Shown here in pieces: positions 1 to 64,000 of a stretch of 64,000 nucleotides of DNA (position 1 is the stretch's first letter; the number at the start of each line of letters is the position of its first letter). The notes under the pieces were generated by a model. The model saw nothing but the letters and a program-made list of their open reading frames with translations. It was not told the origin of the DNA and made no database searches. The DNA lies in the NCBI GenBank assembly GCA_051531975.1, contig JAOPTT010000006.1, forward strand, positions 160,656 through 224,655. The letters are read 5' to 3'. The translations under genes were made by a program, and so were the position numbers. Origin of the DNA: Spirochaetaceae bacterium. Lineage in GTDB: Bacteria; Spirochaetota; Spirochaetia; DSM-2461.

Positions 1-297
1 TTTATATTTTCTATATATACAACTTTTAAATCAAATAAAGCTATAGTCAATTGATTTAATTTGTTGTTAAGTGGAATTCTAGAATATGATATATTTAATA
101 CTATTAGAATTGAACATCCTATGCATTTCTATATTAAACTAACTCAATAATAGATATTAAACTAAGGATTACAACTTATGAAATTATCTCTGAGAATTTG
201 ATTATGGAAATCTTTCACTTTTAGTTTCATAAGCAATATTAACTACAGGACAAATTAAAAATATTGTATAATACTATTTTTGTTCTATAATTTAATT

Positions 298-714
298 ATG
301 AAAAAAATATATGTCATATTATTAGTTTTTTTATTTTGTCAATTATGGGGGCAAGATTTTACAGGAACTTGGAAATCAGATACTTTTGAGTATAATTATA
401 ATGGTGCTGATGATATTCTGTATACCGAAGTTATTTACACTGAAAGCACTTTTATCTCAACAAATTATTACTCAGAAAAAGAAGGTATTCAGTTTAAAAT
501 CTGGGGTATTGTTGAGATTATTGATATAGATTCTTTAATATTAACAACTAATAAGTATATGGATCAAAAAACAGGTGAAGAAATATCCATAGAAAATGGT
601 CAGGTTAGATATATAAATTATATAATTAAAGAAGATATTCTTACCTATGAAAAAAGAGATAAAAATCAAAATGAATTTGGTGATTTTTTTCTTGAATTTA
701 AAAAATTAAAATAG
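298..714 (+). CDS. Secreted hypothetical protein (possible lipocalin-like fold)
   Basis: ORF track 280..714; better start ATG 298 (MKKIYVILLVFLFCQLWG signal peptide) 6 nt after TATAAT; GTW motif near the mature N-terminus. Confidence 0.7.
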   Translation: MKKIYVILLVFLFCQLWGQDFTGTWKSDTFEYNYNGADDILYTEVIYTESTFISTNYYSEKEGIQFKIWGIVEIIDIDSLILTTNKYMDQKTGEEISIENGQVRYINYIIKEDILTYEKRDKNQNEFGDFFLEFKKLK

Positions 715-1169
715 GTTAAAGATATAAAAACTTAAACTATAAATTGTTATTTACGGCATCACCCACGACAGGTTTGGGACATTTTTAGTTTAGTAATATA
801 TCCTTGTTCAACAAATGATGAAACGCCACTAATCATTTATCGATGTAATTTTATAATTGTGTAAATATATCTTAATTCTATAGAGAACATAATATCCTAT
901 ATTTTGATACTCCTATCGACTACAGCTAATGTAACATATATTATTAGGTGTACCAAAAGAGAGTCTGGGTGAATGTGGAAATATTACCTCATACAATATT
1001 AAGTATGCTTTAAGAACTCGTCATTCAAAAGTATCTAGTTCATTACACATAAATTAGTCATGAATATTTTAGTTTATATTGTATACATAGTATTAAATAA
1101 AGCAAAATTTTCAATTTGTACAAAATCCAACTTTCGTACTGCCAATATATTTAAAACGTACCTCGCGTT

Positions 1170-1274
1170 TCAATTCATTAATAAGATAATAACCGTTTGT
1201 GACATTACAATTAAAATAACGATTCCAGCCGAAATGAATAGAACCTTTCCATTGGCGACACTCATGTAGTCCAT
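1170..1274 (-). pseudogene. Truncated 5' fragment of a DUF5058-like membrane protein gene
   Basis: SD GAGG then MDYMSVANGKVLFISAGIVILIVMSQTVIILLMN*; resembles DUF5058 N-termini from memory; directly downstream of the kinase gene. Confidence 0.55.
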
Positions 1275-1290
1275 TTTTTATTCCTCTGTT

Positions 1291-4200
1291 TTATATACTA
1301 TTTAAAATCTCTTCTAATATCATTTTTGCTTCTTTCATTTTGTATTTACTAAGAAATTTTAACGCCTCTTCTATTTTTGAATGTGATAGTTTCTCTAATA
1401 TCTCTACTGCTGGTTTAGGTTTTCTTTTTTCAAGGAATCCTATAGCCGATTGTAAACTCTCTTTTAGCTCATCATCAGTTATATTTTTTACCTCTGCAGA
1501 CACTTCGACTTCAGTTGATATATTCTCATTTACACCATTTATCATCTGATTTAATACTGGCAGTATTGTTTTAAGTGCCTGTAACCAATCGCCGTCTTCT
1601 TTAAACTCTTTTTCTAACACTGCAGAGAGTTTCTGAAGCTCTTCTCCACCAAGGTTGGCACTTACTCCTTTTATTGTATGAGCAGCTCTTATAGCTTCTT
1701 CTCTGTTTTCTTTGTCCGTAATAGCTTTTATATCATTTTCAAACTCTTTATAGTCTGTTGCGAACTGTTTCAGAAGTTTTTTATATAACTTTCTATTACC
1801 ACCAACTCGATTTAAGCCCTGTTCTGTATCTATTTTAGGTAAAACAAGATCTTCTTCTTTGTCATTATTAGAACTCTCGATATTTTCTGTATAATAATCA
1901 GGAATGATTCTCTTTTTAGGTTTTATCCAGGCAGCTAGTGTATTCCATAATTCAGTGGTATTAATTGGTTTAGTAATGTAGTCATTCATCCCTACTTCTA
2001 TAACTTTATCCCTAACACCGGTCATTGCGTCGGCAGTCATGGCAATAATTGGCAGCCTATCTTGTGTAAAAGTTTTTCTAATAAGCTCTGTTGATTCATA
2101 ACCACCCATTACTGGCATTTGAAGATCCATAAGCACTAATTCATAGTCACCTTCTAAAGCCATATTCGCTCCGATCTGACCATTATCTGCGATATCGATA
2201 TAGAAGCCCTCTTGTTCAATTAATTCTTTTGCTACCTGTTGGTTTATATCATTATCTTCAACGAGCAGAATCTTTGCACCTCTAATATCATCAAAGTTTT
2301 CTGGTTTCTCATCTTTTTTATAATCATTGGTCAAAAGATTTGTAGACTTACCAAATACATTCATTATAGTATCAAGTAACATTGACGGACTAACTGGTTT
2401 AACAAGGAAGCCTTGTAGACCAATATCTTGTGCTTCGTGAATTATCTCTTCACGGCCAAAACTGGTCACCATTACTATCTGAGGAATTTCTACATTTTCT
2501 AACTCTGTTTTTATCTTTTTAGAAGCTTCGATACCATTCATTCCTGGCATCTGGTAATCCATTAAAACTAAGTCATAAACTCTGCTACCCTCTGCCTTAG
2601 ATTTAATTATCTCCCTAAGGGCTAAGTCCCCGGACTCAACACCGGTAACTTCAAAATTCATCTCTTTTAGATAGATTCCTAGAACCTCTCGTGATGTCTC
2701 ATTGTCATCTACAACAAGAACTTTTAATCCCTTTAACTCGACCGGGGTCGCTTTTACCTCTTTTTTCTCACCAATTTCTAGTAGTGCTGTGAAATAGAAG
2801 GTACTCCCTTCTCCATGTTCACTGTTTACCCCAATTTCTCCTCCCATCATCTCTGATAGTCGTTTACTAATGGTAAGTCCTAAGCCTGTTCCTCCATATT
2901 TTCTTGTTGTAGAGGAGTCGGCCTGGGAGAATGATGTAAATAGTTTATTTATCTGTTCCCCAGTTAATCCGATACCTGTATCCCTAACTTCAAATCGTAA
3001 CATAACACTGTTCTCAACCTGTTTTACTAGTTTCGTTGCAACTTCAATCTCACCACTTTCAGTGAACTTAACCGCATTGTTAGACAGGTTAAGAAGAATT
3101 TGCCCTAATCTTAATGGATCACCTATAAGATCGTTTGGTATTGCTGACTCTTGGTTGAAGATCAGCTCTACACCCTTAGAGCTAGCTTTATCCCCAATCA
3201 TATCTGCTAGTGAAGACATTACACTATTTAGAAAAAAAGGGATCTTCTCTATATCTAGTTTACCTGCTTCAATCTTAGAAAAATCTAAAATATCATTGAT
3301 AATACCTAATAAGTTTTTAGCTGCCCCATTTATCTTTTCAGCATAATCTTTCTGCTTTCTATTTAGTTCCGTTTTAAGTAATAAGTGGTCTAAACCTAAT
3401 ATCGCATTCATTGGTGTTCTTATCTCATGACTCATATTAGCTAAAAAGTCACTTTTGGCACGGGTAGCAGCTTCTGCTTCATCTTTTGCTAGCTCTAATC
3501 CCTGTTGTGCTAGGACTTGCTCACTTACATCAATAAATGTTCCCATTTCTTGTAGTGCTGTACCATCTTTATTCTTTTTTGTTACATCACAACGGAGACC
3601 TACAAAACGAACTTCGCCATTGCTTTTAATTACAGGGTATGTAGCACTATAACTATCAATTTCTCCTGTAATAGATGCTGAAAACTTAGTTAAAATATCA
3701 TCAACCATAACTTGATATTCAGGGGTTAGTTTTGCTACATCTTGCATTAAACCAGCCCATTTACTTATGTTATATGTACCTTCAGGATTTATCGGAAACT
3801 CTAACATCTCTGCTACATTGTCAGTGGCATGAAAAGTATCTTCTTCGTTAAAATTTATCCACCAAACACCCACTTCTGAAGCTTTAAGTGAACCGTAAAC
3901 AAGTTGATTTAGTAGGTTTAGACTGTTTTCTCGTTCTTTATCCTCCGTAATATTCTTGTTTATTCCCATCATAGTCTTTGGGCTTCCATCACTATTTCTT
4001 TCTACTATTTGACCATCACCTGACATCCATATATATTTCTCATCAGAAGGATGCCTATATCGAAAAATAGAGTGATATTTATCTACTTTTCCTTCTAAAT
4101 GATCTGTGAGTGCTTTAAATGCCTCTTCTTTATCTTCAGGGTGTAGCCGTTCCCCCCATGTTTTGGCAACATTCTCTTCTGTTGGATCAAAGCCAAATAA

Positions 4201-6852
4201 CTTTAGGTACAAAGGAGAGCCTATGGTTCTATCAGTTGCTACGTCCCACTCCCATGTTGCAAGTCCAGCACCCTCTGTTGTTATTTTAAATCGTTCATCA
4301 CTTCTTTCTAACTCTTTAGTTCTAGCTTTTACATTCTCTTCTAAAATTTTTCTCTGCTTATATAAGGTTTTTGTACGATTATTTAGAATTAATAATATTA
4401 ATCCTATAACTAATATTATATATAGTGATATTGCCCACCATCTAAACCAAGGAGGATTCTCTACATGGATTAATAAAGATACTTCCTGTTTAGGTAGACT
4501 CCATATCCCATCATTATTTGTACCTCGAACTCTAAGTGTATAAGTCCCCCCAGGTAGCCCTGTATATGAACCAAAACGACGAGTTCCAGCCTTATACCAC
4601 TCTCTATCATAACCTTCCAGTTTATATTCAAATCTGTTTTTTTTAGAGAATAGGTAGTTCAGAGCGGTATACTCAAACTCTATTGAACGATCTCGCCAAC
4701 CAAGGCTTATTTCATCTAAATGTTCAAATGATTTATCTGTCTTTATGATCTCTCCACTCTGTTTTATAGCAGTAATATAGATGTTAGGTGATAGGTCATT
4801 TGATGTTAATTCCTCTGGGATAAAACGGTTTAAGCCGTTATAACCACCAAACCATAAAGCACCATCATCGGATTTTCCTCTGGCGGTAGCAAAAAAGTCA
4901 TGGCTATGTAGACCATCCTCCTTTGTGTATACTTTAAGAACTTCTTCAGTCTCTATGTCTATAGAAACCAAACCAATATCAGTTCCTAACCAGATTCTTC
5001 TACTTCTATCTTCTAAAATATTGTGTACTATTGTTGCTTTAAAACCACGTTCTGATCCAATTCTGTCAAAGGTTCCTGTTTTTTTATCAAAAAGGTGTAG
5101 CCCACGGTCTGTTGATACCCAGAACTTACCAGTAGAGTCCTCTAGAACATCGTAAACAGTATTTGAACTGATTGATTTAGAGTCTGATGGATTGTGTTGG
5201 AAGTGAGTAAAAGTTGATGTAGTTTGGTTAAACTTCTCTAATCCTCCTCCCCAGGTTGCAATCCATAAAATGTTTTTATCATCCTTATCTCTAATCATTC
5301 TAATTGAAGTTACTGCTGCAAAGCTTTCTGGGTTATTAGGGTCGTGTTCAAAAACCTCTCTCTCCATAGTTTTTAGGTTCAGTCTATGTAGACTTTGTTC
5401 CCAACCTACAGCCCATATAACATCGGGGTTTTTATGATCTTCAATCATGGTGTAGTACCAGGTATCATCGGTATACTGTCTGATCACTTCTCTTTTATTA
5501 GAGTCCCAGGTAACTAACCCCCCTGCAGTAGATATAAAAAAATCACCCTTACTACTTTCGTAAAAACCAGATGAATATCCGTGGGGAAGTGTTTTAGGAT
5601 TAGCTGAATCACTTTTATGATGGGTAAAGCTACCATCAGCAGGGTTATATAGGTCTAAACCTTCACCAAAGTTACCAATCCATACATTCTTATTTGTGTC
5701 TTGGTAAATAGGCAACGGTGAATTACTTGCAATTGAATTTGGGTTACTGAGGCTATGGGTAAAGAGTTCAAAGTTATGCCCTCTTGGATCAAACTTATCG
5801 ACTTTTCCGTTGGTATGAACAATCCAAAGAGTTCCATCTCGGTCTTCAAAAGCACCAGTAATGGTGTCAGTGGTGAGTATTGGATCTTTACCTATTTCAT
5901 TTATATACTGCTTAAAAGTTTCACTTATAGGATCAAAGATTATAACTCCATAGGATGAAGCATCACTTAACAGTATAATATTTCCATTTTTTAACTGGTA
6001 GATGTCACCAATACGTATATTTGGTATAGATTTTTGGTCTAATGGGTCATGTTTTACAATAGAGAATAAACTACTTTGTTTGTCCATACGAATAAGGCCA
6101 TCGTTTAGAGATGCAAACCAAATATTCCCATTGGTATCTTCAAATACTGCTCTAATGCTATTTTGGGGAAAGCTGTTAGGATCTTCAGGATTATTAATAT
6201 AACGAGTTACCTCACCTGTTTCAGGATCTAATCTATTTACACCACTCTCTTTTGTACCTATCCATATAAAACCTTCACTGTCTTCAAACAGGCAGAAGAT
6301 ATTGTTCTCTGAGATTGAATTTGGGTCATTAGAGTTGTGAAAGTAGTTTGTAAACTCCCCATTAAAGTACATAGAGAGGCCAGTTTGTGTTCCAAACCAC
6401 ATACGACCTCTTTTATCTTGAATAATACATTTTGATGAGAAGTTGAAAACATTTCCTGCTAAGGTTGTAGTAGTGTTTTCAGGATCCCCATAAAACTTTT
6501 TAATACTGTTTGTTTTTTTGTTGTAAATATTTAATCCGTAGTTTGTTCCTACCCAGATTTTACCATCATCATCTTCAAACAGTTGTGTAACAAAATCGTT
6601 ACTAATACCATTTTCTCCGGCTTTTATCGGTTTTGTTTCTGCACCATCGAATCTAACCATTCCATTAAAGAATGAACTAAACCAGAGAAAGCCATCTTGG
6701 TCTTGTATTACAGAATAACAGATCTGACCTCCAATATCGAAGGTGTAATCAAATGATGGGTTGATATCTTCCTGTATTCCGAAGAGCGTTATAGATATGT
6801 TAAGTAAGAATATAACAAAGAATATATTTGAGATAAAAATACGATTTTTCAT
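1291..6852 (-). CDS. Hybrid sensor histidine kinase: beta-propeller (Reg_prop)/Y_Y_Y sensor, TM, PAS, HisKA, HATPase, 2x REC, HPt
   Basis: Repeated ..EDxxGxIWxGT..GL motifs, GTNNDGIWS, MSHEIRTPMN, GGTGLGL, two REC domains, AAHTIKG. Confidence 0.95.
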   Translation of the reverse strand: MKNRIFISNIFFVIFLLNISITLFGIQEDINPSFDYTFDIGGQICYSVIQDQDGFLWFSSFFNGMVRFDGAETKPIKAGENGISNDFVTQLFEDDDGKIWVGTNYGLNIYNKKTNSIKKFYGDPENTTTTLAGNVFNFSSKCIIQDKRGRMWFGTQTGLSMYFNGEFTNYFHNSNDPNSISENNIFCLFEDSEGFIWIGTKESGVNRLDPETGEVTRYINNPEDPNSFPQNSIRAVFEDTNGNIWFASLNDGLIRMDKQSSLFSIVKHDPLDQKSIPNIRIGDIYQLKNGNIILLSDASSYGVIIFDPISETFKQYINEIGKDPILTTDTITGAFEDRDGTLWIVHTNGKVDKFDPRGHNFELFTHSLSNPNSIASNSPLPIYQDTNKNVWIGNFGEGLDLYNPADGSFTHHKSDSANPKTLPHGYSSGFYESSKGDFFISTAGGLVTWDSNKREVIRQYTDDTWYYTMIEDHKNPDVIWAVGWEQSLHRLNLKTMEREVFEHDPNNPESFAAVTSIRMIRDKDDKNILWIATWGGGLEKFNQTTSTFTHFQHNPSDSKSISSNTVYDVLEDSTGKFWVSTDRGLHLFDKKTGTFDRIGSERGFKATIVHNILEDRSRRIWLGTDIGLVSIDIETEEVLKVYTKEDGLHSHDFFATARGKSDDGALWFGGYNGLNRFIPEELTSNDLSPNIYITAIKQSGEIIKTDKSFEHLDEISLGWRDRSIEFEYTALNYLFSKKNRFEYKLEGYDREWYKAGTRRFGSYTGLPGGTYTLRVRGTNNDGIWSLPKQEVSLLIHVENPPWFRWWAISLYIILVIGLILLILNNRTKTLYKQRKILEENVKARTKELERSDERFKITTEGAGLATWEWDVATDRTIGSPLYLKLFGFDPTEENVAKTWGERLHPEDKEEAFKALTDHLEGKVDKYHSIFRYRHPSDEKYIWMSGDGQIVERNSDGSPKTMMGINKNITEDKERENSLNLLNQLVYGSLKASEVGVWWINFNEEDTFHATDNVAEMLEFPINPEGTYNISKWAGLMQDVAKLTPEYQVMVDDILTKFSASITGEIDSYSATYPVIKSNGEVRFVGLRCDVTKKNKDGTALQEMGTFIDVSEQVLAQQGLELAKDEAEAATRAKSDFLANMSHEIRTPMNAILGLDHLLLKTELNRKQKDYAEKINGAAKNLLGIINDILDFSKIEAGKLDIEKIPFFLNSVMSSLADMIGDKASSKGVELIFNQESAIPNDLIGDPLRLGQILLNLSNNAVKFTESGEIEVATKLVKQVENSVMLRFEVRDTGIGLTGEQINKLFTSFSQADSSTTRKYGGTGLGLTISKRLSEMMGGEIGVNSEHGEGSTFYFTALLEIGEKKEVKATPVELKGLKVLVVDDNETSREVLGIYLKEMNFEVTGVESGDLALREIIKSKAEGSRVYDLVLMDYQMPGMNGIEASKKIKTELENVEIPQIVMVTSFGREEIIHEAQDIGLQGFLVKPVSPSMLLDTIMNVFGKSTNLLTNDYKKDEKPENFDDIRGAKILLVEDNDINQQVAKELIEQEGFYIDIADNGQIGANMALEGDYELVLMDLQMPVMGGYESTELIRKTFTQDRLPIIAMTADAMTGVRDKVIEVGMNDYITKPINTTELWNTLAAWIKPKKRIIPDYYTENIESSNNDKEEDLVLPKIDTEQGLNRVGGNRKLYKKLLKQFATDYKEFENDIKAITDKENREEAIRAAHTIKGVSANLGGEELQKLSAVLEKEFKEDGDWLQALKTILPVLNQMINGVNENISTEVEVSAEVKNITDDELKESLQSAIGFLEKRKPKPAVEILEKLSHSKIEEALKFLSKYKMKEAKMILEEILNSI

Positions 6853-7196
6853 AATTTAATTATATCTTTTAATCAGTTAAATACAAGTTGTTTTTAGGAG
6901 TCCATGTTATAACACGTGCAGCAATATCGAATTTATATTCTAATTACTAATTTGTAATATATTTACTTACATAAACTATTATATATGCTTTCGTATTGTG
7001 GTAATTACTCTACATTATAAATTTTATTATAGAAATCTTTCATCTTTAAAACTATACATAGTGATTTACTCCATACCGTTACTTCAGGTTTGGGACAATT
7101 TAATCTAGAAAAGTTTCACCATTAAAATGGTATAGTTGTAGTAATTTTGATTGTGATAATATTAAAATTTTAAATAAGGGACATAATATTCTTATT

Positions 7197-7860
7197 TTGG
7201 TACTTCTATCGTGTTTAGATTCAATAATTCCAGACCTCTTAAAAGAGGAATCTTTAGAAACCACAAGAATATGGTCTTTAGCTGGAAGACTAGAAAATGA
7301 ATCAGTATTTATTAGAAAACCTCCAATAAGAAAACCTCACCATGGAGCATCATTAGAAGGTTTAGTAGGTGGAGGGAAACATCATCAGCCAGGTGAAATA
7401 TCATTAGCTCATAACGGTTACCTGTTTCTAGATGAAATAGCAGAGTTTAAAACTTCCATAATTCAAAGTCTAAGGCAACCAATGGAGGAGTGAAGAGTAT
7501 CACTAAATAGAGCAAAAGTATCTACCTGGTAACCTGCAAACTTTAGGTTAATAGCAACTGCAAACCCATGTCCATTTGCAAACCTAGGTAAAGAAGATGG
7601 TATCTGTATGTGCTTAGAAAAGAGATTAGATGGTACTGGAGACGAATTGTGGAGTAATTATGGATAGGATAGATATTATGGTTCCTGTTACTCCTGTTTT
7701 AACTAAAGTTATGCTAGAGGATTAAGGTGCTAATTCTAAGGATATATAGATGAAGGTTGATATTGCTGTTAATAGACAAAGAACACGATATAAAGACTCT
7801 TCAATAACTTGTAATGCCAGAATACCATCTGGAGAAATTGATAAGTTCTGTTATCTATCT
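7197..7860 (+). pseudogene. comM: comM/yifB (Mg-chelatase-like AAA+) 3'-half remnant, copy A
   Basis: [52 protein letters not shown]; in-frame stops (TGA 7491) and frameshifts; no N-terminal half. Confidence 0.9.
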
Positions 7861-8294
7861 CAATAGTATGTGACATATTATGCGTAGTTTAAAAATAATA
7901 TAACACATAGATTAGCAACAATCCCCACGAGGTTAAATTTCGGTCGATTTTTGTATAATTATTGACAACCATGTAAAATAGGATTCATAATCACACTATA
8001 CATGTTAATATTTGTCCTGAATTTGAACACTACTCAAAAATAGATTAAAGCACATTTCTGTAGTAACAATTCTTGGCCCGTGACAATGTGACAAATGAAT
8101 GATTACCACAATGTTTTTAGAGAAACAGTGCAATAATCTTGCATTAGATTTTAAGTGGCTGGAGTTTTTTTTTAGAAAATATTGCAGTTCTGATATAGAA
8201 TATTGATAGAGTATTTAAGAAAAAGAATTTATTGGCTTTAAAGCCGATAGCTATACAAAGCTATAAATTATCCCCCAGAGAAAATGGAGACGAT

Positions 8295-10529
8295 ATGAAC
8301 AGAATAAAAAGCATTTTATTGATATCAGTAATATTATTGATAACACTATTAAGTAGTTGTGCCACTGTCGAGGTTCGTGCAGCAAAGAAAGGGGATATAG
8401 AATCCCTTAAGAAATTTATTGATAAAGGCGGCGACGTTAATGAGCCAGAAAAGGGTGGAACAACCCTACTCATGTATGCTTCAGAAGCCGGTCAGACTCA
8501 AGTCATCAGTTTTTTACTGGATAAAGGGGCAATTATCAGTCTCAAAGATAACAACGGACGAAGCGCATTTATTTATGCAGTCATAGCCCGAAAACAGGGC
8601 GCTGCCCAGCTGCTTCTACAGAGAGGTGCTGATGTAAACATAGTTCTCTCTTCAGGTGATTCTGCCCTAACTCTTACGGCTCAATCTCAGAATCAGAATA
8701 TGATAAAAATACTTCTAGAAAACGGAGCTGACCTGAATCATAAGAATTATGGTGGATGGTCTGCACTGACTCTCAGTCTCAGCAAGGATGCTCAAGGGCC
8801 TACAGGGATAAATAAGGCCAGCACTATTCTGATAGACCTGAATGCCGATCTGGACCCTGATTCTGGGAATGTTCGTATAGTGGCCTTTTCAGCAGCCTCA
8901 TCGGGAAATAAAGACGTCCTTAAATATCTGCTGGATCTAGGATTAGATCTTGAAAGTAAGTCCGATAAAGGGGCGACCCTTCTACTAACTGCTGTTTTAG
9001 CACAGAAAATCGAAATGGTACGTTATCTCCTGAATCTTGGAGCCGACTGGTCTGTAAAGGATTCATCAGGATGGTCAATCCTTATGAAATCCCTGTATGA
9101 CAGTGCTTCTAAAGGTAAAGGGCTGGATACAATTGCAAAACTTCTTATGGATAAAGGTGCCCGTCCGGAAGGCTCTTCACCACATGGTGTAACCACAGGA
9201 TACAAGGCTGGAGAGAAAGGGGCAGTAGAGATACTGAGCCTTCTCATTGATAACGGACTCTCTCCTAATATCAAGGATTCATCGGGATGGTCAATTCTTA
9301 TGAAATCCCTATATGACAGTGCTTCCAATGGTAATGGGCCAGATACAATTGCAAAACTTCTTATGGATAAAGGCGCCCATCCGGAAGGCTCCTCTCCACA
9401 GGGTGTAACTACAGGATACAAGGCTGGAGAGAAAGGGGCAGTAGAGATACTGAACCTTCTCATTAATAACGGACTCTCTCCTTATATCAAGGATGCAAAA
9501 GGCAATAGCCTTCTAATTATTGGTATTGCACATACAAAGATTGTCAAGCTGCTGATTTCCTTGGGTGTTCCTGTAGATGGTAGAAACGAGCAGAGATATA
9601 CTCCTTTGATTATGGCTGCAGCCGGTGGCTATAGAGATTCACTTTCTCTCCTCTTGCGGGCAGGTGCAGAACCGGACCTCAGGGATAACAATCGCCAGAC
9701 AGCTCTGTTATATGCAGCCGGAACCTCAGATGTTGAAATGGTTCGTAAACTGCTGATTGCGGGAGCTTCTCCCCATACCACCGATAAAACAGGTAATACA
9801 GCTCTACATAAAGCAGCAGCTAAAGGTGTTCCAGAAACAGTTCGCCTGTTACTGACATCTGGAACCTATGTGGATTCTGCAAATGCTCAGGGAGATACAC
9901 CCTATGTTCTAACTTATAAAAACAAGAAACAAGGTTCTAGCATAAGAGAAATACTGGCAATAGGGGGTGCAAAGGTTCCTGTAGAAAAGCCGACAATCGT
10001 AGAAAAACCGACAATCGTAGAAAAACCGACAATCGTAGAAAAACCGATAATCGTAGAAAAACCGATAATCGTAGAAAAACCGATAATCGTAGAAAAACCG
10101 ATAATCGTAGAAGTGCCGACAATCGTAGAAGTACCGACACCTAAACCACAGCCTGCTTCACCAGTAGAGCCTGAAGCTGGCACACAACCTGACCTAACAG
10201 TCCGATTCGGTTGGCCTTCTATCAACCCTTCAGACATAAGAGGCTGGAATAACAGTGATAAGATGATTGGAACAGCTACACTACAGATCGGCTACAGTTC
10301 AGAATCATCATGGTTTTACGAGCACACAATGGATATTCCAAGAAAAGGTGTAAATGCCGACAGCTATGAAGCAAATCTTGATTTTGGAAATAGAACCTTA
10401 GACCCCTGTAAAGCAGTTTTAACTATTCCTACCAAGAAAGGAAATGCCCTAGTATGTGAAATCACAGTTCAACCTGACCTGGATGGTAGAATGATTCTGT
10501 ATTTTGAAGATTTCATATATAAAAAATAG
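8295..10529 (+). CDS. Ankyrin-repeat lipoprotein with Pro-rich linker and unknown C-terminal domain
   Basis: SD GGAG before ATG 8295, lipobox LLSSC, many ankyrin motifs (GNTALHKAA, TPLIMAAA); visibly higher GC than flanks. Confidence 0.9.
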   Translation: MNRIKSILLISVILLITLLSSCATVEVRAAKKGDIESLKKFIDKGGDVNEPEKGGTTLLMYASEAGQTQVISFLLDKGAIISLKDNNGRSAFIYAVIARKQGAAQLLLQRGADVNIVLSSGDSALTLTAQSQNQNMIKILLENGADLNHKNYGGWSALTLSLSKDAQGPTGINKASTILIDLNADLDPDSGNVRIVAFSAASSGNKDVLKYLLDLGLDLESKSDKGATLLLTAVLAQKIEMVRYLLNLGADWSVKDSSGWSILMKSLYDSASKGKGLDTIAKLLMDKGARPEGSSPHGVTTGYKAGEKGAVEILSLLIDNGLSPNIKDSSGWSILMKSLYDSASNGNGPDTIAKLLMDKGAHPEGSSPQGVTTGYKAGEKGAVEILNLLINNGLSPYIKDAKGNSLLIIGIAHTKIVKLLISLGVPVDGRNEQRYTPLIMAAAGGYRDSLSLLLRAGAEPDLRDNNRQTALLYAAGTSDVEMVRKLLIAGASPHTTDKTGNTALHKAAAKGVPETVRLLLTSGTYVDSANAQGDTPYVLTYKNKKQGSSIREILAIGGAKVPVEKPTIVEKPTIVEKPTIVEKPIIVEKPIIVEKPIIVEKPIIVEVPTIVEVPTPKPQPASPVEPEAGTQPDLTVRFGWPSINPSDIRGWNNSDKMIGTATLQIGYSSESSWFYEHTMDIPRKGVNADSYEANLDFGNRTLDPCKAVLTIPTKKGNALVCEITVQPDLDGRMILYFEDFIYKK
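9057..9488 (+). repeat. Intragenic tandem duplication, 2 x 216 bp (72 aa)
   Basis: AAGGATTCATC(A/G)GGATGGTCAAT starts at 9057 and 9273; near-identical units. Confidence 0.95.
9981..10139 (+). repeat. 18-bp coding tandem repeat, ~9 units (VE[K/V]P[T/I]I)
   Basis: GTAGAAAAACCGA(C/T)AATC units read directly. Confidence 0.97.
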
Positions 10530-10760
10530 AAGCAGTATCCTGACCGTTCCTCCCAGAATAGTCGGGAAACGGTTTTCTCATTCAATGCCCCAAACTACCT
10601 ATTTATCCGGTTATACGTCGGTAGCAGGGGGTAATACCAACTCTTATACAATTTAAATCTATTTGACTCCCGAGACATTTTGCTTTCCTAGAGGAACTCA
10701 GGCTTCAGTATTGATAACTTTGTTCAGAATCTTACAGATATGGCACGAGTTAATCTCGTG

Positions 10761-10855
10761 GAATATCGTCACTAGTAGGCAGACTAGAAAATGAATAAGT
10801 ATTTATTAGAAAACCACCCCAAACACACACCATGGATCTTCATTAGGAGGTTTAG
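10761..10855 (+). pseudogene. comM: comM remnant, copy B1 ([11 protein letters not shown]...HHGASLEGL region)
   Basis: AGACTAGAAAATGAAT.AGTATTTATTAGAAAACC and CACCATGGA.C.TCATTAG.AGGTTTAG align to 7268-7365. Confidence 0.85.
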
Positions 10856-10867
10856 AATAATAGATAT

Positions 10868-11725
10868 TTAATACTCATCAAGAAAGCTATGCTTCTCCTT
10901 ATTTTTTGTCCAGCCAATTATTGCATCGGTAAATATATTTTTACTGGACATAAATATACTTTTATCAACATCCTGAAATGTTTCTCCAAGTTTTTTAATT
11001 AGATCTTTAACCTCACGTCTTTTACTAGATGTTTTTTTAGCGGCTACAATACAACCACAATTCATGGCATTTAGTCCATTTTCAGATGTGAACTCTTTTA
11101 TATCGTCCTCTCTAACATAATATAGTGGTCTAATTAACTCCATATTCTCAAAATTAGTTGATTTTAATTTAGGCATCATTGTTTGATATTTACCAGAGCA
11201 TAGAACATTCATCATTATTGTCTCTATTACATCGTCATAGTGGTGACCTAATGCGACTTTGTTACATCCTAACTCCTCTGCCATAGCGTAGAGTGCTCCC
11301 CGCCTCATTCTTGCACATAGGTAACATGGATAGTCATTTGCTATTTTATCTACTACCTTAAATACATCTCTATCGAATATTTTTAAATCGATATCTAAGT
11401 GTTTGCAGTTACTCTTTAGTTGATTCTTATTAGCTTCATTAAAACCAGGATCCATAGAGATAAAGTGAAGGTCAAACTTAAAAGGACCGTGTTTTTGAAG
11501 TTCTTGAAATAGTTTTGCCATTAATAGACTGTCTTTCCCACCGGAAATTGCAACAGCTATTGAATCTCCTTCGTTTACAAGTCCAAACTCTTTAATACCC
11601 TTTATAAAAGGGGTCCATAGAGTTTTTCTCATAGTAGTAATTAGACATTTCTCTATATCTTTAACTGATTGTAGAGCATTTTTAGGTATTATTAACTCAC
11701 AACCACTTCCTGAAACTCCTGACAT
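10868..11725 (-). CDS. ttcA: tRNA 2-thiocytidine biosynthesis protein, TtcA family
   Basis: PP-loop SGGKDS, CYLCARMRRG, ALGHHYDD, LIRPL, C-x-C; SD GGAGG favours the ATG at 11725. Confidence 0.88.
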   Translation of the reverse strand: MSGVSGSGCELIIPKNALQSVKDIEKCLITTMRKTLWTPFIKGIKEFGLVNEGDSIAVAISGGKDSLLMAKLFQELQKHGPFKFDLHFISMDPGFNEANKNQLKSNCKHLDIDLKIFDRDVFKVVDKIANDYPCYLCARMRRGALYAMAEELGCNKVALGHHYDDVIETIMMNVLCSGKYQTMMPKLKSTNFENMELIRPLYYVREDDIKEFTSENGLNAMNCGCIVAAKKTSSKRREVKDLIKKLGETFQDVDKSIFMSSKNIFTDAIIGWTKNKEKHSFLDEY

Positions 11726-11920
11726 TATCATCCTCCGTTTGTAGGATATTATTTAGGAAATTGGTAATGAAATCAAGATAATATACACTAATATTGATAG
11801 TATAATTATTTCTATAATTTGTAATCCTTAATTTAAGGGATTGAAGATCCTGAGAATTTAAAGTTGAACACATATAAAATATATATGAAGGGAATGGTAA
11901 AGCTCTGAAAAAGTTTTAGA

Positions 11921-12607
11921 TTTAGTTGGAGGAGGTAAACATCATCTATCAGGAGATATCTCTCTAGTTCATAATGGTTATATGTTCATAGATGAAATAG
12001 CTGAGTTTAAAACTTCTATAATACAAAGTTTAAGAAAGCCAATGGAGGAGAGAGTGGTATCTTTGAATAGGGCAAATGTTTCAGCTTGGTATTCTGTAAA
12101 TTTTAGACTAATAACAACAACTAACCCATGCTCATGTGTAAACTTAGGTAAAGAAGATGGTATTTGTATGTGCTCTTAAAAAGAGATTAAACGATATTGG
12201 AAACGAATAGGTTTCGCAATTATAGATTGGATTGAAATAAGGGTTTCTGTGTTTCCTATTCAACTAAAGTAATGCTTGGGATAATGGTGCTAATTCAAGG
12301 GATATTAAGATGAAGTTTTATCTTGCTGTTAATAGACAAAGAAAACGATATAAAGACTTATTAATCTCCTGTAATGCTAAGAATATCATCTATTGAAATT
12401 GATAAGTTTTGCTACCTATCTGAAGAATTAAAACAGATGTTTATTAAAAGTATTAACTCCTTGTCTTTATCATCAAGAGGTTGTCATTCTGAACTTAAAT
12501 GTAGAACTATTGCTGATTTAGAAAGGTCAGAAAACATAACATAGATACATATAATAGATGCATTTACTTATAGAAGGTATAAAGATGAGGATTATTATTT
12601 TAGTTGA
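11921..12607 (+). pseudogene. comM: comM remnant, copy B2 (LVGGG to the natural stop)
   Basis: [39 protein letters not shown]; multiple stops and frameshifts. Confidence 0.9.
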
Positions 12608-12668
12608 ATATGTCCAATCCAAGTTTATGTTTTTATTTCAATTTTAAATCACCACTTCCATTTTATAA

Positions 12669-12697
12669 TTGACAATAAATAAGCTGTCTTATATAAT
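12669..12697 (+). promoter_or_regulatory. Consensus sigma70 promoter of the leaderless caspase-family gene
   Basis: TTGACA-17 nt-TATAAT, ATG 6 nt later, no SD. Confidence 0.85.
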
Positions 12698-12703
12698 TAT
12701 TTT

Positions 12704-13912
12704 ATGAAAAAGTTATATTTCTTTCTAATATTTATCTTAATTAGTTTTAATTTAATATATTCTGAAAATAGAGTAGCTCTAGTAATTGGCAACGGAAATT
12801 ATTCCAGTAGTCCTCTTAAAAATCCTGTTAATGATGCAAAAGATATGGCATCAACTCTTAAGACTCTAAATTTTGAAGTTATACTTTTAACAGACTCTAC
12901 TAAAAGAGAAATTTTATCAGGTTTTAAAACCTTTAGTAATAAATTAAATTCCGAGAGTGTAGGGCTTTTCTATTATGCAGGACATGGAACACAAATAGAT
13001 AATAAGAATTATTTAATTCCTATAGGTGCTAACATAGAAACAGCTTCTGATGTTGAATTCGAAGGTGTGGTCCTAGACCGTCTTATTAGAACCATGGAAG
13101 ATTCTAAGGTAAATAAGAGTCTAATATTTTTAGATGCGTGTAGAGATAATCCTTATGCTTCTTCAAGTAGATCAGGAACTAGAGGTTTAACAGTCGTTTC
13201 TACAACTTTAAGTGCAGATTCTGCCGGATCATTAATATCTTTTGCAACCAGTCCTGGATCGGTTGCTGCAGATGGTGATGGCGATAATGGTATATTTACA
13301 ACCGCATTGTTAAAATATTTGACAGAACCTGGGTTAGAAATAAACCAAATAATGGTAAAAGTTCGTGCTAATGTCATGGAAAATACAAATGGACAACAAC
13401 AACCATGGACAAATGTTTCGTTAACAGAGGAGTTTTACTTTTCTAAAAAAATTATCGAAACTGTTGAAACTGTTGAAGTTATTAACACTGATAGTCCTTT
13501 AGTGGTTGAACCCGTAATTACTCCTAACTCCAAAATAAACAAATGGTATATTGATACAGGTTTCGTTTTTTTATACCACGATTCAACAGAATCAGGTCAA
13601 ATTGCTTTTCCTGGTATTAGTATTGGTGCTTCATATACAATTTCCAATTTTATATCTTTAGGTATAGCAGGAGCTTTAGTTAATAAAATGTTTATAAATA
13701 CTGGTACAGAAATGGAAGATGAAGGGGAAGAAGGCTTATACCCTGGAGGTTATGTTACTGTATCTATTGGTAATGTTAAAAATGGAGCTGCAATTAATGT
13801 AATTCTGGGACTACCAATTGGTTTCGGTATTTCATACAAGAACCTTTTTGTTAACTTCTTAACACTTGTAGATTATGGTGGTTCAGGTTTACAAATTGGT
13901 TATTCATTTTAA
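12704..13912 (+). CDS. Secreted caspase-family (peptidase C14) protein with C-terminal beta-barrel-like domain
   Basis: Signal peptide; RVALVIGN, YYAGHG and LDAC catalytic dyad; amphipathic C-terminal strands ending GYSF. Confidence 0.88.
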   Translation: MKKLYFFLIFILISFNLIYSENRVALVIGNGNYSSSPLKNPVNDAKDMASTLKTLNFEVILLTDSTKREILSGFKTFSNKLNSESVGLFYYAGHGTQIDNKNYLIPIGANIETASDVEFEGVVLDRLIRTMEDSKVNKSLIFLDACRDNPYASSSRSGTRGLTVVSTTLSADSAGSLISFATSPGSVAADGDGDNGIFTTALLKYLTEPGLEINQIMVKVRANVMENTNGQQQPWTNVSLTEEFYFSKKIIETVETVEVINTDSPLVVEPVITPNSKINKWYIDTGFVFLYHDSTESGQIAFPGISIGASYTISNFISLGIAGALVNKMFINTGTEMEDEGEEGLYPGGYVTVSIGNVKNGAAINVILGLPIGFGISYKNLFVNFLTLVDYGGSGLQIGYSF

Positions 13913-13941
13913 ACTATACATATTAATTTCCGAAATATATA

Positions 13942-13969
13942 TAGATTAATAGAAACTGCAAATCCTTGC
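13942..13969 (+). pseudogene. comM: Tiny comM remnant, copy C (RLIETANPC)
   Basis: 23/28 nt match to copy A TAGGTTAATAGCAACTGCAAACCCATGT. Confidence 0.55.
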
Positions 13970-14341
13970 ACATACTATGGTTTTTTAAGCTAATGTAGAA
14001 AATCTCCCAATTAGATTACTTCTCTCTAAAGATCTCGTGTGTTTCAAGTAGACACACAAGGGCAAATAAAGGTTATATAAGTTCGTCAATTTTAGATTGT
14101 ATTAGAAAAGTAGAAAGTTTATCCATAATTCGATCACATTTATACCCATAGTGGCTTTGTTTATTCTCCCAGGAATATGATTGCTTCACATAAGTCTTTT
14201 CGTTTTGTCATTGTAATAATATATTCATAAAAATTAATTTAATATCAAATGATAGCCCCAATTGGTAAGCTCTGTTCTTGAATAAAAAGATTGTAATTTT
14301 ATCAGAAAATTGATTTAGAATTATCATTTTAGATTTTAATA

Positions 14342-14484
14342 ATATAAAAGTTGAATAAAAACAACAAGGATTATTCATAAATCCTACTAAAATGGTATAT
14401 AATAAGAATTTTAGGTTTTATATATATAAAGTTGCATAAAAATAACAAAATTCATTCATATATCCTACCAAAATGGTATATAAT
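14342..14484 (+). repeat. Tandem duplicated ~62-bp promoter-like unit (period ~81 bp)
   Basis: Two copies of AAAGTTG.ATAAAAA.AACAA...TTCATA.ATCCTAC.AAAATGGTATATAAT. Confidence 0.85.
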
Positions 14485-14525
14485 TAAATTATATATTTTA
14501 TATTATTAATTGTAGAGGATATATC

Positions 14526-17504
14526 ATGAAAATTAAAAGAACAGGAATTATTAAAAGTTATTTATTTATATCAATCTTATCTATTATATTAGGCGCTTGT
14601 TCTAACCCTTTGATTACTGACCTGATGGAAACACTGGAAAATGATGTCGTTGAAGCTCAAGCCGGTGACCCTCCTGTTTTGGAATCTTTGAATGTTGCAG
14701 ATGGCGCTGTAGATATCTCCACCTCAATTGTTCTCTCAGTCGAATTCAAAGTTGAAATGGATCCTCTTACAATAATAAGTGAAAATATAACCCTTTCTAA
14801 AGCCCAGAATGATGTCGTTATAAGTTCTGCTATTGTATATGACGATGCTACAAAAACATTTTCTCTAACTCCTTCGTCAACTCTTGATAAAGAAGCTGAA
14901 TATAAGCTTTCTATCACTACCAGTGTTAAGAGTCTACAGGGTGCTGCTCTTGAGAGTGAAATTGTCAGAAATTTTACAACCAGATATTTTCATGATACAG
15001 AAGTTGGAATCCAACTGTATTATTCCAGCAACAATCTTGTCTTGAATTCTGGAGCACCAATTTATATTGAATTCTGGTCATCTCCTCTTCAATATGTTCC
15101 CAGTAATACACCAACAACGATCCTTGTTCTTTCATCCCCTGTAATAACATCTGCCGGTAAAATTGCTATTCCTATTTCATCCTTTCCAGCGGGTTTTTCT
15201 TCAGGTATGTTTAAGTTTTTTCATGATATAAATGGTAGCTATGGATCTGATTCAGATTCAGATGATAGTGCAGATTCTATTTATTGGTATAACTCTTCTG
15301 GTAGTGGTAATATGTCTCCTGATGATAGTGAAGATTCCGGTTATGAATTCATGGTAAACCAGGATGTTAATGATCGTTTTATGTTTGTAGATTCTGGGGG
15401 GACTTCTATTCCTGTTGATGGAAGTGGTTTGCCAACTTCTACTCCTGCTTTCTACAGTTTGAAAGATAATTTTCTTTTATCAGCAGGTAATGGATATACT
15501 ATAAACTATACTGATGGAAGTGCATTTGCAGCTGATCCTTTTGAAACAGCTGAATCTTCAAATAACTATAGAAACATTGATCATGGTACTTACGAGATCG
15601 CTAGAAATCTTCATTCTCTGGATGATGTTGATTATTTTACATTTACACCAGCATCTAGTGATGTTTATGAAATTCGTGTTAATGAATCAGAATTTGAATT
15701 TCAGGTGGGACTGTATTCTAGCGAGTCTAATATGTTAACTGATTCTAGTCCTCTTGCTACTCCGAACAATGGTTCAGCTGCCCGTGTTGTAAACGGCACT
15801 GGGACATTTCTTACAGGAGGATCTACATATTATATACGAGTTGAAAGCCCTTCCAGTGGAATGGGACCCTATGAGATTGGATATTTTTACAAACCTGCCA
15901 CACCAGATGCTGCTGAAGATGCAGATGATGTTATAGGCACCGCTCCTGCATTAACCTTAGGAAGGTCAAATGCGCTTACCAGAACCCTAGAAGCAGGTAG
16001 CGACACAGATTATTATTCTTTTGACCTGGTTAATGGATGGGATTACATTGTTGAAGTTGTAGAAGATCCAACTTATTTCAATTTTTCAGCAGAATCCAGA
16101 AATATTGATTTTAATCTCAGGTTTTACAAAGATGGTACACCACAGGGATCCTTTGCTCCATTTCCTAATACGATGATTATCCCAGGTTCCGATGACTGGA
16201 ATTACCCCGATACAAGCAACTACCATATTGAAGTTCAGAACAACTCAACACCGATTGGTGATGAACAGGATCTACCAAGTGGTCAGTACAAGATACTTAT
16301 AACATATTCTTTCGACGGGAGTGATCAGGCTAATAATCCAAATACAGACCCAACAAATGAATATGATAATTGGAACGAACACGGTCCGGCCTCTTACCAG
16401 GCATCGGTTTATGTCTCTCCAGGAACTAAGGGAAGGGAACGGACTATCTACTCTACTACTGAAGTAAATCCTGAGGATGATGTAGACTGGATAAGGTTTT
16501 ATGTTGCAGATATATATGATTATTACAATTTTAAGGCTGAACCTATAGCTGGAGCCGACGGAGTTGTTGTTGACTTTGAAATCTATGGTTCAACTACTGT
16601 ATCAAGTGAGATTGTACCGGATACAGGTTCAGGCTCAGTAGCTTCATCTCAGCAATGGGTATCAGACACATCAATAAGAACAGCCAGTTTTTATCCACTT
16701 ACTGCCCGGACTTATGTTGATGAATCAAATCCAAGCTCTGAAGAACACTACTGGTGGGCGAAGGTTACAAGGGACTCTTCACATTCGGGTAATCCTATAA
16801 CCGGAGCTTATAACTTTAAATATCTGACAGGTCCCGACTGGATGGATATAGATTATCCGGACTCAGAGGTTGATGTATATTCAGGAACTTATGCTGAAAA
16901 TAATATTGTTTATACCGGCGGAATGGATGAAACGCCATGGATAGGAAAACCATTTTCAGATGCTGGCTATGATTTTGAGACAAGAAATGAACTTATCTGG
17001 GGAAATATGGGTGGAAATCCAGATATTGAGATAGAGTACAACTCATTGTTTAGAAGAGATTATAATTATTCTTCTTCAGGTGAATGGGACGGTGTGACTG
17101 ATAAAGGTACAGATTTTGATTTCAAGTGGTTCCAGATGCCTACAAGTCCACCAACTATTATACCTTTTAATATTGTAATCTACTCAAGGGCTGAATATAC
17201 AATACCAGTTAAACTTAGTGTCTGGCGGATTACTCAGGCTCAATGGACTACATTATCATCAGACAGATATATCACTGAAGCTGAACTAAACGCAACAGAT
17301 ACGCCAACACTTTATTATACTAGTTATGAAACAGGTGAAGAAACCGATAAACTTGAAATTATTGATTATTCAGATGTAGCGGAAACAGATTATATATTCA
17401 TGAAATTTGAAATTGATGATTCTAGAACAACATATGTAGACGGTGACGGAGTGACACAGAATTATTCGAATTCTGGAGCATATCAAATCTGGATATTCAG
17501 ATAG
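14526..17504 (+). CDS. Large acidic surface lipoprotein with Ig-like (Big_5/SbsA-type) domain and PPC-like repeats
   Basis: Lipobox LGAC; Ig-like LTPSSTLDKEAEYKLSI...FTT; repeated DxDY/W-x-F motifs. Confidence 0.8.
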   Translation: MKIKRTGIIKSYLFISILSIILGACSNPLITDLMETLENDVVEAQAGDPPVLESLNVADGAVDISTSIVLSVEFKVEMDPLTIISENITLSKAQNDVVISSAIVYDDATKTFSLTPSSTLDKEAEYKLSITTSVKSLQGAALESEIVRNFTTRYFHDTEVGIQLYYSSNNLVLNSGAPIYIEFWSSPLQYVPSNTPTTILVLSSPVITSAGKIAIPISSFPAGFSSGMFKFFHDINGSYGSDSDSDDSADSIYWYNSSGSGNMSPDDSEDSGYEFMVNQDVNDRFMFVDSGGTSIPVDGSGLPTSTPAFYSLKDNFLLSAGNGYTINYTDGSAFAADPFETAESSNNYRNIDHGTYEIARNLHSLDDVDYFTFTPASSDVYEIRVNESEFEFQVGLYSSESNMLTDSSPLATPNNGSAARVVNGTGTFLTGGSTYYIRVESPSSGMGPYEIGYFYKPATPDAAEDADDVIGTAPALTLGRSNALTRTLEAGSDTDYYSFDLVNGWDYIVEVVEDPTYFNFSAESRNIDFNLRFYKDGTPQGSFAPFPNTMIIPGSDDWNYPDTSNYHIEVQNNSTPIGDEQDLPSGQYKILITYSFDGSDQANNPNTDPTNEYDNWNEHGPASYQASVYVSPGTKGRERTIYSTTEVNPEDDVDWIRFYVADIYDYYNFKAEPIAGADGVVVDFEIYGSTTVSSEIVPDTGSGSVASSQQWVSDTSIRTASFYPLTARTYVDESNPSSEEHYWWAKVTRDSSHSGNPITGAYNFKYLTGPDWMDIDYPDSEVDVYSGTYAENNIVYTGGMDETPWIGKPFSDAGYDFETRNELIWGNMGGNPDIEIEYNSLFRRDYNYSSSGEWDGVTDKGTDFDFKWFQMPTSPPTIIPFNIVIYSRAEYTIPVKLSVWRITQAQWTTLSSDRYITEAELNATDTPTLYYTSYETGEETDKLEIIDYSDVAETDYIFMKFEIDDSRTTYVDGDGVTQNYSNSGAYQIWIFR

Positions 17505-17595
17505 CATGATAATAGTTGCGAGCGTAGATTACCGTACAATTATCAACCTGTCCTGTTTTGAAGAATATACTAATTACGATTAAAGGAAGAACAAT

Positions 17596-19680
17596 ATGAG
17601 AGAAGTCAGATATTATTTAATTATTTGTTTATTTTTAAGTCTAGTCACTTTGTTATCAGCCCAGAATTCAAATTTCTCTATTGATCTCAATCCTAAAATA
17701 AGTATACCAATGCGGACAAGCGCCGACCTCTATTCAATTGGTGGAGGTGCAGTTTTATCCGGTACATATGATCCATCATTACCTTATTATATTAAGGGAG
17801 GAATAGGATATGAATTAATCCCCACTCTAGCTACAGAAAATATGAATTTAATAACAGGTTCTATTGGTGGTGGATTACGACTTGATATTGGTGATTTTAT
17901 TACTTACCGCCTAGGTGCTTATGGTGGTGCTTATCTTGTCTCATACGACGATATAACAGCGTGGAACCCTTATGGTGGCGCAGAGACCGGATTACAGTTT
18001 AATATTACAAAGTCAATTCAAGTTTCGTTAATGGGATCATATGATTATTATGTTGGAGAAATTCTTACAACTCCATCTATTTCAGAAGAGTCTTTTTTTG
18101 AAGGAGTATCTGCATTTATAGGAATTTCCTTTAATCCCGGAGCTATCTCAGGCTCTGGTATAAGACGTCCTCGAATGGAAATTTTCCCACCTTCGTTTAA
18201 TTCAATCTTTCCAGTATTTTATCAATACTACAACGATAATACTTTAGGTTCTGTAATAATTCGTAATGATGAAAAAAATACTATTACAGATGTTAAGGTA
18301 AGTTTTTTTGTTAATCAGTTTATGGAAGCCCCAAAACTAAGTGCAGTAATAGATGAATTAAAGAGTGGGGAAGAAGTAGAAATACCTTTATATGGTTTAT
18401 TTAAAGATTCTGTTCTGGGAGTTACTGAAGTTACTACAGTAACTGCACAGATTTTTGTTGAATATAATGAAGATGAAGATATCTTAAATACCTCTTTTTC
18501 TGAAAGTATAAAAATATTAAACCGAAATAATATGACCTGGGATGATGATAGAAAAGCTGCTGCATTTGTTACAGCCAATGATCCTACAGTTCTTAGATTT
18601 GCCCGAAATATTGCTTCATCAATAAGAAGTGATAGAAAAACTGCTGTAAATGAAAATCTGAGAAATGCAATGGCTATTTTTCAGGCTTTAAATATTTTTG
18701 GTATGAGATATGTCATCGACCCTGATTCGTCCTATATTGAATTATCTGAAAATGAAAAATTTCTTGATTTTCTTCAATTTCCCCAACAAACATTGGATTA
18801 TCGAACAGGAGACTGTGATGATTTATCTATTCTATATTCTGCACTACTTGAATCAGTTGGAATTCGAACTGCATTTATTACTATTCCAGGTCATATTTAT
18901 ATGGCTTTTGCTCTAGATATGGATGAAAAAAAAGCAATTAAAACATTTTCACAACCAAATAATTTAATTATTGTAGATGATGAGGCCTGGGTACCTGTTG
19001 AGATAACAATGATGAAAGATGATTTTCTGTCTGCCTGGAAAACAGGAGCAAAACAGTGGAGGGAAAATAATCCCGTAGGGCTCGCAGGGATGTATAAGAT
19101 AAGAGATGCATGGAAAACTTATTCTCCTACAGGATTTGCATCAACAGCTTTAGATGTGAATGTTCCTCAAACAACAGAAGTTTTACCTAATTACTTAAAA
19201 ATTTTGAATACTTTTATTAAACAGGAAATTGGTCCTCGTGTAATAGATCTGAAAAAAAGAATTATTGCTAGTAACAATAATCCCCGGGTAATAAACAGTC
19301 TAGGAATATTATATGCTAGATATGGTTTATATGATGAAGCTAGTGAACAATTTAATCTTGCTGTTAAAACAGATGAATATCTTCCGTCCCTTATTAATCT
19401 TGGAAATATTGCTTTTTTAAATAAAGAAACTGAAATAGCACGTGGTTATTTGGAGCGTGCCAGAGTTGTTAGGGATGATCATCCAAAAGTTCTTGTGAAA
19501 CTTGCTAGAATACATTTTGATCTTGAAGAATATAAAAAGGCAACTAAAAGGTATAGAGAAGCAGAGGTCATTGATCCAGAAATTGTCCAGGCTTATAGTT
19601 ATATTGTTAACGAAAATAAAGATTCAGCTAGAGCCTCTGCAGCACAGGAACGTAATATAGTTTCATGGGATGAGGAATAA
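17596..19680 (+). CDS. Secreted protein: beta-barrel-like N-terminus, transglutaminase-like core, TPR tail
   Basis: Signal peptide, Gly/aromatic alternating strands, GDCDD...PGHI...WVPVE, TPR-like C-terminus. Confidence 0.75.
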   Translation: MREVRYYLIICLFLSLVTLLSAQNSNFSIDLNPKISIPMRTSADLYSIGGGAVLSGTYDPSLPYYIKGGIGYELIPTLATENMNLITGSIGGGLRLDIGDFITYRLGAYGGAYLVSYDDITAWNPYGGAETGLQFNITKSIQVSLMGSYDYYVGEILTTPSISEESFFEGVSAFIGISFNPGAISGSGIRRPRMEIFPPSFNSIFPVFYQYYNDNTLGSVIIRNDEKNTITDVKVSFFVNQFMEAPKLSAVIDELKSGEEVEIPLYGLFKDSVLGVTEVTTVTAQIFVEYNEDEDILNTSFSESIKILNRNNMTWDDDRKAAAFVTANDPTVLRFARNIASSIRSDRKTAVNENLRNAMAIFQALNIFGMRYVIDPDSSYIELSENEKFLDFLQFPQQTLDYRTGDCDDLSILYSALLESVGIRTAFITIPGHIYMAFALDMDEKKAIKTFSQPNNLIIVDDEAWVPVEITMMKDDFLSAWKTGAKQWRENNPVGLAGMYKIRDAWKTYSPTGFASTALDVNVPQTTEVLPNYLKILNTFIKQEIGPRVIDLKKRIIASNNNPRVINSLGILYARYGLYDEASEQFNLAVKTDEYLPSLINLGNIAFLNKETEIARGYLERARVVRDDHPKVLVKLARIHFDLEEYKKATKRYREAEVIDPEIVQAYSYIVNENKDSARASAAQERNIVSWDEE

Positions 19681-19708
19681 CGTTTATGAAATATTTCTAT
19701 GTTAAAAT

Positions 19709-20278
19709 ATGGTGAAAAATTGTACAATTAAAAATATATTTCCAGGTGAATATTATGTTTCAAATAGAGGCGAAGTAATTTCTACAATTCTTGGTTCATG
19801 TATATCAGTTTGTCTTTACGACACAGTCAATAACATTAGTGGTATGAATCATTTCATGTTACCAGAAAGACTATCATCAGCTTTTGTTACTAATGATTAT
19901 GATTTTGATAGTTCATCACTTCTTAACAATTCTCTACGTTATGGTGCTTACTCTATGGAGTTATTGATAAATGAGATTATTAAATTGGGTGGTGAAAAAA
20001 AGTACTTGAATGCTAAGGTCTTTGGTGGTGGTAAAGTTCTCAATTATATAAGTGATAGACAATCTATTGGAGAGCAAAATACTGATTTTGTATTAGCTTT
20101 TTTAAAGGCTGAAAACATTGAAGTTATCAGTAAAGATGTAGGTGGTAATACTGGTCGTCAGATTAAGTATTATACAGATCGAGATGTAGTATATGTAAAG
20201 AATATACCTATAAGTGGTATTCCAGAAGTTGAAGAAACTATACCAGAAACTGGTAAAGTTATACTCTTCAATATATAA
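19709..20278 (+). CDS. cheD: Chemoreceptor glutamine deamidase CheD
   Basis: PGEYY, TILGSCISVCLYD, GMNHFMLP, AKVFGGG, DVGG..GR. Confidence 0.92.
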   Translation: MVKNCTIKNIFPGEYYVSNRGEVISTILGSCISVCLYDTVNNISGMNHFMLPERLSSAFVTNDYDFDSSSLLNNSLRYGAYSMELLINEIIKLGGEKKYLNAKVFGGGKVLNYISDRQSIGEQNTDFVLAFLKAENIEVISKDVGGNTGRQIKYYTDRDVVYVKNIPISGIPEVEETIPETGKVILFNI

Positions 20279-20289
20279 AATAGAGAGTC

Positions 20290-20712
20290 TTAATTAAAGA
20301 ACTCTTTAAAGGAATCAAAACCTTTAAATTTTGCATCTATCAAAGCAACATAAGTTTCTTCATTAGATGAGAAAAAAGTTCCTTTTTTTGAGCTATAATG
20401 AACAGCTTGATTTTTTAAAATGCTTTCTTGAATATTTTTATCCACTATAATAATAAAAGTACTGGTGCTATCAGGATTATCTTTTAATCTATTTGAATGT
20501 GATTTCATATACTCTAAAAAATCTTGAGGACCCAAATCCCACAGTCTAAAATCCAAAATCATAACCCAAGGTTTTTCTATTTTTGGTCTAATTATATCTA
20601 ACTCTTTTTCAAGATCGATAAAGAGTTCAACATTTGTTGATCCTTCTATACTTACATATAATATATCAAGAAATAATTTAATTTTGTATTTACCATGAGC
20701 ACGTTTAATCAT
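20290..20712 (-). CDS. Hypothetical protein (STAS/SEC14-like alpha/beta)
   Basis: 140-aa ORF with own promoter TTGAAA-17-TAATAT; PWVMILDFRLW motif. Confidence 0.6.
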   Translation of the reverse strand: MIKRAHGKYKIKLFLDILYVSIEGSTNVELFIDLEKELDIIRPKIEKPWVMILDFRLWDLGPQDFLEYMKSHSNRLKDNPDSTSTFIIIVDKNIQESILKNQAVHYSSKKGTFFSSNEETYVALIDAKFKGFDSFKEFFN

Positions 20713-20870
20713 AATTTAATATTAAGTCAGACAAAGGTGCATTTCAAGAGCTACAATTTACTTCTGTGTAATATTCTTCTTAATACAGATATAAATATAC
20801 TCTTAAACTCTCGAGAATATTCTTTTCCGTCAAAGTACTTAAAATCAGTTAATGAAGATTTTTATTATGA

Positions 20871-21752
20871 CTAGAAAGGTATGATAGGTATGTCATTATT
20901 GCAATTATTATTTTTTAGTTCAAAAAAGTTATTCCAGTTAATACCTCGTTCATTGGCTGCAACTTTCATCTCTTTTAATGAGGGCTCAGATAATTCAGGT
21001 GTTCTGGACACAATTAGAAAAATATTATCGATTCTAGGTCTTGGAATTTGTGTTTTAGCACAGATGGCAAACATTCTAGCATCATCTGTTTTATGCAGAA
21101 GTTTCCAAACCTCAGTTGTTTCTGTGTCCCACATTACTAATGTGGTTCCAAACTGTCTCTCTTCTATTCCATGTGCAGCAATATATTCTGCTAACTGTCG
21201 CCTTATAAGGCCTCTCATAGCTGTTTTAACCTGATATTCGATATGTAATTTCCAATCACCATCTGTTGCCTCAACAAAATTCATAAAAGAACAGTCCCAG
21301 TTATCCCAGGAATCTGTATGCGTTCTCCACCACTTCCCACTATGTTCGTTAAGGTTCATTTTTAGGGGTGGATTATTAAAAGATATAGGTTTCTGTGGAG
21401 TTACATCATCATCCTTATACATATTAGCGCATTTTATTACTGCACTCCTAGAAAAAGATGCTAGCTGTTTTGTTGGGTATTCATCTAAAATTCGTGCACT
21501 ACATATATCAGAATCTTCAGGTACTTCCATATGTTGTAACTCTTTAATTTGGTTTTGAACCCGTTTGCTATTTTTGTCTCCACATTTAGTCAATTCCTGA
21601 AGACCTTCTCTACTTTCAGGGTCTCTTAGACAGGCAAATAGTTCTGGACCACATTTTATTATCATACATCCCAAAACGGTTCTTTTGAGTAGAATAATAC
21701 CTATGATAAGTAGAAATAACGTAATAATAGAAATTAACAAAGCTATTGGCAT
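20871..21752 (-). CDS. Violaxanthin de-epoxidase-like (VDE/VDL) Cys-rich lipocalin protein, N-terminally anchored
   Basis: SD GAGG before ATG 21752; TM helix; CMIIKCGPELFAC, GKWW..D.WDC, VSRTPEL, AANERGINWNNF..KNNNC parallel plant VDE motifs. Confidence 0.65.
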   Translation of the reverse strand: MPIALLISIITLFLLIIGIILLKRTVLGCMIIKCGPELFACLRDPESREGLQELTKCGDKNSKRVQNQIKELQHMEVPEDSDICSARILDEYPTKQLASFSRSAVIKCANMYKDDDVTPQKPISFNNPPLKMNLNEHSGKWWRTHTDSWDNWDCSFMNFVEATDGDWKLHIEYQVKTAMRGLIRRQLAEYIAAHGIEERQFGTTLVMWDTETTEVWKLLHKTDDARMFAICAKTQIPRPRIDNIFLIVSRTPELSEPSLKEMKVAANERGINWNNFFELKNNNCNNDIPIIPF

Positions 21753-21831
21753 ATGTACCTCGAATTTTAGTATAGGTTTACATCTATGAGTGTGCAAGAG
21801 TTTTATACACTATTAAATACAGCTAGTAGTT

Positions 21832-21910
21832 TATTAACATTCTTTATCACAAAGAGGTTGTCATTTCCTTATAGAATATATGGTGTATGAGGATCATTGT
21901 TTAAGTTGAA
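21832..21910 (+). pseudogene. comM: comM extreme 3'-end remnant, copy D, internally deleted
   Basis: 21841-21865 matches 12464-12488 at 23/25; 21868-21910 matches 12567-12608, including the terminal AGTTGA. Confidence 0.75.
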
Positions 21911-22015
21911 TTCTTGTGCTTTTACTTAAACATGGTAGCTTTTTAGGATATATCTTGTTTTCTTAGTATTCTTAAATTAAAGTTATAATATAATGATCTT
22001 GAAAGAGGTATAAAG

Positions 22016-25000
22016 TTGATAACAAATAGATTATTCATAAAAAATCTCATAATCATCAACTACTTTTTACTTTTATCTTTTAATATTTTTTCAGGTGATA
22101 TCAATCAGATTGCAAAGGAAAACCTCATATTTGATACAGTATATGAATTGTCAGAAATGTGTGAAGGAGGCCTGATTAAAGATAATGAAGGTTTTTTATG
22201 GATTTCAACACAAAACGGTTTGTATAGATTTGACGGTCTTACCACAGAGTACCGTGGAGGTAAATATCTATCTAGTAGAATCACTACCAGTATATTAATT
22301 GATTCTGAAGGTCTTATCTGGATTGGAACTAAAGGTGGAGGACTTAATAAATACGATAAATGGCAAGATTCTTTCACATCCTATAAGCATGATACCGAGA
22401 ATCCCCAAAGTATAAGTAGTGATTACCTACCACTTATAGGTCAACAGCTTTTACTTGAAGACAATGAGGGGTACATCTGGATTGCCACAGAAGAAGGATT
22501 AAACAGACTTGATAAAAAAAATGAGATATTTACGCATTATTTTCACAATGCAAATAAAGCAAATAGTTTAAGCAGCAACCGGATAAGCGCTCTCTATCAG
22601 GATAGAGAGGGAATCATATGGATTGGAACATTTGACTCAGGTCTGAACAGATATGATCCAGGGGAAAAGATATTTAAACATTTTAAAAATGATAGCCGCG
22701 ATTTAAAAAGCCTTAGTGATAATTATATACTGTCCATATTCGAAGATTCATCAGGAAGGCTCTGGATAGGAACCGATGGTGGAGGTCTGAACTATTTTGA
22801 TAGAACAAATGAGACGTTCATAAATTACATGCCATCGGAAGATGATTCTAACAGTATAGGCGATGATAACATATATACAATATTAGAAGACAGGGATGGT
22901 TGGTTATGGCTCGGTCACCATCTCGGTGATAAAACTGGTTTGACCCTTTTCAATCCGGATACAGATCATTTTATTTCCTATGGTCATGATGAACATAATT
23001 CTCATTCTATTACGACTAACTCAATTACAGATTTCTGGCAGGAGGAGGACACTGGAATAATCTGGATTTTAAACCATTTCGGAATCATTCAGAAATACGA
23101 TCCAGAAAGTAGAAAGATTCAACTCCATCGTCATGATCCTGTAAATCCTTTTAGTATAAGCGATAATATGGTCTTACCTCTACTTTTTGATAGAAATAAT
23201 GATTTATGGATAGGTACTATATCAGGAGGATTGAATAAAATGGATTTGGAAACAGATCGTTTTTACAGCTTTATGCCAAATGAAGATAATCCTCAAAGGA
23301 CAGTTTTTTCAGGAGCGGTCTTAGAAGATTCTGACGGGGAATTCTGGTTAGGAAATATGGAAGCCAGCATCAGTAAATATGACCCTTTGACTAACACTGT
23401 TTTAGAAAAGTATTCTTATAATCCTGATAATCCTAGTAGTATAGCTGATACATCGATGGTCACATCAATTATTGAAGATGAAGAGAACAAAGGAATATTC
23501 TGGATGGCTAGTTTCGCCACAGGTCTGTTTAGTAAATTTGACAAATCAAAGGGGGTTTTCACAAACTATCCTGCACTGTCAAGTATCTCAATGATTTTTG
23601 ATGATGGGCAGGGAGACATTCTCATAGCCAGCCAGGGACATGGTCTCGTTAAATTCAATAAAAACTCTGAACAATATCATTATTATAAACATGATGAAGA
23701 AAATATTCAGAGTATTAGTGGGGATATTGTCTGGGGCATTTTTAAAGATTCGAAAAACCGTATTTGGGTGGGAATGGAACAAGGAATCAGTCTTTTTGAA
23801 GAGAAATCCGGAACCTTTAAAAATTACAATCCCAATACCGGATATGAAATCTATCAGGGTTCTAATTTCCTCGAAGATAAAAAAGGAAATATCTGGATAA
23901 GCGGGAATCAGATTACGAAATTCAATCCCGAATCTGAATCTGTTAAAATTTATACGTCAACTGATGGAAGCCAAATAGGTGTTTTCTTCAGGGAATCTGC
24001 TGCCATAGCTCCTGACGGAAGGATGTTTTTTGGAGGCAGCGAAGGTTTAAATAGTTTCTACCCCGAGAAATTAAAGGACAATCCCTATATCCCACCGATT
24101 GTGCTTACATCTTTTAAACAGGGAGGGAACATATTAGATTTAGGAACAGCACCGGAGATTGTCGAAGAGATAATCCTTGACTGGAAAGTCAATTTTTTTG
24201 AATTCGAATTTGCCTCCTTAAATTTCACAAAACCTGAAAATAATAACTATGCTTATATGTTGGAAGGGTGGGATAACAATTGGTATTATTCAAATTCCAT
24301 TAGAAGTGGACGATATTCAGGTCTGAAACCGGGAAGTTATATATTAAAATTGAAAGGAACCAATAATGATGGTCTGTGGAATGAAGTGGGAACTTCAGTT
24401 AATATTGTAATTACAACTCCTTTCTGGCAGAGATGGTGGTTTATTTCAATCTCCATAATTCTTATAACGGGTCTATTATTCTCTATGGTTTTCTTGAGAA
24501 TCAGATCCATTGAATTAAAAAAAATAAAACTTGAGAAACAGGTTGATATACGAACAAAAGAACTTAAATCAGCAATTGAAGAAGCTGACTTGGCAAAAGA
24601 AAAAGCAGAAGTAGCGAATAAGGCCAAAAGTATGTTTCTATCAAAAATGAGCCATGAGTTAAGAACACCACTCAATGGGATATTGGGTTATTCTAAAATT
24701 CTAATGAGAGACAAAAATATTATTCATCGACAATATGAAGGATTGAATATTATTTACCAAAGCGGGACACATCTTCTGACTTTAATAAATGATATCCTCG
24801 ATCTTGCAAAAATCGAAGCAGGTAAAATTGAATTGGAGTTTGCAGACGTTTTATTTCCCGAGTTCCTGCAAAACATAGTAGACCTTATGTCTTTGAGTGC
24901 CTCTGCAAAATCTCTAGATTTTCAATATGATATACCGGAAAAACTACCTGAAGGGATTTATACCGATCGAAAGAAACTACGGCAAATTCTCATTAATCTA

Positions 25001-26020
25001 CTTGGGAATGCGATTAAATTCACAGATTCAGGAATTATTCTTTTCAGAATTTCGGTCATCTCATTTGAAGAAGTTGATTCAAATAAGTATGTACATCTAC
25101 GATTTGAAGTGAAGGATTCGGGAAAGGGAATTCCTAAAAAACAATTGAAGAGTATTTTTCTCCCATTTGAACAGGCTGGAGATCAGACTTCTAGAGCAGA
25201 AGGTACAGGATTGGGATTAACTATCAGCCAGCAGTTGATAAAGTCATTTGGTAGTCAATTAAATGTTGAAAGTGTGGAAGGGACAGGAAGTTCATTCTGG
25301 TTTGATATAAAAACACCTATCGTTACCTTCCCTAAGAATGCTGCCCCCAAAAAAGAGAAGAGAATCTCCGGATACGAAGGTTCTGAACTAAGAATTTTAG
25401 TTGTTGATGATAATTATAATAATCGAGCTGTTCTGGTAAATATCCTTGAACCTATGGGATTTAAGCTATTCTCTGCAAAGGATGGTCAGTTGGCAATAGA
25501 TCTACTAATGCGGGAACAAATTGATCTTGTCCTAACCGATATTATTATGCCAGTAAAATCAGGATATGAGCTTGTTAAAGATATCCGAAACACAGAGGAT
25601 TTAAAAATGATTCCTGTTATTGCTGTATCGGCCAGTGTCATGGAAGAAGAAAAGGATCATTGTCTCGATGTTGGATGTGATGATTTTATTAATAAACCAG
25701 TTGATGAAAGAGTTCTATTTGATATTCTTGCGAAACATCTACATCTCCACTGGATTTACGAGACAATTGAAGATCATCAGAACGAAAAGATCAAACTTAA
25801 AGATTTACATACAAGTCTGTCAAAAGAAGATTTAAAATCGTTACTTGTATGTGCAAAACTTGGAGATATGGAAGAGATTAAGAAAATTGCCATTAAATTA
25901 TCATCCAAAGATAGTGGTGATATATTTTTCTTAAATGGAATTATCAATCTTGCTGGTAAATATGAAGTGAACAAAGTCAGAAAATTACTTGAGGATGTAA
26001 TTGGAGAAATGTATGAATAA
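22016..26020 (+). CDS. Hybrid sensor histidine kinase: propeller/Y_Y_Y sensor, HisKA, HATPase, REC
   Basis: WIGT.GGGLN repeats, GTNNDGLWN, MSHELRTPLN, GTGLGL, REC. Confidence 0.95.
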   Translation: MITNRLFIKNLIIINYFLLLSFNIFSGDINQIAKENLIFDTVYELSEMCEGGLIKDNEGFLWISTQNGLYRFDGLTTEYRGGKYLSSRITTSILIDSEGLIWIGTKGGGLNKYDKWQDSFTSYKHDTENPQSISSDYLPLIGQQLLLEDNEGYIWIATEEGLNRLDKKNEIFTHYFHNANKANSLSSNRISALYQDREGIIWIGTFDSGLNRYDPGEKIFKHFKNDSRDLKSLSDNYILSIFEDSSGRLWIGTDGGGLNYFDRTNETFINYMPSEDDSNSIGDDNIYTILEDRDGWLWLGHHLGDKTGLTLFNPDTDHFISYGHDEHNSHSITTNSITDFWQEEDTGIIWILNHFGIIQKYDPESRKIQLHRHDPVNPFSISDNMVLPLLFDRNNDLWIGTISGGLNKMDLETDRFYSFMPNEDNPQRTVFSGAVLEDSDGEFWLGNMEASISKYDPLTNTVLEKYSYNPDNPSSIADTSMVTSIIEDEENKGIFWMASFATGLFSKFDKSKGVFTNYPALSSISMIFDDGQGDILIASQGHGLVKFNKNSEQYHYYKHDEENIQSISGDIVWGIFKDSKNRIWVGMEQGISLFEEKSGTFKNYNPNTGYEIYQGSNFLEDKKGNIWISGNQITKFNPESESVKIYTSTDGSQIGVFFRESAAIAPDGRMFFGGSEGLNSFYPEKLKDNPYIPPIVLTSFKQGGNILDLGTAPEIVEEIILDWKVNFFEFEFASLNFTKPENNNYAYMLEGWDNNWYYSNSIRSGRYSGLKPGSYILKLKGTNNDGLWNEVGTSVNIVITTPFWQRWWFISISIILITGLLFSMVFLRIRSIELKKIKLEKQVDIRTKELKSAIEEADLAKEKAEVANKAKSMFLSKMSHELRTPLNGILGYSKILMRDKNIIHRQYEGLNIIYQSGTHLLTLINDILDLAKIEAGKIELEFADVLFPEFLQNIVDLMSLSASAKSLDFQYDIPEKLPEGIYTDRKKLRQILINLLGNAIKFTDSGIILFRISVISFEEVDSNKYVHLRFEVKDSGKGIPKKQLKSIFLPFEQAGDQTSRAEGTGLGLTISQQLIKSFGSQLNVESVEGTGSSFWFDIKTPIVTFPKNAAPKKEKRISGYEGSELRILVVDDNYNNRAVLVNILEPMGFKLFSAKDGQLAIDLLMREQIDLVLTDIIMPVKSGYELVKDIRNTEDLKMIPVIAVSASVMEEEKDHCLDVGCDDFINKPVDERVLFDILAKHLHLHWIYETIEDHQNEKIKLKDLHTSLSKEDLKSLLVCAKLGDMEEIKKIAIKLSSKDSGDIFFLNGIINLAGKYEVNKVRKLLEDVIGEMYE

Positions 26021-27677
26021 TAATTTCAGTCATATTCCAAAAGTTTTAATTGTTGACGATAATCCGGGTAATCTATCTGTACTTGCAAAATATCTTGAAG
26101 AACATAAATTGAAAATATATGCAGCCCAGGATGGTGAGAGTGCTATTGAAAAAGCAGAATTGCTACAACCCGATATAATATTACTGGATGTTATGCTTCC
26201 TGGTATTAATGGATATGAAACTTGTTTTCTTCTAAAGAAAAATGAAAAAACTAATAAAACTCCAATTATTATAATGACAATTTTAGATGATATTGATCAC
26301 CAACTAAAAGGATTTCAGGCTGGTGCTGTAGATTTTATTACAAAACCTTTCCAGGAAGAAGTCGTATTGGCTAGAATAAATACTCACCTTAAATTACATG
26401 AATTGACAGAGAAGCTTGAAGAGAAAATTAATGAACGAACAAATAAACTCGTTTTAGTAAATGAGAAATTAGTAGCGGAGGTCCAGGAACGGAAAAAAGC
26501 TGAAGATGAAAACCTATTGCTCCAGGAGAAAATATTACAATCCCAAAAAATGGAAGCTATTGGTCAGCTGGCTGGGGGGATCGCTCATGATTTTAATAAT
26601 ATTCTCGGTGGAATAATGAATTCAGCTCAATTATTGAAATATCCTGAAAGAAATCTAGATGAGAAAGGACTAAGATTGACAGGATGGATTCTTGAAGCTT
26701 CAAAAAGAGCCGGAGATTTAACATCACAGCTTTTAGCATTTAGTAGGAAAGAACAAAAAGACTTTAAAATATTAGATCTGAAAGTCCTGCTACAAGATAT
26801 TGAACAATTACTCAATCGTACAATATCCAAAAAAATCACTAATTCAGTAATTAATCACGCAGAAAGATTTCAGGTCATTGGAAATAATTCAGCCCTTCAT
26901 AGTGTTTTTCTTAATCTAGCAATTAACTCCAGCCATGCAATAGAGGATACTGGAGAGATATTTTTTATTATAGAGAATGTTATGCTGAATAAAGATGATT
27001 ACAAGAATTCACCTTTTGATATTAATTCTGGAGAGTTTTGTCGAGTAGAGGTTAAAGACACTGGTTCCGGTATTCCCCCTCATTATCTACAGAAAGTCTT
27101 TGAACCTTTTTTTACAACAAAAATAGATGGGAAAGGAACAGGACTCGGATTATCTGCATCTTTTGGAATAATTCAAAATCATCATGGAATAATTGAGATA
27201 AGCAGTGACATTGATATTGGAACATCCGTTATGATATTTCTTCCATGTTCTAATAGAACACAGGAGATAAATAAAAAGATAGATTCAAAGTATTCAACTT
27301 CTAAAGTAATTTTATTTGTAGATGATGATGAGATCAACCGAATTACAGCCCAGGAATTGATTGAATCGATGGGACACAATGTTCTCGTCGCGGAAAATGG
27401 AAAAAACGCCCTTGAGATTTACAAGTCTAATAGAGTGGATTTAGTAATTTTGGATATGATTATGCCTGTTATGAATGGTAGAGAAACATTTTTTGAATTA
27501 AAAAAAATAGATGAGAATTGTAAAGTGATATTGAGTACCGGTTATGCAAAAAACTCTGAGATAATTGAAATGCAGAAAAATGGGTTAAACGGAATTATTC
27601 ATAAGCCATATATTATAGAAGATATTAATAAATTGATTATACAGATTACAACTTCTGCTGACGATAAAATTTCATAA
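26013..27677 (+). CDS. Cytoplasmic REC-HisKA-HATPase-REC hybrid kinase
   Basis: N-terminal REC, LAGGIAHDFNN, FFTTK..GKGTGLGL, C-terminal REC; ATG overlaps the end of the upstream gene. Confidence 0.93.
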   Translation: MNNNFSHIPKVLIVDDNPGNLSVLAKYLEEHKLKIYAAQDGESAIEKAELLQPDIILLDVMLPGINGYETCFLLKKNEKTNKTPIIIMTILDDIDHQLKGFQAGAVDFITKPFQEEVVLARINTHLKLHELTEKLEEKINERTNKLVLVNEKLVAEVQERKKAEDENLLLQEKILQSQKMEAIGQLAGGIAHDFNNILGGIMNSAQLLKYPERNLDEKGLRLTGWILEASKRAGDLTSQLLAFSRKEQKDFKILDLKVLLQDIEQLLNRTISKKITNSVINHAERFQVIGNNSALHSVFLNLAINSSHAIEDTGEIFFIIENVMLNKDDYKNSPFDINSGEFCRVEVKDTGSGIPPHYLQKVFEPFFTTKIDGKGTGLGLSASFGIIQNHHGIIEISSDIDIGTSVMIFLPCSNRTQEINKKIDSKYSTSKVILFVDDDEINRITAQELIESMGHNVLVAENGKNALEIYKSNRVDLVILDMIMPVMNGRETFFELKKIDENCKVILSTGYAKNSEIIEMQKNGLNGIIHKPYIIEDINKLIIQITTSADDKIS

Positions 27678-27779
27678 ATTCGAAATAGGTTAGGGGTTAG
27701 TTTTTCAAAATCACGTAAATTCATGCAGTCAAAGTTATTATAGGAAACTATATTTGAAATTTGCTACTTCTATTGTGTA

Positions 27780-27798
27780 GGGCTGAACTGCTTAGCCC
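27780..27798 (+). terminator. Hairpin between convergent genes
   Basis: GGGCTGA-actgc-TTAGCCC; weak U-tract. Confidence 0.45.
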
Positions 27799-27832
27799 CA
27801 TAATATAAAAATGCTGCAAAAATAAAATAATA

Positions 27833-28813
27833 TTATTTATTAGATAGAAAATCATCTATCATCTTATTTGACAGTTCTGGTTGGTCTACAAAAATATTAT
27901 GACCTGAATCAAATACAATTCTCTGTTCTGCATGCTGATAATATCCTAAAAACTTCTTCTGATAATCAACTCCAAAAACCTTATTATATTCAGATGTCAA
28001 AAATAGAACATGGCCATCAAATATGTCAGAACCTGTAATAAAATCCAGGGTTGCCATAAAATCTGGATCATGTTGGCTTCTACCTATGGTTTGATCAATT
28101 GAATAAGTTCCCATTCTCCAACCCTTAAATTCTGGGCCACCATTTTTATTACCAATATATAGATACATCATACTTTTAAAATAGTCATCTCTAGCGTAAG
28201 GATCATTATCAATATTAACTCGCCATTTATTTAACCATAATTTTGATATATTTATAAAGTCAATAAAACTAATTTCTGGAGGAGGTTGGTTAAAAAATTC
28301 CTCAGCCAAATCTGGTCTTAATATACCAGGTTCAATTAAAACAATTTTTTCAACTTTTTCAGGATGTACTGCAACGTAGCCTGATGCCATCATTGCACCC
28401 CATGAGTGTCCAACAAGATGCACAGGTTTTCCATTATAGTGGTAATCAATCAAACTATTAAGATCATCATAAAAACTTTTTACAGTGAATTCTTTATCAG
28501 ATTTTCGAGATGATAGACCTGTCATCCTCTGATCATAAAATACAATAAAATATTTATTAGATAATTCTTTTAAAGATAACATAGACCTGTAATCTCCACC
28601 TGGTCCACCATGTATTGCAATGATAATTTGATTTTTTGTATCTCCAAATGTCTCAGAATGAAATTTATGGCCATTTAGAGTTACTGACGATAAGTTTGAA
28701 TCATGATCAACAGTTTTAATAAATTCAATTGGGGAAAATAATATTAAACTTATATAAAATATCAGCCCCACAAGTATTATGATCCCTAAAGTTATAAATA
28801 TTTTTCTTAGCAT
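27833..28813 (-). CDS. Membrane-anchored alpha/beta hydrolase (proline iminopeptidase-like)
   Basis: HGGPG, YDQR, GHSWG nucleophile elbow, C-terminal SGH. Confidence 0.88.
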   Translation of the reverse strand: MLRKIFITLGIIILVGLIFYISLILFSPIEFIKTVDHDSNLSSVTLNGHKFHSETFGDTKNQIIIAIHGGPGGDYRSMLSLKELSNKYFIVFYDQRMTGLSSRKSDKEFTVKSFYDDLNSLIDYHYNGKPVHLVGHSWGAMMASGYVAVHPEKVEKIVLIEPGILRPDLAEEFFNQPPPEISFIDFINISKLWLNKWRVNIDNDPYARDDYFKSMMYLYIGNKNGGPEFKGWRMGTYSIDQTIGRSQHDPDFMATLDFITGSDIFDGHVLFLTSEYNKVFGVDYQKKFLGYYQHAEQRIVFDSGHNIFVDQPELSNKMIDDFLSNK

Positions 28814-29135
28814 TATAATTATCCTTAAAATAAACAGATAAGAAAGCCTAATTATGCTAGCGTTTACTTCTTTTATTAGTATAAGGTAATAGTTGGTTAT
28901 ATGCTAGTATTTTTATTAAACTTAAGTAACTTTAGTTTAATTGTTAAAATTTTGATAATCTCTAACTTTTTATAGATTCAATATATTTATATAAGTATAC
29001 CGTAACGACAGGTTGTGTAGAGCTTAAATGTAGTAATATCTCCATATCAAAGCTAGGTATATCACAATAATCATATTATCTAAGGAAAAATATTACCTGT
29101 TGTATTAAGAGTAATTGGAGTAAAGGTACTGTTCT

Positions 29136-29999
29136 TTAATAGCTATAATTAAAGACTTGTTTAATATAGGTTCTGTATCTCTTTTTATTTTCTTCATCAA
29201 GCCAATATTCATACTTTTCATGGTACTCCTTTTGCTTGACTATTTTTTCCAAAAAGATATTAATTTCTGTAATCATCTTTTCTCCAAAATCACCTTTTGA
29301 AATGAGAAGATATACTAATAAGTACTCAGGCATTCCTTCTACTGCTAAGGTAATAATATCTTTTTTAGATTGAGGGTCATTTTTCATAAAAAATTCTGCT
29401 TCTACCGGGTAACCAAATACAAAATCAAGTTCATTGTTTTCTATTTTTTGGATTTTTTTTTCTAAACTTTCATAATATTCCGGAATTATGAATTTATTAT
29501 GTTGATGTTTTATAAGTATTTCATCAATAATTCCACCATAAGTACGTTCAAGAGATACTCCACCCTTTAATCTACTTTCTGTAATTAGATACTCTAATTT
29601 AACTTCACCAACTTCATTTAAATAAGGTGAAAATTTATCATAATCATTTTTGTCAATAATTATTCCGTTTGGTAAAAGTAGTAGATATGGTATTGAGTAT
29701 AGTCCAATTTCTTTTCTTTCAGGTATCTTAAGCCCTGCAGAGAAAATTATATTTGGTTTCTTTTTCATTTCAGATAATACTTTAATATCATATGATACAT
29801 ATGTTTTAATATCGTAATCTTTAAACTCTTTTATAAATGAATCTTTAAAATAGTTTAATACACCTTTTCCTTTGAACTCACCTTCAGATATTTGGAATGG
29901 TGGAGTATTAAATTCGTAAAAGATTACTTCCTCACCATATGAGATGGGGATAATAAATAAAATAGTGATGAATAAATATAAAAACCGCAATTTAGTCAT
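29136..29999 (-). CDS. Periplasmic solute-binding protein (TIGR02285-like)
   Basis: Signal peptide, PPFQI..G..KGKG, ERTYGG.ID, GYPVEA. Confidence 0.75.
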   Translation of the reverse strand: MTKLRFLYLFITILFIIPISYGEEVIFYEFNTPPFQISEGEFKGKGVLNYFKDSFIKEFKDYDIKTYVSYDIKVLSEMKKKPNIIFSAGLKIPERKEIGLYSIPYLLLLPNGIIIDKNDYDKFSPYLNEVGEVKLEYLITESRLKGGVSLERTYGGIIDEILIKHQHNKFIIPEYYESLEKKIQKIENNELDFVFGYPVEAEFFMKNDPQSKKDIITLAVEGMPEYLLVYLLISKGDFGEKMITEINIFLEKIVKQKEYHEKYEYWLDEENKKRYRTYIKQVFNYSY

Positions 30000-30121
30000 A
30001 ATATCCTCTTTAATCGTACACTTATACCTTAATTATAGTATTGTATTACCTTGATTTCCATATTAATTTTTTATCATGATATATAATTCATAATACTAAT
30101 ATAGATTAGAAAAGTTGAAGT

Positions 30122-31198
30122 TTAGTATTTAACCTGTCTGAAACCCATAATAAGTAAAAATAGAGAGAGTGATAAAAGTAGGATAAAATCAAATACCAGA
30201 TCCAGTGGAGATGTGCCATAGGTTAATATTTTATGAAGAATATTTACAGCATGTGTTGCAGGTATTATTTTGAAAATAAATAACCCAGGAAATGGATATA
30301 CCGATCCAGAAAAAAATACCATGATCATAAAAGGAAATGTGGAAAGCAATAATCCATGAATCAGTGAATTAGTTAAACCTGAGACAATAAAAGCTAAACC
30401 AATAACACCAAAATTCAGAATGAAACAAACAAAAATTGATATTGAAATATCATATAATACTGAGTTTGGACTTTGAAAACCTAGAAGATACGCAGTTATA
30501 GTAGTTAACAACAAACCAATGAGTGATAATGATGAAAAAATAATTGTATGACCAATTATATATGATGATCGAGGAAGGGAACAAAGACTGTAACGAATAA
30601 AAACACCTGACTGCTTCTCTTTTAAAAGTAGCATAACAAATAGATAAAGTTGTATCAGAATAGAGAATATAATTAATCCTGGGACATAGTTTTCAAACTC
30701 TGTTTTATCTCTGGAAATCCCAATGGGTTTTTGTATTATGGATACTGGTGAGAAAATAGTAAGTTTGTTTTTAATATAATCGTTTAGATGTTTTTCTATA
30801 AGATTAGAACTTATGACATAGTAAGGATCTGAGAAATCACCTATAATTTCGATACTTTTTAGATCTTTAATACTTACCATTATTTTAACATCATGTTTTT
30901 TTAGAAGAGTTATCCCATATTGGTAATCATCGATATTAACGATATCAAAAAGTCTACCACCTCCTGGATATGTTTTATTTTTTAATTCATAGGAAAAATC
31001 ATTCCATAACGTGGAAGTAATACTGGTATTAGAGTATAAAGCTACGGGATATATAGACATTCCCTCTAAAAATATCATCTTATATAAGAAGATAAAAAAA
31101 GGTGCACAAAGTAGGGTTAAGATAAGCATTATCTTATCCCGTCTAACCTGTATAAATGATTTTTTAGCTACAGTTTTAATCATGGTTAACATCATCAA
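30122..31198 (-). CDS. ABC-2 type exporter permease
   Basis: N-terminal TM, extracytoplasmic domain, YVPGL and five further TMs, FFSGSVYP. Confidence 0.88.
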   Translation of the reverse strand: MMMLTMIKTVAKKSFIQVRRDKIMLILTLLCAPFFIFLYKMIFLEGMSIYPVALYSNTSITSTLWNDFSYELKNKTYPGGGRLFDIVNIDDYQYGITLLKKHDVKIMVSIKDLKSIEIIGDFSDPYYVISSNLIEKHLNDYIKNKLTIFSPVSIIQKPIGISRDKTEFENYVPGLIIFSILIQLYLFVMLLLKEKQSGVFIRYSLCSLPRSSYIIGHTIIFSSLSLIGLLLTTITAYLLGFQSPNSVLYDISISIFVCFILNFGVIGLAFIVSGLTNSLIHGLLLSTFPFMIMVFFSGSVYPFPGLFIFKIIPATHAVNILHKILTYGTSPLDLVFDFILLLSLSLFLLIMGFRQVKY

Positions 31199-31799
31199 GG
31201 TCTAAAACTCTAAAATAAAATTTATCAATAATATCAGGTCTATTCGTAGTTATTATCACACTTCTTTCTCCACCCTTTATATAGTTAATCAACCAGCTAA
31301 TCAATATTTTAGTTATTGTTGGATCTAGGGAGTTAAACGGTTCATCTAGAATAAGTAGTCGTGGTTTATGCAGTACAGATAGAATAAAATTAAGTTTTTT
31401 CTTATTCCCTGATGAAAGTTTTGATGTCTGGGTACTCCTATATTTATCCATTGAAAGTATTTTTAATAACGATAAGGCAAGATTTTTATCTTTAAGTTTA
31501 TACATTGATGATATTATATCAATCTGCTCCAATGGAGTTAACATTGGCCATAACATTGCAACTTCAGGGGCATAACCAATAGATTTGTAAGGATCTCCAG
31601 AGAATCCAAATATAACCTCTCCTGAATCAGGCTTAGTTAAACCTACTATCAGATTTGATAAAGTAGTTTTCCCAGAACCATTAGAACCAAGCACAGTTAA
31701 AATCTCTCCCTTTTCTAAATTAAAATTAATTATTGGCAGTTTGAATGTATTTTTATATATTTTTTGCAAACTTTTAACTTCCAACAGATACTCATTCAT
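31176..31799 (-). CDS. ABC transporter ATP-binding protein
   Basis: GSNGSGKT, LSSGN, LILDEP. Confidence 0.9.
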   Translation of the reverse strand: MNEYLLEVKSLQKIYKNTFKLPIINFNLEKGEILTVLGSNGSGKTTLSNLIVGLTKPDSGEVIFGFSGDPYKSIGYAPEVAMLWPMLTPLEQIDIISSMYKLKDKNLALSLLKILSMDKYRSTQTSKLSSGNKKKLNFILSVLHKPRLLILDEPFNSLDPTITKILISWLINYIKGGERSVIITTNRPDIIDKFYFRVLDLDDVNHD

Positions 31800-32702
31800 T
31801 TAAACAAACCTTGTATATGTTTTTAACATTTCAATAATAGCAGGAATATTTCCAGAGAATATTTTTGAAAACTCCAATGCAAAAAGGTAACCACAATTAT
31901 CACAAAGACCAGGAATTTCTGAGCATCGACCACAGATAAAACGTTTGTTGTCTTCTGAAACAATGCACTGATAACATGGCCTTTTCCAGTTATTGATAAG
32001 GAAGCTTTTTAATGTGGATTTAAGGTTAAATACAGGATATCCCTGTTCTATTAAATTAGAAATATTTTTTACAGTATAAATCCTCTGTTCCATGTCTAGA
32101 CAAAGTTCATCAGCAACTCTATATGGGGTATGAAAGTTAAATGAGATTCCATTTAATTTTGGATGTTCTTTAGCATAAATTGTAAGTTTATTAACCTCTG
32201 AAACATTCAACCTATTAATCGCCATGAATACTGAGATATTATTAACTGTTGCTTTATCAAGATTACTCTCTATAAGATCAAAAGTCTCTCCTCTTATAGA
32301 GTTATGTACATCTTTAGTTCCATCTAGACTCAAAAAAATCAGATCAACTTCAGGAATATTCAGATTTATAGTTCCATTTGTTACAATATTAATTAGGAAG
32401 AAGCCAATCTCCCGTGCTTTATTTATCAGATCATATATATTTTTATCCTCATGAGCCCATAGAAGAGTCTCTCCACCGGATAAAAAAAGAATTCTTATTC
32501 CCTCTTTGTAAAACTTCAACATCTCATTCTCGATATCAATATATGCATACATCTTTTGATTAATATTATTTACAGAGCAGTGTTTGCAATTAAGATTACA
32601 ATAATCTGTTACTATTATTGTTCCAAGTATAGGTCTCTTAGACCTTGTAATTACAGACTTAAATCCAAAAGTAATCAATCTAAATAAATCTCTATTTCTC
32701 AT
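31800..32702 (-). CDS. Radical SAM protein with Cys-rich C-terminus
   Basis: CNLNCKHC, SGGE, TNG, SLDG; CYQC/CGRC/CDNC. Confidence 0.9.
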   Translation of the reverse strand: MRNRDLFRLITFGFKSVITRSKRPILGTIIVTDYCNLNCKHCSVNNINQKMYAYIDIENEMLKFYKEGIRILFLSGGETLLWAHEDKNIYDLINKAREIGFFLINIVTNGTINLNIPEVDLIFLSLDGTKDVHNSIRGETFDLIESNLDKATVNNISVFMAINRLNVSEVNKLTIYAKEHPKLNGISFNFHTPYRVADELCLDMEQRIYTVKNISNLIEQGYPVFNLKSTLKSFLINNWKRPCYQCIVSEDNKRFICGRCSEIPGLCDNCGYLFALEFSKIFSGNIPAIIEMLKTYTRFV

Positions 32703-32712
32703 TAGTTTAATT

Positions 32713-33966
32713 TTAGTATAAGTCCAGACCTTTTACCCATGGTTTTTTTAGGGAGTATTTCCAGGTTTTATCTATATATTGATGAGTATAAACTTGTTCG
32801 ACAATATGAAATAGATAACTGCCTCTTGTCGTAACGATCCAGTTACTATTTTTTTGTTTTAATAAACCTAGTATTTTTCCTAAAAAGAGTGTGATTCTGA
32901 ACTCAATATTTAATGATCTATGAAACAGATTATAAAACCTCTCCTCAGAAATTACACCGTTGTATATATTCCAGAAGAACCAATAGAGTTGTCTGCTACG
33001 TTTAGTAAATGTAAGATTTAGATTTGTTGGGATAGTTTTATTATTAATAGTCTCTATATAGTGATCAACCGAGAATACATTGGATTTAAAACAATCCATA
33101 CCTAATGTTGTTGCACTAGCTCCAAAGCCTACAAAATTATCTCTTGTAATTGATGAATATTTTAAAGAACCTTTTTTTGAAAAAGTCCAAACAGATGTAC
33201 GTATGAATCCAAGCTCTTCTGAGATAGTTAATAGTTCATCTAAAAGTCTTTTTTTTGCCAATAACCCTAAAGGTTTTTTTATATTTTCTGCATAAGAGAA
33301 ATCTATATATGGATATGTTGATATCTGAGTTGCCCCATGTTCAACAGCGGTTCTAAAATCTGAGACCAGCTGTTCAGAAGTTTGTCCTGGGATACCAAAT
33401 ATAAGATCAACATCTATCACTTTAAAACCACTATGACTAAGGGTTGTTAAAGGTGTTATCATATCTATCTCTTCTCTGCCCAGTTCTCTATTTAACTCTT
33501 TAGAAAATGATTGCACTCCAAGGCTAACCATATCTATATTTGAACGTTTTAGTATATCGATAAGTTCATCGGTTACATCTGACGGATTTAACTCTATGCC
33601 TCTACTGCCTATAATATTAAAATATCTGTCTATAGTAGTATTTATTTCCAGTAGTCTACCTCCTGCAAGGGCGGGGCTGCCTCCACCAAAATATAGAGAT
33701 GTTAAATCTTTCTTATTGGAGAAACTTCTGTTTGCCACTAATTTAATCTCCTCTAAAAGAGAGTCTATATAGGTATTTATAAGTTCTTTTTTATATAAAA
33801 CTTTATAATAAGGACAGAATGAACAGATACTTTTACAGAAAGGGATATGTATATATCCACCAAGATTTTGTACATTTAAATTAGGAAGAGAGTCACGTTT
33901 TGATCTGAACCTGAAGGGTTTTACCTGTTTAGCAAGAAATAATCTTAAGATTGATGTTAATATCAT
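32713..33966 (-). CDS. HemN/HemW-like radical SAM protein
   Basis: YIHIPFCKSICSFCPY, YFGGGSP, SLGVQSF, DLIFGIPGQ. Confidence 0.88.
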   Translation of the reverse strand: MILTSILRLFLAKQVKPFRFRSKRDSLPNLNVQNLGGYIHIPFCKSICSFCPYYKVLYKKELINTYIDSLLEEIKLVANRSFSNKKDLTSLYFGGGSPALAGGRLLEINTTIDRYFNIIGSRGIELNPSDVTDELIDILKRSNIDMVSLGVQSFSKELNRELGREEIDMITPLTTLSHSGFKVIDVDLIFGIPGQTSEQLVSDFRTAVEHGATQISTYPYIDFSYAENIKKPLGLLAKKRLLDELLTISEELGFIRTSVWTFSKKGSLKYSSITRDNFVGFGASATTLGMDCFKSNVFSVDHYIETINNKTIPTNLNLTFTKRSRQLYWFFWNIYNGVISEERFYNLFHRSLNIEFRITLFLGKILGLLKQKNSNWIVTTRGSYLFHIVEQVYTHQYIDKTWKYSLKKPWVKGLDLY

Positions 33967-34168
33967 ACTTAAATTGTAATGTTTTTTTATCTATATGTGA
34001 TAAATAAACTGATTAAGAATCCTAAAACCACTTATATAACAATGATCCAACTTAAAAACAATGAGAAGTATACAAATAATTCCTCAATAGAATAGATAAT
34101 ACTGGTTACAAAAAAGAGTATATTATAATTATTTTGACTACAAATAAAAATTATTATAGTATTTCAGT

Positions 34169-35731
34169 ATGATTAAAAAGGGACTTTACTATTTTGCCGT
34201 ATTATTATTCCTAGTTTCGTGCAATCAAGATCTTGATTCGACTATTGTTTCTAATTGGCAGGTCCTATACTCTCAAACAGAAAATATCCATGAAGTTTAT
34301 TCATTGGAAGAGTGGTTGGATATTGATATTGGAATACCAATAAGTCTTCCATACCCACAAAAGCACACATTTCAATATGTGTGGCTAAAGGGGAGCTTTA
34401 ATACACCTAAAGATTATACAAAATTATATGGAATTTCTATCTCAAAATTATCAATGGTTGATCGAGTGTATATAAATGGAGGGCTGATAGGGTATCTAAA
34501 TGAAGAAGAGGTTCACAATTTAGATAGTTCACGTAGTTATATCATCCCGACAGGAATTATTGATAAAGGGAAGAACGATGTTTATATCAGGGCAGGTGCT
34601 TATGATGAATGGGATATTGAAATTTCTAGATCTATACTGATTCAAGATGCAGAAAAGTTTAGAAGTATGAGAAAACAAAATCAACTCCTCTCTGAATTTC
34701 TACCTTTTTCAATACTAACTATTATCGTAGGTACGTTTTTTTCTTTTCTTTTTAAATCGGCTTATGAAAAATGGAATAAAGAGTACCTAATATTAGCTAT
34801 ACGATTAATAATTGTAATCTTATGTTATTTGACATTTTATTCACCCATTCCCATTTTTTCTATTAAAACAATTATTGCAATCTGGAAAATGGTGTTACCG
34901 TTATTTTTTATAACTATGATCATTTTATATCAGGAAATTTATAAAATTCATTTTGAAAAGCTTAATTTAACCATTATTCCATTTTTGGCTGGAATATCAA
35001 CAGTTGTATTCTTTTTAAGTATTAACAATATATATGAAGGTATATCTCATTTATTAGTAGGTCTAGCTATAATAGTTGCACTAATGTTCATTTTTTATAT
35101 ATTCAAAAAAATCCTTAAAAATAGGCAAAATGATTATAAATTTACTTTAGTTCTCTTTGATTCAGTAATAATTACTTTCAATATTATTATTGTTGCTATG
35201 TTTTTATTATTTAATATTACAGTAATAGACCCAAGCCTTCTGAGTATATTTAGTAGTTTGTTTTTGACAATATTATTTTCAATTTATTTTGCAAAAAGAG
35301 ATGGATTGCAAAAATTAAAAATGGAGAATCTATCTATTAGGTTAAATAAATCTGAAACAAAATCTGAGAATGTTCAAAAGTACAATATATCACCATCCTT
35401 GGAAAATAAACTAGAGAAAATCATTCTGTTTATCAGAGAAAATTATACATTCTCCATATCTAGGGAGGATCTTGCTGAAACGGTAGGTGTTAATCCCAAT
35501 TATCTTAGTTCACTATTTAATATATACACAGGAAAAAGAATTAATGAATATATAAATGACATTCGTTTGAAAAGAGCATCTGAATTATTGACTCTTCAAA
35601 ATGACTCAGTTACCGATGTAGCATTCTCATCGGGCTTTGAGAGTCTTACAACCTTTAATCGCTTGTTTAAGAAAAAATTCGATTGTACACCGAAAGACTA
35701 CAGTAATCGTCTTGAAAGTATAAAGAAGTAG
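34169..35731 (+). CDS. Membrane-spanning one-component AraC regulator (extracellular beta-sandwich, ~7 TM, AraC HTH)
   Basis: Lipobox-like LVSC; hydrophobic core; NYLSSLF...VAFSSGFESLTTFNRLFKK. Confidence 0.88.
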   Translation: MIKKGLYYFAVLLFLVSCNQDLDSTIVSNWQVLYSQTENIHEVYSLEEWLDIDIGIPISLPYPQKHTFQYVWLKGSFNTPKDYTKLYGISISKLSMVDRVYINGGLIGYLNEEEVHNLDSSRSYIIPTGIIDKGKNDVYIRAGAYDEWDIEISRSILIQDAEKFRSMRKQNQLLSEFLPFSILTIIVGTFFSFLFKSAYEKWNKEYLILAIRLIIVILCYLTFYSPIPIFSIKTIIAIWKMVLPLFFITMIILYQEIYKIHFEKLNLTIIPFLAGISTVVFFLSINNIYEGISHLLVGLAIIVALMFIFYIFKKILKNRQNDYKFTLVLFDSVIITFNIIIVAMFLLFNITVIDPSLLSIFSSLFLTILFSIYFAKRDGLQKLKMENLSIRLNKSETKSENVQKYNISPSLENKLEKIILFIRENYTFSISREDLAETVGVNPNYLSSLFNIYTGKRINEYINDIRLKRASELLTLQNDSVTDVAFSSGFESLTTFNRLFKKKFDCTPKDYSNRLESIKK

Positions 35732-35821
35732 TAACCATTTATTCAAATTTGAGTTAATGATTAGCTAATAACTTATAAAAATCATAGATTTCTCCTAAAT
35801 AAAACATTTAAGGAGATTTTT

Positions 35822-36622
35822 ATGAATAAGAAAAATTGGATTTTGATATTCATCCCGATACTAATAATGACAACCATAGCTTCATTATTTAGTCTACTAA
35901 CTATGGACTTTTACTTTAGAGATTCTACAATTATTGCAGTAAAAAGTCATTATCTAGATTTGATCAACATTTGCATCGTAGTTCCATTAGGGATTGTAAT
36001 GTTTATCTTGGGTATGAAAAACCATTATTGGGCCAAACTATTCATAATGGGGATTATGGCATATTTGGCATTTATGTTTGGATTTAATTCTTTGAGTCTA
36101 TTTTTTAATGAGCTTTTTTTAATTTATGTTTCGCTTTTTAGCCTCAATATTTTTGGTATCATTCTAGGATATGAGGATGTTAAACAATCAGGGAATTATC
36201 TGGAAAATACTATTAAAATGAGAATTTCTGGTATATTTTTGGTGTTTTTTGCAATAACCGCTTATTCAGCATGGTTAATCGAAGTCATTTCATCAACTAT
36301 ATATGGCCTCATACCAGAAAGCATTGGAGGTATGAATCTACCGGTTAGTGTTGTTCATGTATTTGATATGGCATTTGCACTTCCAATTATTGTCTTCGGT
36401 GCAGTATTGCTTTTTAAAGGTAAAATATCAGGATTAATTATTTCATCCATAATGGTGGTCTTTGTATTTTTGGTTTGCATCAGTGTTTTTGGAATGGAAT
36501 TGGCTTTGCAATATCAGCATATGCCTATTGATGAGGGGAAACTCTACTCAATGTATTTATTAATTCCATTATGTATATTCCCACTGATAAATTTATTAAA
36601 AGCCACTTCTAAAAGATTTTAG
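35822..36622 (+). CDS. Polytopic membrane protein of unknown function
   Basis: SD AAGGAG; about 8 hydrophobic segments; VHVFDMAFALP. Confidence 0.8.
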   Translation: MNKKNWILIFIPILIMTTIASLFSLLTMDFYFRDSTIIAVKSHYLDLINICIVVPLGIVMFILGMKNHYWAKLFIMGIMAYLAFMFGFNSLSLFFNELFLIYVSLFSLNIFGIILGYEDVKQSGNYLENTIKMRISGIFLVFFAITAYSAWLIEVISSTIYGLIPESIGGMNLPVSVVHVFDMAFALPIIVFGAVLLFKGKISGLIISSIMVVFVFLVCISVFGMELALQYQHMPIDEGKLYSMYLLIPLCIFPLINLLKATSKRF

Positions 36623-36684
36623 ACATTTTTTGGTAAGATCTCTTCAAGTGATGAAGTTCGAAACCTAAGCTGCAACACATCAAG

Positions 36685-37010
36685 AGAATTAATCATTAGG
36701 AATAGAGATAATTTTTTATAATTATTCTCAAATGGATTTATATACTTCATAAAAAGTAAAAGATTTAGTTTTGGAAATGTTAGAGAAGAAGGTTACAAAG
36801 TTTATTATAAACTTAGATAAAGTTGTATATATTGATGAAATTGGAATTGGTGCATTAATATATATAACTCCTACTATTAAGAAAATTAATCTATAATTTT
36901 TGATTACAAATGTTCATAGATCAGTTAAAGAAGTTATCGAATTAACTAATCTAATGGGATATTTCCCTATGTCACCCACAGTTAATAATGCAATATCATC
37001 ATTAAAATAA
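36685..37010 (+). pseudogene. Degraded STAS anti-anti-sigma factor gene
   Basis: MDLYTS*KVKDLVLEMLEKKVTKFIINLDKVVYIDEIGIGALIYI...L*FLITNVHRSVKEVIELTNLMGYFP; two in-frame stops, 5' end eroded. Confidence 0.8.
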
Positions 37011-37139
37011 TTACATTATTTAAGATTATTTCACTATCTTTATCTCCCTTTTTTATAGTTTTTTAATGACTAAAATAAAAATTATTGAATTCCATTTGTT
37101 ATATTCTATACTTTATTGATATTATTCTGGGAGATTTCT

Positions 37140-39167
37140 ATGAGCAATGGCAATAAAACAATATCTTTAAACTCTATAGGTGGTAAGATCGTAATAATAT
37201 CCTCTATTATAGTGTTTTTTTCACTCTTATTATTATCAGCAATTTCAATTCCACAGATGAGTAATGCTATAGTTACAGAGGCTATGTCAAAACTTGTAGC
37301 TATGCAAAATAGTAAAGTTACAGCGCTTCATGATCTTTTAAATAGAACAGTCAACGATAGTAGTGTAATTGCCGACACCGTAGATATTAAAATGGCTGTA
37401 GATAATTTGATTACTTATCATAAGGAGATGGGAATATCCGCTACAGGAGATTATATTATAACAGGAGAGAGTGACGATCTAACACTTAAATATTCAGAAT
37501 TATATGCAAGTATTAATAAAAATGTTCAGAAATATAATGACATTTATAATTATTATGATGTTTTAATTGTATGTGTAAAACATGGACATGTTATGTATTC
37601 AAATGCCAGAGAGGCTGATCTGGGTTCAAATTTATCAGTTGGACAATATAAAGATAGTTCCCTAGGAAAACTCTGGAAAAAAGCTGTTACAGATAAAAAA
37701 ACTTCAATAGTTGACCTTGAATCCTACGAACCTTCTAATGGTGACCCTGCAATGTTTATTGGAAGTCCAGTATATGATGGGGAAGTAATGACTGCTCTAG
37801 TCGTTCTTCAGCCTAATAACAATTTGATTAATAAAATTATGACAAATTCAGCAGGAATGGGTGAGACTGGGGAGTCATACTGTGTTGGAGTTGATAATTT
37901 AATGCGTACTGAAAGTCGATTTTCAAAGCAAGGAGAGTCTACAATATTAAAAAGGTTTATAGATACTCCAGCCAGTCGAGTATTAGATATTGAAGTAAAA
38001 GATACAATTACAAATCAAATAGAGAACTCAAGTGGAGTTGAAGTACTATCAGCATATTCTCATGGAAGAATTGACGAGTTGTTTAATGCTGATTTTGACT
38101 GGGCTGTAATTGCAGAAATAAATAAATCTGAAATAATAAAACCAGTTAATAATTTAATTCGTGTGATTATTTTAATTGCTGTCATAATAATTATAATTGC
38201 AGTATTTATACTAATATTTGTATCAAAAACTATAACAACTCCAATAATCTTAGCAGTTGAAGTAGCAGAAAAGATATCTTCAGGTAATCTAGATGTTAAT
38301 ATTGAAAGTAAATATCTAAATAGAAAGGATGAGACAGGAGCCCTCTCAGTCTCTTTGCAGACAATGATAAAACAGTTAACCGAGGTCGTTGGAAGTGTGA
38401 TTACAGGTTCTGAACAGATGGCTACAGCTTCAAATCAGCTTTCAAACGGCAACCATGATCTGACTGTTAGAACAGAAGCTCAGGCCTCATCTCTACAAGA
38501 AACTTCAGCAGCTATAGAGCAGATGAACTCTTCAATTAGATCTAATGCAGATAATACAACAACTGCTGATCAGCTATCCCGGGATGCTCTAGTTAAGACC
38601 GAGGATGGTTCAAGAACGGTGCATTCTATGATAGATTCTATGAATGAAATTAGTACATCAAGTAATACCATTTCAGAAATTATTGATGTTATTAATAATA
38701 TAGCCTTCCAGACAAATCTTTTAGCACTAAATGCATCAATCGAAGCTGCAAGAGCTGGAGAACAAGGTAAAGGTTTTGCAGTCGTAGCTGTAGAGGTCAG
38801 AAAACTAGCAAAACGTTCAGATAAAGCAGCAACAGAGATATCCGAAATTATTAAAAATAGTAATAAAAAGGTTTCTGAAGGTTTGGATATGGCAAATGGT
38901 GCAGGAGATATGCTTAATGAGATTAATGGTGCAGTTAAAAAAGTAGCTGTATTAATTACAGAAATCTCAGCTTCCTCTCAGGAACAACTTACAAGTGTGG
39001 ATCAGATCGATAATACACTTTCTACCCTTGATGAAAATACTCAAAAAAATGCATCACTGGTTGAAGAAGCAGGTGCAGCTACTGAAGAGTTATCTACTCA
39101 AGCGGAAGAATTGTTAAACAAAATGAAATTTTTTAAGCTGTCTGAAGAGAAACATTTACTTACATAA
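37140..39167 (+). CDS. Methyl-accepting chemotaxis protein (Cache-like sensor, HAMP, MA)
   Basis: [36 protein letters not shown] before ATG 37140. Confidence 0.95.
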
Positions 39168-39190
39168 CTAAAAAATAAAGTAGCAAATAC

Positions 39191-39214
39191 TGATGCCCAC
39201 AATTATGGGCATCA
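39191..39214. terminator. Likely bidirectional terminator hairpin
   Basis: TGATGCCCA-caatta-TGGGCATCA between convergent genes. Confidence 0.75.
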
Positions 39215-39220
39215 AATATA

Positions 39221-40576
39221 TTATAGTCCTATTACTTTATTAAGAAATACAATTGCAATTAATATTGGTGTTATAAACTTTATCATAACAAAAAACATAT
39301 TAAGGTACTTACCTTTAAACTTACCATTACATGTAAGTTCATCCTCAACATCTTTCCTCTTCATAATCCAACCAGTAAAAATTGAAACTGATAGTGCAAC
39401 AAGTGGAAGCATCCAGTTAGCTGTTAAGTAGTCTGCAAAATCAAATAGATTCATATTAAAAACAGAGATACTACTTATGGCAGATGATGGCGACATGGAA
39501 AGAGAGAATATAGCTCCAATAATAATAAGGGCAATAATTACCAGAATGGTTGATCGTCTTCGTCCTAATTTAAAGTCTTCAGAAACATATGCAACTGTAA
39601 CTTCAAGCAGTGACACTGTGGATGTTAGAGCTGCAATCGCAAGTAATAAAAAGAATATTATCTGGAAAAATGCCCCACCAGCCATCTGGTTAAATATATT
39701 TGGAAGAGTAATAAATACTAACCCAGGACCTGATGCAGGTTCAATATTAAATGCAAATACAGCAGGAAATATTGCTACACCAGCAAGCAGTGCAATTATT
39801 GTATCAGCTGCACCAACTTGAATTGCAGTAGCACCTAAACTAATTTCTTTATTTATATATGAACCATATGTAAGCATTATACCCATTCCTAAACTTAAAG
39901 TAAAAAATGCATGCCCAAGAGCCTCTAGAACTCCATCTTTAGTAAGTTTAGAGAAGTCAGGTTGAAATAAGAATTTAAGACCTTCCGATGCACCATCAAG
40001 AGTGACAGCTCTTACATTTAAAATAATTATAATAACTAGTAAAAATGGCATCAAGATTTTTGAAGCTTTCTCAATTCCATTATGAACACCAAATACAACA
40101 ACAATTCCTGTTAAGATCATAAACATTGTCTGATAAATAATTGGTTCAACTGGACTAGTAATAAATCCTGTAAAAATACCAGCAATTTCATCAGGAGTTT
40201 TTCCTGCTGAACCACCTGTAAATGCAAGGTTTATATATTTTAATGTCCAACCAGCAACAACTCCATAAAAAGCTAATATAAAAAATGATGTACCCATGGC
40301 TAATCCACCAGGGATTTTCCAAGCTTTTAAGCCACTTAATTTTGTAAACCCATCTACTGCATTAGTTTCACTTCTTCTACCAATTAACATTTCTGATATT
40401 AAAATAGGTAAACCAATTAATACAATACAAATCAAGTACACAATTAAAAATGCACCACCACCATTTTGACCTGTAATATATGGAAACTTCCATATATTAC
40501 CTAAACCAATTGCAGAACCAGCTGCTGCTGCAATGATACCAAATTTAGATGAAAATGCATCTCTTTTTTCTAACAT
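39221..40576 (-). CDS. Sodium-dependent transporter, NSS/SNF family
   Basis: GSAIGLGNIWKFPY, FFTLSLGMG, GPGLVFITLP. Confidence 0.95.
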   Translation of the reverse strand: MLEKRDAFSSKFGIIAAAAGSAIGLGNIWKFPYITGQNGGGAFLIVYLICIVLIGLPILISEMLIGRRSETNAVDGFTKLSGLKAWKIPGGLAMGTSFFILAFYGVVAGWTLKYINLAFTGGSAGKTPDEIAGIFTGFITSPVEPIIYQTMFMILTGIVVVFGVHNGIEKASKILMPFLLVIIIILNVRAVTLDGASEGLKFLFQPDFSKLTKDGVLEALGHAFFTLSLGMGIMLTYGSYINKEISLGATAIQVGAADTIIALLAGVAIFPAVFAFNIEPASGPGLVFITLPNIFNQMAGGAFFQIIFFLLLAIAALTSTVSLLEVTVAYVSEDFKLGRRRSTILVIIALIIIGAIFSLSMSPSSAISSISVFNMNLFDFADYLTANWMLPLVALSVSIFTGWIMKRKDVEDELTCNGKFKGKYLNMFFVMIKFITPILIAIVFLNKVIGL

Positions 40577-41057
40577 AAAACAAACTCCAATTTTTATTGA
40601 AGATAGTACAATACATTAACTTAATAATATATATGCCATTATTTAGTTTTGACATATATTGATCGTGAATTGATGATTATATAAATATAATATACCTATA
40701 TGGTGGTAATGATCCAAATTTTATTTAGGTATAGTGTTTAGGGAAACGTTTTAAAATTGTAACGAAAGTACGATTTACGTGTAATTATGGGTATATTCAT
40801 GCTATTAGTGTTGTTTTTGATATTCTTCAGCCTGCTATTATTAAAATTGAACTTTTATGTTAAAAAAGACTAAAACTGATTTATATTTAGAAAAACTGGT
40901 TTAATTTAAAAAAGTAAATATTAAATTATATAAAATTTCATTATAATATTCTTTGAACTTTTTTGAGTTATTTAACATATTAAACAACTTAATTTAATCA
41001 GGTGTTTTTTGATGAAAAAGTGTTTTAATAAAGTATACATATCCGTATAATACACAT

Positions 41058-44000
41058 ATGAAAAACCTTCTTTTAAGTATAGCTTCGTTATTTTTTTTAC
41101 TCTTTCTTTTTATACCTTCTAATATAGGAGCAAAAGAACCAGCATCTTTAGAACAAGTAACACTCCAATTAAGCTGGAAAAATCAGTTTCAGTTTGCAGG
41201 CTTTTATGTAGCTACTGAACTGGGTTTCTATAAAGATGCTGGACTTGAAGTAGATATAAATGAAGTAGAATCTGATATGTTGGTAACCGAAGAAGTTCTC
41301 TCGGGTAGAGCACACTTTGGTATGGGTAGATCAGGTTTGGTTCTAGAAAAAATGGAAGGTAAAGATGTACATTTACTTTCAGCTATATTACAACATTCGC
41401 CATTTATACTTTTAGGTAAAAAAGCTGAAAATCTTAAAAGTATTGATGATATTAAAAATAAAAAAATTATGCTACTCGACGATGAAGTCTTTATGGCTGA
41501 AGTTATTGCAATGCTTAAAACCAATAATTTACCAAAAGGTAGCTACATAAAACAAGAGCATACTTTCAATGTTAATGATCTGATTAGTGGGAAGACAGAC
41601 CTAATTGCAGCATATACATCAAATGAGCCATACCAGTTATTAAAAAGTGGACTTGAGCCTGTAGTATTTTCACCTAGAACTTATGGGTTCGATTTTTATG
41701 GTGATATTTTATTTACTTCTTCAGAGTTACAACAAAATGATCCAGAATTAGTTTATCGGTTTCATAAAGCAAGCCTTAAAGGATGGGAATATGCATTCTC
41801 TCACATCAATGAGGCCGTAAATATTATTCTGGAAAAGTATAATACCCAAAATAGAACATTTGATTCATTAGTCTTTGAAGGAAATGAACTTAAAAAATTA
41901 GCTTATGATCCTGGAGTTGAATTTGGAAAAATTGATTTAGGACGTATTAAACAGATATCCTTAACATATCATTTAATGGGTTTAGCATCAAAAAGTTTGC
42001 CAGAAAACAGTTCTTTCATAGCTGACCAAATTACTGAAGACAGGGTATTACTTTCAAGAATTGAACGTGAATGGTTAGAAGATCACTTAAAAATTAGAAT
42101 TGCAGCATTAAATGACTTTCCTCCATTCCATTATGTTGATAGTTCTGGTGCTTATGCTGGTATTGCAGTTGATATGCTAAAAATAATATCCTCCAGAATT
42201 GGATTTAATATTGAACCTACTTTTGGTTCCTGGCCAGAGGGACTCGATGCTGTAGAATCAAAAGAATTAGACCTATTACCTGAAATCGTAAATACATTAG
42301 AACGTAGAGAATATTTAAACTTTACTGAACCGATATTGACTGTTCCACATGTATTAGCTATTCCTAAGGACTCAAACATTCGTACTAGTTCAGAATTGAC
42401 AGGTAAAACAGTTGTATTAGAAAAAGGATATTACACAGTTCAATTTGTTAAAGATACATACCCAGATGTTAAAATAATAGAGGTAGATTCAACTATAGAT
42501 GCCTTAGTTACTCTATCAATAAAAGATGCCGATTTCTACATAGGGAACCTATCCCTAATTTCTTACCTTATTGAACAAAATAGTCTTTCAGGTATTAAGA
42601 CAATTCCTTTTAATGCTTTAGGACCACTAAAACTTTCTATTGGTGTTAGAAAAGATTGGAAAGAACTTATTCCTATTTTGGAAAAAGGTTTAGCTTCAAT
42701 AACATTAAAAGAGCGGCGTGAGATCTCAGAAAGGTATGTGCCCAATGCATATAATGTTGAAGGAGAATTAATCCTATCAGATGATGAGAAAAACTGGTTA
42801 AAAAATAATAAAATATTTAAACTTGATGGGTCTACAGATTGGGCTCCATTTGAATTTCTAAACGACCAAGGTATATATTCTGGAATCACCTCAGAATATT
42901 GCTCATGGTTAGAAGAAAACCTGAATATTTCCCTTGATATAAATACTGAAAGAGACAAGGAAGAATCGTTAATAGCAATAAAAAGTGGTGAGATAGATAT
43001 CATTCCGTCACTTATGCGAACTCCAGAAAGGGAAGAGTTTATTGACTTTACAGAACCATACTTAAGAACCCCACTTGTAGTAATTACAAAATTAGATACT
43101 CCATATGTTGAGAGCGTTGGTAATTTAATTAATAAAACTGTGGGCGTAATTAATGATTATGCAGCTACAAATTATATAAAGAGAGATAACCCACAAATAA
43201 ATTATATAAATTTTACTAGTTCAGAAGAGGCTCTACTAGCAGTATCAGAAGGTAAAGTATTTGCTATTATTGAAAACTCAGCAGTTTTAAATTATTTATC
43301 AAAAACATTATATATTGACAACCTTAAAGTAGCTGCACCAACACCTTATTTTATAGATCTAGCATTTGGAGTTAGAAAAGGTCTGCCTGAATTGGTATCA
43401 ATATTAGATAAAGCTTTAATAAGTATACCTGAAACAGATAAAGCAGTATTTCAAGAACGATGGGTTAATGCTCGTATAATGGAAAAGATTAACTGGAAAC
43501 CTGTATGGCAAATAGGAAGTATCATTGCAATTATTGTAATTATAATTATAGGTACAACACTTAATTCTAATAGAAAACTTAGTAAAGAAATACAAGACAG
43601 AATTCATTTACAGAGAGAACTGGTCTCAGCTAAAGAGTCTGCTGAAGAAGCAACTAAAGCAAAAAGTGACTTTCTAGCTAATATGTCACATGAGATTCGA
43701 ACTCCAATGAATGCAATAATTGGATTATCACACCTTATACAGAAAACAGATCTTAATCCTAAACAAGAAGATTACATACATAAGATTTATGGATCGGCCT
43801 ATAATCTTCTGGGTATTATTAATGATATTTTAGACTTTTCAAAGATAGAAGCAGGAAAGTTAACAATGGAAACTATCAATTTTGATCTTGTAGAAGTATT
43901 TGATAATTTAGGTAGTATGATAGGTGATAAAGCCTATCATAAAAAGCTAGAACTTGTATTTCATATAAATTCTAATGTTCCCAAGAAGTTAATTGGAGAT

Positions 44001-45869
44001 CCTCTACGCCTGGGACAAGTTTTATTAAACCTAGCTAATAATGCAATTAAATTCACAGATATTGGTGAAATTGTAATTACCGCAGAATTAATTAATCAAG
44101 AAAATGATCAAGCTGAAATTAAATTATCAGTTAGGGATACTGGTATTGGACTTACAGAAGAGCAGGCAGGAAAATTATTTCAAGCATTCTCACAAGCTGA
44201 TACTTCAACAACTAGAAAATATGGTGGTACAGGTTTAGGTCTTTCAATTAGTAAAAAATTAGTTGAATTAATGGGAGGTATAATTGGTGTCGAAAGTAAG
44301 GATGGTGAAGGTTCCACATTCTATTTCTCAGCAAAGTTTGATATTAGAGAAGACATACAACGTGAAAATATACCCATAGAATTTAATGGTATGAATGTTC
44401 TAATCGTAGATGATAATGCAACGAGCCGAGAAGTGTTAAATGCTTATACAAAAGACTTTTCATTAAATCCTACATCTGTGGATAATGGAGCTGAAGCTAT
44501 ACAATTAATCCAAAAATTATTTGATGAAGATAAAAAAGGATTTGATCTAATATTAATGGATTATAGTATGCCAGAATTAAATGGTTTTCAGACAGCAGAT
44601 AAAATCAATGAAATTCTAAAGCCAGAAGTAAGACCTAAGTATATTCTTGTTACAGGATTTGGGCGAGAAGAAGTTCTAACTGGTGTAAGTCACCATAGTT
44701 TTGAAGGTTTCATTTTAAAACCTGTGAATCAATCGTTATTATTTAACTCTATAATGCAAGCTTTTAATCATAAAAGAAAAGAGATAAAAACAAAGAAAAA
44801 ACATAAATTCCCTGATGGATTTAATTTAATTCGTGGTGCTCAGATATTATTGGTTGAAGATAATGACATCAATCAGCAAGTTGCAAGAGAGATACTAGAG
44901 GGTGAAGGTTTTTATGTTGATATAGCTGAAAATGGAGAAATATGTATTCAAATGGTTCAGCAAAAAGAGTACGATATAATTCTTATGGACTTACAAATGC
45001 CTGTTATGGGTGGTGTAGAGGCCACTATTGAGATTCGTAAGTTGGAATTTTTTAACAATCTACCTATAGTCGCAATGACAGCCGATGCAATGACTGGTAT
45101 TAGGGACAATGTCATAACATCTGGGATGAATGATTACATAAGTAAACCTATAGAAACAACTCATTTGTGGAAAGTTTTAGCATCTTGGATTAAACCTAAA
45201 GAGAGAATCTTACCTGAAAATTTTAATGCTGATTTAATTATTGAACTCGATAATAAATTCCCTGAAATTAAAGGTATTAATACTAGTGCAGGATTACATC
45301 GAGTCGCTCAGAACAAAAAATTATACACAAAATTACTTAAACAGTTTATAGAAGATTATACAGATATAGAATCAAAAGTTAACAATCTGCTAGAAAATAA
45401 TAAAATTGATGAAGCTATACGTGAAGCTCATTCAATAAAAGGTGTCTCAGCTAATTTAGGAGCTGAATCTCTACAAAATATTATGGGTGAAATTGAGAAA
45501 AATATAAAAGATGGTACAGAAATTAAAGATCAATTAGCAATTGGTAATACTATTATGACAGAACTAATACAAGCAATTAATGATAGTGGTGTTATATCAT
45601 CAGTTATTGATGATCAAGTTGTTAAAAATACTATATCAAATGAAGAATTGATCTCAAAATTACAAGAAGTAGAGAATTTTTTGATAAAGAGAAAACCCAA
45701 GCCTGCTTTAGAAATTCTAAACCAATTAGAAACTTATATTATTTCTGATAATATAAGTGAAAAAATTGATAATTCTAGAAGCTTTCTCTCTAAATATAAA
45801 ATGAAAGAAGCGGTAATTTCTATAGAGTCTCTAATTAAATCACTTTCTACAACTGTGTTAATATCATGA
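41058..45869 (+). CDS. Hybrid histidine kinase: NMT1-like + 2 PBPb sensors, HisKA, HATPase, 2x REC, HPt
   Basis: LQLSWKNQFQFAGFY, two PBPb domains, MSHEIRTPMN, EAHSIKG. Confidence 0.95.
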   Translation: MKNLLLSIASLFFLLFLFIPSNIGAKEPASLEQVTLQLSWKNQFQFAGFYVATELGFYKDAGLEVDINEVESDMLVTEEVLSGRAHFGMGRSGLVLEKMEGKDVHLLSAILQHSPFILLGKKAENLKSIDDIKNKKIMLLDDEVFMAEVIAMLKTNNLPKGSYIKQEHTFNVNDLISGKTDLIAAYTSNEPYQLLKSGLEPVVFSPRTYGFDFYGDILFTSSELQQNDPELVYRFHKASLKGWEYAFSHINEAVNIILEKYNTQNRTFDSLVFEGNELKKLAYDPGVEFGKIDLGRIKQISLTYHLMGLASKSLPENSSFIADQITEDRVLLSRIEREWLEDHLKIRIAALNDFPPFHYVDSSGAYAGIAVDMLKIISSRIGFNIEPTFGSWPEGLDAVESKELDLLPEIVNTLERREYLNFTEPILTVPHVLAIPKDSNIRTSSELTGKTVVLEKGYYTVQFVKDTYPDVKIIEVDSTIDALVTLSIKDADFYIGNLSLISYLIEQNSLSGIKTIPFNALGPLKLSIGVRKDWKELIPILEKGLASITLKERREISERYVPNAYNVEGELILSDDEKNWLKNNKIFKLDGSTDWAPFEFLNDQGIYSGITSEYCSWLEENLNISLDINTERDKEESLIAIKSGEIDIIPSLMRTPEREEFIDFTEPYLRTPLVVITKLDTPYVESVGNLINKTVGVINDYAATNYIKRDNPQINYINFTSSEEALLAVSEGKVFAIIENSAVLNYLSKTLYIDNLKVAAPTPYFIDLAFGVRKGLPELVSILDKALISIPETDKAVFQERWVNARIMEKINWKPVWQIGSIIAIIVIIIIGTTLNSNRKLSKEIQDRIHLQRELVSAKESAEEATKAKSDFLANMSHEIRTPMNAIIGLSHLIQKTDLNPKQEDYIHKIYGSAYNLLGIINDILDFSKIEAGKLTMETINFDLVEVFDNLGSMIGDKAYHKKLELVFHINSNVPKKLIGDPLRLGQVLLNLANNAIKFTDIGEIVITAELINQENDQAEIKLSVRDTGIGLTEEQAGKLFQAFSQADTSTTRKYGGTGLGLSISKKLVELMGGIIGVESKDGEGSTFYFSAKFDIREDIQRENIPIEFNGMNVLIVDDNATSREVLNAYTKDFSLNPTSVDNGAEAIQLIQKLFDEDKKGFDLILMDYSMPELNGFQTADKINEILKPEVRPKYILVTGFGREEVLTGVSHHSFEGFILKPVNQSLLFNSIMQAFNHKRKEIKTKKKHKFPDGFNLIRGAQILLVEDNDINQQVAREILEGEGFYVDIAENGEICIQMVQQKEYDIILMDLQMPVMGGVEATIEIRKLEFFNNLPIVAMTADAMTGIRDNVITSGMNDYISKPIETTHLWKVLASWIKPKERILPENFNADLIIELDNKFPEIKGINTSAGLHRVAQNKKLYTKLLKQFIEDYTDIESKVNNLLENNKIDEAIREAHSIKGVSANLGAESLQNIMGEIEKNIKDGTEIKDQLAIGNTIMTELIQAINDSGVISSVIDDQVVKNTISNEELISKLQEVENFLIKRKPKPALEILNQLETYIISDNISEKIDNSRSFLSKYKMKEAVISIESLIKSLSTTVLIS

Positions 45870-46100
45870 TATTGTAATTCTCCAAACTTGCTAGTACTAA
45901 TAATTTTTAATATTTCTAATAGTATTTCAACCTGTATTGATGTTTGGTGAGATTGGGTTAACAGGAATGAAGCAGTATTTGAATATTTATTTAGTATTAT
46001 CTCTACATAAATCGGTTAGAAAAAAGTGCTGGTGCTTAGACTTTTTACATTCATTTAAATATTACTTGATGCACTTAAATAAAAAGATATAATTATATAT

Positions 46101-48299
46101 ATGAAAAAAAATATTATTATATTAATCATTCTATTATTAACACAAAATATCTGGGGTGAGAATTTACTCTCAGGGTCATATAAAATAAACTACTCGAATC
46201 TATCTCCAGGTAAATATTTATCAGAAGATACAGGCAGCTGGGACACCTGGGATAATAAAAATTTTACAGGTGATAGAAATAACTTTGATACCATGATTAC
46301 ACTGGCAACTAAGTTTGATAACTTAATAAACTTAAAAGATGAAATTTTAGGATTATCATTACCTGCAATATCATATCCCCTAAGAATTTATCTGAATAAT
46401 CATCTAATTGCTCTATCTGGAGACATTGGAGAAACAGTTATTGCAAATGGTTTCTCTTCAATAAAAGCGGTTATTTCCCCACAGATGTTAAAATTATCAG
46501 ATAATGATTTAAGAATTGAAATATATCCATATGGTTATTTAACAGCTATAGATAGTTTAAAAATATCAACCTATAGAGAAATATCAAAAGAAGCATTCTG
46601 GAGAGACTTTTTTAGTTCATATCTTATTAGAGCTATAAGTGTAGTCTGCTTAATAATGTCTCTATATTTTGTCTTTCTTTTTTTTACAAGTGAAACAAGT
46701 GACAGAAGTTTTATACTTTTTTCATTGTTATCTATGTCTGTTGCTATTGCTTATCTGGAAATCAGTCTTTCTTATGATTTTACAAATGAACTCCCAATAA
46801 TGAAGGCGAGTAAAATAGGATTTTTATTAGCAAATACATCGCTTCTAAATTTTGTCCTTGAATATACAAAAACTAAAAAGTTTAAAAAGAGTTTACAAAT
46901 AATATCAGTTGTTCCAGCATTTATTTTAACAATATTAATATTGGGTCAAAGCTCCAGATATGGTGTTGATATTATATTATCGGTAATGACTAACTATTAT
47001 TTTCCTTTTATAGTTTTTGTTACTCTTTATATTACTGTCTACTCTTTTATTAAAATAAGAAATAGCGAGACATTTATACTGTTATTGGCATTTTTAATTT
47101 TCTTTGGATTTATTTTACACGACCTTATATATGTTAGTTCAAATATTATTCCCTACGCATATTTAGTTCCATATGGATTTCTTTTTTACATACTTGCTAT
47201 GTTTATCATACTCTCTAATCAACAAAATACAATTGCTAGAAAGAGTCGTTTACAGGCAGAATCAATTGTAGATATAAACAAAAGTCAGCAGGAGATGATT
47301 CAAGGGATCAAAACCGTTGCATCAAGTATTCAAGATTCTGGTGTTATGTTAAAAGATAAAATTGACCTATCCAGTGAGATCATAATTGAAAATAGTGCTG
47401 CTAATAAAAAAGTATCTGAAGAGATTAAAGCTCAGGTTACAAATATTGAGGATACAATTCCAAAGATAAAAATAGATCTATCCAAATCTATCAATGAAAT
47501 TCTAGAAGCTGTAACAAACCAGACTCTTTTTGCTAATCAGATTGAAACTACGCTGTCCAGTGTTACTAATAAAATGATGGACAACCAACATAATATTGAT
47601 GATACCCATTCAAAATCAAAATATTTAAGTGAAATTGCACAAAATAATAGAGCTACAATAACAAACTCTACAAAGGCTGTAAAAACAATTCAGGGGCATG
47701 CACAGGTTATTAACGATGTTCTTACAGGAATTATGGATATATCGGAGAGAACAGACCTTCTTGCGGTTAATGCTGCAATAGAGTCTGCCCACGCTGGAGA
47801 AGCTGGTAAAGGATTCGCTGTAGTTGCAAACGAGGTCAGGACGCTCTCATCCCAAACAAGGGCACAAGTTAAAGAAAGCAGTTTAAAGCTAGAAGCTATG
47901 GAACTTGCTATTTCAGAAACTTCAAGATTATCTGTTGAAGTAGAAAAAGGACTTTTTACAATTATTGATGAGGCAGTAAATAGTTCAGAACTCATGGATA
48001 AAACTAGGGAGAATATCGAAGGACAGTATTCAGAAACAACACTACTACTAGAATCTATAAAAACACTAATAAAAGATAGTTCAACGATTAAAGAGCTTTC
48101 TGAATCGAATAAAAATATTAACGATGATGTTCAACATAGTCTCGAAAATTTTAAATCAATGCTGGAGTCTACCTTTATACTAATTGACAATCAGGAAAAT
48201 CAGATTACAAAGTTAAAAGACAATATTCTATCAATTGAGGAATTATTTAAAACTAATGTTAAACATAGTGAAGATCTAACCTCCCTATTAAAACTTTAG
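46101..48299 (+). CDS. Methyl-accepting chemotaxis protein with 7TM-DISM-like sensor
   Basis: [30 protein letters not shown]; ~7 TM segments. Confidence 0.88.
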
Positions 48300-48456
48300 A
48301 ATATATTTATATACGTTAAATATTACAAATGTTTGTTTGGATTCATCTGTATTTACAGGATTTTCTTTCCCCAATTAATATCAAATTAATTGATTATGAT
48401 TATACTATAAAATGCATTTAACAAAAAATTATTGTTCTGGAGTTTAATAATTATAC

Positions 48457-48642
48457 ATGTCTAATATTCATAAGATCAATTTAAAACAGCTCATGTTGGT
48501 AAATGAATGGTCTACGGAATTCTTAGCAGAAAAGCTTAATCTAGAGGTTGAAACAATTGAACACTGGGAATCAGGTCATTTAACACCTAGCAGGCGAGAA
48601 ATAATTGATATTCATAGATTGCTTGACAATGATGTGGAGTAA
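48457..48642 (+). CDS. Small XRE-family helix-turn-helix protein
   Basis: LAEKLNLEVETIEHWESGHLTPS. Confidence 0.75.
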   Translation: MSNIHKINLKQLMLVNEWSTEFLAEKLNLEVETIEHWESGHLTPSRREIIDIHRLLDNDVE

Positions 48643-48866
48643 GATATATGACTTTGAAGGCTGGGACTGACTAAATATTACAGACAATTTGTTATCTCTT
48701 TAATATTATTAAAAGAATTGGACATCCCACATTAAATAGAGTTATTTAATGCTGTTAATGAGATTATAAATTTAAAAAAACTGTTAATACTGAATACATT
48801 TCTTTTGTTTAATAAAGGGTTTACCTTACGTATATTTTACATTTACTATATAGGCAGGAGTAGTAT

Positions 48867-50585
48867 ATGAAACCGATAAAAGAGATGATAAAACAAGAGT
48901 GGTTAAGACAGGAGATTATTGGAAGAAACGAGTTCTTTAAATCTCCAGTTGGAAAAAGACCCTTGGTTTATGCTGATTATACAGCAAGTGGTAGAGGTCT
49001 ATATTTTATTGAGAACTATATCCAAAATTTACTACGATTCTATGCAAACTCCCATACAGATGATGATTTTACAGGTAAAACAATGACAAATCTGTTACAT
49101 GAAGCTGAACATAATATAAAAGAAATTGTTAATGCAGGGGACAGTGGTAAAATCATTTTTGCTGGTACAGGTGCCACAGGTGCAATAACCAGACTCCAAC
49201 AGATATTAGGAGTGTTCTGGTCTCCAGCACTTAAAGAAAGATTGGATATAATGATAGATTCATGTTCTGCTGTGTCTGAAGTATCAAGTCCATGTAATAC
49301 TTCCTTACGAGAAAGAATGGATAGTATGAAACCTATAGTTTTTGTTGGTCCATACGAACACCACTCTAATGAGATTATGTGGAGACAGAGTCTTTGTGAA
49401 GTTGTGGAAGTACCTCTGAATTCTTTAGGAGAACTAGATCTTATAATTTTAGAACAGATGGTTTCTGATGAAAAATATAACAAAAGAGAGAAGATTGGAT
49501 CATTTTCAGCTGCATCTAATGTATCAGGGATTATTACTTCAATTTATGATGTTGCTAAAATTATGCACAAACATAACGGTTTAGCATGTTTTGATTTTGC
49601 AGCATGTGCTCCATATGTAGAAATAGATATGAATAAATGTGAAGAATCATACTTTGATGCAATTTATGTCTCACCTCATAAATTTCTAGGGGGGCCTGGA
49701 ACATCTGGTCTGCTAATTTTTAATGAAAAAATATATAATACTGCTCTTGATCCATCTATTGCAGCTGGTGGAACAGTTGATTTTGTAACCTATGACACTC
49801 AGAAATTTACAGATGATATTGAAACAAGAGAAAAACCAGGAACACCAGGGATTCTACAAGCGATTAAGACATCTTTAGTATTTCAACTAAAAGATAGAAT
49901 TGGTATAGAAACAATTGATAAAATAGAAAAGTTTCTTTTTACTGAGTTTATAAATAGGTTTAAAGATAATAAACAGATCAAATTATATGGGTCAATCGAC
50001 CCAGAAAAAAAGGTAAATATAATAGCATTTAATGTAAAACATGGGGATAGATTAATTCATCCTAGACTCTTTACTAGAATAATGAATGATTTTTTTGGTA
50101 TTCAAACCAGAGCAGGTTGTTCATGTGCAGGACCTTATGGCCACCATTTACTGAGTATCGATAGAGAATTATCTTCAAGTTTTGTCTGCCTTTTAGAGAG
50201 CCGTGAATTAGCAGGGCTAAAGCCAGGTTGGGTCAGATTAAATCTTCACTTCTCATTTTCTGATAGCGAGTATGAATATATATGTAATACCTTGGAATAT
50301 TTAATAGAGAAAGCACATCTTTTTATACCTCTATATAAGTTTGATATAAAAACAGGAGAGTGGAAATACAAAGATGGACAGGAAGATAATTTTACATTAG
50401 ATCTTGATGAAGTCTTAGATTCTGGTCCTCTATGGAAAAGATCATCACCTTCTCTTGATCTGTTATTAGAAGAGAATATTAAAGAAGCTGATAAAATACT
50501 TTCTAAAGTTGATCCAAACCCTAAATATAAAATATATGATCCTGAAATAGAAAATGTTATATTCTTTAATACAATGGATGACTAA
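48867..50585 (+). CDS. Class V PLP-dependent aminotransferase / cysteine desulfurase-like
   Basis: YADYTASG, EHHSN, SPHKFLGG, RAGCSCAGPY. Confidence 0.9.
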   Translation: MKPIKEMIKQEWLRQEIIGRNEFFKSPVGKRPLVYADYTASGRGLYFIENYIQNLLRFYANSHTDDDFTGKTMTNLLHEAEHNIKEIVNAGDSGKIIFAGTGATGAITRLQQILGVFWSPALKERLDIMIDSCSAVSEVSSPCNTSLRERMDSMKPIVFVGPYEHHSNEIMWRQSLCEVVEVPLNSLGELDLIILEQMVSDEKYNKREKIGSFSAASNVSGIITSIYDVAKIMHKHNGLACFDFAACAPYVEIDMNKCEESYFDAIYVSPHKFLGGPGTSGLLIFNEKIYNTALDPSIAAGGTVDFVTYDTQKFTDDIETREKPGTPGILQAIKTSLVFQLKDRIGIETIDKIEKFLFTEFINRFKDNKQIKLYGSIDPEKKVNIIAFNVKHGDRLIHPRLFTRIMNDFFGIQTRAGCSCAGPYGHHLLSIDRELSSSFVCLLESRELAGLKPGWVRLNLHFSFSDSEYEYICNTLEYLIEKAHLFIPLYKFDIKTGEWKYKDGQEDNFTLDLDEVLDSGPLWKRSSPSLDLLLEENIKEADKILSKVDPNPKYKIYDPEIENVIFFNTMDD

Positions 50586-50666
50586 ATAGATTGTAGTTTA
50601 CAAACAAATTATTAAGTATTTTGTTGTAAAATAATTAAAAAATACAGAACTATAAGGGGCAATGTT

Positions 50667-51911
50667 TTGATTAAAATAATTTTATTTATATTTTGCTTAG
50701 TACTTTCTAGCAACTTTATTCATGCTTATGATGATTTTTTTTATACAAGTTACGATGATAAGGTTATTAATATATTTAAACTCAAAGAAGATAAAAATGA
50801 TTCTTCCCAATTTACAGATAAATTGTATAAAGCTATAAAAAGTGATAATGAATATGAGGTTTATAAACTTATACAAAGAGGTGGGGATCCTAACTATGAA
50901 ATAGAATATAGTAACTATAGAGGGTTATATATTTATAAATTGCCAATCTTACTTTATGCTGTAGAGAAAAAAGATTATAAATTAGCACAGTTATTATTAG
51001 ACAAAGGTGCTGATCCGATGACTTCCTATAAATACGAATATGAAGATAGTAACCTTACAGTTTTTTCAAGAGTATTAGAAATGGATAATGTAAGATTTAT
51101 ATCGATGTTTTATACTAAAAATATATGGAAAAATCAACTTGATCTATTTTCTAAAATACAAAGTACAATTACACTTCAGGTATTTATAAATGATGGATTA
51201 AAGATCATTAATAGTGACAATGAGAATAAAAAAAGTAATACATTAAACTACATTTCAGAAAGTAAAAAAAGTCATAATTTAATATCTCACTTTATCAAAA
51301 ATACTGATTTATCAAAAGTTCATATAAATAATTTACTAATTAAGGGTATTACTTCTGATCTATTAGTTTATGCAATTAAAAATGGTATTAAGTATGAAAT
51401 AGATTCTGAAACATATTTTTATTTTGGTGGCAAATGGAGAAAAGAAACTATATCTCCATTTAAACTTGCAGTGAGGTTAGGAAAACTTGAAGTATTGTTA
51501 GAAGCAGAATTAAAGTCAAAAGTGATGTTTAAAAAGGAATATGCTACTAATAATTCTTTATTACACACAGCTTTATTAGATAAAGATTATCAAGATGCAA
51601 AAAATCTTATTATATCAGGAATAGACTTAACAATTAGAAATTCTTATGGAGATACTATTTTTGATTATATCTTCTCAGAAATAGTTCCAGATAATATTAA
51701 AATAGATCTGTTTAAAGCGATGTCTATTTATGATATTTTACTTTATGAGTTACAAAACGAAACCATTGATGGTTTTTCTAGCTTAATAAATAAAATATAT
51801 TCTGAAGATACAATTATATCGGCTTATGAGCAGATTCAAAATAATGAAAAGTTACCATTAAAAACAAGAGATAATGCATCTTTCAATATTGAAATGTATG
51901 CCCTATGGTAA
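50667..51911 (+). CDS. Secreted ankyrin-repeat protein
   Basis: Signal peptide, LLLDKGADP, SLLHTAL, GDTIFDY. Confidence 0.7.
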   Translation: MIKIILFIFCLVLSSNFIHAYDDFFYTSYDDKVINIFKLKEDKNDSSQFTDKLYKAIKSDNEYEVYKLIQRGGDPNYEIEYSNYRGLYIYKLPILLYAVEKKDYKLAQLLLDKGADPMTSYKYEYEDSNLTVFSRVLEMDNVRFISMFYTKNIWKNQLDLFSKIQSTITLQVFINDGLKIINSDNENKKSNTLNYISESKKSHNLISHFIKNTDLSKVHINNLLIKGITSDLLVYAIKNGIKYEIDSETYFYFGGKWRKETISPFKLAVRLGKLEVLLEAELKSKVMFKKEYATNNSLLHTALLDKDYQDAKNLIISGIDLTIRNSYGDTIFDYIFSEIVPDNIKIDLFKAMSIYDILLYELQNETIDGFSSLINKIYSEDTIISAYEQIQNNEKLPLKTRDNASFNIEMYALW

Positions 51912-52006
51912 TCTTTATTATCTATATTTATAAATAATTCTTCATTTTATAATCTCCTACAAAATAGTTATTGAACATAATAATACTACACTATGCAATT
52001 CCTCCA

Positions 52007-52055
52007 TTGACAAAAATAGTATTACGATGCAATATTGTGTATATACAGTATACAC
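52007..52055 (+). promoter_or_regulatory. Promoter with YtrA/GntR-type palindromic operator
   Basis: TTGACA at 52007; GTGTATA-tacag-TATACAC at 52037-52055. Confidence 0.7.
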
Positions 52056-52078
52056 GGTTTATTACTGTTGGAGGAACT

Positions 52079-52921
52079 ATGATACTAAAAGTTGAAAATT
52101 TAAATAAATCATTTCCTAAGTTTGAACTTAAGGATGTCTCTTTTTCATTAGATAAAGGCTATATTATGGGTTTCATTGGAGCTAATGGTGCAGGTAAAAC
52201 AACTACAATCAAATCAATCATTAATTTAATGCATCCAGAAAGTGGAAATATAGAGATACTAGGGTCGAACTTTAAAGAAAATGAATATGAAATAAAACAG
52301 AAGTTAGCATTTGTTGTTGGAGACTCTGACTATTACCCAAATAAAAAATTAAAAAACATAACTGAAGTAGTAAAGAGATTTTATATAAATTGGGATGATG
52401 ATAAGTACAATAAATATATGAAAAAATTCTCATTAGATGATGATAAAAAAATTAGAGAGTTATCAAGTGGGATGAAAGTAAAGTTTCAAATTACACTTGC
52501 ACTCTCTTATGGTGCAATTCTATTTATTTTTGACGAACCAACATCTGGTTTAGATCCTGTAGCAAGGGATAATCTCTTAGAACTTTTCCAGGAAATTGTT
52601 GAAGATGGAGATAAAAGTATTCTTTTTTCTACTCACATTACTTCTGATCTAGAAAAGTGTGCCGACTTTATTACTTTTATACAAAATGGAAGCATTATTA
52701 AAACCCAGGAAAAAGATGATTTTATTAATTCCTACAGAGTTATTAATGGTACTGAAGATCAACTAGAAAGTATTAAACCTAATCTTATTTCGTATAAAAA
52801 AGACTCTTTTGGTTTTAGAGCTTTAATAAAATATCCGGAATTTGAAAATCTAGATGACTACCAGAATGTCAGACCATCCTTAGACGAGATTATGATATTT
52901 CACTCAAAAATGGAGATATAA
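52079..52921 (+). CDS. ABC transporter ATP-binding protein (YtrB-like)
   Basis: SD GGAGG before ATG 52079; GANGAGKT, LSSGM, DEPTSGLD. Confidence 0.93.
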   Translation: MILKVENLNKSFPKFELKDVSFSLDKGYIMGFIGANGAGKTTTIKSIINLMHPESGNIEILGSNFKENEYEIKQKLAFVVGDSDYYPNKKLKNITEVVKRFYINWDDDKYNKYMKKFSLDDDKKIRELSSGMKVKFQITLALSYGAILFIFDEPTSGLDPVARDNLLELFQEIVEDGDKSILFSTHITSDLEKCADFITFIQNGSIIKTQEKDDFINSYRVINGTEDQLESIKPNLISYKKDSFGFRALIKYPEFENLDDYQNVRPSLDEIMIFHSKMEI

Positions 52922-52923
52922 TT

Positions 52924-53568
52924 ATGAATAACTTATTATATAAAGAATTTAAACTTTCAATACATAAAGCAATATATATGCTAATACCACTGCTTAGTAT
53001 CTTGCTTCTAATTCCTAACTGGCCATATTTTATAGCTTTAATGTACTTTTTCTTTATATCGATACCAAATATTTTTGGAGCCTATAATGCACAAAAAGAT
53101 ATGCAATTTTCAGTATTTATGCCAGTTAAGAAAAGTGACGTGGTAAAATCTAAAATAATTGCAATATCTATAATTGAGTTAATTCATCTGTTAAGCGCAG
53201 TATTATTTGGAATGATACACTATTTAATATTTGGTAATTATAATTTCTTTCTAGATATTGGTTTCTCATATTTTGGATTATCTTTCATTATGTATGGAGT
53301 ATTTAATCTGATATTTTTCCCTCTATATTTTAAAACTGCATATAAATATGGAATACCTCTAATAATTGGAGTTATTGTAACTTTAATTTATGCAACTATA
53401 ATTGAGTTTTCTGTTATTTTAAATCCTACTATAGCCTACCATCTTGAGAATAAAGATAAGATATTTTTTCAATTACTAATTCTAATTTTTGGTATACTAT
53501 TTTTTGTAGTAATAAATATGGTTACACATAATCTTTCTAAGAAGAGGTTTGAACTAGTAGAGCTATGA
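52924..53568 (+). CDS. ABC-2 transporter permease
   Basis: LLYKEFKL start, MPVKKSDVVKSK, six TM segments. Confidence 0.85.
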   Translation: MNNLLYKEFKLSIHKAIYMLIPLLSILLLIPNWPYFIALMYFFFISIPNIFGAYNAQKDMQFSVFMPVKKSDVVKSKIIAISIIELIHLLSAVLFGMIHYLIFGNYNFFLDIGFSYFGLSFIMYGVFNLIFFPLYFKTAYKYGIPLIIGVIVTLIYATIIEFSVILNPTIAYHLENKDKIFFQLLILIFGILFFVVINMVTHNLSKKRFELVEL

Positions 53569-53936
53569 ATATAAAATTTTCAAATGATTCAAACAAACCT
53601 ATCTATAAGCAGTTATTTGAACGTATAACTTTTCAAATAATAAATGGGCAATTAGATGGAGAAACAATACTACCTCCTATAAGAACAGCAGCTAAAGAGT
53701 TGGGAGTGAGTATAATTACAGTCAAAAAAGCTTGGGAAGAGCTAGAGAGAGAAGGTTTTATCTATACTATTGTTGGTAAGGGGTGTTTTGTTTCACCTTA
53801 TACAGATAAACAGTTATTTGATACAAAAAAACAACTAATAAAAAATCAATTAACAAAGGATCTTGTTTATTATAAAGAGTTAGGAACCTCTATGAAAGAT
53901 TTAATCTCAATTATAAAAGAGGAATATAATGAATAA
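53565..53936 (+). CDS. GntR family (YtrA subfamily) regulator
   Basis: PIYKQL...LPPIRTAAKELGVSIITVKKAWEELEREG...GKGCFV; short C-terminus. Confidence 0.92.
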   Translation: MNIKFSNDSNKPIYKQLFERITFQIINGQLDGETILPPIRTAAKELGVSIITVKKAWEELEREGFIYTIVGKGCFVSPYTDKQLFDTKKQLIKNQLTKDLVYYKELGTSMKDLISIIKEEYNE

Positions 53937-54045
53937 CAAAGTTAAATAATATAATTTTATATAATACTTAGAAGATATAGCTTATTTTGATACTTTACCT
54001 GATTTCGTAAATTTATATCGTTGTAAATTAAAAATTATACCAAAA

Positions 54046-54957
54046 TTAGATCTCTTTAGTTTTAATTATTCTATATAGAGTATCGTTAACAGGGACATCT
54101 AATCCATGTTTATTTGCTATTTTTATTAGGTCTCCTGCAAAAGATTCTACCTCTGTTTTTCTGCAAGCTTCTATGTCTTGGAGCATGGAAGTCTTCCCAG
54201 TAGGTCCTAATGTTTTAAGCACTTCGTACCATTTATCTATGTCTTTTTCATCGAGAGATATGTTTTCTTTTTGAGCAACTTTTATAGTTTCCATCATAGC
54301 ATTTTCCATTAGTTTTTGCAGAGTAGGGTCACTTTGGAACACTCCATAATTTGCTCCTGTAATTGCTGAAACCTGATTTACTCCAATATTTATCATCCAT
54401 TTATACCAGATGTCTCTATGTATATCTTTGGATAGGATATATTCAAGATTACAACTTTTGAGGAAGTTTACTACCGAATCCAACTCTGGAGTTTTTGTAT
54501 TATTTTTACTTCCTAATAGAAATTTACCTTTTCTTGTAAAATGTAAATCATCTCCCTCTTTTACTGCATCCATACCAAGAACTGCTGAATATAAAACAGT
54601 AGTTTCAGGAAGAAGTGACTCAAGATAAGTCTCACTTGTTATTCCGTTTAATACAGAGATAATAGTTGTTTCTGAGTTTGATACTGCTTCTAGTAGAGGT
54701 CGGATATTATCTAAGTGGTAGTTTTTTACACAGACTAGAATAAGATCGGCTTTTTCTGTTATATCGTCTATGGATTTGACTGGAAACTGTTTTATTTTAT
54801 TATTTATTTTAAATGTTCTGTTTTTTAGTTGTTCATATCTTTTATTATCAACAAGAAAGTAGGCATTTACAGTTGGATTAGAAATAATTGAATCCATAAA
54901 CATCAGGCCTAAAGCACCGGCTCCAATAATTGCGACAGATTTAATAGGTTTCATCAT
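54046..54957 (-). CDS. panE: 2-dehydropantoate 2-reductase family protein
   Basis: GAGALG, VKNY, LNG, WYKWMIN, TSMLQD...RKTE. Confidence 0.85.
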   Translation of the reverse strand: MMKPIKSVAIIGAGALGLMFMDSIISNPTVNAYFLVDNKRYEQLKNRTFKINNKIKQFPVKSIDDITEKADLILVCVKNYHLDNIRPLLEAVSNSETTIISVLNGITSETYLESLLPETTVLYSAVLGMDAVKEGDDLHFTRKGKFLLGSKNNTKTPELDSVVNFLKSCNLEYILSKDIHRDIWYKWMINIGVNQVSAITGANYGVFQSDPTLQKLMENAMMETIKVAQKENISLDEKDIDKWYEVLKTLGPTGKTSMLQDIEACRKTEVESFAGDLIKIANKHGLDVPVNDTLYRIIKTKEI

Positions 54958-54990
54958 ATTTCTCCTGATATTCTTTGAATTATATTATAA

Positions 54991-55022
54991 GTATCAGACT
55001 CCTAAAACTAGAAGCCTGATAC
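54991..55022 (-). terminator. 14-bp hairpin downstream of nrdJ
   Basis: Minus strand GTATCAGGCTTCTA-gttt-TAGGAGTCTGATAC, fully paired with G-U only on this strand. Confidence 0.75.
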
Positions 55023-55032
55023 AATTTTTATA

Positions 55033-57267
55033 TTAAGAACATTTACTATAACCACAACTAATACAAGTCATGCAACCGTCTCTAAATGCTAACTTTTCAT
55101 CACATTCGGGGCAGAAACCTTCACTTGTAATTACCTCTTCACCATCTTTTATATAACCTTTTAGAACTCTAGATATACTTCTTTCTACAGCTGTAAAGTG
55201 TGTATCTTTTTGTAACTGGCTAACTATAAATTGCAGAGGAGTACCATGTCTTAAAGACATTGAGATCATTCTTGCTAAGGAAGCATCAATTGAGTCGTAT
55301 TGATTAGTAAAATCTTTTAACTTAACAGAATCAGTACCATTACTAAATATCAGATCGTATTGACCCTTAGCTGCTTTTCTAACTAATGTTTTTTTATCTG
55401 TTTCAAGATTAATCTCTTTTTTAGGGTCATCTATAACAAATACTTCGTATAACGATCCATTTAAAAGACCAGCTATAACTAAGAAACTTTTAGCACCAGA
55501 TTTTATTCTATGTATTTCGCAAGGTAGTTCTACAGGTCTTTCAGGAGCTACACGTCTAGTAACTGTTTTTTTAGTATCGTTATATTCTAATATTCCCTTC
55601 ATACTTCCTTCAGGATTAAATGTTGTGAAACCTTTTAACCCTTTATCATAAGCATTCATAAATATTTTCTGATATTCCTCGTATGTCGTACCTGGAGGAA
55701 GATTTAGTGTTTTAGAAATACTATGATCAATATATTTTTGGAAGATAGCCTGTACATCTATTGAATCGTAAGGATCAATATCCATCGTTGTTGTAAAGTA
55801 GTCTGGTTTTACATCTGTATTAAACATAGAAGTATATAATTTCCATGCATAGTCACTTACATTTTCAGTTTTAGTTTCATCACCAGTTCCAGTACGAACT
55901 GTTCTGTTATATGAAAGTGAAAATATTGGTTCTATACCAGAAGAACAGTTTTGACCCATAGAAAGTGAAGTTGTACCTGTAGGAGCAATAGTATTTAACT
56001 GAACATTTCTCATACCCTGTGTTTTTATTTTATCTCTTAACCAATTTGGTAGTTGTTTAATAAACTCACCATCTAAATATTTCTCTGTATCAAAAGAAGG
56101 GAAGGTTCCTTTTTCTAAAGCCAAATCAGAGGAGGCACTATATGTTGCATCTCTTAAAGTTTTTGCTATCTCTTCAGATAATATTAAGGATTCTTTACTT
56201 CCATATGGTATTTTTAACATTGCAAAAACATCGGCAAGACCTGTAAATCCAAGCCCAATTCGACGCCATAACTTTGAGAAATCTTCAATTTTATCAAGAG
56301 GGTATTCTGTTACATCTAATATGTTATCTAAAAATCTTACAGCAATTGTTATTGATTTCTTAAAATCTTCAAAACTAAATGTAGCTTCTTCTGAAAATGG
56401 GTTTGAAACAAATTTAACAAGATTCAGTGCGGATAGACAACATAGAGAATATGATGGCATTACAAGTTCACCACATGGATTACATCTATCCATATCAAAA
56501 GCCCAATAACCGTTATTAAATTTATTTACTGTATCGGAATAAAAAATTCCAGGTTCATTATTAAAATATGCATTTTTAGCAAGTTTATTATATAAATCTT
56601 TAGCTTTAACAGTTTTATAGACTTCATTATCAAATACTAAATCCCAATCTGAATCGCTTTTAACAGCCTTTATGAAGTCATCTGTAACTTTTACTGATAT
56701 ATTGAATTGTGTAAGTTCTTTATTTTCATCACCTTTTTTAGCGTGGATAAAATCTTCAATTTCAGGATGTGATATATCAAGAAGAGCTATATGAGCAGCT
56801 CTACGTTGACCACCTGTCATAATAGTTTTAGCAGACTGATCAAATATTCGTAAAAATGATATAACTCCAGAAGACTCTCCTCCACTAGAAAGTGGGGCAC
56901 CTTTTGGTCTTAACTTTGAGATATCAAATCCTACACCACCACCCATTTTACTGATTTTGGCATCCTCGGCTAAAGAGTTGTATATTCCCTCCATAGAATC
57001 TTCTATATCTATAGTAAAGCAGTTATTATAGTTTTTCATTGGACTATCTGGTCTTGCATTGGCAAGTATTCTTCCAGCAGGCATTAATCGACCCTCTGAA
57101 AGTTCTTTGTAAAAGATCTCTTCCCACTTCTGTTGTTCTTTCTCTTTAGATGAAATCTCAGATGCAACACCTTTAAAAATCTCTTCTGCTGTCTTTTCGT
57201 TATTTAATCCGTATTTTTGAAAAAATATCTCTTTACTTATCGGTTGTTCCCATTGCCACTCGTTCAT
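55033..57267 (-). CDS. nrdJ: Adenosylcobalamin-dependent (class II) ribonucleotide reductase
   Basis: PAGRIL, NCF, NPCGE, IAPTGT, C-terminal CPEC...CISCGYSKC; no beta subunit nearby. Confidence 0.92.
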   Translation of the reverse strand: MNEWQWEQPISKEIFFQKYGLNNEKTAEEIFKGVASEISSKEKEQQKWEEIFYKELSEGRLMPAGRILANARPDSPMKNYNNCFTIDIEDSMEGIYNSLAEDAKISKMGGGVGFDISKLRPKGAPLSSGGESSGVISFLRIFDQSAKTIMTGGQRRAAHIALLDISHPEIEDFIHAKKGDENKELTQFNISVKVTDDFIKAVKSDSDWDLVFDNEVYKTVKAKDLYNKLAKNAYFNNEPGIFYSDTVNKFNNGYWAFDMDRCNPCGELVMPSYSLCCLSALNLVKFVSNPFSEEATFSFEDFKKSITIAVRFLDNILDVTEYPLDKIEDFSKLWRRIGLGFTGLADVFAMLKIPYGSKESLILSEEIAKTLRDATYSASSDLALEKGTFPSFDTEKYLDGEFIKQLPNWLRDKIKTQGMRNVQLNTIAPTGTTSLSMGQNCSSGIEPIFSLSYNRTVRTGTGDETKTENVSDYAWKLYTSMFNTDVKPDYFTTTMDIDPYDSIDVQAIFQKYIDHSISKTLNLPPGTTYEEYQKIFMNAYDKGLKGFTTFNPEGSMKGILEYNDTKKTVTRRVAPERPVELPCEIHRIKSGAKSFLVIAGLLNGSLYEVFVIDDPKKEINLETDKKTLVRKAAKGQYDLIFSNGTDSVKLKDFTNQYDSIDASLARMISMSLRHGTPLQFIVSQLQKDTHFTAVERSISRVLKGYIKDGEEVITSEGFCPECDEKLAFRDGCMTCISCGYSKCS

Positions 57268-57282
57268 ATGTATCCTTTTGAT

Positions 57283-57340
57283 GCGCTATATATAGTGCTT
57301 ATTATTGTTTTTATTGTAATATTGACACTATAAAGCAGTT
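57283..57340. promoter_or_regulatory. NrdR boxes upstream of nrdJ
   Basis: GCGCTATATATAGTGC (57283-57298) and weaker ACACTATAAAGCAGTT (57325-57340) versus consensus acaCwAtATaTwGtgt. Confidence 0.7.
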
Positions 57341-57434
57341 CATAGAAATATTAAAGATATTTTCTGTGTTTTTTAATAAAAAGTTCAATATTAAATTACT
57401 ATCAAAATTGAAATAAACTGTTAGACTTATATTT

Positions 57435-58805
57435 ATGGTTTCTAAAAAAGAAAAGTTACCGCTTAAAGTGGCACTAATTTACTCTGTAGGACAATTTGGT
57501 TGGTCCATACTGGTAAATATTGTAAGTCTACAATTAGTTTATTTTTATATACCACCAGTCGGATCAGGAATAAAACTTCATATTACTCAAGCAATATTTT
57601 TAGTAGTTTTAAATACTTTGTCCATTTTAGCAGCTAGTGGAAGAATCTTTGATGCTGTAACAGATCCGGTTATTGCAAATCTAAGTGATAGATGGAGAGG
57701 GAAAAGAGGACGTAGAACCCCATTTTTACTATTTGGTGCTGCGCCTGCTGCAATTTTTTGTACATTAATGTTTTTACCAGTAGTTAATGGTATTAGTGGT
57801 TGGAATATCGCATGGTTATTTTTTATGCAGTTGCTGTTCTACTTTTTTATTACTGTCTATGTAACACCATATTTTGCCCTAATACCAGAACTTGGACATA
57901 CATCAAATGAGAGATTAAATTTATCGACATGGATTTCCATAACTTATGGGTTAGGATTAATTACAGCTGCAATGGTACCGTCAATTGCTGATCTTATAAA
58001 TCGAGATGATAGGGTAAGGTCTATTCAGATAGCCATTGCAATTGTCTCTTTTATAGCTTTTATTGCTATGATAATACCAGGGGTTTTTATAGATGAAAAA
58101 AAATATGCCGATGGACAGCCCTCCAATGTCCCCCTGATTAAGGCATTTAAACGTACATTTTCAAATATAAATTTTAGATATTATGCTATTGCAGATTTAA
58201 TATATTTTATTGGGTTAACAATAATTTTAACTGGTCTTCTCTACTATGTAACAGTTTTATTAGGTCTATCTGAGAGATTAGTTGGTTCATTGTTATTAAT
58301 TATGATAGCGGTTTCATTTATTTTTTATCCTTTAGTTAATATTCTAGCAAAAAAAGTTGGAAAAAAGATTCTAATAATAATTTCAATTCTATTTATGGGT
58401 TTAATATTTTTTGGACTGTTTTTTCTTGGTAAATATCCAATACCTACCATAATTCAAGCATATCTTGTTGTCATATTTTACTCAATTCCTCTCTCTTTTT
58501 TAGGTATATTACCAAATGCAGTTTTGGCTGATATCGCCGAACACGATAGCTTAAAAAGTGGAATAAGACAGGAAGGCATGTTTTTTGCAGCAAGAACTTT
58601 AATGCATAAGTTTGGTCAAACTATTGGAGTATTACTATTTGCAGCATTAACAACACTTGGAAAAGACCCAGGAAATGATTTTGGAATAAGAGTTAGCGGA
58701 ATTGTTGGATTTATTTTATGTATGTTCGCAGGATTCTACTTTCTTAAATATAATGAGAAGAAAATAATGTATGAAACAGAGCAGATGTTAAAGGATAAGG
58801 TATAA
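57435..58805 (+). CDS. MFS transporter, GPH/MelB-like
   Basis: DAVTDPVIANLSDR..GRR.PF, ALIPEL, RQEGMFF. Confidence 0.9.
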   Translation: MVSKKEKLPLKVALIYSVGQFGWSILVNIVSLQLVYFYIPPVGSGIKLHITQAIFLVVLNTLSILAASGRIFDAVTDPVIANLSDRWRGKRGRRTPFLLFGAAPAAIFCTLMFLPVVNGISGWNIAWLFFMQLLFYFFITVYVTPYFALIPELGHTSNERLNLSTWISITYGLGLITAAMVPSIADLINRDDRVRSIQIAIAIVSFIAFIAMIIPGVFIDEKKYADGQPSNVPLIKAFKRTFSNINFRYYAIADLIYFIGLTIILTGLLYYVTVLLGLSERLVGSLLLIMIAVSFIFYPLVNILAKKVGKKILIIISILFMGLIFFGLFFLGKYPIPTIIQAYLVVIFYSIPLSFLGILPNAVLADIAEHDSLKSGIRQEGMFFAARTLMHKFGQTIGVLLFAALTTLGKDPGNDFGIRVSGIVGFILCMFAGFYFLKYNEKKIMYETEQMLKDKV

Positions 58806-58867
58806 TTTTTTTGGAATTAAATTCCAGTAATTATATGATATGATAAAGCATAGGAGAATTCAGAGAA

Positions 58868-59326
58868 ATGGCCAATGAAGAATTAAAATCCTTAAATTTA
58901 ATAATAGATCAACATAAAGATAGAACAGCACCTTTAATGCCTGTATTACATGCAGTCCAGGGAACCTTTGGCTGTATATCATATAATAGTCAAATAATCA
59001 TAAGTAAAGAATTAAAAATATCACTTTCTCAGATAAGTGGGGTAGTCACATTTTATTCTGGGTTTACAGTTGAACCAAGGGGCAAAAATATTATAGGTGT
59101 CTGTATGGGAACTGCTTGTTACGTTAAAGGCGCTAAATTAATATTTAGAGAAGTCACAAAAATACTAGGGGCTGGATTAGGGGAAACAACGGTTGATGGA
59201 TTGTTTACAATTGCTCCTACAAGATGTTTAGGGGATTGTTCCAAAGCTCCTGCAGTTGTGGTTAATAATATAGTTTATGGGAATTTAAATGTTGAAGATA
59301 TAAAAGATATCATTTCAAAATATTAA
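58868..59326 (+). CDS. NuoE-like [2Fe-2S] subunit of NAD-linked formate dehydrogenase
   Basis: GVVTFY, CMGTAC, CLGDC..AP. Confidence 0.92.
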   Translation: MANEELKSLNLIIDQHKDRTAPLMPVLHAVQGTFGCISYNSQIIISKELKISLSQISGVVTFYSGFTVEPRGKNIIGVCMGTACYVKGAKLIFREVTKILGAGLGETTVDGLFTIAPTRCLGDCSKAPAVVVNNIVYGNLNVEDIKDIISKY

Positions 59327-59341
59327 TAAGGAAAAACTATT

Positions 59342-60871
59342 ATGAGTCTAAATAATTTAGAGCAGATAAAATTGGAAACATTGGAAAATGTTCAGTTCTT
59401 AGAAGTCAAAAAACATGAACTGGAAGTAAGAAGAGTTCTAAGAAATTGTGATGTTATTGACCCATTAAATATTAATGAATATATAGCCCGAGATGGATAT
59501 TTTGCTGCGTATAAAGCCATAAATACAATGACTCCTGATGTTATTATTAAAGAGATGAAAAAATCTGGACTTCGTGGACGTGGAGGTGGAGGATTTCCTA
59601 CTGGTATCAAGTGGGAAATCGCAAATAAAATTGACTCTAATCAGAAATATATTATATGTAATGCCGATGAAGGTGATCCTGGCGCATTTATGGATCGTTC
59701 CATATTAGAAAAAGATCCACACTCAGTAATTGAGGGGATGTTAATAGCTGGGTATTCCATCGGTGCATCTATCGGTTATATATATATTCGAGCAGAATAT
59801 CCTACTGCAGCTGAACATCTTAATTTAGCTATAAAAGCAGCCAAAAAGCTAAAATATCTTGGTAATAATGTTTTTGATAGTACCTTTAATTTCGATATAG
59901 AGATAAGGCTTGGTGCAGGCGCATTTGTTTGTGGAGAAGAAACAGCGTTAATTGCTTCTATAGAAGGGGAGAGAGGTATGCCTAGATTAAAACCTCCTTT
60001 CCCAGCAATAAAGGGTCTGTTTGGTAAACCAACAGTAATTAATAATGTTGAAACACTATCTAATATTCCGCAAATTATTTTTAATGGTTCACACTGGTTC
60101 CTTGAATACGGAACAGAGAATTCTCCAGGAACAAAAGTATTTGCCCTAGCTGGTAAAATAGTTAACGGTGGTTTAATTGAAGTACCAATGGGTATCAGTT
60201 TACAAAAGGTTATTTATGATATCGGTGGTGGTGTTGAAAAAAACCGTAAATTTAAAGCGGTTTTAACAGGTGGTCCAAGTGGTGGTTGTTTAACAACTAT
60301 TCATTTAGAAGAACAAATTGATTTTGATAACCTAAAGTCTTTAGGTTCCATGATGGGTAGTGGTGGAATGATAGTTTTGGATGATACTAACTGTATGGTT
60401 GATATTGCTGGTTTTTATATGGATTTTATGGTTGATGAATCCTGTGGTAAATGTACTCCCTGTCGTGAAGGTACCAAAAGAATGTCAGGTATATTACAGA
60501 AGATCATTAGTGGTTCTGGAAATGAACATGATTTTATAAAACTAAATCAACTAGCCAACACTGTAAAAAATACATCCTTATGTGGATTAGGTAAAACAGC
60601 TCCAAATCCGGTTTTATCAACTATTCAATATTTTAATGATGAATATCTAGATCATATTAATAACAGACATTGTGAAGCAGGTGTATGTGAAGATCTGAGT
60701 AAATATAATATTACTTCAAAATGTATTGGTTGCCAGAAGTGTAGCAAAAATTGTCCGGTGGATTGCATTTCTGGTGGGAATAAAGAACAACATAACATTG
60801 ATCAGGAAACATGTATAAAATGTGGTATATGTTTAAAAGTGTGTCCAATTAGTGCAATAGAGGTAGAGTAA
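59342..60871 (+). CDS. NuoF/HydB-like FMN/NADH subunit with C-terminal 2x[4Fe-4S]
   Basis: GRGGGGFPTG, NADEGDPGAFMDR, CGEETAL, GGPSGG, CGKCTPCREG, two ferredoxin motifs. Confidence 0.93.
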   Translation: MSLNNLEQIKLETLENVQFLEVKKHELEVRRVLRNCDVIDPLNINEYIARDGYFAAYKAINTMTPDVIIKEMKKSGLRGRGGGGFPTGIKWEIANKIDSNQKYIICNADEGDPGAFMDRSILEKDPHSVIEGMLIAGYSIGASIGYIYIRAEYPTAAEHLNLAIKAAKKLKYLGNNVFDSTFNFDIEIRLGAGAFVCGEETALIASIEGERGMPRLKPPFPAIKGLFGKPTVINNVETLSNIPQIIFNGSHWFLEYGTENSPGTKVFALAGKIVNGGLIEVPMGISLQKVIYDIGGGVEKNRKFKAVLTGGPSGGCLTTIHLEEQIDFDNLKSLGSMMGSGGMIVLDDTNCMVDIAGFYMDFMVDESCGKCTPCREGTKRMSGILQKIISGSGNEHDFIKLNQLANTVKNTSLCGLGKTAPNPVLSTIQYFNDEYLDHINNRHCEAGVCEDLSKYNITSKCIGCQKCSKNCPVDCISGGNKEQHNIDQETCIKCGICLKVCPISAIEVE

Positions 60872-63574
60872 ATGGTTGATATAAATCTAATTAATATTAC
60901 TTTAAATGGTATAGCGGTGAAAGTCGAAAAAGGCTCAACCATTTTAACGGTATGTAAAATAAATGGTATAGATATACCAACATTTTGTTTTGATGAACGG
61001 TTAAAATCACATTCTGCTTGTAGAATTTGTATAGTAGAAGTTAATGGGCAAGATACATTATTACCTTCCTGTTCCACTTTAGTAGCTGAAGGAATGAATA
61101 TTCAGACACACAATGAGAGGGTTATAAATTCAAGACGGGATATTTTAGAGTTATTATGGGCTAACCACCCTAATGACTGCCTAGTATGTGAAAAATCCGG
61201 TGAATGTGATCTACAGAAATATAGTTATGAATATGATATCGATCCGGATAGTTATTACAGTTTTGATACTAAAAAATCTCATAAAATTAATTACTCTAAT
61301 AAGTTCTATATTAATGACCAAAACAAGTGCATTTTATGTGGCAAATGTATTCGAGTTTGTGATGAGTTGCAGAATGTAAATACAATTGGGTTTCTAGAGA
61401 GAGGGCAAGATTCGTATGTTGGATATCCACTAGATGGATCATATGAAAATAGTGTATGTGTTTCATGTGGAAATTGTGTTTCTATATGCCCAGTAGGTGC
61501 TTTAATGCCAAAAAGTAGGGATAAGTTTAGAAATTGGGATGTTAAGAAAGTTCAAACTACATGTTCATATTGTGGCGTGGGATGTCAGATGGATTTAGTA
61601 ATAAACAATGATAAAGTTGTTAGAATTGATCCAGTTGATAATGGACCTAATGAGGGACTTTTATGTGTAAAAGGAAAGTTCGCATATAACTATATAAATC
61701 ATAAGGATCGTTTAACAAAACCTCTGATTAAAAAAGATGGTGAATTTCAGGAAGCCACCTGGGATGAGGTTTTAAATACTATTGTAAATAAAATTACCCA
61801 ATTAAAATCTAAATATAGCTCTGATGTTTTTGCTGGACTATCTAGTGCAAAATGTACTAATGAAGAGAACTACCTAATGCAGAAGTTTATGAGGGCAGTT
61901 CTTGGTACAAATAATATTGATCATTGTGCAAGACTTTGTCATGCATCAACAGTAGCTGGTTTAGCATCTACTCTAGGCAGTGGTGCAATGACAAATAGTA
62001 TTTCTGAAGTAAAAAATAGTGATGTTATATTTATTTTAGGATCAAATACTACAGAAACACATCCTGTAATAGGTTCAATGATACTCCAGGCTAAAAGAGA
62101 TGGAGCAAGAATTATTGTAGCAGATCCAAGAGAGATTGAGATGGCAAAACATGCAGACGTCTACCTGCAGATTGAACCAGGTTCCAATATTGCTCTTGTA
62201 AATGCAATGTGTCATGTAATATATAAAGAGAAACTATATAAAGAAAGTTACATTGAAACTAGAACTGAAAACTTCGAAGAGTTTATAGAAATATTAGATG
62301 CTTATACTCCAGAAATTGTCTCTCATATATGTGGTGTTGATGCTGAAGATATAATAAAAGCAGCGAGAATTTATGCTAAAACTGACAAAGCTGCTATTTA
62401 TTATTCAATGGGGGTTACTCAACACTCAAGTGGAACTAATAATGTTAAATCATTAGCTAATTTAGCCATGATGTGTGGAAATATAGGTATAGAATCAGGT
62501 GGTATTAATCCATTAAGAGGACAAAATAATGTACAGGGAGCATGTGATTTAGGAGCTCTACCAAATAATTACCCAGGATATCAAAAAGTATTTGATGAAA
62601 AAGTCCAAAAGAAGTTTGAAAAGGCATGGGGAGTTCCACTGTCTGATAAAGTAGGATTAACAGTTACCTCTATGTTAGAAAAAGCTGTTACAGGAGAAAT
62701 TAAATTTCTTTATATTATGGGGGAGAATCCAGCTGTTTCAGATCCAAATACAAATCATGTATTAAAGGCTCTTAAAAGTTTAGATTTTTTAGTGGTACAG
62801 GATATATTTTTATCGGAAACAGCAAAATATGCAGATATAGTTTTGCCTGCGGTATCATTTGCTGAGAAAGATGGAACATTTACTAATACAGAGAGAAAGA
62901 TTCAACGAATTAGAAAAGCGATCCCATCCATAGGAGAATCAAAGGCTGACTGGGAAATAATCTCTGATCTGATGAACCGTCTCGGATATAGCACTGATTA
63001 TAATTCCCCATCTGATATTATGGATGAAATAGCTCTGCTCACACCTATTTATGGTGGAATTAATTTTAATAGGATCGAAGAGGAAGGGATTCAGTGGCCA
63101 TGCCCAAACATAAATCATAAAGGTACTAAATTCCTTCATAAAGATACTTTTACTAGGGGATTAGGTCTGTTTACTCCAACACAGCATTTTGGAGCCATGG
63201 AAACAATAGATGTTGAATATCCACTTATTTTAACTACAGGTCGTTCTTTATATCATTTTCATACAAGTACTATGACAAAGAGAACAAAAGAAATAAATGA
63301 AATTGTAGGTAGTAATTATTTAGAATTGTCTAACAAAACTGCTTATAAACATAATATTAAAAATGGTGATTTATTAAGAGTCACTTCTCGCCGGGGTAGT
63401 TCAGAGGCAAGAGCAAAAGTAATCGACAGAATTAAAGATGGTGTTGTATTTATGACTTTTCACTATCCAGGTGGAGCCAATATGTTAACTAGTAATAAAC
63501 ATTTGGATAAAGAGAGTAGTATCCCTGAATTAAAGGTTAGTGCAGTAAAAATAGAGTTAATTAGTGGAAGCTAA
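60872..63574 (+). CDS. fdhF: Mo/W formate dehydrogenase alpha subunit (Cys ligand) with NuoG-like N-terminal Fe-S module
   Basis: CSYCGVGC, NNIDHCARLCHAS, RGQNNVQG. Confidence 0.92.
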   Translation: MVDINLINITLNGIAVKVEKGSTILTVCKINGIDIPTFCFDERLKSHSACRICIVEVNGQDTLLPSCSTLVAEGMNIQTHNERVINSRRDILELLWANHPNDCLVCEKSGECDLQKYSYEYDIDPDSYYSFDTKKSHKINYSNKFYINDQNKCILCGKCIRVCDELQNVNTIGFLERGQDSYVGYPLDGSYENSVCVSCGNCVSICPVGALMPKSRDKFRNWDVKKVQTTCSYCGVGCQMDLVINNDKVVRIDPVDNGPNEGLLCVKGKFAYNYINHKDRLTKPLIKKDGEFQEATWDEVLNTIVNKITQLKSKYSSDVFAGLSSAKCTNEENYLMQKFMRAVLGTNNIDHCARLCHASTVAGLASTLGSGAMTNSISEVKNSDVIFILGSNTTETHPVIGSMILQAKRDGARIIVADPREIEMAKHADVYLQIEPGSNIALVNAMCHVIYKEKLYKESYIETRTENFEEFIEILDAYTPEIVSHICGVDAEDIIKAARIYAKTDKAAIYYSMGVTQHSSGTNNVKSLANLAMMCGNIGIESGGINPLRGQNNVQGACDLGALPNNYPGYQKVFDEKVQKKFEKAWGVPLSDKVGLTVTSMLEKAVTGEIKFLYIMGENPAVSDPNTNHVLKALKSLDFLVVQDIFLSETAKYADIVLPAVSFAEKDGTFTNTERKIQRIRKAIPSIGESKADWEIISDLMNRLGYSTDYNSPSDIMDEIALLTPIYGGINFNRIEEEGIQWPCPNINHKGTKFLHKDTFTRGLGLFTPTQHFGAMETIDVEYPLILTTGRSLYHFHTSTMTKRTKEINEIVGSNYLELSNKTAYKHNIKNGDLLRVTSRRGSSEARAKVIDRIKDGVVFMTFHYPGGANMLTSNKHLDKESSIPELKVSAVKIELISGS

Positions 63575-64000
63575 TACAGTAATTATATTAGCTGGTGGAA
63601 AGAGTACAAGAATGGGGATGGATAAACTAAGGATTAAAATTAATGGTAATTATCTCATTGATAATATTATTAACAAATTAAAAAACGAGTTTGATGAAAT
63701 TATTATTGTTACTAATGATCCTCTATATCATAGAGAAGATGGCATTATTGTTATAGATGATGAAGACAAAAGTTGTGGGCCATTATGTGGGATTTATTCA
63801 GGATTAAAAAGATCGAGTAGTAATTATTCATTTGTAATGGCCTGTGACATGCCCTATGTAAACCTTGATTTCATAAGATATGAAAAAGAAAAACTAAATA
63901 ATACATTCGATGTAATTATAGCAAAAATAGGAGTTTTTACTGAACCTCTATACGGTTTTTATAAGAAAGAGATGCTAACAAAAATATATAATGAAATAAA
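63564..64000 (+). CDS. mobA: Molybdenum cofactor guanylyltransferase (partial, runs off window)
   Basis: GTG start overlapping the fdhF end; LAGGKSTRMG.DK, GPLCGI, ACDMP; not in ORF track. Confidence 0.9.
   Translation, partial: MEANTVIILAGGKSTRMGMDKLRIKINGNYLIDNIINKLKNEFDEIIIVTNDPLYHREDGIIVIDDEDKSCGPLCGIYSGLKRSSSNYSFVMACDMPYVNLDFIRYEKEKLNNTFDVIIAKIGVFTEPLYGFYKKEMLTKIYNEI

Follow-up and report, generated by a model that had tools for sequence, protein, structure and literature searches.

A row of decaying comM 3′ halves separates accessory genes behind an intact comM in a marine spirochaete

The stretch of DNA analyzed here (the window) spans 64,000 nucleotides (nt) of contig C6 and starts at position 160,656 of that contig; its host is a marine spirochaete with an assembly of 5.46 Mb and a GC content of 31.5%. 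An intact comM gene lies 8.4 kb before the window (C6:150725–152239, + strand) and encodes a protein of 504 amino acids that scores 540 bits against TIGR00368, for which the cut-off is 362. This gene heads an array in which every comM fragment lies downstream and on the same strand. The locus is a row of decaying comM back halves, each followed by unrelated accessory genes, and reads, in order along the DNA, intact comM, unit A, fragment F1, unit B, F2, unit C, F3/F4, unit D and F5. Searching the whole assembly with the genome's own intact ComM (tblastn) and with the comM gene (blastn) recovered no further comM-derived piece beyond the array, the leftover hits being weak ones to AAA+ paralogues or short ones, on both strands, at the level of chance. 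The original prediction had placed all the pieces on the + strand, which both searches bore out, with the fragments co-oriented and confined to the DNA behind the intact gene instead of scattered through the genome. It had also noted no 5′ half of comM, which is accurate inside the window but misses the intact gene upstream, and F1 with it.

F1 (C6:156990–157843, +), which lies between the intact gene and the window, matches comM nt 658–1514 at 86.9% identity; it is complete, with three stops, and tblastn follows a single frame across its 287 codons. F2 (window 7209–7867, +) matches comM nt 673–1333 at 90.5% nucleotide identity and is truncated at its 3′ end; its protein match (tblastn) begins at window 7170, amino acid 204, and it carries five stops, three indel codons and, compared with F1, a 31-nt deletion between two TCATG repeats. 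F3 (window 10761–10855, +; comM nt 731–829, 81.8% identity) and F4 (window 11918–12605, +; comM nt 822–1513 up to the stop, 82.5% identity) had been taken for separate scars. Because the end of F3 and the start of F4 abut in comM coordinates (829 versus 816–822), we instead regard them as the first part and the remainder of a single third fragment, split by a 1062-bp insert; F4 contains two stops, six indel codons and two frameshifts. F5 (window 21862–21912, +) is what is left of the final ~50 nt of comM, stop region included (blastn E 0.013; local alignment score 50, matched by none of 300 shuffles). Four of the five pieces originally listed stand, the one at 21832–21910 in its core at 21862–21912, and the fifth, at 13942–13969, is unsupported as a comM piece, with a score of 27 that was equalled by 152 of 300 shuffles. 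Decay increases with distance from the head, from the complete F1 through the truncated F2 and the frameshifted, insert-split F3/F4 to the 50 nt that remain of F5, a rough gradient in keeping with the age-graded array that had been suggested.

The units between the fragments differ in content. Unit B starts behind F1 at C6:157844, and its right-hand part (window 1–7169) contains a 144-amino-acid ORF (window 280–714, +) and an 1853-amino-acid hybrid histidine kinase (window 1291–6852, −) in which Pfam identified Reg_prop, Y_Y_Y, PAS, HisKA and HATPase_c domains, two receiver domains and Hpt. The cargo of unit C (window 7868–10760, +; GC 40.8% versus 31.5% for the genome) includes a 765-amino-acid ankyrin-repeat protein (window 8232–10529, +; Pfam). 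The insert between F3 and F4 (window 10856–11917, −) has TTTAG on either side, with no terminal inverted repeats found, and carries a gene for a TtcA-like PP-loop ATPase (window 10868–11731, −; Pfam), which scores 202 bits against the NCBIfam TtcA model, below its cut-off of 272, and has a second, 35% identical paralogue on contig C14. Unit D (window 12606–21861; Pfam and NCBIfam) encodes a caspase-domain protein (window 12704–13912, +), a 992-amino-acid Big_5 protein (window 14526–17504, +), a TPR protein that faintly matches transglutaminase (window 17596–19680, +), CheD (window 19709–20278, +), a 140-amino-acid ORF (window 20290–20712, −) and a VDE-lipocalin protein (window 20871–21797, −). 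After F5 come genes for a hybrid histidine kinase of 1334 amino acids and a kinase/receiver protein of 558 amino acids (window 22016–27677, +; Pfam), which may be the cargo of a still older unit or native DNA. Self-comparison of C6:148–285 kb detected no homology between units outside the comM pieces, barring kinase paralogues and short repeats.

The fragment starts cluster in the region of comM that codes for Walker A (about nt 640–700), although they differ by some bases: high identity to comM begins at nt 658 in F1 and at nt 673 in F2, and F3 begins at nt 731, its flank having decayed, although some faint similarity continues upstream. Directly before F2 lies a comM-like flank (window 7170–7208, +; nt ~610–657) with scrambled Walker A (P-loop) codons. 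The flanks of F1 and F2 are both comM-like from nt ~596 and share an identical scrambled P-loop patch that is unlike comM, and a 16-mer from this flank, TTTTGGTACTTCTATC, occurs at only these two sites in the 5.46-Mb genome. This common flank resembles what the arm of an integrated element would look like at attR.

The intact gene and its fragments differ chiefly at synonymous sites, with dN/dS values of 0.086 for comM versus F1 (dS 0.57), 0.108 for comM versus F2 (dS 0.335) and 0.196 for comM versus F4 (dS 0.564). Given these low ratios and the frame kept in F1, the copies diverged as parts of working genes; as judged from their substitution patterns, the fragments are former working gene halves from different lineages and not duplicates that decayed in place. 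The intact gene is also a mosaic with respect to F1 and F2. Over nt 673–938, 21 informative sites unite comM with F2 and two unite it with F1, and past nt 938 there are 35 and 33 such sites, respectively; 28 of 2000 permutations attained the maximal chi-square. These repeats have therefore undergone homologous recombination.

Searches for recombinases of known kinds found six matches to the tyrosine-recombinase domain (PF00589) in the genome, none of them in C6:150–285 kb; three to the resolvase-type serine-recombinase domain (PF00239), none in or near the array; and none anywhere in the genome to the large-serine-recombinase domain (PF07508). Scans of the array (24 + 16 + 52 ORFs and ORF pieces) yielded nothing mobile beyond debris of rve-type (IS3/IS481-like) transposases at C6:153112–154152. 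The reported absence of integrases and transposases consequently holds within the window but not just upstream of it, where these degraded remnants lie. The contigs of one run contained no circular or empty-site form, and the one joint reported there had a 21-nt side, below the reliability mark of the tool.

Two congeners (G001 and G003) each contain one comM, with no fragment and no array. Synteny upstream of comM is kept with both congeners, and the genes that neighbor comM downstream in them are found about 126 kb further on in the studied genome, with about 96 kb between F5 and these genes. The stretch after F5 contains at least one core gene, encoding a ribonucleotide reductase that is 89% identical to its copy in G001, where it is located elsewhere; therefore, not all of the DNA behind comM is island. 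Both cargo proteins that were tested (one of them the Big_5 protein) were not found in three congeners, and the search for a closer relative in which to compare cargo found none, metagenome contigs included. In a survey of 401 genomes of the class, only the studied genome had more than two matches to the C-terminal half of ComM (six in the per-genome table).

A mirror-image array lies on another contig of the same genome (C12), at a recQ-family gene, with at least four 5′ fragments upstream of the gene and two solitary pieces. These pieces share a common end at nt 1060 of the gene, just before the codons of motif V, and directly after this end a conserved arm of ~50 nt; the dN/dS values of the fragments are 0.11–0.14. 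Copies of the arm also occur in the comM array. One of them (window 7012–7089, −) closes unit B on the right, with about 120 nt separating it from F2, and precedes the start codon of the 1853-amino-acid kinase by about 160 nt; an nhmmer profile built from four other arms recovered it (C6:167676–167731, E 5.5e-7). Three copies of the arm folded no better than shuffled sequences, and an Rfam search matched no family. In G003 a recQ-family 5′ fragment lies 16 kb upstream of the gene, and the intervening cargo (a type I restriction–modification system, TIR and Fic) differs from that in the studied genome, so that at this target the boundaries fall in the gene while the cargo varies between the two genomes. 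Islands at dusA restore their target gene. As described in PMC4482086, they enter dusA at its 5′ end and carry a characteristic integrase, which parallels the recQ-family array in that entry is near or within the 5′ part of a protein gene; unlike the islands described there, the recQ-family array has no integrase that we found, and the replaced 5′ part is about 1060 nt.

We think it probable, with some reservation, that the comM locus is a tandem accretion array produced by serial integration at one comM site, with the mobility genes since lost. Under this scenario, related integrative elements would have inserted successively at a single site in the Walker A–coding region, each with a substitute 3′ part of comM (~860 nt) beside its attachment site. 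Each integration would have left a working comM at the head and shoved the older 3′ part downstream past the incoming cargo, where the displaced end would then decay. The mobility genes would have been lost, or never carried if the elements were mobilized in trans, leaving behind the accessory cargo of lipoproteins, ankyrin protein, caspase-domain protein, CheD and sensor kinases. We favor serial integration because the head gene is intact, the fragments have a common start, F1 and F2 share a flank, the divergence is of the coding type and the fragments are roughly graded by age; one of the explanations first put forward, in which repeated insertions each moved a 3′ part of comM away and their mobility genes later disappeared, corresponds to it and is the best-supported reading. 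What the arrangement suggests, in this account, is that the units were joined by site-specific recombination, that they were once mobile and that the events followed this order. The 860-nt replacement part is unusually long for a site-specific element, which counts against the site-specific reading, as do fragment starts that are not identical to the base (nt 658, 673 and 731).

Single elements of this kind are known from E. coli icd, where the cryptic prophage e14 and phage 21 supply a substitute 3′ end so that the gene stays intact and the displaced pseudo-end remains beyond the element; each is a single element with an integrase and a replacement well under 200 nt. The comM locus shares the substitute 3′ end, the displaced end beyond the element and the intact gene, and its displaced ends show the coding-type divergence given above; it differs in that four or more units are stacked, the replacements are far longer and an integrase is lacking. 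The closest parallel for stacking is offered by the ssrA islands of Dehalococcoides, as described in McMurdie et al. (2011, PMC3146451): an intact target stands at the head, each island is bounded by a direct repeat of the target 3′ end, a short conserved motif that does not align with the target marks the insertion point by each repeat, and many units, having no integration genes, are interpreted as cis-mobilizable or fixed remnants, a process termed 'accretion'. The comM array likewise has an intact target at one end, co-oriented repeats of the target end bounding its units, and a common breakpoint with a conserved flank, at least for F1 and F2 (the flank of F3 having decayed). By that same description, however, the ssrA repeat spans 20 bp, taken from an RNA gene, and a serine-recombinase module is retained by 16 islands (PMC3146451), whereas here the repeat reaches 860 nt (57%) of a constrained protein gene and none of the units has a tyrosine or serine recombinase detectable in Pfam and ORF-piece scans.

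Since the array has no tyrosine or serine recombinase, there is room for integration by homologous recombination. DNA bearing a comM 3′ piece, either circular or consisting of the DNA between two comM pieces of another array, would enter comM by RecA-type recombination (Campbell type), duplicating the homologous segment at every event, a view near the earlier suggestion that comM remnants act as homology anchors. Such recombinase-free insertion has an appreciable but clearly minor chance of being correct. It fits an array without a site-specific recombinase in a genome without a large-serine-recombinase domain, repeats (0.66–0.86 kb, 82–90% identical) that suffice for homologous recombination, the comM/F1/F2 mosaic, and the like architecture, with similar dS of 0.5–0.6, at the recQ-family gene and perhaps an SSB-domain gene. 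However, the sharp common ends (nt 1060 plus the arm in the recQ-family gene, Walker A in comM) fit a specific site better, a single crossover does not predict the kinship of comM with F2 over nt 673–938, and no circular carrier DNA was seen; the mosaic itself is accounted for by later gene conversion under either the site-specific or the homology-anchored model.

Repeated copying in place of the comM 3′ region and the DNA downstream of it, followed by decay and overwriting by insertions, is close to refuted, and we consider it very improbable. Although the copies are co-oriented and near one another, in a genome with many local paralogue pairs, dN/dS of 0.09–0.20 at dS of 0.3–0.6 means that divergence was mostly under protein-level selection, as a dead duplicate would not give; moreover, cargo composition varies between units, and their lack of homology across C6:148–285 kb counts against it as well. 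We also consider it very improbable that the copies come from co-assembled strains through an assembly artefact or chimeric bin. The sole public run with the stretch is labelled metagenome, and over C6:154500–155833, in unit A, depth drops to 1–5x versus ~37x; however, the copies differ from one another by 10–22%, unlike collapsed or duplicated reads, and the contigs listed for a separate assembly of run X1 (probably the source sample, making this check independent of the assembler only and not of the data) bridged seven of eight fragment junctions in a 20-kb stretch with no differences and even depth of about 37–40x. Hardly plausible either is a silent-cassette system in which the fragments donate to gene conversion that varies comM, as in spirochaete antigenic-variation loci, for although the host is a spirochaete and the comM/F2 mosaic is conversion-like, the fragments bear stops and frameshifts, decay with distance, have 3–10 kb of unrelated genes between them and differ chiefly at synonymous sites, and there is no evident reason why ComM, a cytoplasmic ATPase, should undergo programmed variation.

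Returning to serial integration, we compared the array with elements already known to use comM. As described in PMC10293859 (Mol Cell 2023), Tn6022/AbaR and Tsy elements target comM at the Walker B motif, splitting the gene, and rely on TnsF together with TnsABC or a tyrosine recombinase; the choice of a conserved ATPase-motif site is interpreted there as a means of locating the target in different species. The array resembles the elements described there in its target and in a site within conserved ATPase-motif codons, and differs in its Walker A breakpoint, its unsplit comM and the absence from Pfam scans of the array of TnsF and TnsABC genes, as well as of a tyrosine recombinase, on which grounds we reject membership (PMC10293859). 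We likewise reject a large-serine-recombinase comM island, as Resolvase had no match in the region and the Recombinase domain none anywhere in the genome. The likeness to integrons that had been proposed is an analogy only. As in integrons, a row of unrelated cargo stands beside a fixed platform with repeated, recombination-site-like sequences between, but there is no IntI, attI or attC hairpin, the units are 3 to 10 kb and mostly of several genes, and the repeats are decaying 0.66–0.86-kb halves of a host gene; with no tyrosine recombinase in the region and no Rfam match, we do not class the array as an integron.

A bolder suggestion, which we hold to be doubtful, is that this spirochaete lineage has a family of cargo cassettes that lack a recombinase of known kind and home to ATPase/helicase motif codons in recombination genes, each with a long target replacement and a conserved arm of ~50 nt, and are installed through the host's homologous recombination or through an as yet unrecognized class of enzyme. 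Its targets may be Walker A of comM, the position just before motif V of the recQ-family helicase and perhaps the SSB-domain gene. If true, this would be a homology-anchored gene-capture system that helped to inflate the genome, which measures 5.5 Mb here versus 2.7–3.7 Mb in the congeners.

A Pfam Mg_chelatase search of the whole genome (5.46 Mb in 29 contigs, 31.5% GC) placed an intact comM on the plus strand of contig C6 (C6:150725-152239), 8.4 kb before the window (C6:160656-224655); it encodes 504 amino acids and scores 540 bits against the YifB/ComM model TIGR00368 (cut-off 362). Searching the genome with the intact ComM protein (tblastn) and the comM gene (blastn), we recovered displaced 3′ fragments, each on the plus strand and each downstream of the intact gene: F1, which lies before the window (C6:156990-157843; comM nt 658-1514, 86.9% identity), F2 (window 7209-7867; nt 673-1333, 90.5%), F3 (window 10761-10855; nt 731-829, 81.8%), F4 (window 11918-12605; nt 822-1513, 82.5%) and F5 (window 21862-21912), which retains the last ~50 nt of comM and the stop region. 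The blast match to F5 was weak (21862-21902), and its local alignment score of 50 was reached by 0 of 300 shuffles. All remaining genome-wide matches, which fall on both strands, were weakly matching AAA+ paralogues or were short and at chance level. The original prediction had listed five co-oriented comM pieces; the common orientation was confirmed and four of the five pieces were real, the other (window 13942-13969) being discarded as chance-level, with a score of 27 that 152 of 300 shuffles reached. F3 and F4 together make up a single fragment: F3 stops at comM nt 829, F4 takes up the sequence again at nt 816-822, and a 1062-bp insert (window 10856-11917), flanked by TTTAG on both sides, separates them. 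This insert, which interrupts a dead comM fragment, carries one TtcA-like PP-loop gene, on the minus strand, and has no convincing terminal inverted repeats; this extra paralogue shares 35% identity with the C14 copy and 34-35% with those of congeners.

The locus thus reads comM, unit A (4.75 kb), F1, unit B (10.0 kb), F2, unit C (2.9 kb), F3/F4, unit D (9.3 kb), F5 and kinase genes. As had been predicted, the genes between the comM pieces are unrelated, with cargo that differs from unit to unit in Pfam and NCBIfam scans of the ORFs: IS debris and a MORN-repeat ORF between comM and F1 (unit A), two secreted or lipoprotein ORFs and a hybrid kinase of 1853 amino acids between F1 and F2 (unit B), an ankyrin protein in unit C (window 7868-10760), and a caspase-domain protein, a Big_5 protein, a TPR protein, CheD and a VDE-lipocalin protein between F4 and F5 (unit D). 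The ORFs of 325 and 541 amino acids behind F1 carry a lipobox and signal peptide. At 40.8% GC (31.5% in the genome), the ankyrin-repeat unit is compositionally foreign.

Recombinase genes are absent from the array. Matches to the tyrosine-recombinase and resolvase families, of which the genome has six and three, respectively, were lacking throughout C6:150-285 kb, and the large-serine-recombinase domain had zero matches genome-wide. Two stand-alone tyrosine recombinases of this genome are encoded elsewhere, at C8:31783-32388 and C6:592885-593412. Scans of the array ORFs (Pfam, NCBIfam and PHROGs), of 52 stop-to-stop spacer pieces, and of unknown ORFs at lenient Pfam thresholds likewise revealed no recombinase, and an atlas search made during this hunt returned only a weak PEGA lead, at 0.77. 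The sole mobility traces in the array scans were degraded remnants of an rve-type transposase in unit A, upstream of the window; within the window, the prediction that no integrase or transposase was visible held. Because neither the window nor locus L031 contained a tRNA, a tmRNA or an Rfam match at gathering thresholds, and because two further loci (L123 and L124) had no Rfam match even at E<=1, the array is not tRNA- or tmRNA-anchored.

Unit A also contains three of the six copies of a ~230-bp repeat family with one sharply conserved end (C6:152327-152553, 153995-154224 and 155444-155582; the others are at C1:219505-219755, C9:328897-329080 and C2:631634-631737), the first of which starts 88 nt past the comM stop. 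Because the rve ORF remnants start within the copy at C6:153995-154224, we suspect that the repeat represents one of the two ends of an IS.

Identity to comM becomes high from nt 658 onward in F1 and from nt 673 onward in F2, and upstream of this breakpoint both show a weak resemblance to comM back to ~nt 596. A rewritten patch, the same in both fragments, replaces the codons of the comM Walker A loop, and F2, unlike F1, also lacks 31 nt between two TCATG words. Within the whole genome, the flank 16-mer TTTTGGTACTTCTATC occurs only in the flanks of F1 and F2. F1 and F2 therefore have a common left boundary and a common flank that is not comM, which is how the arm of an element joined to a displaced gene end would be expected to look. 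The 79 matches of the 16-mer in viral contigs were chance matches, none of the 79 loci encoding ComM.

Genome-wide self-comparison led to a second array, a mirror image of the first, at a recQ-family gene on the minus strand of C12 (C12:131701-133248; 236 bits against TIGR00614, cut-off 220). Here at least four fragments, all of the 5′ part of the gene, lie upstream of it and co-oriented with it (C12:135716-136682, corresponding to gene nt 93-1060, and C12:142218-142962, 134908-134992 and 145494-145712), and the whole array spans C12:131701-148444. Two solitary pieces lie elsewhere, one at C17:54843-55038 (to 55117 with its junction) and one at C6:152637-152830 (junction 152519-152830), inside unit A and ~400 nt past the comM stop. 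When the gene, two of the C12 fragments and the two solitary pieces were aligned, all ran to gene nt 1060, just before the AYGMG-VDK codons; past this point the four fragments continue into a conserved arm of ~50 nt, and the intact gene has no arm. A profile built from four arms found three more copies, each preceded by a short helicase remnant: one on the minus strand at C6:167676-167731 (window 7021-7076, junction 7012-7089; E 5.5e-7), ~130 nt before F2, one at C6:658733-658786 (junction 658719-658808; E 1.5e-5) and one at C12:148391-148444 (E 0.004). The presence of the arm of the recQ-family array inside the comM array links both sites to one element family. The helicase fragments have dN/dS of 0.11-0.14 at dS of about 0.5, a coding-type divergence, and the C12 cargo (MNT/HEPN and Phd/ParE toxin-antitoxin genes, an rve transposase, a hybrid kinase, a response regulator, PocR and a caspase-domain protein of 630 amino acids) is of the same kinds as that of the comM array.

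Junctions of helicase remnant and arm away from the helicase gene thus occur on C17 and C6, with two inside the comM array; junctions of one target within the array of the other raise the possibility that composite elements moved as blocks. A weak arm match in unit B (window 177-224, C6:160832-160879, minus strand; E 0.009) was not distinguishable from chance. The arm matched no Rfam family, folded no better than shuffles, and made a poor promoter candidate (2 matches versus 3.3 expected from shuffles for the window copy, and 4 versus 1.5, only slightly above, for a C12 copy). Under stricter filters, the arm model matched 0 of 40 relatives; a match in the congener G001 (E 2e-4) was taken as a false positive, lying within an ORF of 981 amino acids whose local translation resembles, by eye, a sensor-kinase propeller (Reg_prop) repeat.

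In another congener, G003, a decayed 5′ fragment of the recQ-family gene lies 16 kb upstream of the intact copy, and the interval between them (C24:11554-29272) is a defence-type island with a type I restriction-modification system (HsdR/S/M), a TIR-domain protein, DUF1810 and Fic, in which Pfam detected no recombinase. Because both genomes have upstream fragments and their cargo differs, the helicase site has been used repeatedly in the genus. Cargo that varies among relatives between boundaries lying in the target gene, which the original prediction had named as the supporting outcome of a strain comparison at comM, was therefore found at this sister locus.

Serial site-specific integration with partial replacement of the target is the account best supported by these results and is probably correct; the anatomy, the signature of selection and the absence of recombinase genes are observed, and the recombination step itself is inferred. 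Next to its attachment site, an incoming element would bear a replacement for the 3′ part of comM or, at the helicase gene, for the 5′ part. The target gene would survive every integration, with its old part pushed outward together with the arm of the element, and repeated rounds would build a stack. The main rival, which we regard as unlikely, is homologous recombination through a long piece of comM with no dedicated enzyme. It accords with the missing recombinases and with the mosaicism of the copies: between comM nt 673 and 938, comM matches F2 at 21 informative sites and F1 at 2, past nt 938 the agreement counts are 35 (F2) and 33 (F1), and the maximal chi-square was reached in 28 of 2000 permutations, which means that the repeats have undergone gene conversion or crossing-over. 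However, homologous recombination explains less well why the breakpoints are sharp and centred on motifs and why the arms are conserved.

The divergence of the copies speaks to their origin. By the Nei-Gojobori method, dN/dS relative to comM is 0.086 for F1 (dS 0.57), 0.108 for F2 (dS 0.34) and 0.196 for F4 (dS 0.56), and F1 keeps one frame across 287 codons with only three stops. Given the low dN/dS and the single frame kept by F1, most of the divergence arose while the copies belonged to a working comM. This pattern argues against duplication followed by decay in place, a very improbable explanation that the dN/dS values contradict, and favours the import of comM halves from other lineages. 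That the array is an assembly error is scarcely credible, as the copies diverge by 10-22% from one another and as a second contig set, from the public run X1, bridges seven of the eight junctions without differences, although this run (labelled a metagenome, and the one DNA run among public sequencing runs containing the stretch, with no RNA run listed) is probably the source sample. Equally hard to credit is a system of silent cassettes, which is contradicted by the stops, the spacing and a gradient of decay away from comM, in which F1 is complete, F2 truncated, F3/F4 frameshifted and interrupted, and F5 almost gone.

The X1 contigs cover C6:154500-155833 (L123:1-1334) at a depth of 1-5x versus ~37x across the rest of a 20-kb stretch, and one contig joint, whose shorter side is only 21 nt, skips L123:666-7484; the low depth and the joint could reflect a gap caused by repeats, an effect of filtering, or a unit A that is heterogeneous.

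Among 41 genomes searched with ComM, two congeners matched (G001 and G003; 71-72% identity), each with a single comM and no fragment, and in a per-genome table covering 401 sampled genomes of the class, only this genome had more than two matches to the C-terminal half of ComM (six). ComM searches of metagenome contigs found no relative, and those of genome contigs found only a congener MAG. Two of two tested cargo proteins were not found in three congeners (completeness 96, 81 and 71%). When ComM and the helicase were each split into a 5′ and a 3′ part for comparison with congeners, identity did not step at the breakpoints, which made the comparison uninformative. G001 and G003 share with this genome a conserved gene order upstream of comM, and the genes that directly follow comM in these congeners have their counterparts here at C6:278146-282984, ~126 kb further on. 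This ~126 kb is not all island: the ribonucleotide reductase within it is 89% identical to that of G001, where it is located elsewhere, and gene order between this genome and G001 is broken in many places. Because core genes (ribonucleotide reductase, formate dehydrogenase, arginine deiminase and glutamate dehydrogenase) are mixed with accessory genes in C6:152240-278145, rearrangement as well as insertion has shaped the region.

Stacking of islands at one attachment site and replacement of a gene end are both already known. According to the account of the Dehalococcoides ssrA islands (PMC3146451), each has at its borders a 20-bp repeat taken from the end of ssrA, with a non-aligning motif beside each repeat, and many units have no integration module and are read as cis-mobilisable or fixed, which provides a precedent for units without recombinase genes such as those of the comM array. 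TnsF of Tn6022 and Tsy elements is described (PMC10293859) as recognising the Walker B codons of comM; the likeness lies in the use of conserved ATPase-motif codons of comM as the target, whereas those elements, as described there, split comM, and their genes are absent here. Literature searches on comM returned papers on Acinetobacter Tn7-like and Tsy elements and found no array with an intact comM; the term also matches 'Comm.', and we do not claim absence. What distinguishes this locus from textbook tRNA and tmRNA island stacks is that replacement extends over more than half of a protein gene (~860 nt, 57% of comM) and has its breakpoint at the Walker A (P-loop) codons, that a mirrored recQ-family array is paired with the comM array and tied to it by a common arm, and that no recombinase is recognisable at all. 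The locus is a dated, readable record of accessory-gene gain at one spot in an uncultured marine spirochaete, in which each displaced comM half would be both a time stamp and a sample of the comM of a donor lineage. Should the enzyme that joins these elements be found, it would represent a new integrase specific for comM and recQ; should there be none, homologous recombination would be shown to build integron-like arrays.

Other genes of this genome may have a similar history. A gene of 331 amino acids on C9 (C9:329080-330123), in which an M23 peptidase domain is fused with an SSB domain, has its last ~113 codons copied, co-oriented, 17 kb downstream (C9:312198-312599; dN/dS 0.095, dS 0.60). 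A copy of the ~230-bp repeat lies 48 nt past the stop of the gene, and the duplicated stretch stops exactly where the repeat starts; the C9 locus is possibly another array of this type, the third in the genome. Synonymous divergence is alike at the three loci (0.57 for comM and F1, 0.56 for comM and F4, 0.51-0.55 for the helicase and 0.60 for the C9 gene, with comM and F2 exceptional at 0.34), which hints that the donors might be of one divergence class. Further nearby direct repeats of gene parts, with 78-92% identity, occur at C1:147885-160034, C2:478696-484095, C5:192188-201436 and C10:213762-219546; some overlap broken ORFs, and they might be more displaced gene ends.

Follow-up and report, generated by a model that had tools for sequence, protein, structure and literature searches.

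A TtcA-family gene within a decayed comM copy of a spirochaete, flanked by a 5-bp direct repeat

How does a single ttcA gene come to lie inside a dead copy of comM, bounded on both sides by the same five nucleotides, and do these nucleotides mark the crossover site of the system that built the array of comM copies around it? The locus is found on contig C6 of the studied genome (G000), that of a Spirochaetaceae bacterium, and the window, the whole stretch of 64,000 nucleotides that was analysed, corresponds to G000:C6:160656-224655. Positions without a contig name are those of the window.

Table 1. Features of the ttcA insertion and of the comM array that surrounds it
Feature	Position	Strand	Basis
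Intact comM, 504 aa	C6:150725-152239, 8.4 kb before the window	same direction as remnants	TIGR00368, 540 bits
R1, comM nt 658-1514, 87% identical to intact comM	C6:156990-157843	same direction	whole-genome family search
R2 (copy A), comM nt ~625-1333, 90.5% identical to intact comM, TTTAG at 7361-7365	7182-7867	+	alignments
Higher-G+C segment (0.39-0.45) with 765-aa ankyrin-repeat gene	7868-10760	+	composition, domains, alignment
R3 (copy B, B1+B2), comM nt 731-1513, 82% identical to intact comM	10761-10855 and 11921-12605	+	blastn
B1, left part of comM 3' remnant R3 (comM nt 731-829)	10761-10855	+	blastn, 81.8% over 99 nt; alignments
TTTAG, left copy (final 5 nt of B1)	10851-10855	.	sequence reading, alignment
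Insert, 1,065 bp, single-copy in the genome	10856-11920	.	sequence reading
ttcA, intact TtcA-family PP-loop gene, 287 aa	10868-11731	-	PF01171, NF007972, full-length homolog match
ttcA upstream region, 189 nt, GGAGG ahead of ATG	11732-11920	-	sequence reading
TTTAG, right copy (opening 5 nt of B2)	11921-11925	.	sequence reading, alignment
B2, right piece of the third comM remnant (comM nt 825-1513), frameshifts and stops	11921-12605	+	blastn, 82.5%

Anatomy of the interrupted comM remnant

The third 3' remnant of comM is split into two pieces, B1 and B2 (Table 1). B1 ends in ...GGAGGTTTAG, that is GGAGG-TTTAG, and B2 opens with TTTAG followed by TTGGAGGAGG. Uninterrupted comM reads GAAGG-TTTAG-TAGG here, corresponding to codons G275-L276-V277, with TTTAG at comM nt 825-829. 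The blastn alignment of B2 covers comM nt 822-1513, up to the comM stop at window position 12605. The original prediction had located B1, B2 and the repeat from the letters alone, and its coordinates agree with sequence reading, blastn and alignments of the comM copies of the genome. Sequence reading and alignment likewise bear out a 1,065-bp segment that carries only an inverted ttcA with its upstream region and splits the remnant at the G-L-V codons, and the claimed continuity of copy A at this position extends to intact comM and R1, each of which holds a single, unbroken TTTAG in the alignments. An exact interruption with a 5-bp duplication, at a place where the three other copies are continuous, counts in favour of an insertion. 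TTTAG stands on either side of the insert as the target-site duplication of a DDE transposon or an IS would, and the chance that two random 5-mers drawn from the window are identical is 0.002.

The right end of the insert reads ...GTTTTAGA, in which TTTAG occurs for a third time, at 11915-11919, with a single base between it and the right-hand repeat. This copy, within the terminal ...AAGTTTTAGA of the insert, had been overlooked in the original prediction.

B1 and B2 look like halves of a single comM allele, judging from their resemblance to the other copies. B1 is closest to intact comM (84%), followed by R2 (82%) and R1 (79%), a weak test over 89-93 aligned nt only, and B2 ranks them identically (80-82%, 77-79% and 77-78%). 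The possibility that the two pieces are different alleles, which the original prediction had named as one that would undo it, is at odds with this common ranking, short as B1 is. Both pieces have decayed; B1 contains a comM-frame TAA at 10796-10798 and a 4-nt deletion, and in B2 the coding sequence is spread across three frames (tblastn), its PF01078 match containing one TAA.

Could the arrangement be an artefact, with B1 and B2 being unrelated truncated remnants that abut one coordinate by chance, or the contig being chimeric? The genome appears to be metagenome-assembled and four comM-like repeats lie inside 22 kb, both of which speak for such an error, but we consider it scarcely credible. 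A single Logan unitig of 2,261 nt spans 10300-12445 and crosses both junctions with 0 differences and an even depth of 37.7, and no alternative joint for this stretch is listed among the unitigs of that run, the sole public run with the stretch, which bears the label marine metagenome and is possibly the source sample; contigs drop rare variants. The comM copies are 10-20% different, too much for assembler confusion, and both the low probability of a chance 5-nt overlap and the identical ranking of copies by B1 and B2 count against unrelated remnants. As far as contigs can tell, the B1-ttcA-B2 arrangement is not an assembly artefact.

The inserted gene and its relatives

Within the insert, ttcA is the sole ORF that carries a domain, and 12 nt lie between its stop codon and the left junction. 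The product matches PF01171 (PP-loop) with 67.8 bits, against a cut-off of 27, and the translation shows the PP-loop motif SGGKDS; among NCBIfam models the product scores highest with NF007972 TtcA, at 202.3 bits, under the equivalog cut-off of 272. A Spirochaeta cellobiosiphila protein named TtcA family aligns to it end to end and gap-free with 76% identity, and the solved structures closest to it are those of [4Fe-4S] tRNA thiolases (E 5e-11). The ligands of the [4Fe-4S] cluster of TtcA are a CxxC motif and a third Cys, and the translation contains CYLC and NCGC. Given the whole-length homolog alignment, SGGKDS and the CxxC motif, the gene is complete as judged from its sequence. It is a member of the TtcA family by these matches, with tRNA thiolation as its predicted, not assured, exact function. 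It shares the PP-loop with clostridial-type TtcA and is 60-76% identical to proteins named TtcA by their sources, yet it differs in scoring below the NCBI equivalog cut-off and in residing in a genome that also holds the common paralog of its relatives.

This paralog, a second and canonical TtcA-family member for which the original prediction had advised a search, is encoded at C14:92937-93626, on contig C14, and is 35% identical to the insert TtcA. Its type is the one present in most relatives, including 3/3 same-genus genomes. At E<=1e-90, 10 of the 401 class genomes sampled carry the insert type, G000 being one of them; at the same threshold it was found in none of the 3 same-genus genomes, whose completeness is 96, 81 and 71%. 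Among the public-protein matches listed, its named relatives are mostly Clostridia (Acidaminobacter, Fusibacter, Vallitalea, Clostridium). We built a tree of 42 rows from 10 spirochaete loci, the query, the paralog as a long outgroup and 30 matches picked by name and rank from the 120 listed. The G000 copy pairs with an 85%-identical protein (100/98), and that pair joins S. cellobiosiphila (G047), of another family (96/80); the next neighbour is G038, of a third family (99/87), and the base of the tree is without resolution. The G000 copy falls outside the four genomes of genus g3, which belong to its own family. The phylogeny that had been proposed as a check on this copy thus returns a laterally spread type with its nearest kin in other spirochaete families.

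Related ttcA loci are found in ordinary contexts with no comM near, in 5/5 loci examined and in G047, and in genus g3 the gene adjoins one constant run of same-sized ORFs. Nucleotide homology to the related loci ends at the ORF, with none in the flanks. Being rare in the class, absent from the genus and situated in comM-free contexts in relatives, the gene is, on this comparative evidence, acquired laterally and not ancestrally syntenic here. Ancestral synteny of ttcA with comM, the other outcome that would have told against the original prediction, does not fit a lateral type whose relatives' loci are without comM.

The comM array and the position of its crossover

A whole-genome family search reveals one intact comM and three 3' remnants, all in direct orientation, within C6:150.7-173.3 kb. 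These copies are 77-95% alike mutually, as against 61-76% to comM of G001 and G003, two genomes of the same genus. The tabled match of R2 corresponds to window 7209-7867 (comM nt 673-1333); the ankyrin segment has replaced the last part of R2 and the first part of R3, whose left end is lost. Of the islands between the comM copies, island 1 contains an IS fragment and short repeats, and island 2 codes for lipoproteins and for a hybrid kinase of 1,853 aa. Tyrosine recombinase, serine recombinase and rve domains were not found in C6:150-280 kb; PF00589 has no match there, its closest match on C6 being at 592885. Synteny of G001 and G003 with G000 is kept through comM and broken at the comM 3' end, and the genes that come next after comM in G001 and G003 sit at C6:278149-282984 in G000. 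We rejected one giant island as the sole reading of the 126 kb behind comM. Part of this gap is rearranged core DNA, because in G001 an 89% ortholog of the window's ribonucleotide reductase lies 330 kb away from comM.

The pattern of the array matches what tandem accretion of islands at a target gene would produce. CIME-type arrays consist of tandem integrative elements at one gene, with repeated 3' fragments left behind. The ssrA islands of Dehalococcoides are described, in the part of the source available to us, as tandem accretion at one gene with repeated 3' fragments (PMC3146451). As far as that description goes, the array that holds copy B resembles both, in that displaced 3' copies behind an intact gene bound recombinase-free cargo blocks, and it differs from both in being made of ~860-nt protein-gene copies rather than a short tRNA or tmRNA end, with ttcA as a separate event inside one copy.

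Does TTTAG mark the crossover of this array? The original prediction had suggested that it may, and this part does not hold. R1 and R2 are uninterrupted at nt 825-829, and they share a left boundary some 150-200 nt upstream, at nt ~660-677, by the Walker A codons; identity between comM copies is without a jump at nt 825, and the ends of the insert are unlike the R1/R2 arms. Local alignment of the joined insert ends against comM and the R1/R2 arms gave scores of 18-20; shuffles averaged 20-22.5, and 259-457 out of 500 did no worse. Since the R1/R2 boundary is located about 150 nt upstream and both copies are continuous at TTTAG, the repeat is not the crossover of the array.

The boundary itself is sharp. 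R1 and R2 have a common left arm (7182-7212 in R2), identical to each other at 29/31 positions and to intact comM at 39/55 and 25/34 (71-74%), and the Walker A codons (comM nt 640-663) are ruined in it. In the 150 nt downstream of comM nt 677, R1, R2 and intact comM are all 89-95% alike. A crossover near nt 660-677 would produce such a switch if each island brought its own comM-like arm and a replacement 3' part, and the alignments place the comM-island crossover there, at nt ~660-677 beside the Walker A codons, and not at the ttcA insertion site. The R1/R2 arm has 0 matches in the genome contig collection, and within its own genome it matches only R1, R2 and comM. A fourth island arm was also considered, at the right end of the insert. 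MAFFT gave a suggestive alignment, local alignment scored no better than shuffles, and the candidate was rejected.

GTTTAG is found at comM nt 677-682, at the exact end of the R1/R2 arms, and again at nt 824-829. The two occurrences could hint at a common core, and they count against taking the ttcA insertion as a one-off. In such a case the now-absent recombinase of the islands would have put a small ttcA circle into the secondary GTTTAG at nt 824-829, a look-alike of the primary one at nt 677-682, and TTTAG would be a core, not a duplication. The exact repeat, the lack of inverted ends and the cassette-like, single-gene nature of the unit suit this course of events, as does GTTTAG at both positions, but several observations make it quite improbable. 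The joined insert ends are without significant likeness to comM or the arms, dyad symmetry around TTTAG is absent, the third TTTAG needs a circle with a tandem TTTAGA, and no recombinase was found in the region. A bolder version, in which an undescribed kind of island docks at GTTTAG by Walker A and restores comM with its own 860-nt 3' part, while the same absent recombinase slots minimal circles with one gene, that of ttcA among them, into GTTTAG look-alikes with TTTAG as the cassette-like core, is in our estimate highly doubtful.

How the gene may have entered the remnant

The insert lacks the hallmarks of mobile elements. The original prediction had noted a 5-bp direct repeat accompanied by neither a transposase nor TG...CA ends, and the sequence and the domain search agree; ORF and domain searches of the insert detected no transposase gene. 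Terminal inverted repeats are absent from it, the best pair being 14 nt, AT-rich, and 5 and 35 nt inside the ends, as are tnsA/B/C, tniQ and tnsF genes and TGT...ACA ends, and neither the insert nor its ends has a second copy elsewhere in the genome. Elements of the IS200/IS605 type have subterminal hairpins and insert 3' of a fixed 4-5-nt target; hairpins were not found at the insert ends on either strand (z 0.0-1.5), and the domain search found no tnpA or tnpB in it. Integron cassettes consist of an ORF with a folded attC site behind it and GTTRRRY cores. Here the attC-like fold of the insert end is no better than that of shuffles (z 0.8-1.5), and GTTTAGA falls outside the core pattern. Rfam matches at E<=0.1 number 0 in 6800-13000, and tRNA genes 0 in 1-20000. 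A promoter and terminator scan returned only weak promoter-like matches in the ttcA upstream region, and its matches were no commoner than in shuffles.

In the reading that we favour, with about even confidence, a short piece of foreign DNA entered a comM copy that had already died, once and long ago, through a 5-nt staggered cut by an enzyme that acted in trans and is now gone. The cut and the order of events we infer as follows. Successive islands would each have brought a replacement comM 3' part, leaving three displaced, decaying 3' copies, and a foreign piece of 1,065 bp with ttcA and its upstream region would have entered the oldest and most decayed of them, copy B, once. The target would have been cut with a 5-nt stagger, the piece joined and the gaps filled, giving the TTTAG target duplication, with the inserting enzyme working in trans and no longer recognisable. 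The surrounding pseudogene would have kept decaying while ttcA stayed intact, possibly because it is useful or because it is recent.

Several points count against the staggered cut. Neither an enzyme nor element ends were found, and this step is one that we infer entirely. Elements that give 5-bp duplications, of the Tn7, Tn3 and Mu types, possess inverted-repeat ends, and given such ends their absence from the insert speaks against this mechanism. The insert is oddly trimmed near one gene, 12 nt past its stop, and the third TTTAG is not explained by a simple target duplication. A search for the empty site in the DNA of 40 relatives gave only distant matches to comM (67-71%) or ttcA (67-70%), never adjacent, and a 26-nt query had 0 exact matches among metagenome contigs. 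On balance, the ttcA scar looks like a one-off event rather than a site at which a mobile system operates.

The complete lack of element hallmarks also fits an enzyme-independent, illegitimate capture of foreign or ectopic DNA, at a break or by template switching, with TTTAG microhomology at both joints. Short AT-rich microhomologies are present at each joint, including the extra TTTAGA, and in the same array a second hallmark-free, single-gene segment, that with the ankyrin gene, displaced neighbouring DNA. Microhomology joining alone, however, gives no exact target duplication, and a donor copy was not found in this genome; we regard such a capture as unlikely.

A further possibility is suggested by the target gene itself. 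Tn6022/AbaR, which is Tn7-like, is flanked in comM by a 5-bp duplication, the size that Tn7-type insertion yields and that is seen here. According to the available parts of the two sources, Tn6022/AbaR (with TnsF) and Tsy elements (with a tyrosine recombinase and a TnsF-like protein) target a 10-bp Walker B region of comM (PMC10293859, PMC11014353), and the insertions are placed within about 40-50 bp of the attachment region (PMC10293859). The comM Walker B motif (LFLDE) corresponds here to nt 886-900, 57 nt downstream of the ttcA insertion point, and as far as those descriptions reach it looks unlikely that the ttcA insertion point is that of Tn6022 or Tsy. Like Tn6022/AbaR as there described, the insert lies in comM and disrupts the Mg-chelatase/AAA part (PMC11014353, PMC10293859). 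Unlike Tn6022/AbaR with its TniQ and TnsF, it is 1 kb long with one gene, has neither tnsABC, tniQ or tnsF nor TGT...ACA ends, and has hit a dead gene copy, upstream of the Walker B codons that, in the accessible text, are read by TnsF. Tsy elements insert into comM without inverted repeats, through a circular intermediate and with cargo adjoining the 3' comM part, in the portion of the source at hand (PMC10293859). The insert shares the comM location and the lack of inverted repeats with them; it differs in that YRec, HTH and TnsF genes were not found in or near it, and in its position at GLVGGG, Tsy attaching at Walker B by the same partial account. In Wolbachia, the sr1WO prophages integrate into a magnesium chelatase gene by a large serine recombinase, again from the part of the source available (PMC9203015). 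These prophages are alike in using a comM-type gene as the attachment site, with pieces of the gene flanking the element, and unlike in bringing their own recombinase and leaving the gene split, to go by the same text (PMC9203015); no serine recombinase is found in C6:150-280 kb, and comM is restored.

These precedents raise the possibility that a larger comM-targeting element, Tn6022/AbaR-like, Tsy-like or other, hit a working comM at the GLVGGG codons and decayed, deletions leaving its ttcA cargo and later islands restoring comM upstream. That comM is, by the same partially available sources, a proven target of several element types (PMC10293859, PMC11014353) and that Tsy loci have cargo beside the 3' part of comM and no inverted repeats (PMC10293859) lend it some appeal, as do the size of the duplication and the age of copy B, the oldest copy, at 82% identity to intact comM. 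We judge it unlikely all the same, as just 12 nt separate the left junction from the ttcA stop, almost no element end, there is no TGT/ACA, and no remnant of Tns, TnsF or a recombinase was found; moreover, in the accounts available, known elements home to Walker B, which here begins 57 nt downstream of the site.

In the preferred reading of a single insertion into an already dead copy, the locus would be a small, clean record of one useful gene entering a spirochaete genome. The gene landed where insertions cost nothing, with a 5-bp duplication and with the usual marks of mobile elements absent. Further units of this sort, if found, would suggest an unrecognised route of single-gene transfer; a lone case without an empty site or a donor is a curiosity. 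The scar is of an ordinary kind in an unusually clean form, and the surrounding stack of comM islands is more instructive. Tn6022/AbaR, Tsy and phage WO are known to target comM, which here bears gene-restoring islands that would dock at Walker A, not Walker B. Across 401 class genomes, the C-terminal half of comM has 5 matches in G000 and, among the matches listed, at most 2 in any other genome.

The comM array and its proposed docking point

Behind the intact comM of this genome (G000) stand three dead 3' copies of the gene, R1, R2 and R3 (G000:C6:150725-157843, outside the window, and window 7182-7867; C6 is the contig that holds the window). R1 and R2 have in common an element-type arm whose end falls on the Walker A codons, at nt ~660-677 in comM numbering. 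This suggests that the islands, the blocks behind the intact gene and between R1 and R2, dock at these codons and bring a 3' part of ~860 nt that makes the gene whole again. In the region of the array (C6:150-280 kb), no tyrosine or serine recombinase and no rve domain is left.

Comparison of G000:C6:152240-278148 with two genomes of the same genus (G001:C1 and G003:C22) reveals that synteny with both is intact through comM and broken at its 3' end. The genes that lie downstream of comM in G001 and G003 are found 126 kb further on in G000, and part of this 126-kb gap is core DNA that is placed elsewhere in G001 (RNR, 89% identity).

In island 1, between the intact comM and R1, a repeat of 125-230 nt occurs three times (G000:C6:152327-155582); the copies are 75-78% identical, and the first lies just ~90 nt beyond the stop codon of comM. 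Two ORFs on the minus strand of the same island (C6:153112-153979) resemble pieces of a transposase, as judged by eye from their translations.

The ankyrin segment between R2 and R3

A segment that encodes a 765-aa ankyrin-repeat protein has taken the place of R2's end and R3's start. The gene has an internal 225-nt repeat of 92% identity; the borders of the segment carry no repeat. With the ttcA insert that splits R3 counted as the first, this is the second single-gene arrival without hallmarks in the same comM array.

Genes behind the array and elsewhere in the window

Features of the window
Feature	Position	Remark
Higher-G+C (ankyrin) segment	7868-10760	G+C 0.39-0.45 vs about 0.30
Caspase-domain protein (402 aa), Big_5 protein (992 aa), TPR protein (694 aa), CheD homolog	12704-20278	directly behind B2, the second half of R3
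Two very large hybrid sensor kinases	1291-6852 and 22016-27677	Reg_prop/Y_Y_Y propeller domains
Two radical-SAM genes and ABC-2 transporter pair	30122-35731	beside divergent AraC-type regulator

Relatives of the caspase-domain protein occur in G003 (64-70%) as parts of longer ORFs of 683-735 aa, and none were found in G001 or in G002, another genome of the genus. The radical-SAM and transporter group could be a peptide-modification cluster. One of the large sensor kinases, of 1,853 aa, is encoded within island 2, the block that separates R1 from R2.
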